Both the position numbers and the translations under genes were made by a program. Source: a virus (lineage: Duplodnaviria; Caudoviricetes). Taken from it: DNA of 64,000 nt. The stretch spans positions 1 to 64,000 of the IMG/VR virus record IMGVR_UViG_3300028048_000068, one strand, 5' to 3'. Position 1 is the first letter of the stretch. Every line of letters begins with the position of its first letter. The notes under the pieces are model-generated. The model ran no database searches. It worked only from the letters and a program-made list of their open reading frames with translations, and had not been told where the DNA came from. Of the stretch, positions 1 to 64,000 are shown piece after piece.

Positions 1-271
1 AGTCGTAGTTTGAATCACCTTGCGACAGCGGCACCTCAATTCTTCTTTCACAGTTAGTGCAAAAAAGGATTCGTGTGCCACGTCCAAGTCCGAACTTTAT
101 CCACTCCCCTTGCGGTCTGTCTGCGGATGGTATGGCTAAAATATGTTTCTTAACTCCTATGACATCTATATGCCCATTCTTCCGTACAAATTCAGGGTGT
201 TTCGACAGTTCTTCAATTCTTTTATCAATCGCCTTTAGCACATCCGATTCTTTAATCAGTCTGTCATTCAT
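1..271 (-). CDS. hypothetical protein (truncated by window edge), SADRPQGEW + CxxC family
   Basis: ATG at 271 after AAAGGAG RBS; open frame MNDRLIKESDVLKAIDKR...SADRPQGEW...CTNC runs off the window; not in ORF track. Confidence 0.75.
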   Translation of the reverse strand, partial: MNDRLIKESDVLKAIDKRIEELSKHPEFVRKNGHIDVIGVKKHILAIPSADRPQGEWIKFGLGRGTRILFCTNCERRIEVPLSQGDSNYD

Positions 272-656
272 CGTCTGCTCCTTTCATCTTCGCTCCGCAG
301 TGTGGGCAGTAGTTAGGCACACTTCCGTCATACCAAATATCTTGCCCAAAGACATATTCATCCCAATTGTGTCCACAGACAGAGCATTCGCTCGGAATCT
401 CGTAACCTTTCCACTCCCCTTGCGGTCTGTCTGCGGATAAAGCCTTTCTGACCTTTTCAACAACGGCACAATCTCCGCACCCTGTTTCTGCGTAACTGCA
501 CTCTCCGAATATCGTCATCATGCAATTATGCTCGTTGCCGTATATTGGTATGTCCTCTATCTCTACCGCTGTGCTGAAGTTCGGCATACCTTTGCTATTC
601 AGCTTCACTCTGTATATCTTTTCACTCATCGTCTGCTCCTTTCTCCCCAAGAGCAA
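264..656 (-). CDS. hypothetical Zn-ribbon protein (SADRPQGEW, CSVCG...CPHCG); probable start 629
   Basis: ORF track; RBS AAAGGAG before MSEKIY; C-terminal CxxC pairs. Confidence 0.75.
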   Translation of the reverse strand: MLLGRKEQTMSEKIYRVKLNSKGMPNFSTAVEIEDIPIYGNEHNCMMTIFGECSYAETGCGDCAVVEKVRKALSADRPQGEWKGYEIPSECSVCGHNWDEYVFGQDIWYDGSVPNYCPHCGAKMKGADDE

Positions 657-913
657 TAGTCATCGCTCTCCACATCTCGGTTATTTTCGGTACAGCGGTA
701 GAATATGATAGGCTCTCCCTTGAATGTGCCACGCTTCTTTTTGCAATAACGACACTCCTTGCAACATACTATGTCGATGCTCGATGCGTCACGCAGTAGC
801 GTCCTTGTGTTCTGTACCACATCTATGGTCACGGGGTCTGCGTTCTTCACTCGGCTCTCCCATCTGTCGAAAAAGTCCTCGCAGTATTCTGCGTCTATAT
901 ACCTACTCATCAT
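626..913 (-). CDS. hypothetical Cys-rich phage protein
   Basis: ORF track; CKECRYC...DDYCSWGER pattern typical of small phage proteins. Confidence 0.75.
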   Translation of the reverse strand: MMSRYIDAEYCEDFFDRWESRVKNADPVTIDVVQNTRTLLRDASSIDIVCCKECRYCKKKRGTFKGEPIIFYRCTENNRDVESDDYCSWGERSRR

Positions 914-1400
914 CTGCTCCTTTAATATCTATTTTATGGTACATATATACCGGCTCTCCGATATATCTGCCCCAATCTTCCAACTCGCAAAACTTAACCG
1001 CTTCCATTCCTTGCTTCTCTGACCAATGGCCATCACGAAAAACCTTAAAATGAAAGTCTACATCTATATTATAGTCCTCATCACAATAGCAAAAACCATT
1101 AAAGGCAATTAATTCCTTGTCTGACGTATCTGGCGCGCGGCCATCGCAGATTTCAAGTTCATCGCCAAACTCATTGAGCATGCCTTCAGTTAGTATATCA
1201 ATATAATAATTGCTTATATCATAGTTATCATAGCCATTCATTGCCATTTGCTCAACCCAATCGTAAATATCACCTTCAAGTTTTTCAAGATAACCCTCTG
1301 GGTCATACCATTCGTTGAGACGAAGAGCATAACTTCCGCAATTGGCACGACAACGATGGGAATTGTAGTAATTAAGGTCTGAATTTCGTGTATATTCCAT
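903..1400 (-). CDS. hypothetical protein (NCxxYA ... HF ... WSEK, possible cysteine-hydrolase-like fold)
   Basis: ORF track; AAGGAG RBS; leftward promoter-like element near 1425-1457. Confidence 0.75.
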   Translation of the reverse strand: MEYTRNSDLNYYNSHRCRANCGSYALRLNEWYDPEGYLEKLEGDIYDWVEQMAMNGYDNYDISNYYIDILTEGMLNEFGDELEICDGRAPDTSDKELIAFNGFCYCDEDYNIDVDFHFKVFRDGHWSEKQGMEAVKFCELEDWGRYIGEPVYMYHKIDIKGADDE

Positions 1401-1650
1401 TGAAATCTCCTTTCTATTCTTAATTTAATTATAGAAGAATTTTATGAAAATTTCAATTTTCTGTATGTTGAAGCGTGCGAAGCCACAGATTTATTGAACG
1501 AACGCTCCATTCGCTAAAATTACGGGCGGCCGCGCATCTACGTACAGACATCGACGAATTTTCAAAATTCTTCCTATTATATATACGCGCGCGTGCGCAC
1601 GCGATTTTATCAGAATTTTATTTATAAATCAAATAATTAAAATCTTCGAA

Positions 1651-1686
1651 TTTGAAAAAATCTAAAAAATCTGATATACTTATAAT
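1651..1686 (+). promoter_or_regulatory. sigma-A-like promoter, representative of a repeated class AAATTTGAAAA-N-TATAAT (also near 4999, 8751, 10248, 13226, 13980, 18892, 20166, 24628, 26421, 27330)
   Basis: TTGAAA then ~17 nt then TATACT/TATAAT, often followed by a GAAAGGA RBS; near-identical copies precede many rightward units. Confidence 0.75.
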
Positions 1687-1707
1687 ATATGAAAAGGAGA
1701 AAAACTT

Positions 1708-1950
1708 ATGACAAAAGCAGAACAAATAATCGCTGCATATTATTGTAGCGACGATGTCTTTCCAAATAATCGTTGTAAAGAATGTCCTTTTGGATATGGT
1801 TATTTAGATGATAGTGGAGACCATTCTTTTTGGTGGTGTGATGAAGAGAAAATAACCAAAGATGCTGTTGAACTTTTATCAACACTAACAGGACCAAAAC
1901 GAGTTGAAGAATTAAAACAAATGGCAAAGGAGTATTCACAATGGGTATAG
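1708..1950 (+). CDS. hypothetical protein
   Basis: ORF track; AAGGAG RBS. Confidence 0.75.
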   Translation: MTKAEQIIAAYYCSDDVFPNNRCKECPFGYGYLDDSGDHSFWWCDEEKITKDAVELLSTLTGPKRVEELKQMAKEYSQWV

Positions 1951-2339
1951 ATAAAGAAACTGAAATTAGATACAATCAAATCGTTGGCACGATAATGCAG
2001 AATGTCATTTCTGAGTGTGGTCTTGCGGGTGATAAAATTGTCCTATGGGATTTCCATGAAGACCAGCCATATGACCGTCTCTATTTCAATGCGGCTGCGA
2101 TTGTGGCAAACTGGAAGAAAAAGCGTATGTATGTGCAGATGCCATTTATAGACTATGTAAGGTTTAAATGGAAAAGACGTAAAACCCATAGAAGTCTTCG
2201 TTGGTGTGGTCCATTGATGGCGCGGGCGCTACCATCGGAAGCGAAGACGTCGATTTACTTAATAGTAGACTTCGTAAGGGAGTTCTATAATGAGTCTTAC
2301 GATACGTTTGAGAAGATAAATAATGAATTCTATGGGTAG
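1941..2339 (+). CDS. hypothetical protein
   Basis: ORF track; RBS, overlaps upstream stop. Confidence 0.7.
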   Translation: MGIDKETEIRYNQIVGTIMQNVISECGLAGDKIVLWDFHEDQPYDRLYFNAAAIVANWKKKRMYVQMPFIDYVRFKWKRRKTHRSLRWCGPLMARALPSEAKTSIYLIVDFVREFYNESYDTFEKINNEFYG

Positions 2340-2427
2340 GTAGATTAAAATGGTTATATGGTATAATTTAATTACATTGATAATTATTTTTATAATTTTA
2401 GATTATTTGTTTAATGGAGATGAGTAA

Positions 2428-3567
2428 ATGGAAGTTATTATAGATGGTTTTGACTTTTGGAATATGGAAGCGATGAAATACTTCGCTCCTTCTACAAGTT
2501 GGTCGGCTGAAAAGAAAAAGGAAAATGCGGAGCAAAAAATTTTTAGCGGCTCGTGGATGGCTGCGCGCAAACGTGATGGTATCTGGATGATGTTTATCAA
2601 AGATATGGACGGCAATATGTATCTGCGACCACGCGCGAGAAACACGAAAAAGGAATTTGTTAATAAAATTGATTGGGTGCCTCATCTTCATCCATTCTTC
2701 AATGAAATAGACCCAGGAACAGTATTTCTTGGAGAACTTTATGCTCCATGGGATGAGCAAGCAAAAACAACAACCTCAATAATGAATTGTTTACTTCCAA
2801 AAGCACTGAAGCGTCAAGAAAACGAAGACCGCAAGCTTCATTATTATATATTTGATATACTTGCAGAAAATGGTGAATCCTACTTAGACATGAAAGCGAA
2901 AGATAGGTTTGTTTTACTCAATAGTTATTGGCGAGCTTATGGTGAGCATTATCACGAATGGGCGCAGTACCTCTATGGCAATGAACTTTGGAATGAGCTT
3001 CAGTCAATTCTTGCGTCCGGCGGCGAGGGTATGGTTATTATTAATGAAGATTCATTATACCAGCCTGGTAAGAGAAGTAATTCTGTTTCCTTAAAAATTA
3101 AAAAGGAAATTCAAGAGACTATTGATTGTGTAATCATAGGAAGTAATCCTCCAGCATATTTATATACTGGAAAAGAGATAGAGTCGTGGCCTTACTGGTT
3201 TGATACTTTAACAAATCAAAAGATTTTAGCTTCTGAATATTTTGCAACGCATCATGAAACTATTTATAAGCTATATAACGATGGAGGTCATATTGAGCCT
3301 GTGACAAAAACTTGGTTTTATGGTTGGGCTGGCTCCTTACAACTGGGTTTATATAAAGATGATAAGCTAATTCATGTTGGTGATTTAAGTGGTATAACTG
3401 ATGAAATTCGTCAAAATTGGAAAAATTATGTGGGAACTGTTGTAGAAATAAGTTGTATGGAAATTAGTGAAGATAAAAATGGCAATAAGGGTTTTAGACA
3501 TCCAAGAGCTTTAAATTTTATGAGAGATAAAAATCCTAAAGATTGTACAATGGAGCAAATTTTATGA
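2428..3567 (+). CDS. lig: ATP-dependent DNA ligase
   Basis: Motif I RKRDG, III FLGEL, IIIa IFDIL, IV EGMVI, V LKIKK, VI FRHPR. Confidence 0.9.
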   Translation: MEVIIDGFDFWNMEAMKYFAPSTSWSAEKKKENAEQKIFSGSWMAARKRDGIWMMFIKDMDGNMYLRPRARNTKKEFVNKIDWVPHLHPFFNEIDPGTVFLGELYAPWDEQAKTTTSIMNCLLPKALKRQENEDRKLHYYIFDILAENGESYLDMKAKDRFVLLNSYWRAYGEHYHEWAQYLYGNELWNELQSILASGGEGMVIINEDSLYQPGKRSNSVSLKIKKEIQETIDCVIIGSNPPAYLYTGKEIESWPYWFDTLTNQKILASEYFATHHETIYKLYNDGGHIEPVTKTWFYGWAGSLQLGLYKDDKLIHVGDLSGITDEIRQNWKNYVGTVVEISCMEISEDKNGNKGFRHPRALNFMRDKNPKDCTMEQIL

Positions 3568-4316
3568 TAGTATATATTTATACTTTTCCAAACGGTAAAA
3601 AATATGTTGGGCAAACCAGCGTGTCTTTAAAAGAACGAGCCAAAAATGGTGAAGGATACATTAATAGTCCTGCAGTTTATAATGCTATTAAAAAATATAA
3701 ATGGGAAAACCTACAAATTGAAACCTTTCCCTGTAATTCTGAAGAAGAAATGAATTTTTTAGAACGATATTATATTAAATTATATAAAACAAATGAAAGA
3801 CAATATGGATATAATCTTACTCTTGGAGGCGATGGCGTTGTAAGATATGATAGAACAAAAATACGACAATTATGGGAAGAAGGTTTTAATATAAGTGAAA
3901 TTGCCGAAAAGATGGGGTGTGTAGGGAATACTATATCAAAAATTTTACAAGTAGAAGGATTATATGATGCTGAAGAAGTAGATAGGCGTAAGCGTAAAAG
4001 ATTATCGGTAATTAATGGTTCACAATTACAAGAGTATTATAAAACAGAAGAACACAAACGAAAACGAGTTCAAAACGGTTTAAGGGGCGCGAAAGTACGT
4101 AGTAAGCCAGTAATTGTATACAAAGATAAAGAGTGTACTCAATTAGTGGGAGTTTATGATAGTGGTAGGCAAAGTGCGAAGGCTTTAGGCATTGACCATA
4201 GTGCACCTTCATATGGTTTAACCCATAATCACTATAGTAGTGGATATTATTTTTATTTTTTAGAAGAAATCGACGACAAGCCAGCGCATGAGTGTACGAT
4301 AGACCAGGTGAGGTAA
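3564..4316 (+). CDS. GIY-YIG homing endonuclease with HTH/NUMOD1-like C-terminus
   Basis: VYIYTFPNGKKYVGQT; E..YI...YGYNLTLGGDG; C-terminal 'YDSGRQSAKALGI'. Confidence 0.85.
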   Translation: MIVYIYTFPNGKKYVGQTSVSLKERAKNGEGYINSPAVYNAIKKYKWENLQIETFPCNSEEEMNFLERYYIKLYKTNERQYGYNLTLGGDGVVRYDRTKIRQLWEEGFNISEIAEKMGCVGNTISKILQVEGLYDAEEVDRRKRKRLSVINGSQLQEYYKTEEHKRKRVQNGLRGAKVRSKPVIVYKDKECTQLVGVYDSGRQSAKALGIDHSAPSYGLTHNHYSSGYYFYFLEEIDDKPAHECTIDQVR

Positions 4317-4318
4317 AA

Positions 4319-4501
4319 ATGGATAATAATAATGGTGCTATGAAATTTTGCGACGTACTTTTAATAGTATTCGTTGTACTTAAATTGGTTGGTGTTATTA
4401 ATTGGTCTTGGTGGTGGGTTCTTGCACCATTTTGGATACCAACTTTAATAGTTATATTTTTAATCGTTGCTATTAAAATAGCAGAAAGGAAAGGTCTATG
4501 A
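4319..4501 (+). CDS. small membrane protein (WSWWWVLAPFW family)
   Basis: two hydrophobic segments; GAGG RBS. Confidence 0.75.
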   Translation: MDNNNGAMKFCDVLLIVFVVLKLVGVINWSWWWVLAPFWIPTLIVIFLIVAIKIAERKGL

Positions 4502-4704
4502 AACGAATTCCATTTCTATGGTGCTATACTGTACCTGACGCAATGATTAATCATAATTTTACTGATGATTGTGCGATATGTTTTGCTTTAACTAGAAAAC
4601 GAGCATTAAAGAAGTTTAGAAAATTTTATGACTTCGCGCCAAATGAGTCAATCGACAAAGTTTATCTTAATTTTGGCGGTATAGCTATTTTAACTGATTA
4701 TTAA
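4498..4704 (+). CDS. hypothetical protein
   Basis: ORF track; coupled to upstream gene. Confidence 0.7.
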   Translation: MKRIPFLWCYTVPDAMINHNFTDDCAICFALTRKRALKKFRKFYDFAPNESIDKVYLNFGGIAILTDY

Positions 4705-4719
4705 AGAAAGGAGCAATCT

Positions 4720-4938
4720 ATGGTATTCTCAATTATATTAGCAGGTGTATTTGTTTTTGGAGCTCTCGTATGCTACGCAAGTTGTTGCGCGGCCGCGCGA
4801 GCTGACAGGCAAAGTGAAGAATATTTTGCTCTTAAAGAACAAGAGAATAAAGTGGCAGCTAAGTATACACTCAATGATATTCGAGAACTTTATGGTTTGG
4901 AACCAATTTCTGAAAATTTGAAAGATTCAGAAAATTAG
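4720..4938 (+). CDS. hypothetical protein with N-terminal hydrophobic segment
   Basis: ORF track; AAGGAG RBS. Confidence 0.7.
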   Translation: MVFSIILAGVFVFGALVCYASCCAAARADRQSEEYFALKEQENKVAAKYTLNDIRELYGLEPISENLKDSEN

Positions 4939-5039
4939 CGTATAATATAATTACAGAGTTGAGAGAGAAAAAATTTTTGGAAACTCTGAAAGTGAAAATT
5001 TGAAAAAGTTTAAAAATTTCTATATAATTAATATAGAAA

Positions 5040-6285
5040 GTGAGAGATAAAGTTCGTAATCAGAACTATGGGCGGTGGTTTTCACAAAGCTTTCCTTTCT
5101 GCCACCGCCCGCGTTGCTAGCGTAATCGCGCCAAGTGTAGCTAACTTGAGAGTCTCAAGCCTCTATAAAGCGAGAGAGCGTTAACAATATAGGTAGGAAA
5201 CCAGACTGACAAGACATCACAGAGCGAAGGGCAAACGTAAGACTGAGGGCATGCTAGTACGTCGAACAGGTTTGTTGGGATAAGATAGAGTACAGATAAT
5301 ACTCCCACAGCGTAAGCTGGCAGAATGGGTTTCCTTTAAATTAAAAGTCTGTGAGCCTATATGTGTTATTAATCACCTAAGGTTACTTTAGCGGATTGTT
5401 GATAATAGAACCGCAGTTAATAAACTTCTAACAAAACTATAATTACAGACTAGCAAATAGATACTGTATAAAACTGATGTGCGGTTAACTGACCTTAAAG
5501 TCCCTTTTATGACACCACGTAAGTGCCTCCCCGTGGCGGTGTTGGAGATAGCGACTTTACTCCGTGGAGACTGTCCTTGAGCCAAACTTACAAACTGAAT
5601 AATAAGAACTCAGTGCAGATACGTTGAACCAACGTGCTGAGGCGCGCTAAAAAGGTCAGGTCGAACGAATCACGGATACGTGAGGATAGTCTCTGTGGCA
5701 ATAATCGTGAGGTTATTGTTGTAGCGGGTGAACCCCCAAACCTAAGGTGTGGCGCCTTTGCTATCGCAGGTAAAGGTAGTATGCGAGTCGGGAGAATAAT
5801 AGAAGCGGTTGTGAAGAGCTTCCGCTGAATCGGAGTTAGGGCAACGACAGGTGGTGCTGTGGCCACACCTCTGAAATACCAACAATCTCCTCTGTCGTGA
5901 AGCGAAGAAATTCGTGTATAAGGCTTGTATGCAAACTCCGAGTAGCTCAAGACAAAGCATTGACATTCAAGGGATAGGAAAAAAGTTTTTCCATTGTATG
6001 TAACCGTAAGGTGGGTGAAAGGTGGGTCTGGTAATCAATCCCCCATGGGACGTTAGCTGTCTTAAGGCTGGGGCATATTAGGTCAAGGTCGCTCCTTGGT
6101 CTTCGGATGTGTCTCCCCATTGACCGAATATATCTGAAGATAGTTGAGGGTAGGGTGAAAGCTCCTTATTGTTCATAAAGCAACATTCGAACAGGCTGAA
6201 ATCGTTGCGGCGGATGCGTCCGTGCCTGTCATATATGATACCATTAGGGTTGCCTTCTCGTGGCGGTATCGTTTGTAACTAAAAC
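5040..6285 (+). ncRNA. large structured ncRNA, GOLLD-like candidate
   Basis: ~1.2 kb without a credible ORF, downstream of its own promoter (4999-5028); many helices (GGGCGGTGG/CCACCGCCC, GGAGACTGTCCT/AGGATAGTCTCT, TCGGAGTT/AACTCCGA); phage and tRNA-cluster context; family assignment is from memory. Confidence 0.6.
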
Positions 6286-6323
6286 CCTTAATTTTTTTAT
6301 TATATAGTAAAGGAGCGTTAGTA

Positions 6324-6611
6324 ATGAGAATTATAAGTGATATTACAGGAAAGGAATATAAGACAGTAGACGAATGTCTTAAGGCAGAAAAAGAATATAA
6401 AGAAGCTAAAGCAAAGGCTGAAAAGGATAAGGCTGAACTTCAGGCGAAGAAGGATGCGGCTTATCAGAAGGCGATTGATGCTTGTGATGAATATCTGAAG
6501 CTGTGCGGTATTGAAACTCATTTTGATAGTAATGGATATAGAGTTAAAATTCATAGCGATGACAAGGCTGATAAAATTTTCGAAGATATACTTAATGCAT
6601 GGCTTAGTTAA
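6324..6611 (+). CDS. hypothetical coiled-coil protein
   Basis: ORF track; AAGGAG RBS. Confidence 0.8.
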   Translation: MRIISDITGKEYKTVDECLKAEKEYKEAKAKAEKDKAELQAKKDAAYQKAIDACDEYLKLCGIETHFDSNGYRVKIHSDDKADKIFEDILNAWLS

Positions 6612-6628
6612 GAAAGGCGGGAGAGTTA

Positions 6629-6769
6629 ATGGTTAATATTAAGAAAGATAGACTGTTAGAAACGGAGATTCGACTTCATAAGCTGAAAAACAATGGAAGA
6701 AATGATGACTCTCCCGGAGTTATTCGTAAGCTGGAGCGTAAGATTAGACACATAAAGAGGGAGGGTTAA
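6629..6769 (+). CDS. small basic hypothetical protein (46 aa)
   Basis: MVNIKKDRLLETEIRLHKLK...; GGAG RBS; below ORF-track cutoff. Confidence 0.6.
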   Translation: MVNIKKDRLLETEIRLHKLKNNGRNDDSPGVIRKLERKIRHIKREG

Positions 6770-6795
6770 ACCTCTCTTTTTTAATAGGAGGAATT

Positions 6796-7182
6796 ATGGG
6801 ATTTAAAAGTAATGGGGTGAGGTGGACTTGGAGTGATACTACTACAACAGGAGAGCCGCCGCAGTATACTACGACCACCACAATGGGTGACCCAGTTGAG
6901 ATTAAGGCACCAGAATGGAAGATTGAAGATAAGATTGAAATCAATAGTCCAATTAAAGTAGAAACCATAGAAGAGCCAAAAGGTTGGATTTGTCCACGAT
7001 GCGGCCGTGTGAATGCGCCATGGGTTGCATCGTGTTCATGTAACGGAAGTGTCTTTAAGAAAATAAATACATGGACAGAATCTGACATACCAGAAGCATG
7101 TAGAAGCTGTTCAAATCATCCAAGCAATGGCGGTAGTGGAATTTGTTATTGTACTCTTGGAACACCGAAAGTTACTTGTTAA
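6796..7182 (+). CDS. Zn-finger hypothetical protein (GWICPRCG; CRSCSNHPSNGGSGIC)
   Basis: ORF track; GGAGG RBS. Confidence 0.8.
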   Translation: MGFKSNGVRWTWSDTTTTGEPPQYTTTTTMGDPVEIKAPEWKIEDKIEINSPIKVETIEEPKGWICPRCGRVNAPWVASCSCNGSVFKKINTWTESDIPEACRSCSNHPSNGGSGICYCTLGTPKVTC

Positions 7183-7245
7183 AAATTTTATTTATTAAAA
7201 AATTTTTGATATAATAAATTAGAAAGTAAGAGAGGAAAAATTTTT

Positions 7246-7455
7246 ATGGCTAAGCAGATTGGTGAATTAGAATTTTGGTATAAAGATTACATTGAAGATG
7301 AGTTCAATGGGTCGGTTGATTGCACCTATGGAATTTGGGGTGTTAATGAATATGACGGACTAACTATGGAGAAGTATTATACGCTTTGTAAACAGTTTGC
7401 CGCAGCGATGGGATTTGACCGCATAACAATCAATAAATGGTTTAATTGTGATTGA
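7246..7455 (+). CDS. hypothetical protein
   Basis: ORF track; promoter-like element and RBS upstream. Confidence 0.7.
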   Translation: MAKQIGELEFWYKDYIEDEFNGSVDCTYGIWGVNEYDGLTMEKYYTLCKQFAAAMGFDRITINKWFNCD

Positions 7456-7561
7456 TGGAGAGGTTGTATGTCGAAGGCGGCCGTTCAACTTTGGAAATCA
7501 AATGGTTCAACTTACTTGTGAAGTAGGTTGACCGCGCGCAGTGTAAGTAGAAGGAGTACAT

Positions 7562-7861
7562 ATGGGAGTAATTCTAAAAGTAGACGAATGGAAAAGTGCT
7601 TCAGGTAATTGGTATGTTGCTGATGTCCATACTTGGACGGGCTGGCGCGAGTGTGCGGATGTCCTCGGAGCAGACACGCTTGAAGATTATATTGAGTTGC
7701 TTGAAACAAAATATAAAGCCATAGTCCATGGTACAATTGGAGTGGCAGGGAACGAACCTGCCAACGTAATGTTTAATTGGCCGCAGTCTGAATATAAGAA
7801 CGCTCATCAATTTAAGCTTGATGTTAATAGAATTGCTCGCAAGAAAAACTACTTAGTATAA
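7562..7861 (+). CDS. hypothetical protein
   Basis: ORF track; AAGGAG RBS. Confidence 0.75.
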   Translation: MGVILKVDEWKSASGNWYVADVHTWTGWRECADVLGADTLEDYIELLETKYKAIVHGTIGVAGNEPANVMFNWPQSEYKNAHQFKLDVNRIARKKNYLV

Positions 7862-7875
7862 GGAGGACTTTTCAT

Positions 7876-8181
7876 ATGAGTCGAAGCTATAAGAAAAATC
7901 CAATTGCAAAAGATAGTGGCGATAAAAAGTCAATGAAACAGATTGCCAACCGTACAGTGCGCCGGCGCGTCAAAGATGATGAAGATATGCCTGCGCGCCT
8001 TCAGCATAAGAAGATGACGGAAAGCTGGGATATTACTGACTTTAAAACACGTATGACACGTGAGGAAGCTATCGCATGGTATAACGATGATTCGATGTAT
8101 AAATCGGAGAGGTTTAAAAAGCGTTATCCGACTCTTAAAGCATGGCTCAAATATTGGGAAAAGTGTTATGTACGGAAGTAG
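7876..8181 (+). CDS. basic hypothetical protein (MSRSYKK family)
   Basis: ORF track; AGGAGG RBS. Confidence 0.8.
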   Translation: MSRSYKKNPIAKDSGDKKSMKQIANRTVRRRVKDDEDMPARLQHKKMTESWDITDFKTRMTREEAIAWYNDDSMYKSERFKKRYPTLKAWLKYWEKCYVRK

Positions 8182-8412
8182 GTGAAAAATTCAAGATTAT
8201 ATTATAATGATATTTATTTAGGAACACTCTATGAAAATGGAGAATTTAGTTATACTTTAAATTCAAATCAAAGCCAATATATGGATATGGAAATTACAGT
8301 ACATGTGTTGGAAACCATACGTAAGGCTGGGTTAGATAAGGGGTTTGATTTTCATAGATATATAACTGATTGGAAAGAATTTCCTTTTAAGAATCAATTT
8401 GAATTTAAGTAA
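8182..8412 (+). CDS. hypothetical protein
   Basis: ORF track; GTG start abutting upstream stop. Confidence 0.6.
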   Translation: MKNSRLYYNDIYLGTLYENGEFSYTLNSNQSQYMDMEITVHVLETIRKAGLDKGFDFHRYITDWKEFPFKNQFEFK

Positions 8413-8594
8413 TGTTCCTTACGGGCCTCTCAATGATGCATAAAGACGTAAGGCCATTTGAAGGCGCATTGGGCCTCTGCAGGGTCCACCCACGCGACGT
8501 CTGCGCCGAGTTATAAATGGAGCACGCGGAACTCCAGGGGAAGTTCCTCTGCCAGGGCGGGTTGGGCCGCCCACCTTTTCTTTGGAGGTTTATT

Positions 8595-8762
8595 ATGGAA
8601 ATAGAGATTAAAGATACACCCTATGCAGATAGATATTGTGGTAACTGCGCAGAGTGTGTTAAAACTGAATTACGTTATTGCTTAAAAAACCATGCTTTTG
8701 TTGCAAAGAATAAGTGGTGCAACCAATGGCATGCCGAAGAGCGCGACAAATTTGAAAATTAG
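8595..8762 (+). CDS. small Cys-rich hypothetical protein
   Basis: GGAGG RBS before MEIEIKD; CGNC..C..C. Confidence 0.65.
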   Translation: MEIEIKDTPYADRYCGNCAECVKTELRYCLKNHAFVAKNKWCNQWHAEERDKFEN

Positions 8763-8806
8763 TAAATTTTCTGGTATAATTATAATATAATGAGAGGTAT
8801 AAGTTT

Positions 8807-9028
8807 ATGAGTTCAAATTTTTGGAGATTTGCTTCTACACTTGAAAAAGAGTTTAAAGTACCTTATGATAGGACATTGGAACGAGTGCTATGCCCAGAAT
8901 GCAGACGCATTATAGTTGGGGAGAAATTTGACTTCAAAGATTATACTTCATATACAGAAGACGGCTATGTGGTATATAGTTGCCCTTATTGCAAGCGCGT
9001 GCTTACGTGCAGGGCGGTCGAAGCATAA
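8807..9028 (+). CDS. Zn-ribbon hypothetical protein
   Basis: CPEC...CPYC; promoter and GAGG RBS. Confidence 0.75.
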   Translation: MSSNFWRFASTLEKEFKVPYDRTLERVLCPECRRIIVGEKFDFKDYTSYTEDGYVVYSCPYCKRVLTCRAVEA

Positions 9029-9029
9029 A

Positions 9030-9422
9030 ATTAAGCCAAGGCCGAAGGCTTCAGTGGTACAAACCACTTTAAATATATGAGAAAGCCTGGTAGCACGCCA
9101 GCACCTGTGCATAGGGAAGTGATGACAGTCGTTGCAACGAATAAGTGGAAGTCATCGCGCCGGCGGTTAAGTGTGATGGTGGGGTCCGAAGTACCGTTTT
9201 TTTTGTTAATGCAGGACATAAGGGCCTGAGGTTGGCGGGCAACGATAAAATCCGAAAAAATTCGTAGATAGGCAAGCATTAAAAGCCGCTTAAGACAATA
9301 ATGTGGAGACTCAAGATTGGAACGTCTGTGGGGTGAACACAGCGCCGTAAGGTGATAAATCAATAAAGTCTACGCAATCCATAGAGTCCGTTCGCGTGAT
9401 TGAAACTGCACGCTCTACGAAT
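9030..9422 (+). ncRNA. candidate structured ncRNA upstream of tRNA-Lys
   Basis: GC-richer ORF-free segment; ATTCGTAGA (~9260) pairs with TCTACGAAT (~9414); GATGAC/GTCATC helix. Confidence 0.4.
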
Positions 9423-9425
9423 TAT

Positions 9426-9501
9426 GACCCATTAGCTCAGTTGGAAGAGCATTTGACTTTTAATCAAAGGGTCCGCAGTTCAAGTCTGCGATGGGTCACC
9501 A
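9426..9501 (+). tRNA. tRNA-Lys(TTT)
   Basis: cloverleaf, loop CTTTTAA, encoded CCA. Confidence 0.95.
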
Positions 9502-9736
9502 TTGTGGTGGCGTGTTTGAAGAAACCACGCTAGCAAAAAGCACGCACGCTTCCTGGTTTGCGTAAATTAAAGGGGTATTCCGACTATCCAAAGTACCAGG
9601 CTAAATTACGCTCGGATTTATAAGTTGTACGTATTCTGCGGCCGGTCGTCCTTGTACGTTCATAGGCCGCAGATATTGTACGTACATGAGCGACCGCGCG
9701 CAGTGTGAATACAACTTCAACGAAAGGAGAATATCT

Positions 9737-9910
9737 ATGACGCCTATTAAGATTGGGTTTTGGGTTTGTATTATTTTTTGGTTTATTAACTGGATAATGG
9801 AAAAGATAGTGCATAATGATGAAGTAGAGTCTAGATTTTATTTAGCTATGGAATTTATATGTTTGGGTTTTATGTGGATATTTATTGGTTTTAATCATGG
9901 TTGGTGGTAA
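9737..9910 (+). CDS. small membrane protein
   Basis: AAGGAG RBS before MTPIKIG; two hydrophobic segments. Confidence 0.7.
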   Translation: MTPIKIGFWVCIIFWFINWIMEKIVHNDEVESRFYLAMEFICLGFMWIFIGFNHGWW

Positions 9911-10153
9911 ATGAAATTGTTTTATAGACCGAAACATATGAAAAAGAAATACAATTTACCATTTGATAAGTTTCATGCAGTAATGAATTTTATAATTGAG
10001 GAAACTGTGTGGTATATCACGTGGTGGTTTGAATTGATTGGAAAGTTTTTTCAGAAGTTATATCAATTTGGAGAGTGGATTTTGGAATCTACAGCTAAGC
10101 TAATTGATTTAAATGACCGATTCTGGGATTGGTTTGAAGACCAGTTTAAATAG
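9911..10153 (+). CDS. hypothetical Trp/Phe-rich protein
   Basis: ORF track; abuts upstream stop. Confidence 0.65.
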   Translation: MKLFYRPKHMKKKYNLPFDKFHAVMNFIIEETVWYITWWFELIGKFFQKLYQFGEWILESTAKLIDLNDRFWDWFEDQFK

Positions 10154-10239
10154 GGAGCATTGACGTAATGGTATCGTAGCGGATTGCTAATCCGTCCAAC
10201 CGCAGGGTTGTACAAGTTCGAATCTTGTATGCTCCGCCA
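10154..10239 (+). tRNA. tRNA-Ser(GCT)
   Basis: cloverleaf with long variable arm, G73, CCA. Confidence 0.95.
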
Positions 10240-10355
10240 TTTAAAAATTTGAAAAATTATGAAAATTTTTCTATAATATATATAGAAAGTTGAAGAGAGG
10301 ATATTAAAAAATTCTACTTAGTAATACAAGCAAATATATAAAAAGGAGAAAATTA

Positions 10356-10478
10356 ATGTTTAAGTCGTTTGCATGGAATCTTAATAGAGAACAAGAGGTT
10401 ATCGTAGATAGCCTGGTTTCATGCGCCCCTATTACAGGAAAATTTTATGGTAGGGATAAAAGGGTAATACCGATTTAG
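10356..10478 (+). CDS. 40-aa putative leader (attenuator) peptide MFKSFAWNLNREQEVIVDSLVSCAPITGKFYGRDKRVIPI
   Basis: AAAGGAG RBS, downstream of promoter 10248-10278; its 3' end carries a copy of the terminator 3' arm. Confidence 0.7.
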   Translation: MFKSFAWNLNREQEVIVDSLVSCAPITGKFYGRDKRVIPI

Positions 10479-10504
10479 CATTATTTTCTATAAGTGTAAT
10501 GTAT

Positions 10505-10544
10505 AAGCGGTATTACTCAAAGTGGGTAATACCGCTTTTATATT
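10505..10544 (+). terminator. intrinsic terminator with an alternative (antiterminator) pairing to 10462-10472
   Basis: AAGCGGTATTACTC-aaagt-GGGTAATACCGCTT followed by TTATATT, immediately before tRNA-Glu. Confidence 0.75.
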
Positions 10545-10548
10545 ATAT

Positions 10549-10627
10549 GGTGCGTTGGAGAAGTGGTTTAACTCCCTGCCCTTTCACGGCAGTATTTTCA
10601 TCGGTTCGAATCCGATACGCATCACCA
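10549..10627 (+). tRNA. tRNA-Glu(TTC)
   Basis: cloverleaf, loop CTTTCAC, CCA. Confidence 0.95.
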
Positions 10628-10632
10628 GATAT

Positions 10633-10707
10633 GGTCTATTCGTATAACGGTTATTATATTCGGTTGTCAGCCGAGGGACAAGGGTTCAACTCCCTTATAG
10701 ACCGCCA
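10633..10707 (+). tRNA. tRNA-Asp(GTC)
   Basis: cloverleaf, loop TTGTCAG, GCCA. Confidence 0.93.
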
Positions 10708-10714
10708 TTTATAT

Positions 10715-10793
10715 GCGCCGATAGTCCAACTGGCAGGAGACGTTTGGTTTAGGCCCAAAACAGTGAAGAGTTCGAATCTCTCTCGGCGCACCA
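10715..10793 (+). tRNA. tRNA-Leu(TAG), short variable loop
   Basis: TTTGG-TTTAGGC-CCAAA arm, A73, CCA. Confidence 0.9.
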
Positions 10794-10798
10794 TTTAT

Positions 10799-10876
10799 CT
10801 CCGTGTAGCGCAGTTTGCTTAGCGCGCCCCGTTTGGGCCGGGAAGGTCGTAGGTTGAAATCCTACCACGGAGACCA
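10799..10876 (+). tRNA. tRNA-Pro(TGG)
   Basis: cloverleaf, C1:G72, CCA. Confidence 0.93.
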
Positions 10877-10879
10877 TAT

Positions 10880-10954
10880 GTCGCATTCGTATATCAACTA
10901 ATATATCAGCTTGCCATGCTGAAGAAACCGGGGTAGCACCGGTATGCGGCTCCA
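10880..10954 (+). tRNA. tRNA-Gly(GCC), non-canonical D/T loops
   Basis: TCAGC-TTGCCAT-GCTGA arm, U73, CCA; T-loop GGTAGCA. Confidence 0.85.
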
Positions 10955-11037
10955 TTATTAATTTACCAAGGGTTTAAAAAAATATACTTGCTCCAAAAAT
11001 TTCTCACTTAATAGTAGAAGGGAAATAGGAGGATAAA

Positions 11038-11793
11038 ATGATAGGTATTTATAAGTTTGTAAATAAAATAAATGGTAAAATTTATATAGGTCAATCTAAT
11101 GATATACAACGTAGAATAAAAGACCATTATTACAAAGCACACAATCCGACTGGAGGTAATTATCATTCACCTTTACACTTAGCCATTCGAAAATATGGGT
11201 GGGACAATTTTCAGATAGAAGTATTAGAAGAATGTAATATAGAAGAATTAGATGAGAAAGAGATATATTATATTCAATTATATAATTCTATTACGCCTAA
11301 TGGTTATAATATTATGGCCGGTGGACAGCAATTTAGAAAAGATACTTCAGATTCTAATAAAAAAAGATGTAGTCAATGTGGTAAAATTATAGATAGAAAA
11401 GCTCATACTGGTTTATGTCTTGATTGCTACAGACAATTTTTGAGAAAAGATATTCCAACAAAAGAAGAATTAAAACAACTATTAATAGATAATAATGGCA
11501 ATTTTACTAAAGTAGGTAATATGTTTAATGTTAGTTCTTCTTCAATAGTGAGATGGTGTAAAAGTTATAATTTACCATATTATAGTGAAGATTATAAAAC
11601 CAAAAAAGAAAAACAAGCATATAAACGCCCAGTAAATCAAATTGATAAAAACACCAATGAAATTATTGCCACCTATGAATCTTCTATGGATGCCGCGAGG
11701 GCATTGGGGAAGAAAAAAGGTAGTCATATAACTGAAGTATGTAAGGGAATACATAAGACAGCATATGGTTACAAGTGGCAATATGCTGAATGA
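11038..11793 (+). CDS. GIY-YIG homing endonuclease (Zn finger, HTH, NUMOD1)
   Basis: GIYKFVNKINGKIYIGQS; CSQC..CLDC; C-terminal TAYGYKWQY. Confidence 0.9.
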   Translation: MIGIYKFVNKINGKIYIGQSNDIQRRIKDHYYKAHNPTGGNYHSPLHLAIRKYGWDNFQIEVLEECNIEELDEKEIYYIQLYNSITPNGYNIMAGGQQFRKDTSDSNKKRCSQCGKIIDRKAHTGLCLDCYRQFLRKDIPTKEELKQLLIDNNGNFTKVGNMFNVSSSSIVRWCKSYNLPYYSEDYKTKKEKQAYKRPVNQIDKNTNEIIATYESSMDAARALGKKKGSHITEVCKGIHKTAYGYKWQYAE

Positions 11794-11874
11794 GTGCCAG
11801 TCGCCTAGAGGTCGATGGCGCCTGCCTTCCAAGCAGGTATATCATCGTGAGTTCGAATCTCACCTGGCACTCCA
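11794..11874 (+). tRNA. tRNA-Gly(TCC)
   Basis: CCTGC-CTTCCAA-GCAGG, U73, CCA. Confidence 0.93.
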
Positions 11875-11878
11875 ATAA

Positions 11879-11967
11879 GGAGGGTTGGCCGAGTGGTCGA
11901 AGGCGCTAGTCCTGAAAACTAGAAGGCGTAACAGCCTCGCGGGTTCAAATCCACGCACCCTCCTCCA
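11879..11967 (+). tRNA. tRNA-Ser(TGA)
   Basis: long variable arm; loop CCTGAAA (C33); CCA. Confidence 0.88.
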
Positions 11968-11968
11968 T

Positions 11969-12042
11969 ACTCCTATAATTCAATGGTAGAATAGGCGACT
12001 TTTAATCGTCTTATCCCAGTTCAACTCTGGGTGGGAGTACCA
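11969..12042 (+). tRNA. tRNA-Lys(TTT), second divergent copy
   Basis: GGCGA-CTTTTAA-TCGTC, CCA. Confidence 0.9.
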
Positions 12043-12045
12043 TAT

Positions 12046-12121
12046 ACCCCATTAGCTTAATGGATAGAGTACCAGCCTACGAAGCTGCGGGATAAGCGTT
12101 CGACTCGCTTATGGGGTACCA
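12046..12121 (+). tRNA. tRNA-Arg(ACG)
   Basis: loop CTACGAA, CCA. Confidence 0.92.
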
Positions 12122-12265
12122 CTTGGTAGTTTTATGGGAAGTTTGTCTACCAGTTGTTATCAAATCACCCTACGCCACGGTTAATGGTTCAAATTCTGCC
12201 GGCAAACAAACAATAGAAGTCTCGCAAGGTGAAAGCGTTCCAATAAGGTGTTCGGCGTATTTTAT

Positions 12266-12342
12266 AGGACACTAGTCCAATTGGCAGAGACAAACGGCTC
12301 AAACCCGTTGTGTTGTCGGTTCGAATCCGACGTGTCCTACCA
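12266..12342 (+). tRNA. tRNA-Leu(CAA), short variable loop
   Basis: AACGG-CTCAAAC-CCGTT, A73, CCA. Confidence 0.9.
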
Positions 12343-12346
12343 TTGT

Positions 12347-12423
12347 GCAGCCTTAGTTCATTCAGTTAGAACGCCGTTCTGATAAAGCGGAGGTGCGTGG
12401 AGCATAGCCACGAGGCTGTACCA
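12347..12423 (+). tRNA. tRNA-Ile(GAT)
   Basis: loop CTGATAA; T-loop AGCATAG; CCA. Confidence 0.9.
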
Positions 12424-12426
12424 TAT

Positions 12427-12502
12427 ACACGATTAGTTCAGTTAGGAGAACGCTAGTCTTACAAACTAGAGGTCACAGGGGCAGAGCCTGTATCGTGTAC
12501 CA
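12427..12502 (+). tRNA. tRNA-Val(TAC)
   Basis: loop CTTACAA; T-loop GGCAGAG; CCA. Confidence 0.9.
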
Positions 12503-12507
12503 TTTGT

Positions 12508-12584
12508 GGGGTCATAGCTCAGTTTGGGAGAGCGCCTGCCTTGCACGCAGGAGGTCGCGGGTTCGATGCCTGTTGGCTCCACCA
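12508..12584 (+). tRNA. tRNA-Ala(TGC)
   Basis: G3:U70, TGC anticodon, CCA. Confidence 0.95.
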
Positions 12585-12587
12585 TAT

Positions 12588-12661
12588 AGCCGTTTCGTCT
12601 AATAGTAGGACAACTGACTCTGACTCAGTAAATATTCGTGCAATTCGGATAACGGCCGCCA
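12588..12661 (+). tRNA. tRNA-Gln(CTG)
   Basis: ACTGA-CTCTGAC-TCAGT, G73, CCA. Confidence 0.88.
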
Positions 12662-12662
12662 T

Positions 12663-12737
12663 GTCCTGTTAGTTCAACGGATAGAACAATGGTCTTCTAA
12701 ACCATTAATCACAGTTCGATTCTGCGGCGGGATACCA
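12663..12737 (+). tRNA. tRNA-Arg(TCT)
   Basis: loop CTTCTAA, CCA. Confidence 0.92.
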
Positions 12738-12742
12738 ATTAT

Positions 12743-12827
12743 CGCAGCGTATACCATTAAAGAGGTGGGGAGGACTGTAAATCCTTCGTCTTAGACTCGC
12801 CTGGAGCGTTACCAGGAGCTGCGACCA
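12743..12827 (+). tRNA. tRNA-Tyr(GTA), C1:G72
   Basis: loop CTGTAAA, long variable arm, A73, CCA; T-loop AGCGTTA. Confidence 0.88.
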
Positions 12828-12830
12828 TAT

Positions 12831-12906
12831 GCCTAGATAGCTCAGCAGGTAGAGCGCTCGGCTGAAGACCGAGTGGCCGTTAGTTCAATTCTAACTCTAG
12901 GCACCA
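12831..12906 (+). tRNA. tRNA-Phe(GAA)
   Basis: cloverleaf, CCA. Confidence 0.95.
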
Positions 12907-12909
12907 TAT

Positions 12910-12985
12910 GGACCAATAGCACAATGGTTGGTGCAACCGGCTCATAACCGGTAGGTTCAAGGTTCAAATCCTTGTTGGTCCACCA
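12910..12985 (+). tRNA. tRNA(CAT), probably Ile2 (lysidine type)
   Basis: GGACC acceptor and CGG-CTCATAA-CCG arm resemble Firmicute tRNA-Ile2. Confidence 0.85.
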
Positions 12986-12989
12986 TTGC

Positions 12990-13065
12990 GCGGCTATGGT
13001 GTAACTGGAAGCATTCGGGCCTCCAAAGCCTTGAGACCTATGTTCAATTCGTAGTGGCCGCGCCA
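12990..13065 (+). tRNA. tRNA-Trp(CCA)
   Basis: loop CTCCAAA, G73, CCA. Confidence 0.9.
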
Positions 13066-13068
13066 TAT

Positions 13069-13145
13069 GGACGTGTACCCAAGTGGCTCAAGGGGACAGG
13101 TTGCAACCCTGTTATTCACTGGTTCGAATCCAGTCGCGTTCTCCA
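13069..13145 (+). tRNA. tRNA-Cys(GCA)
   Basis: loop TTGCAAC, U73, CCA. Confidence 0.93.
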
Positions 13146-13220
13146 GTAGAAGTTAGTTTAGTGGTAAAACCCCAGATTGTGGCTCTGGTGTCACGAGTTC
13201 GATTCTCGTACTTCTCCCCA
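13146..13220 (+). tRNA. tRNA-His(GTG)
   Basis: G-1/C73, loop TTGTGGC, CCA; abuts tRNA-Cys with no spacer. Confidence 0.92.
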
Positions 13221-13285
13221 GATAATTTGAAATTTTCCGAAAATTCTTATATAATTATAATATAAGATAAAGAAAGGAAATTATT

Positions 13286-13561
13286 ATGAAGAATGAACTT
13301 GTTTTTAAAAACCATGAAAATGGTTATAAGGTAGCAAAGATATTACTTGATGAGGGTAATGTGGTTATGTTGTCTTATGAAGAGCAATTTCTTATCGTTA
13401 ATTGGGAATATGGTGAAGATGGATACGCAGATAGAAATTGTGTCATCTTTATGCAGAAAGAGGAATATGAGGAACTTGAAGATAGACTATGTGATGCTAT
13501 TTTCACAGACCTTAGAAATGATATTAAGAGAGGCCGAATTAAAGACCTCTCTGATATATAA
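13286..13561 (+). CDS. hypothetical protein
   Basis: ORF track; own promoter and RBS. Confidence 0.8.
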   Translation: MKNELVFKNHENGYKVAKILLDEGNVVMLSYEEQFLIVNWEYGEDGYADRNCVIFMQKEEYEELEDRLCDAIFTDLRNDIKRGRIKDLSDI

Positions 13562-13826
13562 ATTCCTTCAATAGACCGCGATTGAGCGGGGTGAGGAAGG
13601 TTGACGCTTTGCTGGTGATGAGGCGATTTATCAACGAAGAGAAATCGGTTAACCATCGTAGTAGCAGGGACTCTTAATGCAAGTGGGTCTGCCCACCCTG
13701 TGAGGTTCGCAACCTTTGATAGCGCGGCCGCTGAGTACGTATAGGCGGCTGGATTGAATACGTCCATGGGCGATTGACCGACGAGGTCACAAATGAGCCA
13801 GGCGGAGGCTTTGTATCCGCCTTTTA
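13562..13826 (+). ncRNA. candidate structured ncRNA
   Basis: GC-rich ORF-free run of hairpins ending in GGCGGA-N-TCCGCC-TTTT. Confidence 0.35.
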
Positions 13827-13829
13827 TAT

Positions 13830-13906
13830 GGCCCATTAGTCCAACTGGTAGAGACAACCGATTTAAGCTCGGTACAGTTTCCGTTCGAATCGGAAATGGG
13901 CTACCA
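13830..13906 (+). tRNA. tRNA-Leu(TAA), short variable loop
   Basis: ACCGA-TTTAAGC-TCGGT, A73, CCA. Confidence 0.9.
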
Positions 13907-14158
13907 TAACTTATTTACAAAAACGGTTGAACCTACCTCTCCAAGAGGTAGGCGGCCGCAGAGTAAGTAAGACATAGAATTTGAAAAATTTATAAATTCT
14001 TGCTATAATATATATGTAAGGTAAGAAGAGAGAATAAAAGAGTGGTAAATACGTCATCTCTCATAGCGAATCACCACCACCTTACATTTCTATAGCTCAA
14101 CTACCATGTTGTAGAAGGAGTGTCTTTAGACGTCCTGCCTGTGTAGGGCGTTTTCTGT

Positions 14159-14306
14159 CAACGAATATAGTGTAATAGGATAGCACGCCGCCCTCATCGG
14201 TTAGTTCTTCCGAGAAGCAGGTACGCGACTGTAGTTATGGCTTGCATGCGAGTCATATAACTAACCATCGAGCGCGGAAGATGGGGTTCGAATCCCCACT
14301 CGTTGA
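14159..14306 (+). ncRNA. tRNA-like RNA with ~70-nt insertion in the anticodon arm
   Basis: acceptor CAACGA/TCGTTG, D-arm GTGT/GCAC, T-arm TGGGG-TTCGAAT-CCCCA; no encoded CCA. Confidence 0.6.
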
Positions 14307-14450
14307 AACAGACAGAGGTTTGTACGCTTTAACTGTCTTTAACTTAAATAAAAACCTGCACCCGCCACAGGGGCCGTATTTCAACCTACCAAGGTAGCGC
14401 CTGGCATGATGTATTGAAAGAAATGTGGTACAGAACATACTGTATAAAAG

Positions 14451-14926
14451 AAGCGTGCTTTGCGGATTCGTTGGCGTTAAATGAATTCGTCGTTCTGCGG
14501 CGGCACCGCAGACCGATCTATGGCGGTTCCATAGGGAGTACTGCTACTCAGTTCTTAGCGGCGGAGGCGCGACCGTTTGTTAAACCATCGCATGGGAGAA
14601 GGCGTGATAGCTAAGAAACTCCATCTGCGCGGATGTCCTACCGCGCCGTGAGCCGAACGAGGTGAAATTAAATTGGTACACCGCACAACACGCGGTATAT
14701 AAATTTGAGCGTCTACTACAGTTTAAGGTGTCTGGGCTGTAGACCACGTTAGAAAAAACTAATACACGACACATTGGCTTTCGGATATTCTCCAGTGGTT
14801 AGTCAGACCACAGAAAGCTTTGACTTCAAGAAAATCAGAAAACGGTGAGAGTCCGTGAGGAGTCCGTTGGCGTAGACGCAGCGTATCCTAGGTAGACAGT
14901 CTACTGCTTGGAAGTGGCACGCTTAA
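14451..14926 (+). ncRNA. candidate large structured ncRNA (~475 nt)
   Basis: closed by AAGCGTGC/GCACGCTT; many internal hairpins; no credible ORF; sits just before tRNA-fMet. Confidence 0.5.
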
Positions 14927-14941
14927 ACTTTCACGCGTTAT

Positions 14942-15017
<76 letters not shown>

Positions 15018-15109
15018 TTTTCGAACTTTTAACTTTTGGTTTCAGAAAAATATATTCTTCTTATTAAAAGTTCACTTTATAATAGAAGAAATAATAAGGA
15101 GATTATGGT

Positions 15110-15646
15110 ATGAGTAAAGCAAAAGATGTAGTAAATTTTAGAATAAGGGTTAAAACGGCTTTAGTAGAGTCTTTTGGCAACAAATGTCAGTTATGTGGTA
15201 AAGAATATCCTCAATCGGTATTTGAATTTCATCACTTAAATCCAGCAGAGAAAAGTTTTGCATTGGGTTGTGGTTCAACTACTCGCGCGAAAGCGGCATA
15301 TGCTGATGAAGCAAAAAAGTGTGTTATGCTTTGTGCGAATTGTCATAGAATGGTAGAACATGAAGATGTAGATGGCTCTAATTTAAAATGTGATTTTAAT
15401 GAAGAGATTTATTACCAAACATTAGATAAATTAACTCAAAAGCATACCCAAGAACTTAAAGAACAACAAAAAGAAATTCGTTTTAAGCCAGATAAGGAGC
15501 AATTATTGCAAGATTTAACTGAATTGAATGGTAATTTTACTGCAGTGGGTCGTAAATATGGATATTCGGCTAATGCTGTAGTAAAATGGTGTAAGAAATT
15601 TGAAATGCCTTATCATTCTTCGGATTATAAGAATAAGCTTAGGTAG
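15110..15646 (+). CDS. HNH homing endonuclease with C-terminal HTH
   Basis: CQLCG...FHHLNP...LCANCH. Confidence 0.85.
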   Translation: MSKAKDVVNFRIRVKTALVESFGNKCQLCGKEYPQSVFEFHHLNPAEKSFALGCGSTTRAKAAYADEAKKCVMLCANCHRMVEHEDVDGSNLKCDFNEEIYYQTLDKLTQKHTQELKEQQKEIRFKPDKEQLLQDLTELNGNFTAVGRKYGYSANAVVKWCKKFEMPYHSSDYKNKLR

Positions 15647-15712
15647 CCTAGTGGATGAGGCAGCGCACTGTTAATGCGCCTTAGGTGTGTTCGATTCACA
15701 CCCTAAGCGCCA
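15637..15712 (+). tRNA. tRNA-Asn(GTT); overlaps the HNH stop codon
   Basis: GCGCA-CTGTTAA-TGCGC, G73, CCA. Confidence 0.92.
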
Positions 15713-15923
15713 TAGGTCTAATCATACCTTTAAACGATAGAGCGTTAACACGGATTTTTCGGTTCAACTACCACCGGCGCGCTTCTGCGTGATATGTGGC
15801 TTTAGGGGAGAACGCTATATAAGGAAGCCAAGTAAACCGATTTAAGTTAAGTAACCGTTGAAAAGTAAGGAACCGCTTTAATATACGAAACAGATTTTGT
15901 CTGCTCTGCTTAACTTGATTTAT

Positions 15924-16002
15924 TGGCGCGTGGAGAAGGGGCTTAACTCTCGACGCTTTGACCGTCGCATTTTCGCAGGTTCGAATCCTGCCGCGCCAGC
16001 CA
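15924..16002 (+). tRNA. tRNA-Gln(TTG)
   Basis: CGACG-CTTTGAC-CGTCG, U1:A72, GCCA. Confidence 0.93.
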
Positions 16003-16074
16003 TTTTCGAACTTAAAAGGCACGACAGGAATGCGTGTTGATTATTTAATATATTATAAGAGGAGTCGTTTAATT

Positions 16075-16716
16075 ATGGCATACATTTATAAAATTATTAA
16101 TGATATTAATGGGAAGCTATATGTGGGAAAAACTGTTAATAGTTTACAAGAACGATGGAAAGAGCATTTAAGTGAAAGCGAAAGAGAAAGAGCTAAAAAT
16201 CGTCTATTATATCGTGCTATGCGTAAATATGGTATAGAACATTTTCATATTGAGCTAATTGAAGAATGTTCCGATACAATAGTTAATGATAGAGAAGTAT
16301 ATTGGATAGAATATTATGGCACTTTTAAAAATGGATACAATGCTACTATAGGTGGCGATGGCAAACATTATATAGATTATGATATGGTAGAATATAATTA
16401 TAACATATATCAAAATATGACAGAAGTTGCTCATCAAATGAATATTTCTACTGATGCCGTAGCCTATATTTTAAAACAAAGACATATACCTATTAAAACC
16501 ACTCAAGATATTAGCCGTGAAAAGTTTGGTAAACCTGTGTCTTGTATAGATAAAACAACCAAAGAAGTTATAAAAACTTTTCCTTCGATTGCAGAAGCTT
16601 CCAAGTGGTTAATTAGTAATAATTTAACGGGTTGTAAATTTACCACTATTAGAACTCATATTTCAGAGGTAATGCGTGGTAAACGAAAATCTGCTGCGGG
16701 CTTCATTTGGAAGTAA
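16075..16716 (+). CDS. GIY-YIG homing endonuclease with NUMOD1
   Basis: YIYKIINDINGKLYVGKT; GYNATIGGDG; KSAAGFIWK; AGGAG RBS before 16075. Confidence 0.9.
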   Translation: MAYIYKIINDINGKLYVGKTVNSLQERWKEHLSESERERAKNRLLYRAMRKYGIEHFHIELIEECSDTIVNDREVYWIEYYGTFKNGYNATIGGDGKHYIDYDMVEYNYNIYQNMTEVAHQMNISTDAVAYILKQRHIPIKTTQDISREKFGKPVSCIDKTTKEVIKTFPSIAEASKWLISNNLTGCKFTTIRTHISEVMRGKRKSAAGFIWK

Positions 16717-16725
16717 CCGCTTTAA

Positions 16726-16800
16726 GCCGAATTAGTTTAATTAGTAAAACGGGTGACTTGTAATCATCGGTCCTCCGAGCATAACGGGGATTCGGCTCCA
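16726..16800 (+). tRNA. tRNA-Thr(TGT)
   Basis: loop CTTGTAA; T-loop AGCATAA; CCA. Confidence 0.88.
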
Positions 16801-17146
16801 TTTCTATGATACGTTCATAGTACACCTCCTTTCATTTGGCGTTCGTTAGTAAAGCGGCGCCATTATGGGACTGGTAGTTAGGGTAGGTGCAACTCCTACG
16901 AGTCCCGTTTTCCTATGTAGGGTAGGATTTAAGTTAATAGTCTAATAAGTATAAAGCCGTCATAGTCCATAGGGCATTGAGACGGCTTTAACTTTAACTT
17001 TATCTCATTTTTTTAAAGTGTTTTATATTATTTACGACTTAAATATAGTAATAAAATAATTCGAGTTATCTCGCTAATAGAGATGGCTTTTATATATATC
17101 TCTTGGGCGGTCGTTTTGTACTGCCCTTTTTTCTTATGGAGGAAAT

Positions 17147-18856
17147 ATGGCTATTGATTCTAGAAACCTAAGTATAGAAGGGGTTGAAGGCATATTAACA
17201 GATGGTATGAACGCATTACGCTCATTAAGTGCCACTGAAGAATCTTCTAATTTATTATTAGCAATAGAAAGAATTAAATCAAAAATTTTATTTTTGCAAT
17301 CGTTAGAGGAAAAAGTTTTGTCTTTATTTCCTGCTCCAAATGATAGAGAGTCAGTCCGTGCAAAAATTGTAGAATATAATAATAGTAATTTTAATGTTTT
17401 TTTTGGAGCAGATTTAAAAAAGACTTTTGTTGATAATTTTTTTAAAGCGGCAAAATCTACGAAAACTATAACACAACAGGAACAAAATTTATTGGCAGAA
17501 TATATAATTCAAGAAATTAATAAAAATTTGGATTCAACTATTCCCAAAGAAGAAATTGCGGCCGAGATTGCTAGACAATTTAATTTTACTATTTCAGCGA
17601 TTGTTACTGAGGGTGGCACTCGTTTTGCTACGAGAAAATTAGATATTGTTGGATTAGAAAAAAACACTCCGCATATTTTAATTGATAAATTAACCCCTCC
17701 AATGAGAGAAAGGTTACAACAAATTTTAAATGGACTAAACGGAGGTAAAAGCGATTATAAGTTTCCAAATTTGGATCATATAAGCTTAACTGGTTTCCAA
17801 ACTAATAAAGACAGTTTAAACATTCGTGTTACATCAGAATGGTTTTCTGAAATTAAAGGAATGAGTACTTCAGATATACAAAAAAAAATAGCTCAAGATC
17901 CACAAAAATGGAATCCTATAGTAGACCAAGCTAATGAAAATATTATTCAAATGTTATGTAGACAGGTTAGTAGCGAAGTTAGTTCGGAATTAAAAAGTTA
18001 TTTGCAAGATATGGTAAAAGCGAATCGTTATGTTTTTTTTATAGGCAAATCCACGAGTGATTTAATTGGTTTATTAGGGGAGATTAATGCTGTTTTAGCC
18101 ATTCAAAAATTAACAGGTAAAAAAGTATCTGTAGATTGGGTAGCGCATAATATGTCTGATGGCAAAAAAGTTAGTATTGATGTGGTATTAAAAAGTCAAT
18201 TGGGTATAAATGTTAAAAATACTGCTCAAAATTTTTCTCAATATGAGGGTTTTCATAATGTTGGATTTGTTAACCGAGACCCAAAAAATATATTAGATAC
18301 TTTATTAGGGGCTACTGATTTTAATACAGAACTCAGTGATGCTTTTCAAACATCTTATTTTAATATGAGTTATCAAATTATATCTAGTAGACCACATGTT
18401 AGAAAAGGAGCCAATTCAAATTTTGATAGTATAGAAAGTGGATTATTAAATTTCCGACAACATTTAATTACTTATTTATATCAATTTGCTCCAGAAATGT
18501 TATATATGGCTACTGATGATTTAGAAAAGCAATTATTAATATTAGATAATGAGCTAAGTAAAACAATTGCTGGTGTAGGAAATATATTATATATGGTTGG
18601 TGGAGTGCCTTTTTTTCCTTCAGAAATGATGACCGATTTATTACACGATTTAGAGGCACTTCAAAAAGATTTAATAGATGGTACTCGCTTACGTAAGAAA
18701 TCTTTTTTCTTTGATATTTCTAAGGGTAATTCAGATACTATTATTAATTATTTAAATGACCAAGCAGCTAGTGGGCATTCTGTAGCTTTACATAGTTTAG
18801 GATCTGGAGGAGATAAAATTACAACAATACAAATGACTTCTTCTTGGATATTTTAA
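17147..18856 (+). CDS. large hypothetical protein (569 aa), very AT-rich
   Basis: ORF track; GGAGG RBS; terminator at 18866-18888; function not recognised. Confidence 0.85.
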   Translation: MAIDSRNLSIEGVEGILTDGMNALRSLSATEESSNLLLAIERIKSKILFLQSLEEKVLSLFPAPNDRESVRAKIVEYNNSNFNVFFGADLKKTFVDNFFKAAKSTKTITQQEQNLLAEYIIQEINKNLDSTIPKEEIAAEIARQFNFTISAIVTEGGTRFATRKLDIVGLEKNTPHILIDKLTPPMRERLQQILNGLNGGKSDYKFPNLDHISLTGFQTNKDSLNIRVTSEWFSEIKGMSTSDIQKKIAQDPQKWNPIVDQANENIIQMLCRQVSSEVSSELKSYLQDMVKANRYVFFIGKSTSDLIGLLGEINAVLAIQKLTGKKVSVDWVAHNMSDGKKVSIDVVLKSQLGINVKNTAQNFSQYEGFHNVGFVNRDPKNILDTLLGATDFNTELSDAFQTSYFNMSYQIISSRPHVRKGANSNFDSIESGLLNFRQHLITYLYQFAPEMLYMATDDLEKQLLILDNELSKTIAGVGNILYMVGGVPFFPSEMMTDLLHDLEALQKDLIDGTRLRKKSFFFDISKGNSDTIINYLNDQAASGHSVALHSLGSGGDKITTIQMTSSWIF

Positions 18857-18949
18857 CATTTCTATAGACCGCATCCATGCGGTCTTTTAAATTTGAAAAA
18901 ATTAAAATTTTCTGATATAATTATATATATAAGAAGGGAGAAAATTATT

Positions 18950-20140
18950 ATGAATCTCAAAATATTTACAAACAACATCGAGCCACAAGCTCTTTCTCAA
19001 ATATATACACTTACGTCTCAGCCTGCTTTTGCCGACTGCAAAATCCGCATAATGCCGGACGTCCACGCTGGCGCAGGCTGTGTCATCGGATTCACTGCAG
19101 ACCTTGGTGAGAAAGTTATCCCTAACATTGTCGGAGTCGACATCGGCTGCGGCATGTTAACGGTTGAGCTTGGACAGATTGACATCGACTATGCAAAGTT
19201 AGACTCAATCATTCATATGTATATACCAAGCGGGCGCAATGTACATGCAGCTGCGACATATCCTGTTAAGACAATGAAGCAGTTATATTGTTACGATGCA
19301 TTGAAAAACAAAGACAGAATTAGATGTTCTCTCGGTACGCTCGGTGGTGGTAATCACTTTATCGAAATTGACGAGGATACAAAGGGCAACAAATATCTTG
19401 TTATCCATTCTGGTTCTCGTAACCTCGGTAAGCAAGTAGCGGATTACTATCAGAAGGTTGCGATTGACAATCTCTATGGTACTAATGACTTAGCTCAGGC
19501 GCAGAATGAGTTAATCGCTTCATTAAAAGCACAAGGTAGAGAAAGAGAAATATCGGGAGCAATAGAGGAACTTCATAAGTCCTATAAGGCAAAGACTATA
19601 GATATTCCAAAAGAATTATGCTATCTTGAGGGCGAGGATAGACTTAACTATCTCCACGATATGAAGATATGTCAAGAGTTTGCTGTGGCTAACCGCGCAA
19701 TGATGGCGAATATAATCTATCGTCATATGCACTGGGCGCCAGTATCATCATTTGAAACAATACACAACTATATCGAGCATGAGACAAATATGGTACGTAA
19801 AGGTGCTATATCTGCGAAATATGGTGAGCATGTATTAATTCCAATCAACATGCGCGATGGCTGCATTGTAGGTATCGGTAAAGGTAACGAAGATTGGAAC
19901 TGTTCTGCTCCGCATGGCGCCGGCCGCCTTATGAGTAGAGCAAAGGCGAAAGCAAATATATCACTTGATGATTTTGAAGCTTCGATGGAAGGTATTTATA
20001 CTACTTCGGTTAATCAGTCTACGCTTGATGAGTCTCCAATGGCTTATAAGTCGATGGATGAGATACTTGAAAATATAGGAGATACTGTTGAGGTTGAACG
20101 TATTATCAAGCCGGTATATAATTTCAAAGCGTCGGAGTAG
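18950..20140 (+). CDS. rtcB: RtcB-family RNA ligase (tRNA repair/splicing)
   Basis: PDVHAG, GVDIGCGM, GTLGGGNHFIE, HSGSR, HNY, RKGA, HGAGR motifs; own promoter and terminator. Confidence 0.95.
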   Translation: MNLKIFTNNIEPQALSQIYTLTSQPAFADCKIRIMPDVHAGAGCVIGFTADLGEKVIPNIVGVDIGCGMLTVELGQIDIDYAKLDSIIHMYIPSGRNVHAAATYPVKTMKQLYCYDALKNKDRIRCSLGTLGGGNHFIEIDEDTKGNKYLVIHSGSRNLGKQVADYYQKVAIDNLYGTNDLAQAQNELIASLKAQGREREISGAIEELHKSYKAKTIDIPKELCYLEGEDRLNYLHDMKICQEFAVANRAMMANIIYRHMHWAPVSSFETIHNYIEHETNMVRKGAISAKYGEHVLIPINMRDGCIVGIGKGNEDWNCSAPHGAGRLMSRAKAKANISLDDFEASMEGIYTTSVNQSTLDESPMAYKSMDEILENIGDTVEVERIIKPVYNFKASE

Positions 20141-20236
20141 AGGGTAGAAATACCCTCTTTTTAAATTTGAAAAAATTAAAATTTTCTGATATAATTATTA
20201 TAGAAAGTGAGAAGAGAAGTAGAAAGGAAAGTACCT

Positions 20237-20431
20237 ATGGATATAATCTATACAATTGAAGGACTGACAACAGCATTTGGTTCATATGATGATGCCAACA
20301 AATTTCGTAAATGGTATAATAAAAAATATGGCGATGGATTTTATTTAGATTCTACGGATATTAAAAAACATTATTGTTTTGAAAGCTTTGAAGATGTTGT
20401 TAACTGGGGAATTGAACCAACATCGTTTTAA
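20237..20431 (+). CDS. hypothetical protein
   Basis: RBS before MDIIYTIEG. Confidence 0.65.
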   Translation: MDIIYTIEGLTTAFGSYDDANKFRKWYNKKYGDGFYLDSTDIKKHYCFESFEDVVNWGIEPTSF

Positions 20432-20448
20432 TAGAAAGGAAAGTATCA

Positions 20449-20616
20449 ATGGATTGTATAACTTGTGGATATTGTTGGGCAGATGTTAATGAAGATGGCG
20501 AGCCAGAATCGCTTGAATACTGCCATTTTGATGGTCCAGAGGGTTGGGCGCCATGTGAATATGTCGAATACGATGAGTATGCAGATGAAGCCTACGTCGA
20601 TGCATGCGAGATTTGA
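20449..20616 (+). CDS. small acidic Cys-containing protein (55 aa)
   Basis: MDCITCGYCWAD...; GAAAGGA RBS; below track cutoff. Confidence 0.65.
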   Translation: MDCITCGYCWADVNEDGEPESLEYCHFDGPEGWAPCEYVEYDEYADEAYVDACEI

Positions 20617-20780
20617 GTAAGGAGGTATCTATGGATAGAATAGTTACTTTTCAGTTTGGTTCACAAACTCTTGAAGTATATATAGATGATGTACCTGAAG
20701 ATGCAACACCAAGTGAACTTAGAGATGAAGCGATTGATATATTTTTGATGAATTCGCATTATTATGTAGAGGAGGCTTAA

Positions 20781-21128
20781 ATGGGAACAAACTATTATGT
20801 AGTACCGAATAGACCATCTATAGCAGAGCCTATTCACATAGGAAAATCTTCTATGGGTTGGATGTTTCTGTTTCAAGATGCAAGTGAACTTTATAGGGAG
20901 GTTCCAGTAGTATGGCATTGTTATGAAGATGTCGAAGATTGGCTTTATAGACATACCGTTGAAAGTGAGCAGTATGTTATTATAGACGAATATGATGAAA
21001 TTATTTCATTTGATGATTTTATTGAACTGGTTGCGCGTAAACAGAAACAATTTAAGGATAATCCAGACAACTTTAGATATTGTCGTAATGTTGGCGGATA
21101 CAGATTTGAAGAAGGAGAGTTTTGCTAA
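20781..21128 (+). CDS. conserved phage hypothetical protein (MGTNYY...HIGKSSMGW)
   Basis: ORF track; GGAGG RBS. Confidence 0.8.
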   Translation: MGTNYYVVPNRPSIAEPIHIGKSSMGWMFLFQDASELYREVPVVWHCYEDVEDWLYRHTVESEQYVIIDEYDEIISFDDFIELVARKQKQFKDNPDNFRYCRNVGGYRFEEGEFC

Positions 21129-21294
21129 TGGAAGAAGGTACAATCAGAACCATACAGCTTTGGCTCGATGACTCATTCATGGAAATAGAACTTAACCAGC
21201 CAAAAGACTGGGACGAAGATAAATTCACCGAGGAAGCAATTAACTATGTATTGAGTAATATCGCAATTGATATACTGTAGAAAGGGAGATATAT

Positions 21295-21735
21295 ATGATA
21301 GTTAAAGTTGTTTTTGGATGTGGCACTAAAATTTATGCTTATAATACAGACCTTAATATGCTTAGGGGTGGAGTATATGATATAGTTTCTAGTGGTAGCC
21401 TTGGTAGCCTTAGTGGTTCAAGAGGATATGACTCATATGTGACAGTAATACATATTGCGTCTGGTTATGACCCAAAGCTGAGGACGATTACTGAGGCGCG
21501 CCTTATCAAAGGACCTCGCAAACCAGAGAAACCCTATAAGCAGGTTGTTGTTAATAAATCTAAGCGTACTATTTGTGTAGTATGGAAAGATGGTACACAC
21601 ACAGTAATGAAGTGTCATTCAGAAGATGAGTGGGATGAAGAAAAAGGTATTGCTATGTGCTTTATGAAAAAAGTCTTTCAGAATAGAGGTTGTTACTATG
21701 ATACCTTTAGAGATGTAACATATATGGGAGAATGA
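21295..21735 (+). CDS. hypothetical protein
   Basis: ORF track; RBS. Confidence 0.8.
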   Translation: MIVKVVFGCGTKIYAYNTDLNMLRGGVYDIVSSGSLGSLSGSRGYDSYVTVIHIASGYDPKLRTITEARLIKGPRKPEKPYKQVVVNKSKRTICVVWKDGTHTVMKCHSEDEWDEEKGIAMCFMKKVFQNRGCYYDTFRDVTYMGE

Positions 21736-21935
21736 TGGATATAAAAGATATATACAAGCGTTTTAAACAAAATCATCGTAATGATAATGGGGGTATAAAT
21801 CTATACCCTCAATTTGATTATGATTTAAAAATGTTAATGGAATGGATAGAGAGTGAGTTAGATTTGGCGTCAGATACAAATGTTGATTGTAGTTGGCGCG
21901 CACCCGAAGGAGGAAATGAATGGCAAGGACAATAG
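21732..21935 (+). CDS. hypothetical protein
   Basis: ORF track; coupled. Confidence 0.65.
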   Translation: MMDIKDIYKRFKQNHRNDNGGINLYPQFDYDLKMLMEWIESELDLASDTNVDCSWRAPEGGNEWQGQ

Positions 21936-22120
21936 TCGATATAGTATTTTCAGTTGCAATATTAGTTGGAATTTGCCTTCATTATTTTTATATTGGTGAT
22001 ATATCTATAGGAACATTTTATTTAGTTCTTATAGCCAATTATGTTGGTGCGCGTTATCTACTTATGTCTGATTTAGATTTTGCCATTTATGTTGCAGCAT
22101 TGGAGTCAGAAGATGAGTGA
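21920..22120 (+). CDS. small membrane protein
   Basis: AGGAGG RBS; hydrophobic. Confidence 0.65.
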   Translation: MARTIVDIVFSVAILVGICLHYFYIGDISIGTFYLVLIANYVGARYLLMSDLDFAIYVAALESEDE

Positions 22121-22298
22121 ACCATATGTGTGTATGAGATGTAAGGCGGCTGGCGCCAAGTCGATTATTAAATATAAGATTATCGAAGATATAACAGGAG
22201 ATTCAGTTAAATTCAAAGGACAACTTTGTGAACGTTGTTTCAATGAGTTAATGACACCGGCGCAGAATTCGGAAAACGTAAACAAAGAAACAAAATAA
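22113..22298 (+). CDS. Zn-ribbon hypothetical protein
   Basis: CMRC...CERC. Confidence 0.65.
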   Translation: MSEPYVCMRCKAAGAKSIIKYKIIEDITGDSVKFKGQLCERCFNELMTPAQNSENVNKETK

Positions 22299-22357
22299 AA
22301 ATTGATTAATTCTTAAATTTTTTATATAATAATAATATAAGAAAGGAAAGAATTTAA

Positions 22358-23017
22358 ATGGACAGACAGTTAGAAGCATGCCTTGCAGCAGAAAGAATAG
22401 TTAATGCAGTACAGAGTGCAGGTTGTGATTTATCAGACCCACATTCTATTATTCAGAACGCTTGGACAGACCTTCCAGATGGCATACAGTATGCTTATGG
22501 CGCATCGCGTCTTGTGCTTTGGGACGAAGATTACTGCGACTATGTAGTGAAAATCGCACTTGACCCAGCATATGAGAAGTATTGTCGGCGCGAGGTTGAA
22601 GTATATGCAGATGCAGTACAGGAAGGGCTTGCCGATTCTTTTGGTTGGTGTATGTGTTATTCTGAACCAATAGAAGAAGTGGATAACTATGTGCCTGGCA
22701 TCTATGTAATGGAGTACCTTGATTGTAATGAGGACGAGGTCTATGATGATGCCTGGTGTTATGGATACAAAGAGTACTGTCGTAGTAATGGTCTTGATGC
22801 TTCCAATTATGATAATGCTGATGAATATAATGATTGGAATTGCGAAGATGAAGGTATGTATTTGGATTACTTTGAGTCTGAAATGGGCCGCGACTATTTA
22901 AGAGCGTTTGAAGTCTTTCTTTGCAAGTGGCGCATCACAGATTTGCATCAAGGAAATTTCTCAACAGGTAAGCCTTCGCATATGAAGATAGTAGATTATG
23001 CAGGCTGGGGTTGGTAG
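22358..23017 (+). CDS. protein-kinase-like fold protein (putative Ser/Thr kinase)
   Basis: YGASRLV (Gly loop), VVKIA (Lys), REVEVY (helix C Glu), VMEYL (hinge), DLHQGNF (catalytic loop), IVDYAG (DFG equivalent). Confidence 0.7.
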   Translation: MDRQLEACLAAERIVNAVQSAGCDLSDPHSIIQNAWTDLPDGIQYAYGASRLVLWDEDYCDYVVKIALDPAYEKYCRREVEVYADAVQEGLADSFGWCMCYSEPIEEVDNYVPGIYVMEYLDCNEDEVYDDAWCYGYKEYCRSNGLDASNYDNADEYNDWNCEDEGMYLDYFESEMGRDYLRAFEVFLCKWRITDLHQGNFSTGKPSHMKIVDYAGWGW

Positions 23018-23091
23018 ACACCAATCCCAATTTAGTATAAGATGGGATTGGTAAATCCACTTATATATAGAATAAAGTGGAGGAAAATATT

Positions 23092-23799
23092 ATGCCAGTT
23101 AAAAATGAAATAGGAAATAGATATGGTAAATTAGTTGTTTTAGAGCGAGCAGAAAATAATAAATATGGAGATGCACAATGGTTATGTCAATGCGATTGTG
23201 GTAATCAAGCTATTGTAAAAGGCGTTAGTTTACGTAATGGTCATACAAAATCATGTGGTTGCTTAAAAAGTAAAAATTTGGCTGAAATAAGTCGTAGTAA
23301 GATTATTAATTTATCTGGACAACGCTTTGGACGATTAACTGTTATAGAACCGACATATAATCAACAGAAAAAAATGAGATGGCTATGTCAATGTGAATGT
23401 GGCAGTAAAGTTTTAGTACGTTCTTCTAATTTACTTTCAGGAGAAACTAAATCTTGTGGTTGCATCAAATCAGAAGGTGAATATGCTATTGCGAAATATT
23501 TATCATCTCATAATTATAATTTTAGTCGCGAATATATGTTTGCTGATTTACGTAGGGTTTTTCCTCTTCGTTTTGATTTTGCTGTTTTTGATACAGAGAA
23601 CAAACTTCAGTTTTTAATTGAATACGATGGTCCGCATCATTGGTATTGTGAAGGATGGCAGAATATTGAGTTAATTCAAGAATGTGATATTAAAAAAGAA
23701 GAATATTGTAAATTACATAATATTCCTTTATATAGAATAAATTATAGTGAAAATATTATTAATCGTTTAGAAGAAATTCTAAAAGAACAGGAGAATTAA
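23092..23799 (+). CDS. homing endonuclease: two GxxxGxLxV..WLCQCxCG repeats plus Vsr/DUF559-like nuclease domain
   Basis: repeat motifs; RFDFAV..LIEYDGPHH..D..K..YC. Confidence 0.75.
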   Translation: MPVKNEIGNRYGKLVVLERAENNKYGDAQWLCQCDCGNQAIVKGVSLRNGHTKSCGCLKSKNLAEISRSKIINLSGQRFGRLTVIEPTYNQQKKMRWLCQCECGSKVLVRSSNLLSGETKSCGCIKSEGEYAIAKYLSSHNYNFSREYMFADLRRVFPLRFDFAVFDTENKLQFLIEYDGPHHWYCEGWQNIELIQECDIKKEEYCKLHNIPLYRINYSENIINRLEEILKEQEN

Positions 23800-24585
23800 A
23801 TGTCACATTATACAGTAGCAGTAATTACTTACACAGGCACAGAAGAAGAGGTTGCTGAACTTCTTTCTCCATTTGATGAAAATATAGAGGTTGAATCTTA
23901 TCTTCATCGAACAAAAAAACAAATTATCAAGGAAGGACGCGAGCATCATGAAAAAGCCCTTGAAGAGATTCAGAAGTTTGAGAAAGACAAACTTATTGAA
24001 ATTCTTACTAATCCTGGATATGATTGGTATCGGTGCATTTTAAATGCAAGAACTGACGAAGATTTCTATAAAATAGAAGCCTACGAAGATATGCTTGGTG
24101 AAGATGGCAATGAGTATTCTACTTATAACATCAATTCGCGTTGGGATTGGTGGGAAATAGGTGGCCGTTGGAATTGTTGCCTAAGAGATTATAACGGAGA
24201 ATATCATAACACACTCAAAATTGCTGATTGGGATTATAATTATATAGACCCAAATGATATTACACATTATTCGCGCTTTTGGGAGATTGCCGTTGAAGGC
24301 GCGGAGCCAACGGAAGAAGAGAAGGAAGAGTTTATTCTATGGTATAAGCCAGAATACTATATAGAAAAATATGGTAATAAATCTAACTTTATCAAATCTA
24401 TGATGACTTTCTCCACCTATGCTTTACTTACAGATGAAGGTTGGTTTGAGCCAGGTAAAATGGGCTGGTGGGGTGTATCCCATGCAGAACCAATAGACCA
24501 GGGTCTTTGGGAAAGAGATTTTACCTCTCTTATTGATACCTTTGATAAGGATATGTATGTGACGATTGTAGATTGTCATATTTAA
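23800..24585 (+). CDS. conserved phage hypothetical protein (WDWW.IGGRW; VDCH)
   Basis: ORF track; AGGAG RBS. Confidence 0.85.
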   Translation: MSHYTVAVITYTGTEEEVAELLSPFDENIEVESYLHRTKKQIIKEGREHHEKALEEIQKFEKDKLIEILTNPGYDWYRCILNARTDEDFYKIEAYEDMLGEDGNEYSTYNINSRWDWWEIGGRWNCCLRDYNGEYHNTLKIADWDYNYIDPNDITHYSRFWEIAVEGAEPTEEEKEEFILWYKPEYYIEKYGNKSNFIKSMMTFSTYALLTDEGWFEPGKMGWWGVSHAEPIDQGLWERDFTSLIDTFDKDMYVTIVDCHI

Positions 24586-24986
24586 TGGGACGGCCGCCGT
24601 GTATGTATGCACGGTGGTCTTTTTTAATTTGAAAATTTCTGAAATTTTTGATATAATAAATTATAAGATAGAGAAAGGAAAGATTGTATTATGAAAGTAA
24701 AAGAAATAATTGAATTATTAAAAGCTTTGGATGATGACCTTGATGTAAAGTTTATTGACCTTTATGATGTAGGCATCGAGGTTATGACGGTAGGCGAAGA
24801 TTTCTATTACAGCGAAAAGGAGTAGTCTATGTGGGAAGATGATATTTGTTGGTGCATGGATAGTGAGACTTGCACAAACTATGAGTGTTTTAGACATCTC
24901 ACTCATATGGATAAGCCGCAGATTTTTACTTGTAGCCATTTAAGAGATACGGACTATTGTCCGCTGACAAAGGAGAGTGAAGAATA

Positions 24987-25445
24987 ATGAGTGCATATAT
25001 ACAGTTCTTTGTAAGAAATGAAAACGCATTTATGCCAATTAGTATTTATTCACGAAATAATTCAATCTATCAGTACTTCGATGAATATACTCCATGGGGA
25101 AAGATTAAACCCATAACGAGAGGACTTCTCAATAAGATACGCGATGATATAAATGAAGACCTTGTAGCCACGCAGAAGAGATATGACCGCGCGAAGGAAA
25201 TGAAAGAGTGGATTGCTACTCTGAATAATTCTCTTGAAGAGAAGATGGAGTATATAGAGAATACAGAGGAAGTATTAAGGGAATGTTGCGAAGAGATAGA
25301 TAGGCTTACTTATACGAAGCATTATCTTACTTTCCTTGATGATGTGATTGAGTCAGTTGAATATAAGGAACATATAGACCACAATAGCTATCTATATGTG
25401 GGAATCGAAATTGGTAGCCCAACAGTTGATGATATAGTGAGGTAA
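24987..25445 (+). CDS. hypothetical protein
   Basis: ORF track. Confidence 0.8.
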   Translation: MSAYIQFFVRNENAFMPISIYSRNNSIYQYFDEYTPWGKIKPITRGLLNKIRDDINEDLVATQKRYDRAKEMKEWIATLNNSLEEKMEYIENTEEVLRECCEEIDRLTYTKHYLTFLDDVIESVEYKEHIDHNSYLYVGIEIGSPTVDDIVR

Positions 25446-25449
25446 ATAT

Positions 25450-25803
25450 ATGAGTGAGCAAGTAATTAATGAGTTATGTCAGAAGTTTCATACTACAGTA
25501 GATAATTTAATACCTGTATATTCTAAATATGCGATGAGTAAGGATATAGGTAGTTGTATTATTTGCATAATACTAATTATTATTAGTATCTTGTACCTTC
25601 TCTATATAAAACATTATTGTAGCGAAGAAGGCATTAATGATTGGATAGATTTGCCAGGGTATCATATATTCGGGTCGGCGGTTGTTATTTTTATTATATT
25701 AGGTTGTATCATTGGGCTATGTTTATATATATATGACTATGTACTTTGGTTCAATTGCCCACAGATGAGATTTTTAGACTACTTCACCAGTCAGATAAGT
25801 TAG
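25450..25803 (+). CDS. membrane protein
   Basis: two transmembrane segments. Confidence 0.75.
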   Translation: MSEQVINELCQKFHTTVDNLIPVYSKYAMSKDIGSCIICIILIIISILYLLYIKHYCSEEGINDWIDLPGYHIFGSAVVIFIILGCIIGLCLYIYDYVLWFNCPQMRFLDYFTSQIS

Positions 25804-25812
25804 GAGGTATCA

Positions 25813-26142
25813 ATGAAAGTACTTATAAGCCCAGGGTATGGCGCCGGTTGGTCAACATGGAATGACCCAAGAATGGCATTTGATGAGCGTTTGATTAGAG
25901 CATTCGAGTGTGGTATTTCAGAGGAAGATATGAGAGACCTTTGTGTGGAATGTGGATATAGTATTGGTATGTATTGTGAAGTACCTCCATACATGGGTGG
26001 TTTCAAGAATCTTATGGTGGTTGAAGTTCCAAGTGGCACCATGTTCCGTATTCGTGAATACGATGGCTACGAGTCGGTTGAAATGCTTGATATGGACGAT
26101 TGGTATGTAGCCGAGGGAGAGTTTTATGATTGTAATAATTGA
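25813..26142 (+). CDS. conserved phage hypothetical protein (SPGYGAGWSTWN; EYDGYE)
   Basis: ORF track; AGGAGG RBS. Confidence 0.8.
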   Translation: MKVLISPGYGAGWSTWNDPRMAFDERLIRAFECGISEEDMRDLCVECGYSIGMYCEVPPYMGGFKNLMVVEVPSGTMFRIREYDGYESVEMLDMDDWYVAEGEFYDCNN

Positions 26143-26481
26143 AGGTGATTCAATCAAATTCACCGAGGGGAAACGAACGCTCTCTTTCGAAGAGGGTTTT
26201 AGGAGACTAGACCAACGATATAAAGATGAACCTCAAGAAGTTAAAAGAAAAATCCAGGAATTGAGGGAGAGGTTTTATAAGGCTTAGATAATCTAAGCCT
26301 TTTTTATTTGCTTTACGTACGCTGCGGCCGGTCGTTAGTGTACGTGCACTGGCTGAACCTTTTGATGCAAGAGGTTGGACGGCCGCAGTATACGTATCAA
26401 CTTCGACGTAGGTTTACAAATTTGAAAATTTAATAAAAAAGTATTATAATTATATTAGAAAGTTAAGAAAGGAATATAATT

Positions 26482-26961
26482 ATGTTTATCAATGAAGAAT
26501 TATTTAATAGCTGGGTTGCTGAAGCTGTTGAAAGGCAGACAAAAATAAACTCATTCGTACATAGTATTGATGCTGACATAAAAGTTAATATATCAGCCTA
26601 TGATGATTTTTATTGTATTATTAGTGATAAATTAATAAATGTATCACTTAATTCAGACCCATATACGGACCAGCTATTAGATGGCTTTATTCAAGACCGT
26701 TTTGGTGTGTCGATGAACCCTTTCTTACTTGGCACGCTCCACGAAATAGGGCATATCATAACTTTTGATAAAAATTTAGATAGGGATAGAGACATACTTT
26801 ATTATATGCTTCAACTTGATTATGTTGATGAGCGTGTCGAAGAATTGAGCTATGCTTATTTCTCAATTCCTGCTGAATTTGAAGCCACCAAGTGGGCAGT
26901 CAATTATTATTTATCCCATAAAGAATATTGTGATAATTTTATTAAGGAGATTGGTTTATGA
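26482..26961 (+). CDS. putative zinc metallopeptidase (HExxH)
   Basis: LHEIGH plus downstream E..A (PAEFEA). Confidence 0.6.
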   Translation: MFINEELFNSWVAEAVERQTKINSFVHSIDADIKVNISAYDDFYCIISDKLINVSLNSDPYTDQLLDGFIQDRFGVSMNPFLLGTLHEIGHIITFDKNLDRDRDILYYMLQLDYVDERVEELSYAYFSIPAEFEATKWAVNYYLSHKEYCDNFIKEIGL

Positions 26962-27281
26962 AACTTGATAAAAGACAGTTCTGTATAGCAGTTAAAACCT
27001 ATAAAGAGATGTTAGAAGAAGAAGAAAAACTTCTCGACGCTCTTGATGTAGCGCCAGAGTGGAAGCCAGGCGAATGGATTAATAACTATTATGAACTACT
27101 TACTGATCTATGTGAATTAGAAGTTGATGAGCTTTATGGTTCTGACCTTGATTGGTTCTGTTTCGATACTAAATTTGGAACCGATAAAGACATGAATAAG
27201 GTTTATGATACTGAAACAGGTCGGGCTTGGCGCATTGAGTCGCCGGAGATATTATACGATTTTATTACAAGAGACGAGTAA
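26958..27281 (+). CDS. hypothetical protein
   Basis: ORF track; AAGGAG RBS. Confidence 0.8.
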   Translation: MKLDKRQFCIAVKTYKEMLEEEEKLLDALDVAPEWKPGEWINNYYELLTDLCELEVDELYGSDLDWFCFDTKFGTDKDMNKVYDTETGRAWRIESPEILYDFITRDE

Positions 27282-27388
27282 ATTTATGGGACGGCCGCGC
27301 TTCTACATATAGAAGTGCGGTCTTTTAAATTTGAATTTTTTAGAAAATTTTGATATAATAAAGTATAAGATAAGAAAGGAGAAAATCT

Positions 27389-27910
27389 ATGGCAATGGTA
27401 GATTATGGCGCGATTGCGTGGAAAGATGGAAAGCTTATTTCAACTGACATGTTTACTCCAATGGAAGATATGGTTGGTTGGACGGATAATGGTAAATATA
27501 AACTTGAAGGTAATTATTTTGCTTATATAGGTGATAAAGACCTTGTTATTGGCTTTTATAAAAGCCTTATGCATATATGTTATTGCAGTGATGACGGCTA
27601 TATAGAAGAGCCTATTTGGTTTGGTTGGGAGAACTTCAAAGGTTGGCATAAATGGAAAAATCTATTTAGTATAGGCGATGATGAGGTTGAAATTATAGTG
27701 CGGCCGCGCAGGTTCCATGACTATTATATGTGTACAATGACTTATCGTGGACATAAATATAAAGTAGCCTTTGGTTATGGAGTTGACCTTAGCTACTATA
27801 AGAAAACTCACATAATTGACTACTATGGAACGCCATGGTTTAAAGTTAGTAATTGGCTTAGTGATATACATTACAAATTTGAAGTTTGGAGATGGGAGAG
27901 AGGATTATGA
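27389..27910 (+). CDS. hypothetical protein
   Basis: ORF track; promoter and RBS. Confidence 0.8.
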   Translation: MAMVDYGAIAWKDGKLISTDMFTPMEDMVGWTDNGKYKLEGNYFAYIGDKDLVIGFYKSLMHICYCSDDGYIEEPIWFGWENFKGWHKWKNLFSIGDDEVEIIVRPRRFHDYYMCTMTYRGHKYKVAFGYGVDLSYYKKTHIIDYYGTPWFKVSNWLSDIHYKFEVWRWERGL

Positions 27911-28176
27911 TATATAGCGTATATGTAAGATATTATAACGAATATGCAAAACCGGAGGACCAGGACGAAAATGGAATGGTTGAAGCCAACTGTTTTGTTG
28001 CCGGTGACACAATTAATGAGGTAATTACCACAATGACTGATTACTTTGGTGAAAAAGAAATTGATAAAATAAGTTGTGAACCAATTTCGCCAGATAACTT
28101 CATCGAGTTCCGTGGCAAAGATAGAAAAGCTTTTGCTATGATTGAAGCTGACCTCAAAGAAAATGTGGTGTGGTAA
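27907..28176 (+). CDS. hypothetical protein
   Basis: coupled ATGA start. Confidence 0.7.
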   Translation: MIYSVYVRYYNEYAKPEDQDENGMVEANCFVAGDTINEVITTMTDYFGEKEIDKISCEPISPDNFIEFRGKDRKAFAMIEADLKENVVW

Positions 28177-28937
28177 TGAATCGTTATGCAGTCGCTGACC
28201 TTCATGGTCAATTAGACCTACTCAACCAAATAAAGGAATACCTCAATGAAGACGATATACTTTATATACTTGGTGATTCTGGCGACCGTGGTCCACAGCC
28301 GTGGCGGACCCTCAAAGCCAGCTTAGATGACCCACAGTTTATATACCTTATGGGAAACCATGACCTTATGTTAATAGATGCAATAGACCAGTATATAAAA
28401 ATGCCAGAAGAAGAACGAGCATATGGTCTTGGTATGTGTTTTTATCATAATAGTCCTATGTCATTGCTTCAGTACAATGGCGGCATGGATACGTTTCATG
28501 GGTGGAAAAATGAGCCTGACCGTATGAAGTATTATCAAAAGCTGCGTTTCGCACCGCTTGAGATACGCTTGGCCGCACTCGACGGAAAGCACTTCATATA
28601 TCTGACACATGCAGGTTATTCCCCGCACTTATACAATGCAGCTAACCCATCTGATATGGTGTGGGATAGAGAGCATTTCTATGACGATGCGGCACAAGAT
28701 GGGTCGTTGCTCCTCCACGGACATTCACCTGTACAAAAACTAACCAAGTGGTTAGATAAGTATAATCTACCATACGACATATCTAATGGCTATTGTATTT
28801 ATGCAAACGATACTAAAATAGACATAGACATTGGGGCATGTTTTTATAATAAAACGGTTCTATTAAACATAGATACCCTCGAAGCGAAAATATTTACTAC
28901 AAAAGGAGAAGACGTTAATGGCGCGCAAAGTGAATAA
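28176..28937 (+). CDS. metallophosphoesterase, PPP / lambda-phosphatase-like Ser/Thr phosphatase
   Basis: DLHG, GDSGDRG, GNHD, THAG, HGHS, IDIG motifs. Confidence 0.9.
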   Translation: MNRYAVADLHGQLDLLNQIKEYLNEDDILYILGDSGDRGPQPWRTLKASLDDPQFIYLMGNHDLMLIDAIDQYIKMPEEERAYGLGMCFYHNSPMSLLQYNGGMDTFHGWKNEPDRMKYYQKLRFAPLEIRLAALDGKHFIYLTHAGYSPHLYNAANPSDMVWDREHFYDDAAQDGSLLLHGHSPVQKLTKWLDKYNLPYDISNGYCIYANDTKIDIDIGACFYNKTVLLNIDTLEAKIFTTKGEDVNGAQSE

Positions 28938-29238
28938 AGACTATGTAAATCAATATAGTAAAATTATATTTACCCAGCCTCTGGCGCATGGGAAGTATAT
29001 ACAACAGACTTACGATAAAACCGATAAGGGTTGGGTAGTATCTCATTCAACTAATTCCGCCTATCACATCTGTCCGTACGATGGTATTTTTCGGAACTGT
29101 AAGGATTGCGGCGCGCTTGAGGACGACTTCGATGTAAAATTTTGCTTAAAGAAACAGCAAATTGTTAGCTCTGGCGCGCTTGCTAATAGGGCGAATGATT
29201 GTTTGAGTGCGAATTTAGAAGTACAGTTTATTGATTAG
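28918..29238 (+). CDS. hypothetical protein
   Basis: ORF track; AAGGAG RBS. Confidence 0.75.
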   Translation: MARKVNKDYVNQYSKIIFTQPLAHGKYIQQTYDKTDKGWVVSHSTNSAYHICPYDGIFRNCKDCGALEDDFDVKFCLKKQQIVSSGALANRANDCLSANLEVQFID

Positions 29239-29247
29239 GAGAAATAA

Positions 29248-29598
29248 ATGGGTATATATATTAAAGGAGTGTCAATTCCAAAAGACCGAGATATGGAAAT
29301 TATCGTGCATCCAGACGGGGCGGCGCGAGTAGAAGTAAAGGAAGATTATGGACTTCACTTGATTGGAACCGATGCGATTAACATAGAAGAAAACCGAAAA
29401 AATTGGGATTGTTATTGGGCGCATGAAGAGACCGTTTATGTCGATGGAAAAGATTTTCCAAAAATTTATTGTCGGTTTAATGGGTATGATTCTTGTGAAC
29501 CATGTGAAATTTGTAAATATTACGTAAGGCATGATAAGATTGACGATTATATAAAACACTTATTAGAAGAAATTGAATTAATGGAGAAGTTACCGTAG
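29248..29598 (+). CDS. hypothetical protein
   Basis: ORF track; AGGAG RBS. Confidence 0.75.
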   Translation: MGIYIKGVSIPKDRDMEIIVHPDGAARVEVKEDYGLHLIGTDAINIEENRKNWDCYWAHEETVYVDGKDFPKIYCRFNGYDSCEPCEICKYYVRHDKIDDYIKHLLEEIELMEKLP

Positions 29599-29608
29599 GT
29601 GGAAGAGA

Positions 29609-29806
29609 ATGAGAATACGAACCGATTGTTTTTGGTATAGACCTTGGCAAGATATGTCGGCTACAATAGACCAGTGTTATTTTTATTCAGATGGAGAATG
29701 TCCTTGCCATAAAGACTGTGAAAAATTTATTACAAGTAGCCAAACCGATGAGATAATGGTATGGTTTGTAGATGAATGTAGACCTTTTATAGAAGAGACT
29801 CTTTAA
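29609..29806 (+). CDS. hypothetical protein
   Basis: ORF track; followed by terminator AAGAGACTCTT-AAGAGTCTTTTT. Confidence 0.65.
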   Translation: MRIRTDCFWYRPWQDMSATIDQCYFYSDGECPCHKDCEKFITSSQTDEIMVWFVDECRPFIEETL

Positions 29807-29839
29807 GAGTCTTTTTTATTGGGTAAGTTTTCTAAGAAG

Positions 29840-30890
29840 TTGTACGCAGTAGCGCGCGAAGCCGTAAATTTTCGGGAAAGTTCATAGCATTTTTCTATGG
29901 CTCGGCCGCACTCGACGGATAATTTTGTAGAAAATTGGGAAAGTCCGTTCGCTTATTTTTTGGGACGGGCGCAGAGTACGAATAATTTTGCAGAAAAAAA
30001 TTTCAAAAATTTTCTGAAAATCTAAAAAATTCCAAAAAAATTTCCAAAACGAAATTTAAGATTCTGAAAAAATTCCAAAAAAATTTTAGAAATTTTTTCG
30101 AGTCTCAAAAAAGTAGTAGAGATTAAAACTAAAATCTACTTAAAATCAAAATAGAAAAACTTATACATATATGTATACGTATTACGTATACGTATATATA
30201 TACATATACTTATACGTAAATAGAAACCTAAATCCCAAAGGTTGATGTCGAGCGTTTGTTTGTGGCGACCAACGGTCGGACACAAGACAGACGCGAGAGT
30301 GTATACGTTCAACGTATACGTATATAGGGACAATAGGGTGTGCAATAGGTGTAACTGTCAACGTACCTCGATCCATTCTACGTAGGTCATAGACAGTTTG
30401 TATACGTAGTTCGTATAAGTATATATATACGTATATAAGGCTCAATAGGTGCGGAAACGCGTAACTCGGTCTCACCAACGTAGGTCATGTAAGTAGGTCC
30501 AGTGTGGTTAACGTATACGTATATAGGGCAATAGAGCAAGGGGCAATGTGTCACACGAAGTGGGTTAGTGTAAGTAGGTCGTAACTTTGGTCGTATAAGG
30601 GAGGACCAAGTGAGGTTGAGTGCGGAACAACGTATACGTTATACGTATACGAAGGGGTTGGTACCACTATGTGCGCGTGCAAGGGGTCCCTCTCTTGCGC
30701 ATACAGGGTCTGGCAGTAGGTGGTGTGGCTAAGAAAAGTGGCTGCCACAGACACCATCAAAAGTCAAATTTTAATAAAAATAATCCAAATTTAATCCAAA
30801 AACAGCTCTAAAAACGTATAAAAACAGCCAAATTTCACCCAAAATTTGATTTATTTTGTCAAATTTTCCCCTATAAATATTTAAAAGCAA
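29840..30890. repeat. non-coding repeat block at the convergence of transcription: A/T-tract repeats (29990-30150) and TATACGTATA / GTAGGTC / CAATAGGG repeats (30160-30660)
   Basis: directly visible repeats; no credible ORF. Confidence 0.8.
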
Positions 30891-30893
30891 TAA

Positions 30894-30920
30894 AAAACAG
30901 GGGTTTATACCCCTGTTTTC
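30894..30920. terminator. bidirectional intrinsic terminator
   Basis: AAAACAGGGG-tttata-CCCCTGTTTT. Confidence 0.75.
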
Positions 30921-30938
30921 TTATACGTTGAACGTATA

Positions 30939-31292
30939 CTATGCTCTCTTGTAGCCGTTTACCTTGCCCTTTGCGCCCTTAATCTTCTCTGTTACGACTC
31001 TTCCGTCCTCAACAGCTCTCTTAACGAGAACAGTTGCCTTCTGCGGAGTTCCGATTTCCTCGAAGTGGTCGCAGATGTCAGATGCAGTTACGAACTCATC
31101 GCCAAGGAACTCAACGATGGCGTCTACGAGCTTCGACTCCAGCTCCAGCTTCTCTGCTCTCTTCTCGCCAGCCTTTTCCTTGCGCTTTGCGTTGGATGCG
31201 TCGAGACTCTCGATAAGCTCAGCCGCGAGTGTCTGCATTTCCTCTGTGATTGTGCCGTTAACGATTGCTACATACATTTCTCTCTTTGTCAT
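30939..31292 (-). CDS. putative winged-helix DNA-binding protein, paralog A1
   Basis: similar to 35096-35425 and 40717-41064; TASDIC..KATVLVK..wing GKVNGY. Confidence 0.75.
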   Translation of the reverse strand: MTKREMYVAIVNGTITEEMQTLAAELIESLDASNAKRKEKAGEKRAEKLELESKLVDAIVEFLGDEFVTASDICDHFEEIGTPQKATVLVKRAVEDGRVVTEKIKGAKGKVNGYKRA

Positions 31293-31569
31293 TATTGTGC
31301 CTTTCTTCGACTTAAGGCAGTCGACGCCAGTTACATTTACTTTTCAGTGAGAAGTTACTTTTCTCTCTCACTTTCTATATTTATTATAGCAGGATTTTTA
31401 AAACTTTTCAAATTATTTATTTCTGAATCCCGCGGGGAAAGTGAAGGAGTTACATTTTTTTTATCGTTACTCGTTTTTTCAGAGTGTCCATTCTCTCTTC
31501 ACTTTCTATATATATTATAACCGAAATTCGAAGCTTTTTCAAATTTCAATTTGTGGGAACGCACGGGAA

Positions 31570-31990
31570 ATCGAAGTCGCAGCTTGTACAATGCGCGCAG
31601 AAAATTTGACAAAATTTTTCAAATTTCGTGTCGTGTGCAGCTCCCTTAAAATTTGATTTTTAAAGTCAAATTTCCAGGCGGCCCGGTCCGTTGGAAAGTC
31701 GCAGCTCCTTTTCGTGCGCCATCCGCAGCTCCCTGCCGCGGCCCAGCTGCAGCTCCTTCGCAGCTCCCTACGGCCGAAATTTGACAGCGCACGGCCGCAG
31801 TCGACGTACGACCACGACGAACATTTGTTCGGAACGTATGTTCGGAAATACGTATGAGTTAGACACGTTTAATTGTTAATAATTTATTAACAAACTACCC
31901 CACGCTGTGGAAATTTGACTTTGTTAAAAATTTGACAATCGGCCCGGGCAAATCCCGGACCGGCCCGGGCGCGGTTGACGATAACATTAT
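31570..31990. repeat. regulatory repeat block: GCAGCTCC x5, AAATTTGAC/GTCAAATTT repeats, two LexA-type boxes (31818-31844), Rex-type box (31921-31938)
   Basis: directly visible. Confidence 0.75.
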
Positions 31991-32044
31991 TATTGCCACT
32001 TATAATCCAAAAAAAAGTGGGGATATACCCCACTCAACCGATAA

Positions 32045-32398
32045 CTACTTATCGTGGACTTCCGCACGCTTGCGTCTGATTTCCTCATCACGCTTACGCT
32101 TGCGTTCCTTTTCTTCGGCTTTCTCTTTTGCCTTGCGTTCCTTTTCCGCAAGGTTGTGGACGTAGTCCTCTGCGATGGCGTAACCATCGTAAGGCTCAAG
32201 TCCCTTGTTTGCACCCGTAGGCACTTTGAAGTTGATAACGATGAAGTCCTCGTTACCTTCGCAACCAACACAAGGGATTGCGATTTCATTGGACTTTACT
32301 CGTAAAACTTCTTCGCCACTTTCGTAGAGAAACTGCGAAACCTTTTCGAGGAAGTTAGTTCTGATTAACTCACGTTCTACTTTTCTTGATACTGCCAT
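32045..32398 (-). CDS. hypothetical protein, paralog B1 (charged C-terminal coil)
   Basis: near-identical core to 37163-37522 (VLRVKSNEIAIP.VGCEGNEDF..KVPTGANKG). Confidence 0.85.
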   Translation of the reverse strand: MAVSRKVERELIRTNFLEKVSQFLYESGEEVLRVKSNEIAIPCVGCEGNEDFIVINFKVPTGANKGLEPYDGYAIAEDYVHNLAEKERKAKEKAEEKERKRKRDEEIRRKRAEVHDK

Positions 32399-32735
32399 AA
32401 GACACCTACCTTTCTTTTATCTCTTTATCTTACAATAGAATTATATCACTCGTTGATATACTTGTCAAGCGATTTTTTAAAATCTCTGCGAAATTTTTTA
32501 TGCTGTTCTTTTTTATCACTGCGGATAGAGTTAAGGCGTGCGTGCTCACAATAATAGTGGCGTGCAAATTTATCTTCAAAAGTTTCTTTTTTGTATGCGT
32601 TGCGTCTCATTGGCTTACCTCCTTACAATATAATTATACTGATATTTTGAGATAATTCAAGTTCTTTAAAAAGTACAAGATTTAGGAAAGTTTGTCTTGA
32701 CTAACTCGCGCGGCGACCCGGGCCAGAAAAGTTTG

Positions 32736-32818
32736 TTGTTAATTTATTAACAAGCGACCCGGGCACGCACGAACATATGTTCGTATGGACCGGCCGCGAA
32801 TGTGCGAACATATGTTCG
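32736..32818. promoter_or_regulatory. Rex-box / CCCGGG / LexA-box cassette (best example of ~13)
   Basis: TTGTTAATTTATTAACAA (32736-32753); CGAACATATGTTCG at 32770 and 32805. Confidence 0.75.
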
Positions 32819-32841
32819 TTTTCGTGTAAATAAAAAAAGGA

Positions 32842-33030
32842 CTATTCGTCCTCTTCTTCATACCATATCTTTTTTATTGTTAAGTGGTCAAGTAAATCTG
32901 TTGCATCATGTATGATATAGTCTGCTACGCACTCGTTAATCATTTCCATATCATCATTTTCAAAATCTTCCATACTTTCTGCCCAACAAGTTAAATCGAA
33001 ATCAATTGTAAGTTCAATATGTCTAACCAT
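32842..33030 (-). CDS. small highly acidic protein
   Basis: ORF track; own promoter and RBS. Confidence 0.75.
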   Translation of the reverse strand: MVRHIELTIDFDLTCWAESMEDFENDDMEMINECVADYIIHDATDLLDHLTIKKIWYEEEDE

Positions 33031-33160
33031 TTATTTTCTCCTTTCTTTATCTAATATAATTATACTTATTTACTTTTGTTTGTCAATACCTTTTTTAAAA
33101 GTTATTTTTTTCACAAACTTTGGACCGGCCCGCGGTTGACGATAACAAAGACGTGGTAAA

Positions 33161-33802
33161 TTACCACATCTTTGTTTCGAAGTTAAATCCGTCTAACTTT
33201 TCACACTCAAGCAAAATTTTGTATTCAATTTCGCTATCTGAAAGTGCCGTATGTTCTTCGACAAATTCATTGTCAAAGAAATAACGAGCGACTATTTCTG
33301 TGGTATATCTGTTGGCGTTGTTCTGTGTCAGATAACCATTAGACTTGCAAAACTCTCTATATGTTTTATCTTTCTTCAATACGTTGCGAGAGAGTGCGAG
33401 AATATCGTGAAATTCTGTGCCATAAGGGAAGAAATATCTATACTTTGAGGAAGTGATATATCTCTGTGTAGTTGCGAGTGAACAATAATCAAAACGGCAA
33501 TTATACGCATAAACTTTTGTGATGTTGTTTTCTTTCATTATATGGCGAAGTGTCCACATTATGTTTCTGAAAGAAGTTAGAGTTCTCGAACCATTTTTTA
33601 TTTCTTTCCAATATATTGGGATTTTCTCTGCAAAATATGCCGAAGCCATAAGTTCTTTATCGCAGAAAACATCTGCATTTACGAACGAATGTTTGGAATA
33701 GATTGTTCCATTGTAGTCTGCGACTATAAAACCGCAATCATATACAAGTGCGTCATCGAGTGAATTTGTTGTTTCCGTATCTATTATGAGTATCTTTTCC
33801 AT
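33161..33802 (-). CDS. DEDDh 3'-5' exonuclease
   Basis: IIDTETT, YNCRFD, HTALSD. Confidence 0.85.
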   Translation of the reverse strand: MEKILIIDTETTNSLDDALVYDCGFIVADYNGTIYSKHSFVNADVFCDKELMASAYFAEKIPIYWKEIKNGSRTLTSFRNIMWTLRHIMKENNITKVYAYNCRFDYCSLATTQRYITSSKYRYFFPYGTEFHDILALSRNVLKKDKTYREFCKSNGYLTQNNANRYTTEIVARYFFDNEFVEEHTALSDSEIEYKILLECEKLDGFNFETKMW

Positions 33803-33950
33803 TTTGTTTTTTCCTTTCTCTTGATTACAATATGATTATAAAGGATTTGTTTTAGGAAGTCAACCCTTTTTTATGTTTTTATATCGAAACAATTGTGTTA
33901 ATTTTTTAACAAGGCGGCCCGGGCAAAACCGAACGAGTGTTCGGCTTAGT

Positions 33951-34136
33951 TTAATCAAACTCAACATAATTATCTTCGTCTAATTGATATTCTTCAACCC
34001 ATACTTGTGAATTATTATAACCAATACCACCATTGCGATTAATTTCATCTCTTTGAAATTCTGCCATTACTTTTGAACGAGAACCCCCAAGAATAACAAC
34101 GTTATCAAGTACGCCCATAACTATATAAAGTGTCAT
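33951..34136 (-). CDS. hypothetical protein
   Basis: AAGGAG RBS before MTLYIV; own promoter. Confidence 0.7.
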   Translation of the reverse strand: MTLYIVMGVLDNVVILGGSRSKVMAEFQRDEINRNGGIGYNNSQVWVEEYQLDEDNYVEFD

Positions 34137-34272
34137 TTTTATTTTCTCCTTTCCTTTGATATATACATTATAAACTAACATATTTATAAAGTCAAGAACT
34201 TTTTAAAAAGTTAATTTTTTAACAATCGGCGACCCGGGCGAACTTGACGCATAAAATATATGCGTCAATTCG

Positions 34273-34458
34273 TTAGTCGATTTCCTTTATAAATTCGTCT
34301 CTTTCCCATTTGAAAAAACTATTGATTAAAAATCTACAATCACAACAATCACATACTGCAATAGATTTTTTGATTTCTTCTGTTTCGGTATATGCATCTT
34401 CATCAATAATATCCTCGATGGAATAATCTGTACTGTTACATTTAGGACATTTAACCAT
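34273..34458 (-). CDS. Zn-ribbon hypothetical protein
   Basis: CPKC...CDCC; RBS. Confidence 0.7.
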   Translation of the reverse strand: MVKCPKCNSTDYSIEDIIDEDAYTETEEIKKSIAVCDCCDCRFLINSFFKWERDEFIKEID

Positions 34459-34621
34459 TTTTTATTATCTCCTTTCTATAAAATATGTTCATAAGTCATA
34501 TCATATTCATTACTATTTTGGTTGAGTTCTTTTAAAAGTGTTTGGGCGTCATTTTCATTTATAAATATCCAAAATATCCCTGTATCTTCTGTATGGTAAA
34601 CTATATAAACACCATTCATTT

Positions 34622-34762
34622 TTAATTCTCCTTTCTAATATAAACTTTAACAATACGATAATGTTTTGAATTTAAATTACTATATTTCATATAAGTATTA
34701 TAAAAAGAATATGAGCGATATATAATTTTATGAGTGCGTCTATGTTCGATTATAAATTCCAT
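34622..34762 (-). CDS. small basic hypothetical protein
   Basis: AAGGAG RBS before MEFIIEH. Confidence 0.55.
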   Translation of the reverse strand: MEFIIEHRRTHKIIYRSYSFYNTYMKYSNLNSKHYRIVKVYIRKEN

Positions 34763-35095
34763 TGTATTACTCCTTTCCATTACTCCTTTCTTTTGATACC
34801 TAATTATAACAATAATTTTAAATTCTGTCAACACTTTTTTATGTACTAAAATCCGTACAATCGCGCCCGGTCGTGCCCGGGCCCGCGCGAACATACGTTC
34901 GATTTATGAGTACGAAAAAACGGACTTGCGTCCGTTTCTTCTGAAAGGAGGTGAAAACAATGACTCATAAAAGTGGTGGAGTAGACGAAGATTCGAACTT
35001 CGTTCGCTATGCCCTTGGGAGGGATATTCATAGTGGACACCTTGCCCTACCCCATAAGGTTGTGGTTTTAAGGGATAACCACAAACCCTTTTGTA

Positions 35096-35425
35096 TTAAC
35101 CGAGAAAGTAACCTTTCTGCGTTCCTTTTCCCTTAACCTTTACATCGACAACCTTTACATCCTCGACTTTCTTGGCGAGTGCAGAAGCCTTGTTTACGGA
35201 AATTCCGCAGAGTTCCGCAATCTTGCTTGCGAGCATTGGCTCATCTGTAAGCACTCTCGAAATTGCTTCGATTATTGGTGCGTTAGCAATCTGTGTCTTG
35301 CTTGGACGCTCTGCCCTCTTGGCGTTGCGCACGTCGAGTTTCTCGATTGCTTCTGTGGCGAAAGTAACCATATCCTCTGTGATAGTTCCGTTGATAACTG
35401 CGTTGTAGAATTCTCTCTGTGTCAT
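35096..35425 (-). CDS. putative winged-helix DNA-binding protein, paralog A2
   Basis: MTQREFYNAVINGTITE; LASKIAELCGISVNKASALAK HTH. Confidence 0.8.
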   Translation of the reverse strand: MTQREFYNAVINGTITEDMVTFATEAIEKLDVRNAKRAERPSKTQIANAPIIEAISRVLTDEPMLASKIAELCGISVNKASALAKKVEDVKVVDVKVKGKGTQKGYFLG

Positions 35426-35798
35426 AGTACATTTTCCTTTCTTTTTTAACTCTTTAACTTGTGTCTTTATTATAACTGATTTGTTTGGGTTTGTCAAGAC
35501 TTTTTTAGAACTTTTTTAATTTTTTATTCTGTTCTTTTCTATTCCTCTTGACAATTATATTGTAGCACACTTTTTAGTTTGTGTCAATATCTTTTTTATG
35601 TTTTTTTATGTTTTTCTCGCTTATACTCGCGAGGTCAAGGGAAAGGTGTTTCTGTGTCCACGCGTTGTTTCTGTTTCTTCCTTTCCCTCTGACAATTATA
35701 GTATAGCAAAAATTTAATAATCTGTCAACACTTTTTTCATTAGTTATTTTTTTAACAATCGCGCCCGGGCCAACGAGTGCGAACACTCGTTCGCACCC

Positions 35799-36140
35799 TT
35801 ATGCAATTGCATTAGCAACAACCTTGAGAAGTACATTTTTATACCACTCTGCATCGTGTACAATTTTGTATACATTTGCCTTATATGGTATCTGTGCCGT
35901 TACATATTTATTATGATGCCATATTTCTTTTTCAAAAGTTCTGTCAACAGTACCAACAATTTCTGCGATACCTCTGCGCACAAGCATCATCATAAGCTGT
36001 GAATTATGGGAAGCAACATACCATTTTTCGCCAAGTTCAGAAGCCGTAAATTCTTTATCAAGGAAACCATTCTTTTCAATTGCGTTGAGTGCCATTCTAA
36101 CATATCTCATATCATATTTCAGTTCTCTAATTGTTCTCAT
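35799..36140 (-). CDS. hypothetical protein (possible winged helix)
   Basis: GAGG RBS before MRTIREL; FTASELG. Confidence 0.75.
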   Translation of the reverse strand: MRTIRELKYDMRYVRMALNAIEKNGFLDKEFTASELGEKWYVASHNSQLMMMLVRRGIAEIVGTVDRTFEKEIWHHNKYVTAQIPYKANVYKIVHDAEWYKNVLLKVVANAIA

Positions 36141-36296
36141 TGTGTACCTCACTTTCATTTTTTTATTTACTATCTCTTGACAATGTAAGTATAGCAAATA
36201 TATATGTATGTGTCAATACTTTTTTAAAAATAATTTAAAAGTTATTTTTTTAACAATTGACCGGCCGCGCGTATAAATATACAAAAAAGAGATTGT

Positions 36297-36734
36297 TTAT
36301 GCAATCTCTTTCAGTATCTCGATAATGTTATCCACATCGAACGCTGTACCTTTCCATTCTTTTCTGTTTGGTTCTTCATCATCGAAAAGTATGCCGTTTA
36401 TATCGTCAACCATCGTTGATTTTGGTGTTCCGTACTTTCCAATTTTAATTTCATCGAAGTGTACGCTTTTCAGATGATTGTTAAGCCATTCGATTTTAGC
36501 GTTGGTTACTTTTATATCGTAACTTTCGCTTGCGTTCTTTGCTAACCAAGAAACGATACCGATTTTATGTCCGTTTCTCTGTGCCTTGTTAAGAAGTCTT
36601 GCGAGTGTTGCAAGTCTTACAAGTGGTTCTGCGTCTGTGTATGGGCTTGCATCTTCATTTCTGAGTTTTGGGAGCCAATTTTCTACTGCGTAGAGATTAG
36701 CGATTGTTCCGTCCATATCGAAGTAAATTGTCAT
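36297..36734 (-). CDS. HAD-superfamily 5'(3')-deoxyribonucleotidase-like phosphatase
   Basis: FDMDGTIA, IVSW, K, LFDD. Confidence 0.85.
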   Translation of the reverse strand: MTIYFDMDGTIANLYAVENWLPKLRNEDASPYTDAEPLVRLATLARLLNKAQRNGHKIGIVSWLAKNASESYDIKVTNAKIEWLNNHLKSVHFDEIKIGKYGTPKSTMVDDINGILFDDEEPNRKEWKGTAFDVDNIIEILKEIA

Positions 36735-36801
36735 TTTGTTTTTCCTCTCTTTCTTTCTTTGTATCTATATTATAGACTACTTTTGAGAGTTTGTCAATAG
36801 T

Positions 36802-36978
36802 TTATTTTGTTTTTTTATGTTTTTTAGCAATATCTCCAAGCATAAATATTATATCCATTGTTTTGACAATATCATATTTCTTATGTATTTCGCCAAAACA
36901 TTTAGGGCATACAATAAAATCTACATATCCAAAAGACTCATCCCAACTAGTTTCTCTTCTACAAATAGCACACTTCAT
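36802..36978 (-). CDS. Zn-ribbon hypothetical protein
   Basis: CAIC...CPKC. Confidence 0.7.
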   Translation of the reverse strand: MKCAICRRETSWDESFGYVDFIVCPKCFGEIHKKYDIVKTMDIIFMLGDIAKKHKKTK

Positions 36979-37162
36979 TTTGTTTTCTCCTTTCTTATTA
37001 CAATACAATTATAAACTATGAATAATCGGAAGTCAACCCCTTTTTATGTTTTTCTTTGTATTTATGTTGTTAATTTTTTCACAAGTGCGCCCGGGCCATG
37101 TCAAACATATGTTCGTTTTAATTTTGGGAATAAAAAAGACGAACTTTCGTTCGTCTTTTCGT

Positions 37163-37522
37163 CTATTCTCCTTTTTCGGAAATTACTTTCTTTTTTTCTC
37201 TAATCTCTTTGTCTTTTCGGATTTTTTCCGCTTTCTTTTTTTCGGCTTCAATTTTTTTCTGTTCTTTTTCGGCAACTTTCATTTCATAATCTTGTGCCAT
37301 TTCATAACCGTCATATGGTTCTGTGCCTTTGTTTGCACCCGTTGGAACTTTTACGGTTACAACGATGAAATCTTCGTTGCCCTCGCACCCTACAACGGGA
37401 ATTGCAATCTCATTAGATTTTACTCTCAAAACTTCTTCATCTTTTTCCAAGAAATTATCAATAATTTTCTGAAGATAATCGTTTCTTAAAATTTCTCTTT
37501 CTACTTTTCGGGATATTGCCAT
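37163..37522 (-). CDS. hypothetical protein, paralog B2
   Basis: similar to 32045-32398. Confidence 0.85.
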   Translation of the reverse strand: MAISRKVEREILRNDYLQKIIDNFLEKDEEVLRVKSNEIAIPVVGCEGNEDFIVVTVKVPTGANKGTEPYDGYEMAQDYEMKVAEKEQKKIEAEKKKAEKIRKDKEIREKKKVISEKGE

Positions 37523-37598
37523 TGTCAAATTCTCCTTTCTTTTACTTTCTATAATTATTATAGCAAAATTTTAAAAATTTGTCAAATTATTTTTTGTT

Positions 37599-37742
37599 CT
37601 ATTTTAGGAACAAAGGGATATAAAACATAATAGGAATTGAAAGAAGAAGTAAAAATCCAAAAATTCCTCTTTCGGTTTTTTCCTCAAATACTGCACAAGT
37701 AATAGCGAATATGAACCAAAGTATAAGTATAATCCAAAGCAT
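37599..37742 (-). CDS. small membrane protein
   Basis: two transmembrane segments; RBS and promoter. Confidence 0.65.
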   Translation of the reverse strand: MLWIILILWFIFAITCAVFEEKTERGIFGFLLLLSIPIMFYIPLFLK

Positions 37743-38701
37743 TGTTTTTATCTCCTTTCTTTTGATATACACATTATACAATAGATATAGAGGAAAGTCA
37801 ACCACCTAAACGAACATTAAGAACGAACGTATGTTCGTCTTTGCGCGCCCGGGCGACTCGGCGCGAACGTATGTTCGCACCTACATCCATCTATCCATAT
37901 TGCGTTTAGTTACCTTTTCTCTTTTCTTTCTTTTATCTGTATAAACACCTGTTCTAAAAGGTATATCCTGTATTGGCTTAGTCTGCCTTACTATGTCAAT
38001 ACCCTTTATTGTTCCTACTGTTATATTCTTCTTCTTTGACATCTCTATGCCCTCCCAAGATACTCAAGTCTGCGTGGCACTGTGACAATGTACCATCTCA
38101 TCACATCGGATTTACATTTACGCATCCATCTATTGCGGTCGTTCTCCTTAATGATACCGAGAACTATCATTCTGTTTACCATTTCCATCTTTGTCATTTG
38201 TCTTTACCTCTCTTTCTTTATCTGTCTATATTATAGTCGATGCAGAAAACAATTGCAATACCTTTTTATGTTTTTCTTTGTATTTTTATACACTCACGGC
38301 CCGGGCCGACCGAACATATGTTTAATTAGAAAGAATAAAAATGAGGGCTTGCGCCCTCTGCGGTACCTCTACAGCGATGTATGCCCGTTTTGCCTATTCC
38401 AACCGCTACGGGATTTGGTTCACACTTATATACCGCAACGCTGAGACCCTTGCGGTGGTGGGACTTTATCAGCAAGACTTATCCGTTCTGTGTAGAACTC
38501 CCTCTTCGGTTCGGCTTGCTTCCCTCACCTTGTATCTATATTATAGTATGAATTTGATTATTTGTCAACACTTTATTTTGTTTTTCTTTGTATTTATTTC
38601 GTTAATAAATTATTAACGAAGTCGCGCCCGGTCAATTTTAACCCGGACCGGCGCGAACGTACGTTTGATGAAGAAATAAAAAAATAAGCCTTTCGGCTTA
38701 T

Positions 38702-38890
38702 TTACTGAAGTTCAAATTCTTCGATTTCATAAAGAGGAATTCCTTCTTCATCTTCGCAGAACCAAGGATGCTCATATTCCTGATTTTCTGCTATCCACTT
38801 TTCTGCATCTTCTCTTGAGGCATATACTGCCTGTGCTTCTCTGCAACCATATTCATCATCTACCATCATGTTTACTACGTATACCTTCAT
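38702..38890 (-). CDS. small acidic hypothetical protein
   Basis: AAGGAG RBS before MKVYVV. Confidence 0.75.
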   Translation of the reverse strand: MKVYVVNMMVDDEYGCREAQAVYASREDAEKWIAENQEYEHPWFCEDEEGIPLYEIEEFELQ

Positions 38891-39014
38891 TGTTCTATCT
38901 CCTTTCAATCTCTTAGCTTGTCTATATTATACTCTTTATAGCTTGCATTGTCAAGCTCTATCTTGTACTTCGTTTGATATAATCAGTTCGACTCGAAGGT
39001 CGAGGGTCGAGGGT

Positions 39015-39485
39015 CTAGTGCAGACCCTCGATTACCCTTATCAGCTGAGTCTCGGTGGTGAATGTGGCTCTTTCAAACTTGAGCTGATATGTGATACCGT
39101 TCACTATCATATCCGGACCTTCCCACCACTTCAGTGTGTCCTTTTCCCAAGTCTGTCCGAAGTATTCAGCCATTACATATTCAAAATCGTGGCCTTTATT
39201 GCTACCATATACAGGTGTCAGCATTTCGTGAACTTCTTCGAAGTGTTCAATGGTGCAGACCTTGAAAGCACCAGCCTTAATCATAGCCTTTTTCTCGTCG
39301 GCTGTAGGTCTAAAGCGCATTGATACAGCGCCGCCCTTGCTCTTAGCGGCTCTATCGAGCACACAGCCCAGGCCGTTGAACACGCTCTCGTATGCCCATA
39401 CGAAACCATCACGCGCGAACCCGTCAAAATGACGCTCGCATGCTTCGAAAGTCTTGTAATTGTCAACCATAGTTCTAAGTTCCAT
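39015..39485 (-). CDS. hypothetical protein with PD-(D/E/Q)xK nuclease-like motif
   Basis: GHDFE...GPD...YQLK; AAGGAGG RBS; TTGACA/TATAAT promoter 39512-39540. Confidence 0.7.
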   Translation of the reverse strand: MELRTMVDNYKTFEACERHFDGFARDGFVWAYESVFNGLGCVLDRAAKSKGGAVSMRFRPTADEKKAMIKAGAFKVCTIEHFEEVHEMLTPVYGSNKGHDFEYVMAEYFGQTWEKDTLKWWEGPDMIVNGITYQLKFERATFTTETQLIRVIEGLH

Positions 39486-39638
39486 TTTAGTACCTCCTTG
39501 CTATGGTTAGATTATAAGCCCAACGGCTATGTTTTGTCAATTGAAAAAATCAATAATAATAGCAGAGTATTATTAATAAAATCAATAACACAAAATCAGT
39601 AAAATCTATTGACAAACACATAAAATTGTGATTGGACT

Positions 39639-39900
39639 TTGTGATATTTTTAACAAGGGATCTCAAAATATTTGAGGCGACCAAAAGAATATTTGTTCTT
39701 TTTTGTTCCCTAAAAATCTTTTTGTTAACCTAAAGAATATTTGTTCGGATTGTTGTTTATTTATTAACAATCCGAATGTATGTTCGCTTGTGAAACTTTT
39801 AACAAGTGGATCCCATATGAACATATGAACATATGAACATATAAACATATGTTCGACCATACATACATTAACATATGTTCATATGTTCATATGTTCACTG
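39639..39900. repeat. dense cluster of Rex-type boxes and GAACATAT/ATATGTTC (LexA half-site) tandem repeats
   Basis: TTGTGATATTTTTAACAA, TTGTTTATTTATTAACAA, TTGTGAAACTTTTAACAA; GAACATAT x3 and ATATGTTC x3. Confidence 0.8.
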
Positions 39901-40085
39901 ATGAAGAGGCACTCTCATACACGCCCTCGGGCGTTTCCTCTGACGGATCCCGATGGTATGGTTAACAATATGTTCTTCATTAAGTACAAGATTGGTAGTT
40001 GACTTATGCAACCGACGAGAGTACAATCTAACCATCAGATACAGACACAGACCGCAAGGCGGTCATCACAGAGAGGAGACAGACA

Positions 40086-40319
40086 ATGTATAACGACCTT
40101 ATCAGAGAAGCAACAGCAGAAGAAATGGCAATCTATCATAGAGTCGAAGACGTACTCGATACACTGACCGAAGACGAAGAAACACGTTTCATCGAAACCG
40201 TCGGAGACAGAGTATATGACTATACTCGTAGCAAAGCAATTTATCAGAGAGCATACAGACTCGGAAAAAAATACGGTTTCACCGTTGAAGAACTCGAAAC
40301 TTGGTACTGCATCGACTAA
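40086..40319 (+). CDS. isolated small acidic protein with its own promoter and terminator
   Basis: TTGACT-N-TACAAT at 39999-40027, GAGGAG RBS, terminator 40326-40358. Confidence 0.8.
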   Translation: MYNDLIREATAEEMAIYHRVEDVLDTLTEDEETRFIETVGDRVYDYTRSKAIYQRAYRLGKKYGFTVEELETWYCID

Positions 40320-40716
40320 GTCGAAACAATAAAGTCCCTTATAAGGGACTTTTTTATTGCTTTATTCTCTGACGCTAAAATTTGCCCTCTGACGCTCAAA
40401 ACTTAATCAATTGATAGATTATACCATTTCAATAGTTTTGACCGTCAGAGGGCAAAATTTGACCTGTGAGGGGTATGCCCATGTGAAAGTACACCATAAT
40501 ATCCCGGCCCTGTTTTTATCAATGGCCCTCTCTTTTTTAGAAAAGTAGTACCTAAAACGGTTTTAGATTTTCCGAAAGCAGTTACTTAAACCTACCGCCC
40601 TGGTAGGAATTAAAATCCTAAAATATACCCCGGCTTGCTTATGGGTTAGAGGCCTTTAACTCTCCGGTCAGACCCTATGTCCTGGTACAAAATATCCACG
40701 AAATAAAAAAATAGAC

Positions 40717-41064
40717 CTACACGTAGTAGGCCTTTCTTTTACCTTTATTTTTAACCTTCACATCGCAGCTTTTAATTTTCCCCTCTCGTATAAGGTTCGT
40801 ACAAATAGCAGTGAGCCTTTGACGCGTCAACGTTGAGCCAATTTTCTCCGCCAACTCATCAATTTGAATTGGCTCCTCCGTTAGCGCCTCACAAATTAAT
40901 TCCTCGTAACGCTTATTTTCGACGTAATTTGCACTCTCCTTACTCACTTGATTCGCTCGCGCGCTACGTTCGTCCAGCTTCGCCAATTCAGCCTTGCAGT
41001 CTTCAATTAGCTCTTCCGTAATATTCCCAGCTATAACCGCTTCAAGTCTTTGTCTCCTAGTCAC
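40717..41064 (-). CDS. putative winged-helix DNA-binding protein, paralog A3
   Basis: GTG start with GGAGG RBS; IDELAEKIG..TRQRLTAIC..KGKRKAY. Confidence 0.8.
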   Translation of the reverse strand: MTRRQRLEAVIAGNITEELIEDCKAELAKLDERSARANQVSKESANYVENKRYEELICEALTEEPIQIDELAEKIGSTLTRQRLTAICTNLIREGKIKSCDVKVKNKGKRKAYYV

Positions 41065-41214
41065 TTAACTCTTCCTCCTTTTTCAATTGCTTCATTAAAT
41101 TTGTTGTACTTGCAAGTCTCACATTCCGTCTGTAGTTCATCCTCAATCGGCTTGATAGTAATACATTGCCAATTTTCTTTATCTGCATTACCATTGTAAA
41201 CTTCTATTATTGAC

Positions 41215-41451
41215 TCAATCTTTACTTCTCCGTCCATAAAACTCTTCCAACTCTACAAACTTCTCCAAATACCATATGGCTTTCTTTATATCTTCCAATC
41301 CATTTTTATTTTTGTGTCTGTAAATGTACTTAAATGCATTACAGATACAGAAATTTTTAACTGCCTCTGCGCCCTGCGTTTCAACCATTACGTCGATTGA
41401 TTCATACTTGCCTGTCGCATAGTGGGGAGGATGATTTACGTAATCTGTCAT
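41215..41451 (-). CDS. DUF3310-family phage protein
   Basis: VNHPPHY...NAFKYIYR...EDIKKAIWY. Confidence 0.85.
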   Translation of the reverse strand: MTDYVNHPPHYATGKYESIDVMVETQGAEAVKNFCICNAFKYIYRHKNKNGLEDIKKAIWYLEKFVELEEFYGRRSKD

Positions 41452-41611
41452 TGACTACCTCCTTTTTTTATATAGGTTTAACTTACTTACTATAATAATT
41501 ATAACTGAATTTTAAAAAATTATCAAATTTTCATGACTAACGTATAAGTCCTCGCGAAAATTTGACTTCTGCGCGCGTCCGTGTTATACTTAAACTATGG
41601 AGGGCACATAA

Positions 41612-42931
41612 ATGCAGAATAGACTTAAACTTAATTTTGATTTAGAAACTGCGGCTGAACGAGCACAATTTATTCAAACTTATCTGGTCCAGTTTCCTGA
41701 TTTGACTAGTTCTGAAGCCTCCACAATTGCGGATTATTTGTTATGGGGCAAGGATGGCAGTGGCGCGCCTATAGGTAAGGACACCGGATTGGAAACGCGC
41801 TGGACGAAAACAAACGAAGCTGAATCGCTCGATGCGGTTTTGGAGAATCCTGCCATGAGTAATGCGCAATTGTATACGTTAAATGATGCGGTTGTTTTAA
41901 AAAAGAACAGAGACGTTTTTAATAGAGAAGAAGCAAGAAAAGAAGCACCGGAATTTCTGCGGCCGACCTTTGAGGAACTGTGGAAGACGATTGACGAGAT
42001 TGAGCTAGAGATTAACTTTTATGAAGAGAGGATTGGAAAAAGAGAGAAACCGCCAAGAGATGAGTTAGTTAAGCGTTTTACTGACGAAGAAGTTGAACGT
42101 ATACGCGCGCGAAGCCAAAAACTTAATCAGTATGGATATTTGAAGTTGAGACATAGGATAAGAGAGTTGAGAACAGAACAGTTCACAATTAGAGACTCTT
42201 ACCGCTCAACTTTTAATATAACCCAATCAATCTATGCGCCAAAGCATAGAAGTTTTGTTTTTGACTGCGACGTGGAGGTACTGCCGCTAGGTGTAAAAGA
42301 AGGGGCAACTGGAGATATAGTTTTCGATATAAACTTTGACCCGCGCGCACTCGACGAAGAACAGCTACGTTTGATAAGTAGGTTGGTCTGGAAGAAAAAG
42401 AATTGTCAAAAGCCAAAGAATGAAATTTTTGACTTTAGAGATTTAGAAGCGGTTTATCAGTTGTATTTATTTAAAGAAGAATTTGATGAACGGCTTGAAC
42501 AAGTTAAACTAGACCACATTGTAGAGAACAACTTACGCAACCTACTTGATACACTTGATTTCTATGAACAAATGGCAGACTTAACTGACGTACAGCGTGA
42601 AATTTTGAAGCTAAAAGAACAAAAACAGAAAAACGCAGATATAGCGGGGTATATTAATAAGAAATATGGAAAGAGCTATACTGCGAATTATATAAGTACT
42701 ATATTTAAGCAGAAAATTATAGTGAAGATTAACGAGGCCGCGCAACTACATCAAGATACAATTGAAAATTGTTTTTTCGAAGAGAACTTTAAAAAATGTG
42801 GTTGCTGTGGTAGGATTTTACTTTTAGATGGAAGAAATTGGGTTAAGAAAACCAGAAGTAAAGACGGATTCCAGAGCAGATGTAAAAGATGCGAAAGGGA
42901 ACTCCGAAAAAAGAAAAAGGAGGATGGGTAA
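41612..42931 (+). CDS. putative transcription regulator (sigma region-4-like HTH plus C-terminal Zn ribbon)
   Basis: LTDVQREIL..NADIA..YISTIF HTH; CGCC...CKRC. Confidence 0.6.
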   Translation: MQNRLKLNFDLETAAERAQFIQTYLVQFPDLTSSEASTIADYLLWGKDGSGAPIGKDTGLETRWTKTNEAESLDAVLENPAMSNAQLYTLNDAVVLKKNRDVFNREEARKEAPEFLRPTFEELWKTIDEIELEINFYEERIGKREKPPRDELVKRFTDEEVERIRARSQKLNQYGYLKLRHRIRELRTEQFTIRDSYRSTFNITQSIYAPKHRSFVFDCDVEVLPLGVKEGATGDIVFDINFDPRALDEEQLRLISRLVWKKKNCQKPKNEIFDFRDLEAVYQLYLFKEEFDERLEQVKLDHIVENNLRNLLDTLDFYEQMADLTDVQREILKLKEQKQKNADIAGYINKKYGKSYTANYISTIFKQKIIVKINEAAQLHQDTIENCFFEENFKKCGCCGRILLLDGRNWVKKTRSKDGFQSRCKRCERELRKKKKEDG

Positions 42932-43247
42932 GTTGGCTTTTAAAAAGAATAGTCCTGAGAACTTACTTTCAGAAATTATAAAATTAGAACCAATTGAGTT
43001 TCTTGGGATTTGTAAAATAGTTGGGGTTGACGTTATGAAGCCAATAAGTACAACTGTAGAGGATATTACAGAGGCTGACGAAGAGGGCGGCCAAGCGACC
43101 GCACATATGAAACTTGAAGTAGAACCCCGCGAATTTAATGATATTTGGGAAGACTTATGTGATAAGTTAGAACAAATGAATAGAGTTAGAAGGCGTAATT
43201 TGGGTAAGCTAGTTTACGCCGCAACGAAAAAAGAAAAGGAGAAATAG
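42924..43247 (+). CDS. hypothetical protein
   Basis: AGGAGG RBS; ORF track frame. Confidence 0.7.
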   Translation: MGKLAFKKNSPENLLSEIIKLEPIEFLGICKIVGVDVMKPISTTVEDITEADEEGGQATAHMKLEVEPREFNDIWEDLCDKLEQMNRVRRRNLGKLVYAATKKEKEK

Positions 43248-43249
43248 AA

Positions 43250-44239
43250 ATGGCTTTAAATCCACACTTTGACATAGATTTTAGTTCAAAGAAATGTGTA
43301 TGCTGCGGCCAGATGAAAGATTCTTTTTCTTATTTAAGAACAAAATCGTTTATGTATCCGAGTGGATATGTAGATGTATGTGTAGATTGCTTGGGAGATA
43401 GACTTCAAAAATCTAACTTTGATTGGAATGTCATGGATAAGATTTGTCAGTATTTAGATATTCCTTTTCAATTAGATAAGTTTGAAGAGCTACGTCCTAC
43501 GCACTCTGCGCCCGAGCTATTAAAATCATATAACTTGATATACTTTACAGATGAATATGAGGGGATAGATTGGCAGTCTTATCAAGAGGCTTATCGTGAG
43601 TTAGATGCGGCCGGCGCACTCGACGAAGTCGTACCGGGGCTCTCTGACGATAAGCGTAGAAAACTTCAAGAGAAATGGGGTTATAACTATGATGAAGAAG
43701 CTTTAACCTATTTGGAAAACCTCTATGATGGATTATTACTTACTCAAAACATCAACGGCGCGCTTCAAGGCGACCAAGCATTGAAGATATGTAAGATTTC
43801 TTATGAAATTGATAATCGTATTCGCGCGGGAGAGGATTTTGATAAGTTGCTTGCTTCATATGATAAGTTAGTTAAAACTGGCGAATTTACTCCGAAGAAT
43901 GTAAAGAACGCAAGTGATTTTGAATCAATGGGCGAATTAGTAAGATGGTTAGAGAAACGAGGTTTTACCAATCAATTCTATGATGGAGAGACACGAGACA
44001 TTGTTGATGAGACTATTAAGAATATACAAGGATGGAATCAACGTTTATATGTTAATGAATCTGGTATTGGTGATGAAATAACACAGCGTATTCAAGCATT
44101 AAAAACCGCAGCCGAACTTGAAACATATTATGATTTAAATAAAAATGACGATAAAGATTTAGATAATTATGAAAATGAGGGATACGAACAACTATTTAAA
44201 GATGATGATTTCGTAGCTGACCTTGATGGGGGTGAGTAA
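43250..44239 (+). CDS. putative terminase small subunit (N-terminal Zn finger)
   Basis: position directly upstream of TerL; CVCC...CVDC. Confidence 0.5.
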   Translation: MALNPHFDIDFSSKKCVCCGQMKDSFSYLRTKSFMYPSGYVDVCVDCLGDRLQKSNFDWNVMDKICQYLDIPFQLDKFEELRPTHSAPELLKSYNLIYFTDEYEGIDWQSYQEAYRELDAAGALDEVVPGLSDDKRRKLQEKWGYNYDEEALTYLENLYDGLLLTQNINGALQGDQALKICKISYEIDNRIRAGEDFDKLLASYDKLVKTGEFTPKNVKNASDFESMGELVRWLEKRGFTNQFYDGETRDIVDETIKNIQGWNQRLYVNESGIGDEITQRIQALKTAAELETYYDLNKNDDKDLDNYENEGYEQLFKDDDFVADLDGGE

Positions 44240-44895
44240 TGCAGGAAAAACGAAAAAAAGTAATTCTTTCAAGTCGTCAAGAATTAATGTCTAACGACTT
44301 TATTGAACGAGCAGAGCGCGAAGGTATAGAACTGGAAAAAGGGGCTACAATTACTAATGAATATTTAAATAGACATTATGATGAATTGTGTAAGTGGGTT
44401 AATTTGTTCACTGCTTATCCAGACTACTATCTTGATATAATAAGACCTGCCGATTCTGAATTTAGCCTCTTTTTCTATCAACGATTTACACTGCGCGCGC
44501 TCATGCGTTTCAAGGACGTATTTATAACGGCGCCCCGTGCGTTTTCAAAATCATTTATTACAATACTTGCACTTTTCTTACAATGTGTATTTATACCGGG
44601 TAGAAAAATCTTTATTTGTGCTAATACAAAAATGCAGGCGGCTCAAATAACAAAAGAAAAAGTTATTGAAATTTACACGCATTGGCCATTATTGCGAAAA
44701 GAGGTCATTGGCTGGGAATTAAGTGAGTTCCCTGGAAATTTTGGTAAAGACTATGTTACTTTAAAATTTCGTAATGGGTCTATTCTTGATGTAGTTCTGG
44801 CTGGAGACGCAGCCAGAGGACAACGTCGACATGGAGGACTGATAGACGAAATTCGTGACGGAGACGAGGAAATGATAAACTCTGTAGTTATCCCT
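44239..44895 (+). CDS. terL: terminase large subunit, exon 1 (ATPase)
   Basis: FYQR, Walker A APRAFSKS, ARGQRR, Walker B LIDE. Confidence 0.9.
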
Positions 44896-45904
44896 TAAAC
44901 TTAACTAGGGGGCTTTAACCCGCGAGGGTTATTGAAAAAGGTGGTGAACGTAAGACAAAACGGTGTCGCGAAAGCGGCTAACGGGGAACGATAATAATCC
45001 AATCCCGTGCCAAGCAAGAAGTATTCTTGAAGGTGTAGAGACTAATAGTAAACTGGATTTTGTCACCAGTTGAAGCGCCACCCAACTATTTTAAAATTTA
45101 TGATTTAATTTCTTATACTTCCACTTGTTAATTTCCACTTGTTAATGTAAGATAAAATATTTACAAGAGGTAATAAAAATGTGGAAGAAAATTATTGATA
45201 ATGATATTATAACTGATTATAGTATTAGTGATTCTGGTGAGGTCAGAAAAGATACTAATAATTATATGATGAAGCCTTATATTCAACATGGATATGCCCA
45301 TGTTACTTTACAGATAAATAAAAAACCTAAACGATTTAATATACATCGTTTAGTTGCAATTGCTTTTATTCCTAATCCAGATAATAAACCTTATGTTAAT
45401 CATATAGATGGAAATAAAACCAATAATTGTGTTGATAATTTAGAGTGGGTTACACCGTCTGAAAATACTCAACATGCTGTAAAAACTGGTTTAAAATCTC
45501 CAACTAGAGAGAGAGAGGTGGTACAATTCGGATTAGATGGTAAAAAAGTTCGTGAGTATAAAAGTTTAGCCGAGGCAGCACGAATCACTGGTTCATCTGA
45601 AGCAAAAATTAGTGTTTGTTGTCAAAAACAAAGAGAGCAGCACAATGGTTTTCAATGGCGATACAAAAGTGAATGTTGTGAAAATTTACAGCCAATTAAA
45701 GAGTATCGTACAAAAAAGAAGCAAGTTGCTCAAATTGATGTTGAAACTGGTGAAATAATTGCTATTTATGAAAGTTTACAAGCCGCGGCGCGGGCAGTAA
45801 ATGGTTCACACAGCGCTATCAGTAATATAATCAATCATAAAAAGCAAACCAAAACTCATAAAGGTTTTGGATGGAAAGTAGTTGATGAGATAGTCCAATA
45901 AATG
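44896..45904 (+). mobile_element. group I self-splicing intron in terL
   Basis: 5' splice site after U paired with AGGGGG (P1); AATCCCGTGCCAAG (Q), GTAGAGACTA (R), GAGATAGTCC (S); terminal G 45904; P10 ACTAG/CTAGT; spliced frame VIP-LVNVSRR. Confidence 0.9.
45179..45901 (+). CDS. intron-encoded HNH homing endonuclease (NUMOD4-like, HNH, two NUMOD1)
   Basis: IHRLVAIAFIPNP..VNHIDGNKTNN..NLEW..ENTQH. Confidence 0.92.
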   Translation: MWKKIIDNDIITDYSISDSGEVRKDTNNYMMKPYIQHGYAHVTLQINKKPKRFNIHRLVAIAFIPNPDNKPYVNHIDGNKTNNCVDNLEWVTPSENTQHAVKTGLKSPTREREVVQFGLDGKKVREYKSLAEAARITGSSEAKISVCCQKQREQHNGFQWRYKSECCENLQPIKEYRTKKKQVAQIDVETGEIIAIYESLQAAARAVNGSHSAISNIINHKKQTKTHKGFGWKVVDEIVQ

Positions 45905-47059
45905 CTAGTAAATGTTTCTCGTCGTTTACCAAACAACACAGTTAATCCTAAAGAACCAAATGAACAGATAGTATGTGCTACAAGTGCAGGTGCAAAAACT
46001 TCATTTGCATATGATAGATTAATAGACACTTTTGAAAATTCAATTATAGACCCAAATAATTCATTTATGTTTGGGTGTGATTGGAGATTACCGGCAATGC
46101 ACGGACTCATTAGCGCTCAACACATTAAAAAATTGCAGATGAGTCCATCATATAATGCAGAATCATTTGCCACAGAATATTTATCTCTCTGGCAGGGGTC
46201 TAGCGAAGAAGCTTGGTTCTCTTATGAAAAATTATCTAAATATAGAAAAATAAAGAACCCAGAAACGCACGCAATTAATAGACCCGATTCTGAACAATTC
46301 TACTTAATATCAGTGGACGTAGGCCGAATTTCCGACCAAACAGCAGTATGCGTATTTAGAGTTAATATAGTAAAAGGCAAGTTCTATAGTACATTAGTCA
46401 ATCTAATTGTGCTTGGGCGCACTCCACAGACAAAACCTTTTACTGTACAGGCGGTTGACCTTAAAAAAATAATTGCTTTATATAATCCGCGCGAGGTTGT
46501 CATTGATACCAATGGTCTTGGTGTCGGCCTTGCTGATGAAATGATAAAGCCACAATATGATGAGAAAGGAAACATCCTTCCTGCATATGGATTTATCAAT
46601 GATGATGTATATAAAGCAATTCAACCAAAGGATGCGCCGAAAATTCTTTATGGAATTAAAGCAAATGGTCCTTTAAACTCTAAAATTCATGGTAACTGCT
46701 ATTCTAGACTTACTGGTGGTCTAGTGCGTTTTCTAATAACTGAACAGCAAGCAAAGAGTGCGTTACTTGCAACCAAAATAGGTCAAAAAATGACCGTAGA
46801 ACAACGTGTGATGCGTTTAATGCCACACGAGATGACAACGAAGTTATTTGAAGAAATGGCTAATTTGCGTTTAAAACGCACCGGAGCTAGTTTAGATATA
46901 GTTCTTGAACGAATTAATTCTCGATTCCCAAAGGATAAGTATTCAAGCTTCTCCTACGGACTATGGAGAATTAAAGAACTTGAAGAAGAATACTATAAAA
47001 CTAGTCATCGTCGGCGCGCAGGTAAACGTCAATTAGTATTCTTCTCAGGAGGAAGATAA
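45905..47059 (+). CDS. terL: terminase large subunit, exon 2 (nuclease)
   Basis: ATSAG, ISVDVGR..D, IDTNGLG, KDKYS. Confidence 0.9.
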   Translation, partial: LVNVSRRLPNNTVNPKEPNEQIVCATSAGAKTSFAYDRLIDTFENSIIDPNNSFMFGCDWRLPAMHGLISAQHIKKLQMSPSYNAESFATEYLSLWQGSSEEAWFSYEKLSKYRKIKNPETHAINRPDSEQFYLISVDVGRISDQTAVCVFRVNIVKGKFYSTLVNLIVLGRTPQTKPFTVQAVDLKKIIALYNPREVVIDTNGLGVGLADEMIKPQYDEKGNILPAYGFINDDVYKAIQPKDAPKILYGIKANGPLNSKIHGNCYSRLTGGLVRFLITEQQAKSALLATKIGQKMTVEQRVMRLMPHEMTTKLFEEMANLRLKRTGASLDIVLERINSRFPKDKYSSFSYGLWRIKELEEEYYKTSHRRRAGKRQLVFFSGGR

Positions 47060-48534
47060 TGGATGAACCAATCAAAAGAGATTTAACCTCTTTTACAAAA
47101 GCTATAGGCGATATGATAGCGAAGAATGAATCATCCTATAATTTGGCTACGCGTTACGGAAGAAGCAGATATGAAAGGACTAAAGACTATACATTAGAAG
47201 AAATAAACGATATTATTGATTCTGGTTCTCTTGAAGCTCAAATTACTCTTTCTCGTAACTATTTTAGCAAAGGCGGTTTCTATCAACGTCTGTTGATGCA
47301 CTATGCTACCTTACTCAAATATACAAGTTTACTAATTCCTCATCCAAGTTTTGGTAAAAATCTCTCCGAAAAATATATTGAGAAAAGGTATCAGGGTGCG
47401 GTTGACTTTCTTGATATGGCTAAGCTGCCTGACTTATTTACTCATATAGGCATACATGTCTTAAGAGACGGTTGTTATTATGGGGTGATTCAAGAAGTAG
47501 CAGATAAATACATATCTATATTAGACTTGCCTATCTTTTATTGTCGTTCACGCTTTAAGGATAAAGAAGGCAATGATATAGTTGAATTTAATGTTACATA
47601 TTTTGATTCTATACACGATAAAGAATATCGGAGAAAAGCTTTAGCGGTTTATCCACGTGAAGTAGTAAATTGGTACAAGCGCTATAAAGCTGGAAAAGAA
47701 ACTAATCCATGGTGTTACATTTCTACTGATGTAGGAATTTGTATGTCGTTGGTTGATGAAAGACCGATATTCCTAAATATTATTTCTGCATCATTAGAAT
47801 ATGATGAAGCCAAAGATTTAAATAGGGAAAGAGACCTTGAAGAGATTAGAAAGGTTCTGGTACAACATATTCCGCACTTAACTGATGGCGGTTTACTATT
47901 TGAGCCAGAGGAAGCAGTTGAAATGCACAAAGGCGCGGTCGACATGATGCGTAAAAATGAGAACTTAAGTGTACTCACAACATATGCTGATGTTGATGCC
48001 ATTGTATCAAAATCTGCTAATGATAATTCTCTTAATTCTGTTGATAAGGCTCTTGCGAATATTTATGCCGAAGCGGGTTCAAGTAGCCAACTCTTCGGTA
48101 CAGATTCTAATTTATCGTTAAACACTTCAATTACTAACGATATGGCTTTAATGATGGTGCTCGCGCGGAAGCTCGAAAGATTTATTACATCAATTGTTAA
48201 TTACAAATATGGTAATGCAAACATTTCCTTTACCTATAAAATTTTACCAGTATCTTTTTATAACCAAAAGGAATATGTTGAGACTAGTTTAAAATTGGCT
48301 AATTCCGGTTACAGTTTCTTACTGCCGGCTTTAGCTATGGACGTTTCGCAACGTGAACTTAGTAGTCTTAAAGATTTAGAAAACGATGTATTAAAACTGA
48401 AAGAAAAATTAATTCCGTTAAGTACTTCATATACAGAAACAGGAAATGTAGGACGTCCTACGAAAGACGCACAAGATAAAAGTGCAAAAACAGTGGCTAA
48501 TGAGGAATCGTTAGACCGAGGAGGTTCTAATTAA
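47059..48534 (+). CDS. portal protein
   Basis: size (491 aa), position after TerL, C-terminal GRP motif. Confidence 0.8.
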   Translation: MDEPIKRDLTSFTKAIGDMIAKNESSYNLATRYGRSRYERTKDYTLEEINDIIDSGSLEAQITLSRNYFSKGGFYQRLLMHYATLLKYTSLLIPHPSFGKNLSEKYIEKRYQGAVDFLDMAKLPDLFTHIGIHVLRDGCYYGVIQEVADKYISILDLPIFYCRSRFKDKEGNDIVEFNVTYFDSIHDKEYRRKALAVYPREVVNWYKRYKAGKETNPWCYISTDVGICMSLVDERPIFLNIISASLEYDEAKDLNRERDLEEIRKVLVQHIPHLTDGGLLFEPEEAVEMHKGAVDMMRKNENLSVLTTYADVDAIVSKSANDNSLNSVDKALANIYAEAGSSSQLFGTDSNLSLNTSITNDMALMMVLARKLERFITSIVNYKYGNANISFTYKILPVSFYNQKEYVETSLKLANSGYSFLLPALAMDVSQRELSSLKDLENDVLKLKEKLIPLSTSYTETGNVGRPTKDAQDKSAKTVANEESLDRGGSN

Positions 48535-49952
48535 TGGATAAAGAAAAAGATAAATTAACAACTTTTTCTCTTTCCGTTTATGGTGACATTACTAGTTATA
48601 ATGAAGTTCTGTCTAAAGCAAGATGCCGCATTTTCTATAAGGGCGCGAATCGAAATGGCACCTTTATTACAGATGAGTTTGCGGAACAGTTAATTTCAAC
48701 ACTTCCATATGTGCCTGTTAAGGGCATATATGATACTATGAAGGATGATTTTACTGACCATGGAAGAGAAAGATATGAGGGACGTATCTATGGTATTGTT
48801 CCAGAAAATCCAAACTTCGCATGGGAGAACCATCTTGATGTAGACGGAGTAGAAAGAACATATGCATGCACTGATGTGTATCTTTTTACTGGATTATATA
48901 AACAAGAAGCTTTTAATATAGTTCAGAAGTCGCAGTCGATGGAGTTATACGCTGATTCTATTGATGGTGAGTGGCAGTATATTGGTGGAAAGAGATATTT
49001 TGTGTTTACAAAAGGTCGTTTCCTTGGTTTACAGGCACTTGGTGAAGATTACGAGCCTTGTTTTGAAGGCGCCGCTTTCTACACATTCGTAGATTCAGTT
49101 AAAACTCTTATGACTGATTTACAAGGCACTGATGTATTTCAAAAGCAGAACTTGGAGGGAGAAAAACATATGAATTTTAAACTTTCTGATAATCAGAAGT
49201 ATAATATGCTTTGGACTCTTTTAAATAATAGATTCAATGAAGAGAACGAATATGTCATGGACTATGCAATTTGCGATGTTTATGACGAGTATGCAGTAGT
49301 ATTTAAGTTTGAAACTGGTGAATACAATAGAGCATATTATACAAAAGATGATGAGACAGATTCTCTTGCCATTGATAAGATGGAAGTTTGCTATATCGTA
49401 GATGTTAATGAGAATGAAAAGCACGCGCTGGACGTTCTTCATGCTATGAATAACAATACTTATGAGAAACTGGACGAGGTTGTAGATGGTCTGAATACTC
49501 AAGTAGAAGAATTTACTGCTCAAGTTGGAGAACTTAACTCCAAAATTGAAGAGAATGATACTACAATCGCTACTTTACAACAGGATAATGAAAAACTTCA
49601 GAATGAATTAGAGGAAGCTAATAGTAATTATACTGCTTCTTTAGAGACAATTGAAACTCTGACTTCTGAAAATACAGAGCTGAACAGCTTTAAGGCTGAT
49701 GTAGAACTGAAAGAAAAGGAAGCTGTTATTGCTAAATACAGCACTCTTCTTGATGAAGAAGACCTTGAAGGTTTCAAAGACAGACTCAACGAGTTCACTA
49801 AAGAAGATTTAGATAAGGAACTTGCTTTTGCTCTCGTTCAATCTAAGTCGACAATTTTCACTAACGCAGAAGATAACTTCATTCCAAAGCCAGAGGAGAA
49901 CCTCACTGGAATCGAGGCTATTTTAGCAAGACAAAAGAATAAGAAGAAATAA
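48534..49952 (+). CDS. prohead protease / scaffold protein
   Basis: NRNG..H..QSMEL..PCFE protease-like N-terminus; acidic coiled-coil C-terminus. Confidence 0.75.
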   Translation: MDKEKDKLTTFSLSVYGDITSYNEVLSKARCRIFYKGANRNGTFITDEFAEQLISTLPYVPVKGIYDTMKDDFTDHGRERYEGRIYGIVPENPNFAWENHLDVDGVERTYACTDVYLFTGLYKQEAFNIVQKSQSMELYADSIDGEWQYIGGKRYFVFTKGRFLGLQALGEDYEPCFEGAAFYTFVDSVKTLMTDLQGTDVFQKQNLEGEKHMNFKLSDNQKYNMLWTLLNNRFNEENEYVMDYAICDVYDEYAVVFKFETGEYNRAYYTKDDETDSLAIDKMEVCYIVDVNENEKHALDVLHAMNNNTYEKLDEVVDGLNTQVEEFTAQVGELNSKIEENDTTIATLQQDNEKLQNELEEANSNYTASLETIETLTSENTELNSFKADVELKEKEAVIAKYSTLLDEEDLEGFKDRLNEFTKEDLDKELAFALVQSKSTIFTNAEDNFIPKPEENLTGIEAILARQKNKKK

Positions 49953-49969
49953 TAAACGGAGGATTTATT

Positions 49970-50566
49970 ATGGCCGGTAATTTTAAAAGATTCGTAATTG
50001 ACGGTTTTGGTCAATTAGAACTTAACCAGGTATCTTTCCGTAGAGATGGAAGAGTTGAGGCTCAGTGTGCCCTTGATGCTACTGATTTCGCTTCGATTCC
50101 AGCTGAAAATGGAATGCTGCTTGCAGTAGATAGAGTTAATAGAACAGTTAAGTTCCCTACTACTGCTAATGTTGCAAAGATGCCGGTTGCTTTAAACTAT
50201 ACAACAGAGCATATGTATGATGAAAGAGCAAATGCTTTAAAGAATTTCAAGCTTGAGAGGGGTACATTCCTTCCTAGACTTGGCTTCCTGTCGGTTGGTG
50301 AGCTGTTCACAACTAACTGTATTGGTTATGATGATAGTGAATGGACTGATACTGGTTCGGGAGCAACAGCAAAGACTGCTGACGAGAATTTTGAGACAGC
50401 TTGTGGTAATATCGCTACTACTCCACTTTATGGTGGAATTAGTGACGCGGGAGCTATTAAGGTTTCGGCTACAAAACCAAGTGCTGGTCCTGTACTGCTT
50501 GTTGTTGAGAAGACAACAATGCCGGATAATCAGTTTGCTCTGAAGTTCCAGGTTCTTGAAGCATAA
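49970..50566 (+). CDS. capsid decoration / head protein
   Basis: between scaffold and major capsid gene; AENGML motif. Confidence 0.65.
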   Translation: MAGNFKRFVIDGFGQLELNQVSFRRDGRVEAQCALDATDFASIPAENGMLLAVDRVNRTVKFPTTANVAKMPVALNYTTEHMYDERANALKNFKLERGTFLPRLGFLSVGELFTTNCIGYDDSEWTDTGSGATAKTADENFETACGNIATTPLYGGISDAGAIKVSATKPSAGPVLLVVEKTTMPDNQFALKFQVLEA

Positions 50567-50582
50567 TAGGGAGGTATGAAGA

Positions 50583-51644
50583 ATGACTATTAAAGAAATG
50601 AAAGAATTAGCTGTATATGCGGCTAAGGGTCAGGCTCCAACTAACTATTCTGTAGAGAACGTTGATGATGCTCTTCGCGAAGGATTCAGAGAGTTAGCTG
50701 GTTCCGTCAATCAGTTCATGAAGAACAGATATGACATTTATGAAATTATAATTGAGGCTGCTGACGAAATCGTTCCTAACAAGGTTATCGACGCTGTAGG
50801 AATGTTCGCAGAGGTTCAACAGGTTGGACAAGGTCAGAAGGCTCTGTTCAGACAGAAGCTGGGCAGAAGCAGAGCAAGAAAGTTCCTTACTCAGGTTGGT
50901 CTGTCTGGTGTATATGAGAGTTTCAGACTCGACAATAGCACTTTCGAAGTTAGCGCTCACGCTATCGGCGGAGCCGTTTCTATCGACTTCGAGAGAATGC
51001 TTGATGGTGCTGAAAACATGGCTGAGCTCGTTGGAATTCTGACAGAGGCTCAGACTGATGCAGTATATCAAGAGGTTCAGAGAGCACTGCGCGCTGCTGT
51101 TACTCAACAGGGTGTTCCGGCTAACAACAGAGCTAACGTAACAGTTGGTAATGACTTTGATGGCCAGGAAATGATGAAGCTCATCTCGACAGTTAGAAGC
51201 TATGGTTCTGGCGCTGTTATCTTTGCACCGCCTGAATTCGTTGCTGCTATGGGTGCTGATGCTATCGTTCCGGTTGCTGCTAATGGCAACTATGGTGGAG
51301 TATATCATCCACAGGACATCGATGCTATCCACAACCAGGGATACATCAATATCTTTAGAGGAACTCCGATTGTTCAGATTCCGCAATCATTTGTTGATGA
51401 GAACAACGTAGAGACTTGGATTGACCCACAACTTGCTTACGTACTGCCGACTGGTGGTGAGAGAGTTGTTAAGGTTGTATTTGAAGGACAGACTCAGATT
51501 TGGGACTTCACAAATGCAGACCAATCCATGGAGATTCATACTTATAGAAAGCTCGGAACAGCTATCCTTGCTTATCATAACTGGGGAATTTATAAGAATG
51601 AGGGAATCGCTCAGACTTATAAGGAGATGTATCCGAACGTATAA
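50583..51644 (+). CDS. major capsid protein
   Basis: 353 aa, biased codon usage, position, terminator 51655-51685. Confidence 0.8.
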   Translation: MTIKEMKELAVYAAKGQAPTNYSVENVDDALREGFRELAGSVNQFMKNRYDIYEIIIEAADEIVPNKVIDAVGMFAEVQQVGQGQKALFRQKLGRSRARKFLTQVGLSGVYESFRLDNSTFEVSAHAIGGAVSIDFERMLDGAENMAELVGILTEAQTDAVYQEVQRALRAAVTQQGVPANNRANVTVGNDFDGQEMMKLISTVRSYGSGAVIFAPPEFVAAMGADAIVPVAANGNYGGVYHPQDIDAIHNQGYINIFRGTPIVQIPQSFVDENNVETWIDPQLAYVLPTGGERVVKVVFEGQTQIWDFTNADQSMEIHTYRKLGTAILAYHNWGIYKNEGIAQTYKEMYPNV

Positions 51645-51817
51645 TTGGTTAAATAGGGGAGGGGTTCGTCCCCTCCCTAATTTATTTGTAATATGTTGAG
51701 GTTGTACGTTGAAGCGCGGCCGCCCGTCTATGCGCGGCATGAGGTGTCGTCTATGTCTGTACGAGGGCGACTGGCCGCAGTGTACGTAAGACCTAGGAGT
51801 TAAAAGGAGTATTTAAA

Positions 51818-52306
51818 ATGGATAAGAAAGTAAAAGTTGTAAGTTTAGTTTCACAAAGGGTTGTGCTGACAGTACCAGACTTAAGGCTTAGACGTGTTTG
51901 GGAAAGAAAAGGTGCTACAGCAGTAATTCCTTTTGAGCAGTTAGAAGAGGCTATGTATAGTCCTGGTGTTGAGAATATGTTTAAGAATGGTATTCTTGGC
52001 ATTGATGACATGGAAGTTAAGATTGCGCTGGGTCTTGAACCAGATGGAGCAAAGGAGCCAGTAAATATTATTACTCTGAATGATGAACAGAGAAAGCGTT
52101 ATCTTAAGGTAATGCCGGTTTCAGAATTTAGACAGAAGATTAAAGAGCTTCCAATTGAACAAATTAACGAACTGGCGGCATATGCTATTGCAAATGAGAT
52201 TATGGACTATGATAAGTCTGAAATTATTCAGCAATACGTAGATGTTGATATTATGAAGGCCATTAAGTTAAATAGGGACGACCAAGCCGTAGCAAAGGAG
52301 AAATAA
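51818..52306 (+). CDS. head-associated hypothetical protein
   Basis: ORF track; position. Confidence 0.7.
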   Translation: MDKKVKVVSLVSQRVVLTVPDLRLRRVWERKGATAVIPFEQLEEAMYSPGVENMFKNGILGIDDMEVKIALGLEPDGAKEPVNIITLNDEQRKRYLKVMPVSEFRQKIKELPIEQINELAAYAIANEIMDYDKSEIIQQYVDVDIMKAIKLNRDDQAVAKEK

Positions 52307-52307
52307 A

Positions 52308-52736
52308 ATGGCTTCAGTCTATGACGTATATGATGCGTTTCTATCTAAAATGTTAGAAGACGAATGGTTAAATTGGACAGATGAAGAAAGAGAAATGGAT
52401 TGGCGGTCTTTATTAGATGCGGCGATTCCTTATTTTAAGTTTCCTAGGGTTAGCTTGGAGATTCAAGATGATATGTTCGTTGATGAAAATGTAGCCAATG
52501 AAGAGATTCAAATACTTGCAACTTATATGAAATGCGAATGGCTTAATAGAACCATTATGACATGGGAGAATGTTAAGCCATTATATGTTGAAAGAGATTT
52601 CTCACAAGCTAATTTAATAGATAAGTTAAAACAATTACTTGAAAGAGAGGAATATAAAGCATTGAAGTTAGAACGTATTTACTATCGTTCTCGCAAGGGC
52701 CAGCCATTTACATATAGACAATTGGCAGGAGAGTAA
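52308..52736 (+). CDS. putative head-tail adaptor
   Basis: position; DFSQAN motif. Confidence 0.55.
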   Translation: MASVYDVYDAFLSKMLEDEWLNWTDEEREMDWRSLLDAAIPYFKFPRVSLEIQDDMFVDENVANEEIQILATYMKCEWLNRTIMTWENVKPLYVERDFSQANLIDKLKQLLEREEYKALKLERIYYRSRKGQPFTYRQLAGE

Positions 52737-52737
52737 A

Positions 52738-53025
52738 ATGAAATATATTCCTGGTATGGATGAAGGATATGCAAATAGTTTAAAGAATAAACTATTTGGA
52801 TTACTTTGCGAATACGAGAAAGGAAGAGAGTGGGAAAAGTTTTTAGACTCAATTATTATTGAGTTATATGGTTTTGACCCAGAGGAAAGAACCATTAATT
52901 ATTATACCCTGTTTCATAAAATTTCCTCTTTGAGATATTTACGTTATGAGTATTTTAGAAGTACAATTTTTGATTGTATGTCTTTACTTTCAAAACAAAT
53001 GGAGGGAGACGATGGGATACTATGA
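52738..53025 (+). CDS. hypothetical structural-module protein
   Basis: ORF track. Confidence 0.7.
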   Translation: MKYIPGMDEGYANSLKNKLFGLLCEYEKGREWEKFLDSIIIELYGFDPEERTINYYTLFHKISSLRYLRYEYFRSTIFDCMSLLSKQMEGDDGIL

Positions 53026-53734
53026 GGAAGTATATTTAAAGAGGTTAAATAGATATGGAGTAGACTTTCAATCTCGTTTACAAGGTCAGAGAGAAGAAAA
53101 TTTCCATAGGCAGTTGATGAAGTCGGTTTATTATGTGGAATTTGAATACGACGGAGAAGTGCGCGAGGGCGAACTTACACCGATGAGACAGAATGAAACA
53201 AAAACGATGCAGTATTTATTAACCGACGTACATTTAGATATGCCGAATGGAACAATTTTATTTATCCCAGATAAGGATTATGAATTAAGACCTTGGCTTA
53301 TTTATTATTTAGAAGATATGAAAGCTAGTGGATATAATAGATATATTATGTTGAAGATGACTCATTTTCTTACTTGGAAAGACAGAGATGGTAATGAGCA
53401 GACTTCTTGGGCATACTTCTATGGTCAGGAAGATAACATGCTTAAAGATGAGTTAAAATCACGTAGTAGAAGTAAGGTATTATATACTGAAAATTTAAAG
53501 TTAAGTTTCTTTATTTTACCAGTTAATGAGTTTTTAAGAAAAGACGATTATTTAGAAGTTGGTGAAGGCAGATTAAAAGAAGCTTATGTTGTTACTGGTT
53601 ATGATATGCAGTCAACTCCTGGAGTTGAATTCGTATCAGTAGACCCACAATATATTAGAGATTTAACTCCACCGCCAGAGCAGAAGGAAGGGGATAATAA
53701 CGATGACTACTTCTGGTTGAATGGAGGTAAATAG
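53012..53734 (+). CDS. putative head closure / neck protein
   Basis: GGAGG RBS before MGYYEE; position. Confidence 0.55.
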   Translation: MGYYEEVYLKRLNRYGVDFQSRLQGQREENFHRQLMKSVYYVEFEYDGEVREGELTPMRQNETKTMQYLLTDVHLDMPNGTILFIPDKDYELRPWLIYYLEDMKASGYNRYIMLKMTHFLTWKDRDGNEQTSWAYFYGQEDNMLKDELKSRSRSKVLYTENLKLSFFILPVNEFLRKDDYLEVGEGRLKEAYVVTGYDMQSTPGVEFVSVDPQYIRDLTPPPEQKEGDNNDDYFWLNGGK

Positions 53735-53736
53735 AT

Positions 53737-54228
53737 ATGAACGTAAGAAATTGTAAAGACATTGGAGTTAACGCTCAATATATAGTGAAAAGGCTTTTAG
53801 CCAATCAAAACTTACTAAAACTATTATATTACACTGATAAAGACCCATTGAGTCATGAGGATTTAACCGAAGAACAAATACAGAATGAGGTATTTGGGAA
53901 GTTAATTAAAATAGTTCCTCGTGTTGGTCCAAAAGAGACGGCGCACTCAATTATTGCACTTCGAATCGCGCGAGCCCGCGGTTTAGCATCAAACAATGAA
54001 TTTAAAAATGTAATGATTAGTGTTGAAGTTTTTGTGCCAATGACTCAATGGATTATTAAAGATACTAATTTAAGGCCTTTTGCTATTATGGGGGAAGTTC
54101 AGGAGTCATTAAATAATAAGAAGATTGAAGGATTAGGTAAGTTAACTGGCGGAGATTTCAGTTTAAATTTCTTAACTGAAGAAATTTCTGCCTATGAACA
54201 AACCTTCGTATTAACTTCTTATGATTGA
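53737..54228 (+). CDS. putative tail terminator / neck protein
   Basis: position; LLYY..RPFAI motifs. Confidence 0.5.
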   Translation: MNVRNCKDIGVNAQYIVKRLLANQNLLKLLYYTDKDPLSHEDLTEEQIQNEVFGKLIKIVPRVGPKETAHSIIALRIARARGLASNNEFKNVMISVEVFVPMTQWIIKDTNLRPFAIMGEVQESLNNKKIEGLGKLTGGDFSLNFLTEEISAYEQTFVLTSYD

Positions 54229-54985
54229 TGAAAAAATTTTACTTGGCTTTCCGATTGACTTCCAAGGGATTTGTCAAATATATCCCCCTAAAGTAAAAGA
54301 TGTGGTTGGTAATAAAGATTTCGGTATTTATCAATCATTGTTTACAATGACTCAAGAGGAGTTGGATAAAGCGTTTTTACAAGACGAAAATGTGCAAAGG
54401 GTTCCAACTCCTTTTCAGTATTTATTAATTAACTATTATCAAGATGATGTGGTTAAAGAGAAAATTGAAGAAGCTTTTCAATATTTTGTGCATGAACCGG
54501 TTACTATTGTTCCGGAGATTGAGATGTTGTTGATTGGGAAGTCGGAAGATGAATTAGACCCAGACGTAGACCTTGAAAATCCAAGGCTGCTTACTGCGGA
54601 GAATTATTTCGAATTTCAAAATCAGATACGTAAGGTTATGGGAGTGGAGGCCGAGAAGGCACCCGACCCAGAGGAAGAAAACCTAGACCCGCGCATTAAA
54701 CGATATAAAATGAAAATTAAGCAAAGTGAAGAGTTACTTAAGAGAAAAAAAGCTAAAGAAGCTCCAACTTTGGGAACTTTACTGACTGCAATTTGTTGTA
54801 TGGGAATTGGTTTAAATCCACTTAATATTGGAGAGATGAGCTATGCGTGCGTTCATTGGTTAATTGCAATGGAACAGCAAAAGGAAGAATACGATATTGA
54901 TATACGTGCGCTTCTTGCTGGCGCGGATAGTAAAAAAGTTAAACCAAAATATTGGATAAAAAATATAGACGAAAAAGAATTATAG
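54221..54985 (+). CDS. putative tail assembly protein
   Basis: position before tail tube. Confidence 0.5.
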   Translation: MIDEKILLGFPIDFQGICQIYPPKVKDVVGNKDFGIYQSLFTMTQEELDKAFLQDENVQRVPTPFQYLLINYYQDDVVKEKIEEAFQYFVHEPVTIVPEIEMLLIGKSEDELDPDVDLENPRLLTAENYFEFQNQIRKVMGVEAEKAPDPEEENLDPRIKRYKMKIKQSEELLKRKKAKEAPTLGTLLTAICCMGIGLNPLNIGEMSYACVHWLIAMEQQKEEYDIDIRALLAGADSKKVKPKYWIKNIDEKEL

Positions 54986-54998
54986 GAGGCTATATAAT

Positions 54999-55991
54999 AT
55001 GGCAATTATTCTTGATAAATATGCTATCAAAGAAGTCGCTGACGTTATGTTCTACGAGTTAGACTCGAAGGGCGCTCCTTCTGCTCCAGTTCTTTATCTG
55101 GACACTCTTAAGACATCAACTCTGAGCCAGAGCTCTGAAGTTGTTGACGCTAGAGGTGGTAAAGGTAACGTTAAGATTCTTTCTTGGGATACTAACAAAG
55201 AGCTTACTATCGAGATGGAGGATGCTGTATACAGCGCTAAGTCTCTCGGTATCATGTTCGGTGGAGACATGAAGGTTTATGGAAATAAGCAGGAAGTTCT
55301 GAAGACTCTTCGCTACAGCCTTGAAGACATTAAGCAGGTTTCAACTGATTATCTTACTTTTGATATCGCTGGTAATAAGCTTTACATTGCTAAAACTTTA
55401 GTATCTGCATTTAGCTATCAAAAGACTGATGGTACAGAAGTTGCTGACCCAGTTCCAATGGCTGCTGCTACAGTAGATTGGACTACTGGAAAGAGCACAG
55501 ATGGAAAGCAGGCTGTTGAGTTTATTACTTTTGACCTATTAGACTGCACATCAAGTGCTACTAGCAGAACTGCTAATAATGGCGTTATCAATGGCGGTGT
55601 TACAATTGATATCGGTGCAGAGTTCAATTCAAATACTTATTACATCACTGGCGATACATATGCTAGAAACGTTGCTTCCGGTAAGGACGAATTCCTTCAG
55701 TTCATCATTCCAAAGGGAAAGGTTTCTGCTGAGGATGTTAGCCTGACAATGGAAGCTGATGGAGACCCTGCTACATTCTCGATGACAGTTCAGTGCCTGA
55801 AGTCCGAGAGTGGCTCAATGGTTAAGCTTGTTAAGTACAATATTGGTGCTGGCGGTGCTGACGCTATTGGTAATAAGGGCGTTGCATCTGTTCTTGATGG
55901 TTTTGAAAATAATCATGACACTTATACAAATCCTAACGCTGCAGTTTCCGGAATTTCGCAGAATGACCCGGATTTCGTACCAGGAGAATAA
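54999..55991 (+). CDS. major tail (tube) protein
   Basis: ARGGKGN..WD..KE; IPKGK..LTMEADGDP..F; biased codons; terminator 56011-56043. Confidence 0.75.
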   Translation: MAIILDKYAIKEVADVMFYELDSKGAPSAPVLYLDTLKTSTLSQSSEVVDARGGKGNVKILSWDTNKELTIEMEDAVYSAKSLGIMFGGDMKVYGNKQEVLKTLRYSLEDIKQVSTDYLTFDIAGNKLYIAKTLVSAFSYQKTDGTEVADPVPMAAATVDWTTGKSTDGKQAVEFITFDLLDCTSSATSRTANNGVINGGVTIDIGAEFNSNTYYITGDTYARNVASGKDEFLQFIIPKGKVSAEDVSLTMEADGDPATFSMTVQCLKSESGSMVKLVKYNIGAGGADAIGNKGVASVLDGFENNHDTYTNPNAAVSGISQNDPDFVPGE

Positions 55992-56055
55992 TTTAATAAA
56001 GCAACTTATGGCGGAGGGGCGGTAACGTCTCTCCGCTTTTGTTTAGGAGACATAT

Positions 56056-56862
56056 ATGGATAATAAGTTCGGTATGCAAGAACTGTACTTTGTGCAGTTA
56101 AAATCCACTTATCCTATAGAGATAAAAGGTAGAGAAATTGCCGCGGGTGAAGTTATTGCGGCGTTTGATAAAATTCAAATTAGTAACTTTCAAGAAATAC
56201 ATAAAGAAGTAGCCGCACAAGGTGGCTACTATAATCGAAAGTTGGTAGTTTGGAACAGGACTGAGGGAGTAAATTTAATTTTCACGCAAGGAGTATTTTC
56301 AAAGACTCAATTAGGACTTATGACAAATACTCGATTAGTTAATATCGGTGAGAATCAAATTGTACGGATTGCACAACGCGATGAGCTTGAAACCGATAGT
56401 GAAGGGAAAATTACATTAACCCACGTACCTATAGATTCGTGGATTTTTGTTTATAATAAAGAAACGGGTGAGAAACTGACGAATTTAACTTGGGTTGATA
56501 AAACTCAAGCTATACTGCAAACCCCTCTAGTCTATAAGGATGTTATTGTAGATTATGAATATGGATATGATAATGGCGCGGATGTGAGTTTTATTGGCGA
56601 AGATATCTTTGAGGGGTATGTGACTTTAGAGGGACGTACGAGAATTAAAGATGACATAACTGGCGAAACTCATACGGCAATTATTTATATTCCGAAATTA
56701 AAAATTACGTCAGACTTTAATCTCACTTTAGGAACAAATGCGCAGCCAGTGGTAGGGAAGTTTAGTGGAACGGCTTTACCGATTGGAAATGCGAAAAATT
56801 CAAAAGCCTTAGAGATATATTACTTGGAAGATGATATAGATAGAGATTCCGAATGGCGTTAA
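56056..56862 (+). CDS. second tail-tube-like protein
   Basis: AQGG..N..W; IPKLKI..L..P pattern parallels the preceding gene. Confidence 0.55.
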   Translation: MDNKFGMQELYFVQLKSTYPIEIKGREIAAGEVIAAFDKIQISNFQEIHKEVAAQGGYYNRKLVVWNRTEGVNLIFTQGVFSKTQLGLMTNTRLVNIGENQIVRIAQRDELETDSEGKITLTHVPIDSWIFVYNKETGEKLTNLTWVDKTQAILQTPLVYKDVIVDYEYGYDNGADVSFIGEDIFEGYVTLEGRTRIKDDITGETHTAIIYIPKLKITSDFNLTLGTNAQPVVGKFSGTALPIGNAKNSKALEIYYLEDDIDRDSEWR

Positions 56863-56897
56863 TTTTTAATTAACGCTATTTTTTATTGGAGGTAAAT

Positions 56898-59800
56898 ATG
56901 AGTGACCAGGTTATAGGCGTAACCATAAAAGGTATAGGTGATTTTAGCGACGTTGTCAGTAATGTCGGCAGTGTGCAAAAAGCCTTAGCCAAACTTAAAC
57001 TACCAGATAAGTTAGGTGATAGTTTAAACAAAAATATTACTGCCTTTTATAAGGAATATGAAAAATATCAGAAGAAAATCACTGAAGGTGTTAAAACTCA
57101 AGGCGATTATAATCAAGTAGAAAAATCCTTAAATAATATGCGCAGTTTATATCAAGCAATTGGTAAGGATGCACAGAAACTTACTCAGCTTGATATGAAA
57201 GATATGCTTAATCTCGACACTGGTGAAGTTAAAAAGATTATGGATGAATTAACCAGTGTTGTTAAACAGATTGGTAGTGTTAAGATTGATACTACTCCAT
57301 TTACTAAAGCTTTTGCTGATATTCGAAGCATAACTAAAAATTCTAAAATATCTGGCGACAATGGTTTGTTAAGTCAGATTATTGGTAGTGTTAATACTGG
57401 ACAGATTGCCGCAGCTAAGAAACAATTACAAGAATTAGAAAATTATGCTAAAAAAGTTGCTCCACGCACTACAGAGACTGGCGCGAGAATGCCAGGTACT
57501 TTAAGCGCAGAAAAATATCAACAGTTAACTGCCGCGATTGGTGTTATGAATGGTGCCGTCGCACAAGCAGAAGCGGCGATGAATCCTTTAATTGAGCGAC
57601 AAAACGATTTACAAAAAGAATTAGATGAGACAAAACAAAAGGCTGCGCAAGGGATTAAAAATGAATTTGATGGATATAATCAAGCTAGTAATCAAGTTGA
57701 TAATTTGACTGAATCGCTAAAACGTATGCATCAAGAAGAGTTTAATTTTAATCGACAAGCTACAGACATTAGTCGACAAATACAGCAATATTTTGGATTA
57801 ACTCAAATTATTAGAAAGGTTGGTGATATTGCTCGTGATGCATTCGCTACAGTTAAAGAACTTGATGCTGCAATGACTCAAACTGCAGTAGTTACTAATT
57901 TTAGTGTTGGCGATATGTGGGATATGCTTCCTACTTATACTGCACAAGCTAATCAACTTGGCTCTACTATTAAAGATGTATATGAAGCTGCAACACTGTA
58001 TTATCAACAGGGTTTAAACACTAATCAAGCAATGAGTCTTGCTAATGAAACATTAAAAATGGCAAGAATTGCTGGATTAGGTGCGGCCGATGCAACTAAT
58101 ATGATGACTGCGGCACTCCGTGGATTTAATATGGAGATTAATCAGCAGTCAGCACAAAAAATTAATGATATTTATTCAGAATTAGCTGCGATTACAGCAT
58201 CAGATACTAAAGAAATCGGCTCTGCTATGGAAAGAACCGCGTCAATTGCTAATTCTGCTAATATGGAATTTGCTACTACATCCGCATTTCTTGCTCAGAT
58301 GATTGAAACAACCCGTGAGGCACCTGAGAATTTAGGTACTGCGATGAAGACTATTGTAGCTAGATTCCAAGAAATGAAGCAAGACCCTACAAAGCTGATT
58401 GATTCTGAGGGTGTTGCAATGGATGCCAATAAAGTTGATAAGGCATTAAAAACTATTGGCGTTAACTTGATGAATACAAAAGGTGAGTTCCGTGACTTGG
58501 ACGATGTATTCTTAGAGATTGCATCTAAATGGAATTCATTAAGCCAAGGACAGCAAAGATATATAGCGACCATTGCAGCGGGTTCTAGACAACAGTCACG
58601 TTTCATTGCTATGATGAGTAATTATGAGCGTACAATGGAACTGGTTGATGCTGCAAATAATAGTGCTGGTGCGAGTCAAAGACAATTTGAGAAAACATTA
58701 GATTCCATGGAAGCTAAATTAAATAAGCTGAAAAATGCTTGGGACCAATTTACCATGGGATTAATGAATAATCAAATTTTAAAATTTGGTGTTAGTGCTT
58801 TAACTGAAGGATTTACAATTATCAATAAATTTATTGATATACTTGGAAAGATTCCGCCAAAACCTTTTGAGGGAGTTACAAAATCTTTATTGACCTTAGT
58901 TTCTACTGTGGGTTTACTTAAACTCGGTGGTCGTGGAGCTAGTGCAATATCAGGAGGAATTTTTGGATGGCTTGGTGGAGAAGGATTCTCTAAAGGATTT
59001 AATGCGGGTTGGGCTCGCCCTGGAAAAAATAATCAACCTGGTGGAGAAACGAATAAACCTACTAATGGAATTATAAAACAAAGTCAGTTTAGCGCACCTA
59101 TTGTTAAAGATATTAATAGTGGTAAAATAGCTAATGCAATAGTTCAACAATTTAATAAAGCTAAACAACAAATTAATAGTATACCTTGGAATACTACTAT
59201 AGCTGTAGATAATCTTATTGACCAGTCAGCTTTAACTGCAGAAGGTAAAGAAGCGGGCCATAAATTGTGGCTTAGCATTCAGCAAGAGGTTAATAATGGT
59301 ACTTTAAAACCAGAATTAGCAACTATAGCATTTCAAAATCGTTTTCAGGGTAATATTGATTTTACTCAATTATCTGGAGAAGAAGAACGAGTAGAGCAAT
59401 TATCTTCAAGGTTTGATGGATTAGGAACCAAAATTAGTAGTGCAGGAATGAGTTTACAACAGTTTGGTTCTGTTTTACAAGGAACACCATTAGAACCTTT
59501 TGGTAATTTTTTAACGCGTATTGGCACATTAATGGTGACAGTTGGCGACACTGCAGTAAAAGTGGGCAGAAAATTAGTAACTGCTTTTATGAAGGCTAAA
59601 ACTGCTTCCGTTGCTGCAGGCGGAGGATTAAGTGGATTGAAAGCTGGAGCTTCAGCTTTTATAGGGGTTTTCACTAAAATTCCACCGCATATATTATTAA
59701 TTATTGCCGCTATAGCTGCAGCAATAGCAGTAGTTCATCATTTTGCGACAGCAAATAAAAGAGCTTTAGAAGCAGTAACAGATGCAGCTGCAGCAGCTTC

Positions 59801-62800
59801 TGAAGCGTATGACTCAGCAAAACAAGAAACTTCTGAGTTAGCTGATGCAATTGAGCAAGTTAAAACCAATGAAGATGCGTTTGACGGATTGGTAGTAGGC
59901 ACAGCTGCATTTAATGAACAGCTTGTTAATGCTAATGAGCAAATAATGGAACTTATTAAAAAGTATCCAATGCTTAATGACTATTTAACTACAGATAAGA
60001 ATGGTCTTATGCACATTAGTGGTGAAGGTCTTAATGCGGTTAAAGAATATCAAAAGCAACGTCAAGCTAATGCAAGTGCATTAAATTTAATTCAAACTGC
60101 TGATTTAAATAGTGAAGAATCTCGTCAAAAGGCTCAACAAATGCGTAAGATTAAAGGTACTGATACTACAGAATCTTATAATCAACGCTTAAAAGAAGCT
60201 GATTTAGTCGAACAACAAGCTAAAGCACAACAAGAAATGGCGAAACTAAATGCTGTAAATACAGCTTTAGTTGATAAAGAAATACATAATCGTGAAAAAG
60301 TTTCTGCTATTATGGCAGAACAATATGATGCTCGTAAAAATGCAGTCAATCTTGAGGGTGAATCAATTCATGACTTAAAACAAGAATATGCTGATTTTTA
60401 TGGCTATAAATATGATAAATCTACAAAAAAACTTACTGATGTTGAAGGTAATGAAATTGATGTAGATAAAGATACCATTAAAGATGCAGTTAAAGAAATT
60501 AGGGTTATTACTAATTTCGAGGCAGATGGTAAATCACTTGATAGTATGCTTAATAGCATTGATAGCAAATTTAGCAATGCTTTAGGTGATACTTTTGCAG
60601 AATCTGGAAATTTATTTAGTGATATTATGTCTAATAATATTGATATAGATAGTGATTTATTAGAAAATCTTATCACTAATCCAGATAAATTACAAAGTGC
60701 TGTTGATGCTTTAAGTGAAAAAGAAATAGCTGCAGTACTTGGAGTTAGTGCCGATGCTGTAGCAGAAGCTCCTGATAAATATAAGAATGAATTAACTGAT
60801 AAATTAGCTGAAAAAGCAACCAATATCGCTGAAACTCAAGCTCAGTCTTACGCAGATTTGGCATCGATGCTCGCGCAAACTACTTCTGCTGATGTAAGTC
60901 AATTAATAGATGAAAATGGACAAGCTACCACAAAAGCACAAAAAGCTAATCAACAAGCAATTAAAGAACAATTAGATAAATTAACTACAGAGCAAAAAAA
61001 TACTTTATCATCTATAGGTAATGCTTTATCTGAAGGTGCTGGTGTTGAAACTATGCGTACCTTCATAAAACAAGCAACAGATATTTATACCAAAGGTACA
61101 CAAGAATCTATTACTGCTTTAGATAGCATTATCAAAGATGTTAATTGGAGTAGTCCTACTGCTAGATTAAAAGCATATAATGATATGATTAAGTCAGCAG
61201 ATAAGGATGTTCAAAATTTAGGAAATAGTTTACGTAATTCTAGTGAGTCTTCAAACTTATTAGGAGAAGCTTTTGAAGAATTCTACGATAGTTCAGATTT
61301 TCAAGAAATGGCAGAAAATATGGACAAATTTGCGGATTCTTCAGGTAAGCTTAATGCTTCTTCTATTCAAGAAATGGCTAAAGAGTGCGGTTCGCTCAAT
61401 AATTTACTTGATACTGGCGCCATTTCAGCAGGTGGAGTCGCTGCGGCCCTTAATGCAATGGGCGCAGATGGTAATATTACCATTCTTGATTTAAATGAAA
61501 ATTTACTTAAGTTCTTATCAACTGCAAATCAATTAGAAGATACGTTAGCGGAAGCTCATTCGTTAATTGAAAACTTTGATTGGGGTGTAGATACTGGAGA
61601 GTCAGAAGATTTCGCTAAAGAATCTACTAAAAAATGGAAAGAACTTTATGACAATGGTGAATTTGGTAATCAACAATTAGAAAATTATGCTAAGTTTGTT
61701 CTAGGTCAAGAACGTTGGAATAATGAATTAGAAAAATCTGGCGGTAATATTGAAAAAGCATTAAATAATATGTCTGGAGACATATTAAAATATTCTGATG
61801 GTTTTGAGCAGGCCTGGGTTGATATGGCTAATTCTAGCGCCATTCAAGATGTTCATTATGGTGAAGGTGGAGATATCATTTGGGATACCAAGGGTAAAAC
61901 CACTCAAGAATTAGTAGATTGGCTTGCTGAAACTAGGGGAATTACGCAAGAATGGGCAAAGTTGATGGTTGAAGACTTTGCAAATTATTCTTATGATTTT
62001 AAAACCGAATTAGCCGCTAATGATTTTAATGCTGCTTTAAAAAATGGCGATTACATTACTAGTCGTAAAGGTGCAGATGGCAATATTAATATAACCCAAG
62101 GTGAAATTCAAACACTTGCCGCAGCGCAGAATAAAACAGAGCAAGAAATTACAGCGGCGATAGCCAAATCTGCTGGCATTGCTGAAGATGAATTAAATAT
62201 TATTAAAAATATTGATGAAAAAGGTAATGTTTTAATGGGTACTGGTGACATAGCTTCACTTAATACTCAGTATAGTCAAGCAGAATTAGGCAAAAATACT
62301 ACTGCTTCTTGGATTTCTCAATATGTTGCACAAACTCGTCAAGGCCAAAGTATTGAAGGGTCAACAGATTTAAAGGCTGCCATTAGTGGAGCAATTGCTG
62401 ATGGGTTCCAAGCAGAACAAGCCAATGAAATGGCTCGTACTGAAGCTCTAAAAGCAATTGAAAATGGTGCACAGGTATTTTATGATGGAGTAGAGCTACA
62501 AAAAGAAGATTTAGCTGATTCACAAGCATTTGCTGATAAGATAACTGAAATAACAGAAAACTCACGTTGGAATGCTGTTGGAGAAGCTATTGCTCAAGGA
62601 TATATTTCCTATATTAAAGGTACTGAAAATCCTAATCAGCCTAATGATTCTAATCAAAGCGGCACTAGTGATTGGGAGCCTGCAAGTTATGGTAATAAAG
62701 GTTCTAATTTTACTATTGGAACACCTACAGAAGACCCGAAAGAAGAAGCTCGAAAAGCTGCAAAGGAAAAGTTTGATTCGTGGATACAAGGATTAAAAGA

Positions 62801-64000
62801 GGGAACAAATACACCTACCGAAGACCCTAAAGTTGCTGCAGGTGAAAAATCAAGACAACAATGGTCTGATTTGTGGACTTCAGTTAAACAAGCATTTACT
62901 GAAGGTACCCCTACTGAAGACCCTAAAGTAGAAGCAGCAGAAAAAGCTCGTACAACTTGGAAAAATATTTGGGATGGAGTTAAACAAGCTTTTAATACTC
63001 CAACTTCTACCCCTGAACCTAAACAACCGCAACCACAAAACAATACTGGACAATCAACAGTACAAAATCAAGAAGCTACAGTAACTATACATACTGAAGA
63101 CTCTGAATTAGATGCTACCAAAACTAAAATTGATACTGTAATAGAAGCTGCTTCTAAACCACAAACAGTTACAATTACTGCAAATACAGGAAAATCAACA
63201 GATACAGCATTAACAAGTATAAATAAAATCAAAGACGCTACAAAAGGCAATAATACTATAAATGTTAGCGCCAAGGTTAAAGGTAAAGATGATGTTAATA
63301 ATCTAGGGTCAATAATTACTAATGTAAAACCTAAAACCATCAGTGTTACAGCCAATGTTAGTGGTGCAAGTAAAGTTACTTCTTTAAAAAACGAAATTAG
63401 TAATTTAAAAGACAAAGACGTTTATATTACTACTCATAAGAAAACTGTAAATGATAAACCTAGTGGGGCCAAAGGTATTAACAATCATATTGCTCCACGT
63501 CGAAGTCTATCACTTGGCTCTTTAGCCTCTGGTACTCGTTATGGCAGATTAGGTCCTAAAGGACGTGGTGGTTTAACCCTTACTGGTGAAGAAGGGTTTG
63601 AGATAGCTTGGTTACCAAGTGAAAGTCGTTCAATGATACTCGGCGCTGACGGACCACAGATGATTAGTTTACCATCTGACGCTGTAGTTTATACACATGA
63701 GCAATCTGAAGATATTTTACGGAAACGACAAGAAATTGAAGCGGGTTCTCATGCAGGTAGACATAAAAAAGGTGGCGGTTCAAGTTCGGGTTCAGGCTCT
63801 AAATCTTCCAAAAAAGGAGGAAAGAGTAAAAAGGGTAAATCTAAAAAGAAAAAAGATAAAAAAGATAAAACTCCTACAATTAATAATTGGTCAATTGAAG
63901 AAGCTGTTCAATACAATATTGACCAGTCCCTTGCATCAATAACTGAAGAAATTTCTCTCCGTACCAAAGACATCGAAAAGAATCTCGAAAAAATTGGTAC
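56898..64000 (+). CDS. tail tape measure protein (partial, >2300 aa)
   Basis: GGAGG RBS, MSDQVIGVTIKG...; no in-frame stop noticed to the window end; Ala/Gln-rich helical tape-measure core; absent from ORF track because truncated. Confidence 0.9.
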   Translation, partial: MSDQVIGVTIKGIGDFSDVVSNVGSVQKALAKLKLPDKLGDSLNKNITAFYKEYEKYQKKITEGVKTQGDYNQVEKSLNNMRSLYQAIGKDAQKLTQLDMKDMLNLDTGEVKKIMDELTSVVKQIGSVKIDTTPFTKAFADIRSITKNSKISGDNGLLSQIIGSVNTGQIAAAKKQLQELENYAKKVAPRTTETGARMPGTLSAEKYQQLTAAIGVMNGAVAQAEAAMNPLIERQNDLQKELDETKQKAAQGIKNEFDGYNQASNQVDNLTESLKRMHQEEFNFNRQATDISRQIQQYFGLTQIIRKVGDIARDAFATVKELDAAMTQTAVVTNFSVGDMWDMLPTYTAQANQLGSTIKDVYEAATLYYQQGLNTNQAMSLANETLKMARIAGLGAADATNMMTAALRGFNMEINQQSAQKINDIYSELAAITASDTKEIGSAMERTASIANSANMEFATTSAFLAQMIETTREAPENLGTAMKTIVARFQEMKQDPTKLIDSEGVAMDANKVDKALKTIGVNLMNTKGEFRDLDDVFLEIASKWNSLSQGQQRYIATIAAGSRQQSRFIAMMSNYERTMELVDAANNSAGASQRQFEKTLDSMEAKLNKLKNAWDQFTMGLMNNQILKFGVSALTEGFTIINKFIDILGKIPPKPFEGVTKSLLTLVSTVGLLKLGGRGASAISGGIFGWLGGEGFSKGFNAGWARPGKNNQPGGETNKPTNGIIKQSQFSAPIVKDINSGKIANAIVQQFNKAKQQINSIPWNTTIAVDNLIDQSALTAEGKEAGHKLWLSIQQEVNNGTLKPELATIAFQNRFQGNIDFTQLSGEEERVEQLSSRFDGLGTKISSAGMSLQQFGSVLQGTPLEPFGNFLTRIGTLMVTVGDTAVKVGRKLVTAFMKAKTASVAAGGGLSGLKAGASAFIGVFTKIPPHILLIIAAIAAAIAVVHHFATANKRALEAVTDAAAAASEAYDSAKQETSELADAIEQVKTNEDAFDGLVVGTAAFNEQLVNANEQIMELIKKYPMLNDYLTTDKNGLMHISGEGLNAVKEYQKQRQANASALNLIQTADLNSEESRQKAQQMRKIKGTDTTESYNQRLKEADLVEQQAKAQQEMAKLNAVNTALVDKEIHNREKVSAIMAEQYDARKNAVNLEGESIHDLKQEYADFYGYKYDKSTKKLTDVEGNEIDVDKDTIKDAVKEIRVITNFEADGKSLDSMLNSIDSKFSNALGDTFAESGNLFSDIMSNNIDIDSDLLENLITNPDKLQSAVDALSEKEIAAVLGVSADAVAEAPDKYKNELTDKLAEKATNIAETQAQSYADLASMLAQTTSADVSQLIDENGQATTKAQKANQQAIKEQLDKLTTEQKNTLSSIGNALSEGAGVETMRTFIKQATDIYTKGTQESITALDSIIKDVNWSSPTARLKAYNDMIKSADKDVQNLGNSLRNSSESSNLLGEAFEEFYDSSDFQEMAENMDKFADSSGKLNASSIQEMAKECGSLNNLLDTGAISAGGVAAALNAMGADGNITILDLNENLLKFLSTANQLEDTLAEAHSLIENFDWGVDTGESEDFAKESTKKWKELYDNGEFGNQQLENYAKFVLGQERWNNELEKSGGNIEKALNNMSGDILKYSDGFEQAWVDMANSSAIQDVHYGEGGDIIWDTKGKTTQELVDWLAETRGITQEWAKLMVEDFANYSYDFKTELAANDFNAALKNGDYITSRKGADGNINITQGEIQTLAAAQNKTEQEITAAIAKSAGIAEDELNIIKNIDEKGNVLMGTGDIASLNTQYSQAELGKNTTASWISQYVAQTRQGQSIEGSTDLKAAISGAIADGFQAEQANEMARTEALKAIENGAQVFYDGVELQKEDLADSQAFADKITEITENSRWNAVGEAIAQGYISYIKGTENPNQPNDSNQSGTSDWEPASYGNKGSNFTIGTPTEDPKEEARKAAKEKFDSWIQGLKEGTNTPTEDPKVAAGEKSRQQWSDLWTSVKQAFTEGTPTEDPKVEAAEKARTTWKNIWDGVKQAFNTPTSTPEPKQPQPQNNTGQSTVQNQEATVTIHTEDSELDATKTKIDTVIEAASKPQTVTITANTGKSTDTALTSINKIKDATKGNNTINVSAKVKGKDDVNNLGSIITNVKPKTISVTANVSGASKVTSLKNEISNLKDKDVYITTHKKTVNDKPSGAKGINNHIAPRRSLSLGSLASGTRYGRLGPKGRGGLTLTGEEGFEIAWLPSESRSMILGADGPQMISLPSDAVVYTHEQSEDILRKRQEIEAGSHAGRHKKGGGSSSGSGSKSSKKGGKSKKGKSKKKKDKKDKTPTINNWSIEEAVQYNIDQSLASITEEISLRTKDIEKNLEKIG

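Follow-up and report, generated by a model that had tools for sequence, protein, structure and literature searches.

For decades there has been debate over the reason that tRNA genes are carried by phages, and to our knowledge the expression and timing of phage tRNA arrays have hardly been studied. Ribosome-coupled attenuation is uncommon in Bacillota, the bmrB leader being one case. The theory of leader-peptide attenuators has been worked out for amino-acid operons, including trpL, hisL, leuL, thrL, and pheL (PMC1183508). Experiments on the bmrB leader of Bacillus subtilis bmrCD found that induction needs translation of the leader ORF, which senses a general slowing of ribosomes (PMC4191407). 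The toiL upstream ORF of Escherichia coli topAI-yjhQ has been described as a "multipurpose" sensor, in which ribosome stalls at different positions remodel the downstream RNA so that many translation stresses are sensed (PMC12121999). Recent work on phage tRNA genes favors evasion of tRNA-targeting defenses (PMC10264068, PMC11555353). Leader-peptide control is known for amino-acid operons, and no published case for tRNA genes was found; a full-text literature search returned no paper describing an attenuator before a phage tRNA array.

The window analyzed here, a 64,000-nt stretch of DNA from a rumen phage, holds a candidate for such a system. We interpret the region upstream of its tRNA array as a trp-like leader-peptide (ribosome-operated) transcription attenuator heading the phage tRNA operon, a reading to which we assign a probability of about one-half, and in which tRNA production is probably tied to the ribosomes' reading of a 40-codon leader ORF. 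The elements are listed in Table 1, and several of them had been proposed in a first-pass annotation of the same DNA. The promoter (TTGAAA-17-TATAAT) was verified, agrees with the consensus at 11 of 12 positions, and is one of at least 10 copies of a promoter element of ~55 nt across the phage genome. Transcription would start near 10285 and run into a 5′ leader that is variable among relatives, with a conserved block at ~10314-10329 as the exception. The proposed ribosome-binding site is present as well, 7 nt 5′ of the ATG, while an SD-like 5-mer lies upstream of just 5% of the ATGs in the window. The ORF encodes 40 aa exactly as annotated, and such a frame would stay open by chance with a probability of 0.028. 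The interval from the hairpin to tRNA-Glu holds no promoter-like site (the next on the plus strand is at 13227), so the array is reachable only through the hairpin. The array itself differs from the 21 consecutive tRNA genes originally claimed: 19 are detectable (18 by ARAGORN and 1 by Rfam, at 12427-12499), and the series is broken by a 251-aa GIY-YIG homing-endonuclease ORF at 11038-11793. A tRNA-Lys gene at 9426 and a tRNA-Ser gene at 10154-10239 precede the promoter.

Table 1. Features of the leader and of the tRNA array in the window, with pairings and roles as predicted by folding
Feature	Coordinates	Strand	Remarks
σ70/σA-type promoter	10249..10277	+	Kept in all relatives
5′ untranslated leader	10285..10342	+	Variable, pi 0.19
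Shine-Dalgarno (SD) AAGGAG	10343..10348	+	Present in 16/16 alignment rows
Helix A 5′ strand (SD, AUG, first codons)	10344..10367	+	Pairs with 10471-10489; putative anti-antiterminator
40-codon leader ORF	10356..10478	+	TAG stop here; TAA in 5/16 aligned sequences
Helices B and C, ORF-domain core	10370..10425	+	B, 10370-10380 with 10415-10425; C, hairpin 10396-10414
Segment 1 (AUUAC), helix D	10431..10435	+	Pairs with GUAAU 10464-10468 within segment 2
Hub strand	10462..10489	+	Segment 2, stop codon, and spacer start
Antiterminator 3′ strand	10496..10518	+	Last 14 nt (10505-10518) are the terminator 5′ arm, segment 3
Intrinsic-terminator-like hairpin and U-rich tail	10505..10544	+	Hairpin proper 10505-10537, GC-anchored, 15-bp
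tRNA array, putatively gated	10549..13220	+	19 detectable tRNA genes, tRNA-Glu(UUC) first, 11 nt past the hairpin

The terminator-like hairpin was confirmed, with its 15 pairs and T-rich tail, and folds at −23.2 kcal/mol (z = −7.1). The first four T's of the tail are invariant across relatives, and the arms have a pi of 0.026 to 0.032, compared with 0.21 to 0.32 in the flanks. An 11-nt repeat, GGGTAATACCG, had been noted at the end of the ORF and in the 3′ arm; these two copies, at 10462-10472 and 10524-10534, are indeed the only ones in the window, and the match extends to 14 nt with one mismatch (...CCGaTT versus ...CCGcTT). This repeat is not due to chance: at least 3 matches occurred in 0 of 100 shuffles, and among the 34 terminator-like hairpins of the whole 136.6-kb genome, only that of the tRNA array has a copy of its 3′ arm (at least 7 nt) within 150 nt upstream.

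Contigs from rumen RNA libraries span the leader, the hairpin, and then tRNA genes, which is a weak hint in favor of the attenuator; because these runs provide contigs only, they give no view of 3′ ends or of a depth drop at the hairpin. A contig without the array in one RNA run was considered as a termination product and rejected, as it comes from a relative that carries something else in place of the cassette. Such crossing of the hairpin would also be expected of a constitutive structured leader, in which the hairpin is a leaky terminator, a structure protecting or processing the 3′ end after an RNase P cut at tRNA-Glu, or an RNase III target, and the alternative pairings regulate nothing. 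The short distance from the hairpin to tRNA-Glu fits this explanation, since terminated and RNase-P-processed leaders would be nearly the same molecule, as do the extended stems of about 22 bp and the stable hairpins without a U tract that unrelated gut phages carry 1 to 4 nt before their first tRNA. However, it does not explain why an 11- to 14-nt copy of the 3′ arm sits exactly at the ORF end, why a variable spacer still extends the antiterminator pairing, why the competing folds are near-isoenergetic in every relative, or why the arms are frozen (pi 0.03) instead of co-varying freely. We consider a constitutive leader unlikely.

The first-pass annotation had suggested a search in related phages, and this recovered the promoter, SD, ORF, hairpin, and tRNA-Glu array in 15 related rumen or gut phage contigs. 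The upstream neighbor varies among them (tRNA-Ser, an ORF of 177 to 186 aa, or a permease). The tRNA-Glu array follows the hairpin in all 12 relatives having downstream sequence, its distance from the hairpin core being 12 to 21 nt in 11 relatives and 137 nt in L088. Searching metagenomes with a degenerate peptide pattern gave mostly chance matches and two real ones (L088 and L132). A DNA search of 50,697 phage records gave tRNA-level matches only, and the invariant core of the leader had no match among 185k prokaryote genomes, hence no prophage or host was pinpointed. Relatives of the portal protein all infect Bacillota, which counts against the attenuator reading, such control being uncommon in that group. 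The nearest named phage by portal, Phass-1 (29.5% identity), carries its tRNAs dispersed, and its annotation shows no obvious counterpart of the leader. A survey of 80 RtcB-bearing phage loci found that their arrays are small and that the hairpins there are not of the terminator kind and are unrelated in sequence.

The claim that the terminator 5′ arm has two mutually exclusive partners was borne out, and the end of the ORF falls inside one of them. The antiterminator is longer than had been described, a continuous helix of about 22 bp between 10462-10484 and 10496-10518 (−21.7 kcal/mol). A third, conserved pairing, helix A, is predicted to sequester the antiterminator strand in untranslated RNA. 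According to the model, the hub strand can therefore enter helix A with the SD/AUG region, pair with 10496-10518 as antiterminator, or be covered by a ribosome at termination; segment 2 (10462-10475), the 3′-arm copy, covers the final four and a half ORF codons. Three exclusive folds are predicted: helix A closure with the terminator, the antiterminator, and the terminator alone. The whole leader folds at −75.4 kcal/mol (z = −6.9), and the ORF domain alone has a z of −4.05. Constraint folding placed helices A and D and the terminator in the free RNA of 14 of the 16 sequences, masking of the initiation region made the antiterminator the minimum-energy fold in 9 of 16, and a modeled ribosome footprint at the stop codon, a check akin to the masking proposed at first pass, gave the terminator in all 16. 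In every relative the two competing helices are near-isoenergetic, with −20.8 to −24.8 kcal/mol for the antiterminator and −20.5 to −23.2 kcal/mol for the terminator.

Comparison among the relatives supports both states. The antiterminator pairing is preserved in 15 of 15 aligned sequences (window included) despite the variable spacer; for structures predicted from the same sequences used for the pair counts, 99.7% of its cells are paired, versus 40 to 54% with the partner strand slid, and 98.9% in the terminator-state consensus, versus 37 to 47% when slid. Nine of the 23 antiterminator pairs vary yet stay paired. Double compensatory changes affect only 1 pair in the antiterminator and 3 pairs in the terminator state, the clade being shallow (80 to 95% identity) and the structural support almost all conservation and wobble-compatible transitions.

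The SD, ATG, 40-codon frame, and stop are all conserved among the aligned relatives, and the single indel of the ORF alignment (3 nt) is in frame. Paired sites of the ORF have a pi of 0.061 and unpaired sites one of 0.193. Codon positions 1, 2, and 3 outside the pairings have a pi of 0.146, 0.186, and 0.238, and the non-coding flanks have 0.19 to 0.21; codons left unpaired thus change about as fast as the flanking non-coding DNA, and selection acts on the RNA and not the peptide, with frame, SD, and stop retained. Helices B and C are invariant even at four-fold degenerate sites. These patterns bear on the possibility that the ORF is simply a small-protein gene followed by a terminator of its own, with the 40-aa peptide as functional product and the tRNAs reached by incidental read-through. 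Its strong SD and the 19 invariant residues among 25 peptide clusters at 80 to 95% identity would suit such a gene, but those residues fall on RNA stems, where their synonymous sites do not vary either, codon positions 1 and 2 outside the stems change about like non-coding DNA, the peptide has no PHROG match, and the repeat is left unexplained. We regard this explanation as highly improbable.

Selection on RNA structure rather than peptide is also what would be expected if a trans factor (a protein, tRNA, or small ligand) binding the folded ORF domain operated the switch, with ORF translation secondary. The layout is riboswitch-like, a three-way domain whose closing helix shares its 3′ strand with the antiterminator, and invariance extends to certain unpaired stretches (GCGCCCC near 10422-10428, besides the block in the 5′ leader). 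Against this, most loops and junctions drift neutrally, unlike ligand pockets, the leader matches no Rfam family at threshold, and the consensus SD, ATG, open 40-codon frame, and conserved stop on the hub strand are left without explanation, so that control by a trans factor seems quite unlikely to us.

The leader-peptide attenuator that we favor would work as follows. A standard phage promoter would yield a ~260-nt leader with a translated 40-codon ORF. In untranslated RNA, the hub strand would pair with the SD/AUG region and seal off the ORF as a compact domain; the hairpin downstream would then form, and transcription would end 4 to 10 nt before tRNA-Glu. A ribosome that is on the ORF but has yet to reach its last codons would break this closure and free the hub strand to pair with 10496-10518, blocking the terminator and letting RNA polymerase enter the tRNA genes. 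A ribosome on the last codons or the stop would cover the hub strand, and the terminator would form. With these three states, tRNA transcription would go up whenever ribosomes decode the leader slowly compared with the pace of transcription. While the parts of the leader, their mutual exclusivity and conservation, and the selection on RNA rather than peptide are observed in silico, we infer that the ORF is translated and that transcription terminates at the hairpin, as well as the direction and the physiological trigger of the response. By thermodynamic modeling, a lone ribosome stalled in mid-ORF leaves the SD/AUG-stop helix intact, and only occupancy of the initiation region or first codons prevents it; kinetics would thus determine both the stall window and the very sign of the response. 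The first-pass annotation had predicted read-through upon knockout of the start codon. The model predicts termination instead, as in trp superattenuation, because helix A locks the antiterminator strand in untranslated RNA.

The same annotation had cast the ORF as a pan-codon sensor. Its composition was correctly described (19 of 20 amino acids and 31 distinct codons, values reached by 2.9% and 1.2%, respectively, of 40-codon windows in long genes of the phage), yet the sensor claim is not supported: the ORF contains no tandem regulatory codons or codon run and no rare-codon bias. Its codon adaptation is ordinary (21st percentile) with no rare-codon enrichment, on which ground a rare-codon sensor was rejected, and GC-rich stems within a frame otherwise rich in AT may have raised the codon diversity as a side effect. 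Positive feedback through suppressor-tRNA read-through of the leader TAG was also rejected, since 5 of 16 aligned sequences end in TAA, the read-through extension is not conserved and measures merely 4 codons here, and ARAGORN found no CTA tRNA in the phage genome. We propose only tentatively, as a rather doubtful extension, that ribosome speed exerts closed-loop control over the whole tRNA set, the codon-diverse leader being a generic decoding probe and the array switched on only when host decoding slows (through tRNA cleavage by defense nucleases, host shut-off, or late-gene codon mismatch). A link to anticodon-nuclease defense is pure conjecture. If the translation-operated gate is real, the phage would gauge decoding capacity and supply tRNAs on demand, which would make "compensation versus counter-defense" testable.

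Among known systems, T-box riboswitches share the terminator/antiterminator layout and are tied to tRNA status in Bacillota, and segment GGGUAAUACCGC of the phage leader resembles the T-box motif. A T-box (RF00230) was rejected, as no Rfam match appeared on 10270-10560 even at E = 10; unlike T-boxes, the phage leader has an ORF, and its antiterminator has neither a UGGN bulge nor a specifier stem. Only tRNAs passed the gathering threshold of Rfam 15. The best cis-regulatory match on the leader was the L20 leader (20.4 bits versus 58.7 required), and the best of any kind was RsaOG, on the opposite strand (26.4 versus 50). The toiL system differs in being chromosomal and in combining RBS occlusion with Rho-dependent termination, with no intrinsic terminator. 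The bmrB leader is closer, with a small ORF of similar size, three alternative stem-loops that include an intrinsic terminator, and a Bacillota host. It differs in that its terminator lies inside the ORF, its trigger is ribosome-targeting antibiotics, and its target is a drug exporter; its regulation is demonstrated by experiment, whereas the phage leader is known from sequence and folding.

The trpL-type attenuators have no sequence or Rfam relationship to the phage leader, and the resemblance is one of logic. Both have a short leader ORF (its translation being predicted in the phage) and four segments forming a 1:2 anti-antiterminator, a 2:3 antiterminator, and a 3:4 intrinsic terminator. 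In both, the end of the ORF lies on segment 2, which makes a ribosome at termination favor the terminator, and the untranslated leader is predicted to terminate. Of the features that define such attenuators, the phage leader thus has, as modeled, an intrinsic terminator, a shared-strand antiterminator, and an untranslated-state anti-antiterminator, and lacks tandem regulatory codons cognate to the operon end product. Unlike in trpL, the ORF has no run of codons for a single amino acid and uses 19 amino acids. The role of segment 1 would fall to the SD/AUG region, a design in which the anti-antiterminator is the ORF's own ribosome-binding site. Finally, tRNA genes rather than biosynthetic enzymes would be gated, which, if true, would bring the decoding machinery itself, and not only enzymes, under leader-peptide attenuation.

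The features that the first-pass annotation had placed ahead of the phage tRNA operon, namely a promoter, a Shine-Dalgarno (SD) sequence, a short open reading frame (ORF) and a hairpin, were all recovered where it had located them (see the table). The exact 11-nt repeat it had reported, GGGTAATACCG, is present at 10462-10472 and 10524-10534 but at no other place in the 64 kb, and the similarity between the 10462 copy and the terminator 3′ arm reaches 14 nt with one mismatch. Among the 34 terminator-like hairpins of the 136.6-kb record, the leader hairpin alone has a copy of at least 7 nt of its 3′ arm within the preceding 150 nt. The array itself had been described as 21 consecutive tRNA genes; 19 are detectable at 10549-13220 (18 by ARAGORN and 1 more by Rfam), and they are interrupted between tRNA-Pro and tRNA-Gly by a GIY-YIG homing-endonuclease ORF (11038-11793). 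A further two tRNA genes precede the leader promoter.

The virus record, whose first 64 kb make up the window, was judged complete, and the virus was detected in bovine gut/rumen samples. Its portal protein is similar only to those of phages of Bacillota hosts, which agrees with a promoter of sigma-A type and a strong SD. The leader promoter belongs to a conserved element present in at least 10 genomic copies. The interval from the hairpin to tRNA-Glu contains no promoter-like site, and the nearest one further along this strand is at 13227, so transcription of the array must pass through the hairpin.

Leader features, predicted helices and copies of the promoter element (window positions, except those marked G000, which refer to the whole genome record)
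Feature	Position	Strand	Details
Promoter	10249-10277	+	TTGAAA, 17 nt, TATAAT
SD	7 nt upstream of ATG at 10356	+	AAGGAG
Leader ORF	10356 to TAG at 10476-10478	+	40 codons
Hairpin (predicted terminator)	10505-10537	+	15 pairs, T-rich tail; -23.2 kcal/mol, z = -7.1
tRNA-Glu	starts 10549	+	first of array
Helix A	10344-10367 with 10471-10489		SD/AUG/first codons with stop region; free-leader fold
Helices B and C	10370-10425		free-leader fold
Helix D	10431-10435 with 10464-10468		5 bp; free-leader fold; terminator 3′ of it
Antiterminator	10462-10484 with 10496-10518		fold without 3′ arm; -21.7 kcal/mol
Promoter element, ~55 nt	4913, 4995, 10243, 13978, 20163, 26413	+	-35, -10 and first transcribed bases
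Promoter element, ~55 nt	31362, 31490; G000 91349, G000 92434	-	

Folding predicted three mutually exclusive structures, comprising a free-leader domain, an antiterminator and the terminator hairpin. In the minimum-energy fold of the free leader (-75.4 kcal/mol, z = -6.9), the ORF is enclosed in a compact domain, and RNAalifold recovered the same helices from 16 sequences (the window and 15 relatives). Cells of the terminator state were paired in 98.9% of cases, against 37-47% with the partners slid. The alternative pairing proposed for the terminator 5′ arm was recovered by folding as a helix of ~22 bp, well beyond the 11 bp first suggested. This extended helix is kept in every relative (-20.8 to -24.8 kcal/mol), with 99.7% of its cells paired against 40-54% when slid, and 9 of its 23 pairs are variable yet still paired. 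Half of the antiterminator is supplied by the spacer, where the leader varies most (nucleotide diversity, π, 0.21).

The 15 relatives collected are full-length leaders, and 25 peptide clusters at 80-95% identity were collected as well; no more distant relatives of the leader were found. Each of the 12 relatives whose downstream sequence is available has an array beginning with tRNA-Glu(UUC) after the hairpin, 137 nt from the hairpin core in L088 and 12-21 nt from it in the other 11, while the gene upstream of the leader is not constant. Promoter, leader, hairpin and array thus behave as a single module. Diversity falls from 0.19-0.32 in the non-coding flanks to 0.03 in the arms of the hairpin. 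Within the ORF, pairing status outweighs codon position, with a π of 0.061 at paired and 0.193 at unpaired sites; the latter give 0.146, 0.186 and 0.238 at codon positions 1, 2 and 3. Codons 15-27 are invariant, including their four-fold degenerate sites, and loop codons 11-14, 17 and 31-36 change amino acid freely. Together, the pairing-dependent diversity and the free loop codons indicate that the RNA folds have been selected and the peptide sequence hardly at all. The reading frame has nonetheless been preserved: neither SD nor ATG varies, the sole indel is of 3 nt, the stop is TAG or TAA, and only 2.8% of dinucleotide shuffles yield an open frame of 39 codons. Translation that appears important, of a product that appears unimportant, is the hallmark of regulatory leader ORFs.

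Constraint folding linked these structures to ribosome position. As free RNA, helix A with the terminator was the minimum-energy fold in 14 of the 16 sequences; with the initiation region masked, the antiterminator prevailed in 9, the others being near-isoenergetic; and with a ribosome footprint on the stop codon, the terminator formed in all 16. The phage tRNA operon is headed by a real, conserved and predicted bistable leader switch, which is most likely ribosome-operated, a reading to which we assign a probability of roughly one-half. The proposed mechanism would follow trp-attenuator logic, with the ORF's own initiation region in the role of segment 1. When no ribosome is present, helix A would form and transcription would terminate. 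A ribosome positioned on the ORF that has yet to reach its last ~5 codons while the polymerase makes 10496-10537 would permit the antiterminator and hence read-through, and one at the final codons or the stop would restore termination. A start-codon knockout should then reduce read-through, opposite to the prediction of the first-pass model. With a lone ribosome modelled in mid-ORF, helix A can still form, as it is blocked only by occupancy of the initiation region or first codons. The stall window would therefore be set by the initiation rate and coupling kinetics, which in an extreme case may also decide whether the response is positive or negative.

The leader had originally been read as a pan-codon sensor of tRNA depletion. 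The diversity behind that proposal, 19 amino-acid kinds and 31 codon kinds, is genuine and is reached by only 2.9% and 1.2%, respectively, of 40-codon windows in the phage's long genes; nominally it is high, and relatives retain it at 17-20 kinds. However, the leader ORF contains no repeated regulatory codons and its codon adaptation is ordinary (21st percentile). The rarer GC-rich codons are located in stems, so the diversity may have arisen as a side effect of structure. We consider the pan-codon reading less likely than not, and a defence-sensing role is a hypothesis. An RtcB-type tRNA/RNA ligase gene (18893-20140; PHROG 1075, E = 2.8e-132), with relatives of 61-97% identity in at least 350 viral contigs, lies ~2 kb downstream of the last tRNA; this neighbor fits a tRNA-damage theme and proves nothing about the leader.

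Contigs from two rumen RNA libraries of one sample span the leader and hairpin and reach far into the array. This shows that the joined leader-array form is present in the RNA library, with DNA carry-over possible, and such contigs carry no information on termination frequency at the hairpin. One of the array-spanning contigs, from X5, begins at 10339/10340, right after Illumina adapter letters, and ends at 13471; RNA 5′ ends may be common at 10339-10340, shortly before the SD and ~55 nt past the predicted start site. In another RNA run, a contig joining 10236 to 13244 through 776 other letters derives from a relative whose entire promoter-leader-array cassette has been replaced. Depth in rumen RNA-library contigs rises from ~160-220 in the flanks to ~2,800 to 46,000 across 12680-14990, peaking at ~13540-13770 and 14257-14990. 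This region between tRNA-His, tRNA-Leu(UAA) and tRNA-Met is GC-rich (0.43-0.52), with strong folding and no long plus-strand ORF after 13561. It is conserved in the relatives L009, L088 and L010, had no Rfam match, and may represent one or more abundant, stable, undescribed RNAs.

In L009, a GIY-YIG gene (~600 onward) directly follows tRNA-Ser. Two gaps in the window's array have no called tRNA (12121-12266 and 12737-12831), the second containing a Tyr-like anticodon arm (GGACTGTAAATCC) where relatives carry tRNA-Tyr; both may be degenerate tRNAs or tRNA-like elements. With TAG read as sense, ORFs emerge that have 5-7 in-frame TAG (20764-21171, 21732-22298 and 22358-23218; no PHROG match), together with a 2,220-codon frame with 2 TAG (G000 102110-108772); stop-codon recoding may thus be partial, as TAG is also the stop of 21 long ORFs out of 83. 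For some relatives, TAG=Q was applied by the gene callers, and Phass-1, the nearest named phage, is filed in the "code 15 clade" with a tRNA-Sup-CTA; ARAGORN detected no CTA tRNA in the present genome.

No Rfam family matched the leader, and a T-box is excluded. In RtcB-bearing human-gut phage contigs (L216, L224, L231, L232, L234 and others), small arrays have a stable hairpin (-14 to -21 kcal/mol) that lacks a U tract and ends 1-4 nt ahead of their first tRNA; a conserved TATATCAC motif precedes it, and it is unrelated in sequence to the window's leader. Full-text literature searches turned up no account of a gate of this kind on phage tRNA genes. Four of the five defining features of leader-peptide attenuators were found in silico, one of them, the leader ORF, as a putatively translated frame; the missing one is cognate regulatory codons, which argues for an attenuator-like working rather than membership of the trp/his type. 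In spirit, the leader is nearest to the generic stall sensors bmrB (PMC4191407) and toiL (PMC12121999).

Follow-up and report, generated by a model that had tools for sequence, protein, structure and literature searches.

LexA-type and Rex-type boxes reiterated at the terminator-to-promoter junctions of a rumen phage early-gene block

The early-gene block analysed here belongs to a complete phage genome of 136,627 bp from cattle rumen, of which the window (the whole stretch of 64,000 nucleotides that was analysed) is a part. The block is laid out as 12 terminator-to-promoter junctions (C1 to C12) and one divergent control region (Table 1). Its gaps carry two palindromic boxes, L (CGAAC-N4-GTTCG) and R (TTGTTAA-N4-TTAACAA), together with GC-rich palindromes. 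A scan of the 136.6-kb genome placed 14 of 15 L boxes, 11 of 12 R boxes and all 11 CCCGGG sites within 31.8-39.9 kb, and every coordinate that the earlier note had given for a cassette array in this region was verified. Against 100 dinucleotide-preserving shuffles of the 64-kb window, L at up to one mismatch was found 14 times versus 0.76 expected (shuffle maximum, 4), R at up to two mismatches 12 times versus 1.37, and GCCCGGGC eight times versus 0.16. The observation of near-perfect LexA-type and Rex-type sites in the early-gene gaps is confirmed. An operator role is improbable for two of the L matches: 33682 falls within the exonuclease gene, and 37140 coincides with a terminator stem. The early-block clustering repeats in complete relatives.

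Table 1. Features in and beside the early-gene block (window positions; mm, mismatches; -35 and -10, promoter hexamers).
Feature	Position	Strand	Elements
Divergent control region	39600-39900	.	separates leftward early block from rightward genes; R 39639-39656 (2 mm), 39753-39770 (1 mm), 39788-39805 (1 mm); L 39773-39786 (1 mm); long inverted repeat of GAACATAT half-sites 39806-39900
C1	38540-38703	-	terminator 38682-38703; L 38654-38667 (1 mm); GC-rich repeat 38623-38650; 21-bp R variant TCGTTAATAA-A-TTATTAACGA 38599-38619; -35 38563-38568; -10 38540-38545
C2	38230-38358	-	terminator 38343-38358; L-like 38311-38324 (2 mm); GC island 38297-38312; no R; -35 38253-38258
C3	37773-37877	-	L 37864-37877 (perfect); GC island 37843-37855; L 37824-37837 (perfect); no R, no separate terminator; -35 37796-37801
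C4	37008-37159	-	terminator 37134-37159, stem reads CGAAC-N4-GTTCG at 37140-37153; L 37102-37115 (1 mm); GCCCGGGC 37089-37096; R 37067-37084 (1 mm); -35 37031-37036
C5	36188-36312	-	terminator 36285-36312; no L; GC island 36261-36271; weak R 36239-36256 (3 mm); -35 36211-36216
C6	35700-35793	-	L 35780-35793 (perfect); GC island 35760-35775; R 35741-35758 (2 mm); -35 35723-35728
Two more promoters between C6 and winged-helix gene		-	-35 hexamers start 35587 and 35497
Winged-helix protein, 109 aa	35096-35425	-	weak HTH_20 match; candidate phage-encoded binder
Two winged-helix paralogues of 35096-35425	30939-31292 and 40717-41064	-	
C7	34803-34936	-	terminator stem 34920-34935; L 34888-34901 (perfect); GC island 34862-34889; no R; -35 34826-34831
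C8	34167-34268	-	hairpin 34243-34268; no L; GC island 34227-34240; R 34208-34225 (2 mm); -35 34190-34195
C9, 5' of exonuclease gene	33835-33944	-	L 33930-33943 (perfect; itself a hairpin, T run after); GCCCGGGC 33917-33924; R 33895-33912 (1 mm); -35 33858-33863
C10	33059-33167	-	hairpin 33153-33167; GC island 33122-33135; degenerate R-like 33099-33116 (4 mm); -35 33081-33086
C11, fullest junction	32633-32852	-	terminator 32838-32852; L 32805-32818 and 32770-32783 (both perfect); GC elements 32787-32798, 32754-32771, 32707-32724; R 32736-32753 (perfect); -35 32655-32660
C12	31818-32035	-	terminator 32015-32035; double GC island 31940-31974; R 31921-31938 (1 mm); 21-bp R variant 31873-31893 (perfect); abutting L 31831-31844 (1 mm) and 31818-31831 (perfect)

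The gaps are best read as copies of a terminator-to-promoter cassette that recurs along a hyperplastic early-gene block. On the transcribed strand, the elements follow one another as terminator stem, L, GC palindrome, R and -35. This order, which had been described as the usual one, was found again along transcription in the window and 15 close relatives, where the L-GC and L-GC-R orders number 70 versus 7 reversed ones; C12 departs from it (GC, R, R, L, L). In 33 of 54 non-homologous contexts, 17-21 nt separate the terminator stem from the start of L. The 3' end of R lies 12, 22, 31 or 42 nt upstream of the -35 hexamer, in helical phase (period 9.5-10 bp, Rayleigh p about 1e-6 to 1e-7, 51 clusters), with the same R spacings found again in distant lineages. 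The boxes had earlier been placed 30-80 bp upstream of the -35; this range does not hold, as R ends 12-31 nt and L 22-110 nt upstream. Only 11 of 301 L boxes touch a promoter core. Moreover, 143 of 315 strong early promoters (45%) have no box at all, and box presence follows terminator junctions (87/90 versus 82/225). The boxes mark these junctions rather than promoters as such, and a general promoter gate, as one form of the logic gate proposed in the earlier note, is disfavoured on the same counts.

Among 226 L and 173 R copies from 16 phages, the arms of both boxes are kept, the spacers vary (with ATAT/ATAC preferred) and the flanks are random, a pattern that marks selection for binding by a dimer. 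In an alignment of the C9 orthologues of the 16 phages, conservation falls on the GC island, on R and on the promoter hexamers; the L arms are kept where the box exists and its spacer varies by phage, which bears the same mark of selection.

As had been claimed, the boxes match known operators: L is sequence-identical to the Firmicute LexA consensus (CGAACATATGTTCG in B. subtilis, PMC8270828) and R to the Clostridial Rex consensus (TTGTTAANNNNTTAACAA in Clostridiaceae, PMC9600882). No LexA_DNA_bind domain, Rex N-domain or S24 peptidase was found in the phage genome. A cultured relative, Enterococcus phage H1 (E. faecium), carries only TTGTGAA-N4-TTCACAA, the Bacilli Rex type (consensus from PMC6154617), with five such boxes genome-wide, all in early-block non-coding DNA, and zero of the Clostridial type. 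Its equivalent of the control region has GAAYAT repeats like those at 39600-39900 and three Rex-type boxes. Rfam matches of a control-region hairpin to miRNA-like RNA were judged spurious. In other relatives, HisR-type boxes (cacTTTA-N6-TAAAgtg, PMC9413887) occupy the same junction slot, with up to 19 per locus. The contigs of relatives were binned mostly to MAGs of Lachnospiraceae, Eubacteriales and other Clostridia, and the region upstream of lexA in one such Clostridia MAG has four L-type boxes; the host assignment of the phage itself, which goes through the binning of distant relatives, is weak. Judging from these sequences, the type of R box co-varies with host lineage. The lack of a phage LexA or Rex, the Bacilli-type box of H1 and the HisR-type boxes make it rather probable that the binders are host repressors, and the phage would then probably recruit or soak up host LexA and Rex. 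The repressor-operator reading of the earlier note thus gains from motif identity, conserved arms, missing phage counterparts and an R variant that follows the host, while binding itself stays a prediction.

For the function of the boxes, our best guess, and a tentative one, is insulation or gating in cis. Motif identity, early-block confinement, fixed grammar, spacings and conservation in relatives are observed, and from here on we infer LexA and Rex binding, a roadblock and redox tuning. Untranscribed cassette DNA, with its LexA box, GC palindrome and Rex box, would be where host repressors dock. At 17-21 nt beyond the terminator stem, bound LexA would meet RNA polymerase with its active site still on the U-tract, and would thus act as a roadblock between successive early units. 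Rex would sit on a single helical face at the four preferred distances 5' of the -35 and tune the next sigma-A promoter depending on NADH/NAD+, and the repeated cassettes may double as homologous stretches through which genes are shuffled. Repression by LexA and Rex normally takes place at promoter cores, and the rarity of core overlap (11 of 301) counts against the cis reading; given the box-free strong promoters, any gating would be partial. With its centres near -56.5, -66.5 and -76.5, R could just as well place a bound protein so as to spare polymerase, the box spacings could reflect compact packing instead of a roadblock, and the cis reading does not account for the GC palindrome.

A decoy is a rival function: the boxes would hold host repressors stably in early-block DNA that polymerase never crosses and, once replicating phage boxes outnumber host operators, derepress the SOS and redox/fermentation regulons (in relatives, also histidine genes) without any phage protein. 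The position of the boxes at untranscribed terminator junctions and outside promoter cores agrees with this, all three identified box types (LexA, Rex, HisR) are repressor sites, and in H1 one R box is separated by ~700 nt from the promoter that follows. Allowing one mismatch, R sites number 10 in a 2.2-Mb Lachnospiraceae MAG versus 6 in the 137-kb phage, and 24 in 12.6 kb of one relative (L010). However, a single genome copy gives few sites compared with the usual abundance of repressors. Titration would therefore have to wait for replication, when early-block confinement would be needless; neither the helical phasing of R to the -35 nor the fixed order is required, and the tight terminator-to-L spacing also counts against it. 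The pure sponge of the earlier note fares poorly on confinement, phasing and spacing, and we regard a decoy as doubtful, with some chance of being right. Phage-encoded winged-helix proteins binding L, GC and/or R are an unlikely alternative source of the pattern; once the first minutes have passed, they would silence or insulate early transcription, much as at the phiC31 and L5 operators described below, with the likeness to host operators coincidental or serving competition with host proteins. Three paralogues lie within or beside the block, one of them with three tandem promoters, and the family has 2-4 copies across the phage group, H1 included. The ArsR/SmtB 12-2-12 core TGAACA-NN-TGTTCA has GAAC-N4-GTTC in common with L (PMC8790569), and in one relative (G003) each of the seven L boxes reads CGAACATTTGTTCG on one strand or the other, with six sharing an orientation. 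Yet the predicted fold (35096-35425, AlphaFold pLDDT 89.7) gives only generic PadR/ArsR/MarR-like matches (E of at least 0.02), the family is just as present in many relatives without L, R or GC boxes, it was not found in G004, a complete genome with R and GC boxes, and no subclade tracks L boxes beyond close relatives. Three box types that each match a published host consensus, with an R variant that switches with host lineage, make independently evolved phage specificities improbable.

That the palindromes are passengers of repeated junction sequence, read by no specific protein and serving as shuffling homology or DNA shape (curvature, GC clamp), is very unlikely. Relatives with an 85-92% identical exonuclease do differ sharply in gene content, mosaic homology with them stops at junctions, a single junction can match several of one relative, and A-tract-rich linkers are common to several cassettes. 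Against this stand the kept arms between variable spacers and random flanks, the spacing limits that persist across non-homologous contexts, and the lack of any integrase or resolvase found in the phage for site-specific exchange.

Multi-copy operators are known from phiC31 (conserved inverted repeats) and mycobacteriophage L5 (stoperators), where they are read by a known phage-encoded repressor in the lysogen, and some of this type act on elongating polymerase. As here, many near-identical short operators lie between early genes; however, stoperators are asymmetric and oriented, whereas the rumen phage sites are palindromic and match host consensuses, with only candidates for a cognate phage protein. 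The temperate phage GIL01 has no CI-type repressor of its own and relies on Firmicute LexA boxes at its early promoters, with boxes in promoter P1 and the phage protein gp7 required (PMC4551915, PMC6182141); in the rumen phage, in which no integrase or lysogeny module was found, the boxes instead lie behind terminators. By analogy, the closest known systems are the PeSL cassettes of T4-like phages and the Spo0A boxes of phi29. Such boxes occur in the Bacillus phages phi29 and Nf (PMC2731898), which are, like the rumen phage, virulent Firmicute phages with consensus sites for a host global regulator and without its gene; the coupling of phage development to host state would be shared too, as proposed for the rumen phage. 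Repression is demonstrated for phi29, whose boxes overlap early promoters and origins, whereas here at least two repressor types, a dozen junctions and predicted sites upstream of or behind transcription units are involved. PeSLs (promoter-early stem-loops) are mobile regulatory cassettes of T4-type phages (PMC2839356, PMC4122927), described as consisting of a stem-loop and a promoter only; the rumen cassettes add three palindromic modules in fixed order and spacing between terminator and promoter, belong to another phage group and host phylum, and would presumably be sites of recombination. In both cases, small terminator and early-promoter units recur among the small ORFs of an early region that is hyperplastic, and in close relatives of the rumen phage, too, indels and replacements end at the cassettes.

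Between 31.8 and 39.9 kb, the phage carries a leftward run of ~19 small genes. Packed into these 8 kb are ~10 intrinsic terminators and, on the minus strand, ~20 promoters of sigma-A type, nine with a perfect (12/12) TTGACA-N17-TATAAT. The terminator-to-promoter spacers (junctions) of this early block hold three short modules, namely a LexA-type box (CGAAC-N4-GTTCG), a Rex-type box (TTGTTAA-N4-TTAACAA) and a GC island with a CCCGGG-type palindrome. The block accounts for 14 of the 15 LexA-type boxes (at most one mismatch) and 11 of the 12 Rex-type boxes (at most two mismatches) found in the genome. Nine LexA-type boxes are perfect genome-wide, eight of them in junction spacers, and four more with one mismatch lie in junctions, all in the block. 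The ninth perfect match, at 37140, forms a terminator stem and another match, at 33682, sits within a gene; neither is probably an operator. All the boxes that the earlier note had placed in these spacers from the sequence alone are present, those at 33099 and 36239 being weak Rex-type sites (4 and 3 mismatches). Its 18-bp Rex-type boxes comprise one perfect, five one-mismatch and three two-mismatch copies, all in the block, and two 21-bp variants (TTGTTAATAA-N-TTATTAACAA) are found in the window. The modules are enriched over shuffled sequence: dinucleotide shuffles of the window gave means of 0.76 LexA-type boxes, 1.37 Rex-type boxes and 0.16 copies of GCCCGGGC, versus 14, 12 and 8 observed. 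All 11 CCCGGG sites of the genome fall in the block and none in the remaining 128 kb, where ~5 would be expected by a zero-order estimate. Either the palindrome is so potent that the rest of the genome avoids it, or the junctions override an avoidance of restriction. Patterns for CodY, NrdR, CIRCE, cre and Fur/PerR are not clustered in the 136.6-kb genome.

The record is complete at 136,627 bp, the window being its first 64 kb (IMG/VR). DNA of the phage is present in cattle-gut (rumen) metagenomes, and two rumen metatranscriptome runs contain the block. The whole genome has 25 tRNA genes. The nearest cultured relatives are Enterococcus phages of 134-142 kb, with 34% identity in the exonuclease, and a megablast of the block against cultured phages gave zero matches. 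Phass-1, a gut phage using code 15, has no host on record and thus offers no host lead. The block proteins are mostly orphans, the identifiable ones being a DEDD-type exonuclease, a 5'-nucleotidase-like protein and a winged-helix protein.

Coordinates of individual features in the window
Feature	Position	Strand	Remarks
ATP-dependent DNA ligase	2428-3567		
tRNA cluster, 25 genes	9426-16800	+	RtcB-type RNA ligase adjoins
RtcB-type RNA ligase	18893-20140		
Two paralogous proteins, 117 and 119 aa, ~60-70% identical	32045-32398 and 37163-37522	-	family not recognised
tRNA-like element in 159-nt non-coding tail	34937-35095	-	between winged-helix gene and its terminator
Candidate small RNA	38340-38540	-	perfect promoter (-35 at 38568), ~190 nt, strong terminator 38343-38358
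Long inverted repeat	39806-39900		tandem 8-bp GAACATAT units, 3-4 per arm, around two LexA-like boxes

Several other elements of the block were recorded. Of the paralogous proteins, one is encoded inside the block and the other where the block ends downstream; the family is conserved in most members of the phage group, two copies being common. The tRNA-like element has an acceptor stem with G:U at 3:70, a T-arm (GTTCGAATC) and an encoded CCA, and obtained no call from ARAGORN or Rfam; part of the tail is conserved in relatives. The transcript predicted for the candidate small RNA contains zero ORFs with a ribosome-binding site, and the stretch is 86% identical to that of a relative (L015). Downstream of the last junction, 31400-31800 is GC-rich, with ~6 GGAGCTGCG repeats, several AAATTTGAC / GTCAAATTT palindromes and two promoters having a TTGAAA -35 (31542, 31411); a comparable layout is seen in another relative (L010). 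The long inverted repeat might serve as an origin, form a cruciform or dock several dimers. Its tandem repeats were not found in the relatives' loci that were fetched, Enterococcus phage H1 has similar GAAYAT repeats in its own divergent control region (L087:8830-9110), and the miRNA-like Rfam matches on this hairpin were discarded as spurious.

The modules follow a strict order on the transcribed strand: the terminator of the upstream gene, LexA-type box, GC island (usually GCCCGGGC), Rex-type box, A-rich stretch, -35 and -10, the full set not being present in every junction. The distance from the end of the terminator stem to the LexA-type box peaks at 17-21 nt (mode 19) in 33 of 54 contexts with non-homologous terminators and linkers, and the first box past a terminator, be it of the LexA, Rex, HisR or GTTAGT type (see below for the last two), begins ~15-25 nt after the stem. 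Towards the promoter, the LexA-type box is unphased, its distance to the -35 being flat from 22 to 138 nt. The gap between the end of the Rex-type box and the -35 downstream of it measures 12, 22, 31 or 42 nt, the troughs between these values being empty, with a period of 9.5-10 bp (Rayleigh p ~1e-6 to 1e-7, 51 sequence clusters), and the same spacings recur in lineages with otherwise unrelated junction sequences. In the window and 15 close relatives, boxes accompany 87 of the 90 strong promoters with a terminator at most 170 nt upstream, versus 82 of the 225 without a detectable one; the remaining 143 promoters have neither terminator nor box (Fisher p ~7e-26 for the link between box and terminator). 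The boxes thus go with junctions rather than with promoters.

The comparison covered 73 loci from viral contigs, fetched by an exonuclease search. All three modules recur in the 15 close relatives (76-92% identity) and, in complete relatives, the boxes are likewise limited to the early block. Across 226 LexA-type and 173 Rex-type boxes from the 16 phages, arms are conserved, flanks random and spacers variable. For the LexA type, arm positions are 85-100% conserved, flanks are unbiased and the commonest spacers are ATAT (84) and ATAC (47); for the Rex type, >90% of the boxes retain the arm G and C, and the spacers consist of A/T alone. When the junction upstream of the exonuclease was aligned for the 16 phages, the conserved columns were the GC island, the Rex-type box and the promoter hexamers; the LexA-type box, where present, keeps its arms and differs in its spacer. 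Module content changes between lineages, with CCCGGG persisting most widely among distant relatives. For example, the L010 locus has up to three Rex-type boxes per junction and no CCCGGG, and the L020 locus combines LexA-type boxes and GC islands with a third palindrome, cacTTTA-N6-TAAAgtg. The latter had been considered CIRCE/HrcA-like, a reading with which its spacing does not fit, and it equals the HisR consensus published for Firmicutes, which was validated in vitro with the HisR of Ruminococcus gnavus (PMC9413887). HisR-type boxes occur in L020, L028 and ~20 other loci, up to 19 per 16-kb locus, between terminator and GC island; none is found in the 136.6-kb genome. A fourth palindrome, GTTAGT-N4-ACTAAC, also with conserved arms and variable spacers, is widespread (L016, L056, L074, L076 and others, up to 10 per locus), and one degenerate copy lies near 32690 in the window. 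In four relatives, a GACACATA...TATGTGTC palindrome takes the place of the LexA-type box; as a hairpin present in one copy, it was rejected as a repeated operator.

The earlier note had assigned the two boxes to Firmicute LexA and clostridial Rex, and both sequences do match the published consensus. The LexA-type box equals the B. subtilis LexA consensus CGAACATATGTTCG (PMC8270828) and shares the A/T-rich spacer with a preference for ATAT; the Rex-type box equals the Clostridiaceae Rex motif (PMC9600882), an 18-bp palindrome with an A/T spacer. In Bacilli, the Rex form is TTGTGAA-N4-TTCACAA (PMC6154617). The clostridial form is that of the rumen and gut relatives, and the cultured Enterococcus phages H1, EF1 and VRE9 carry the Bacilli version. 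Phage H1, whose host is E. faecium, has five Bacilli-form boxes genome-wide, all of them within two non-coding stretches of the early block, and no clostridial-form box. This co-variation of box form with host lineage is the strongest new evidence on the binder. Three Rex-type boxes and ~13 iteron-like copies of AAAATAACA, some in each orientation, occur in an 800-bp gene-free stretch of H1 (L087:17760-18560). Contigs of distant relatives are binned mostly in metagenome-assembled genomes (MAGs) of Lachnospiraceae, Eubacteriales, Clostridia and Egerieisoma; one such Lachnospiraceae MAG has four LexA-type boxes upstream of its lexA, indirect support for host LexA as the binder. Two perfect or near-perfect Rex-type sites in a Lachnospiraceae MAG lie inside a long ORF. 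The position of the boxes is unusual for both regulators. LexA normally binds on or right beside the core promoter of the gene that it represses, and a Rex operator overlaps the promoter, its binding being relieved by NADH. In the phages, only 11 of 301 LexA-type boxes reach into a promoter core or the initial 25 nt of a transcript, and the Rex-type boxes end upstream of the -35.

Alternatively, the boxes might be operators of a phage-encoded winged-helix repressor, as with phiC31 CIR or the L5 stoperator. The block encodes such a protein of 109 aa, with two paralogues nearby, and it may bind the LexA-type box, given that the ArsR/SmtB site core shares GAAC-N4-GTTC with it (PMC8790569). The model of this protein (pLDDT 89.7) gave generic fold matches only (PadR, ArsR/SmtB and MarR types), and the fold search found no likeness to the N-domains of LexA or Rex. 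As far as the truncated loci of the relatives go, neither presence nor subclade of the family follows the boxes, which may weigh against it: there are two to four copies across the group, including H1 and many relatives devoid of boxes, the family was not found in a complete related genome (G004) that carries Rex-type and GC boxes, and no subclade tracks the LexA-type box beyond close relatives. LexA DNA-binding, Rex N-terminal and S24 domains are absent from the phage genome at E values up to 1. Three box types equal published consensuses of host repressors, and one of the three changes form with the lineage of the host. Phage proteins that arose independently are hard to reconcile with this, and host LexA and Rex are probably the binders.

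What these repressors would do on the phage is less clear. We tentatively favor an action in cis, at somewhat below even confidence. With a repressor sitting 17-21 nt beyond the stem, polymerase would be halted while on the U-tract, which would strengthen termination and insulate neighbouring units, and Rex, always on one face of the helix ahead of the -35, would adjust the promoter to NADH/NAD+; PeSL-like recombination would be a by-product. Confinement to the early block, phasing and fixed order favor such an action, and it is weakened by the many promoters without boxes and by the non-overlapping positions. Less probably, the boxes are decoys for a protein-free takeover of the host, in which the replicated genome titrates LexA and Rex (HisR and others in relatives), so that repair, redox/fermentation and biosynthetic regulons are derepressed to the benefit of the phage, and lineages exchange box types to suit the host. 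Junctions are indeed the sole DNA of the block not crossed by polymerase, every identified box type belongs to a repressor, and Rex-type sites (at most one mismatch) number 10 in a 2.2-Mb MAG of a candidate host lineage versus 6 in the phage and 24 in 12.6 kb of L010. However, titration needs replication, and neither confinement to the early block nor phasing would be needed for it.

The junctions also appear to act as recombination points. Many genes of the window are missing in relatives with an 85-92% identical exonuclease, homology blocks end at junctions, and single junctions match several in one relative. Upstream homology ends (n = 133) fall at promoters in 27 cases (expected ~12) and at LexA-type boxes in 16 (expected ~5), a pattern for which gene-wise modularity would by itself account in part.

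To our knowledge, Spo0A on phi29 is the only case in which the sites of a host regulator on a virulent phage have been worked out, and no report of Rex operators on a phage genome was found in the open full-text literature. Judged by consensus, a clade of large rumen/gut phages appears to carry operators of two to three host repressors across its early terminator-promoter junctions, as interchangeable plug-ins under a strict grammar. Any of the readings, be it a redox/DNA-damage sensor, a roadblock insulator made of borrowed proteins or a repressor decoy, would be a new link of a virulent phage to host physiology, and box types could mark the host lineage of uncultured phages. Since the cultured H1, EF1 and VRE9 carry Bacilli Rex boxes, the question is directly testable.

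The closest known systems are the PeSL cassettes of T4-type phages (PMC2839356, PMC4122927), the Spo0A boxes of phi29 and Nf (PMC2731898) and the LexA boxes of GIL01 (PMC4551915). The repeated junctions are PeSL-like in that a terminator stem-loop with an early promoter is repeated between small ORFs in a hyperplastic region, and indels or replacements between close relatives end at the cassettes; as the present phage is not a T4-like myovirus, this is analogy and not membership. They differ from an integron-like array, since the 136.6-kb genome has no Phage_integrase or Resolvase domain to act on palindromic ends. Finally, neither PeSL cassettes nor phi29/Nf nor GIL01 join the operators of several host repressors in a fixed junction grammar, as the junctions described here appear to do.
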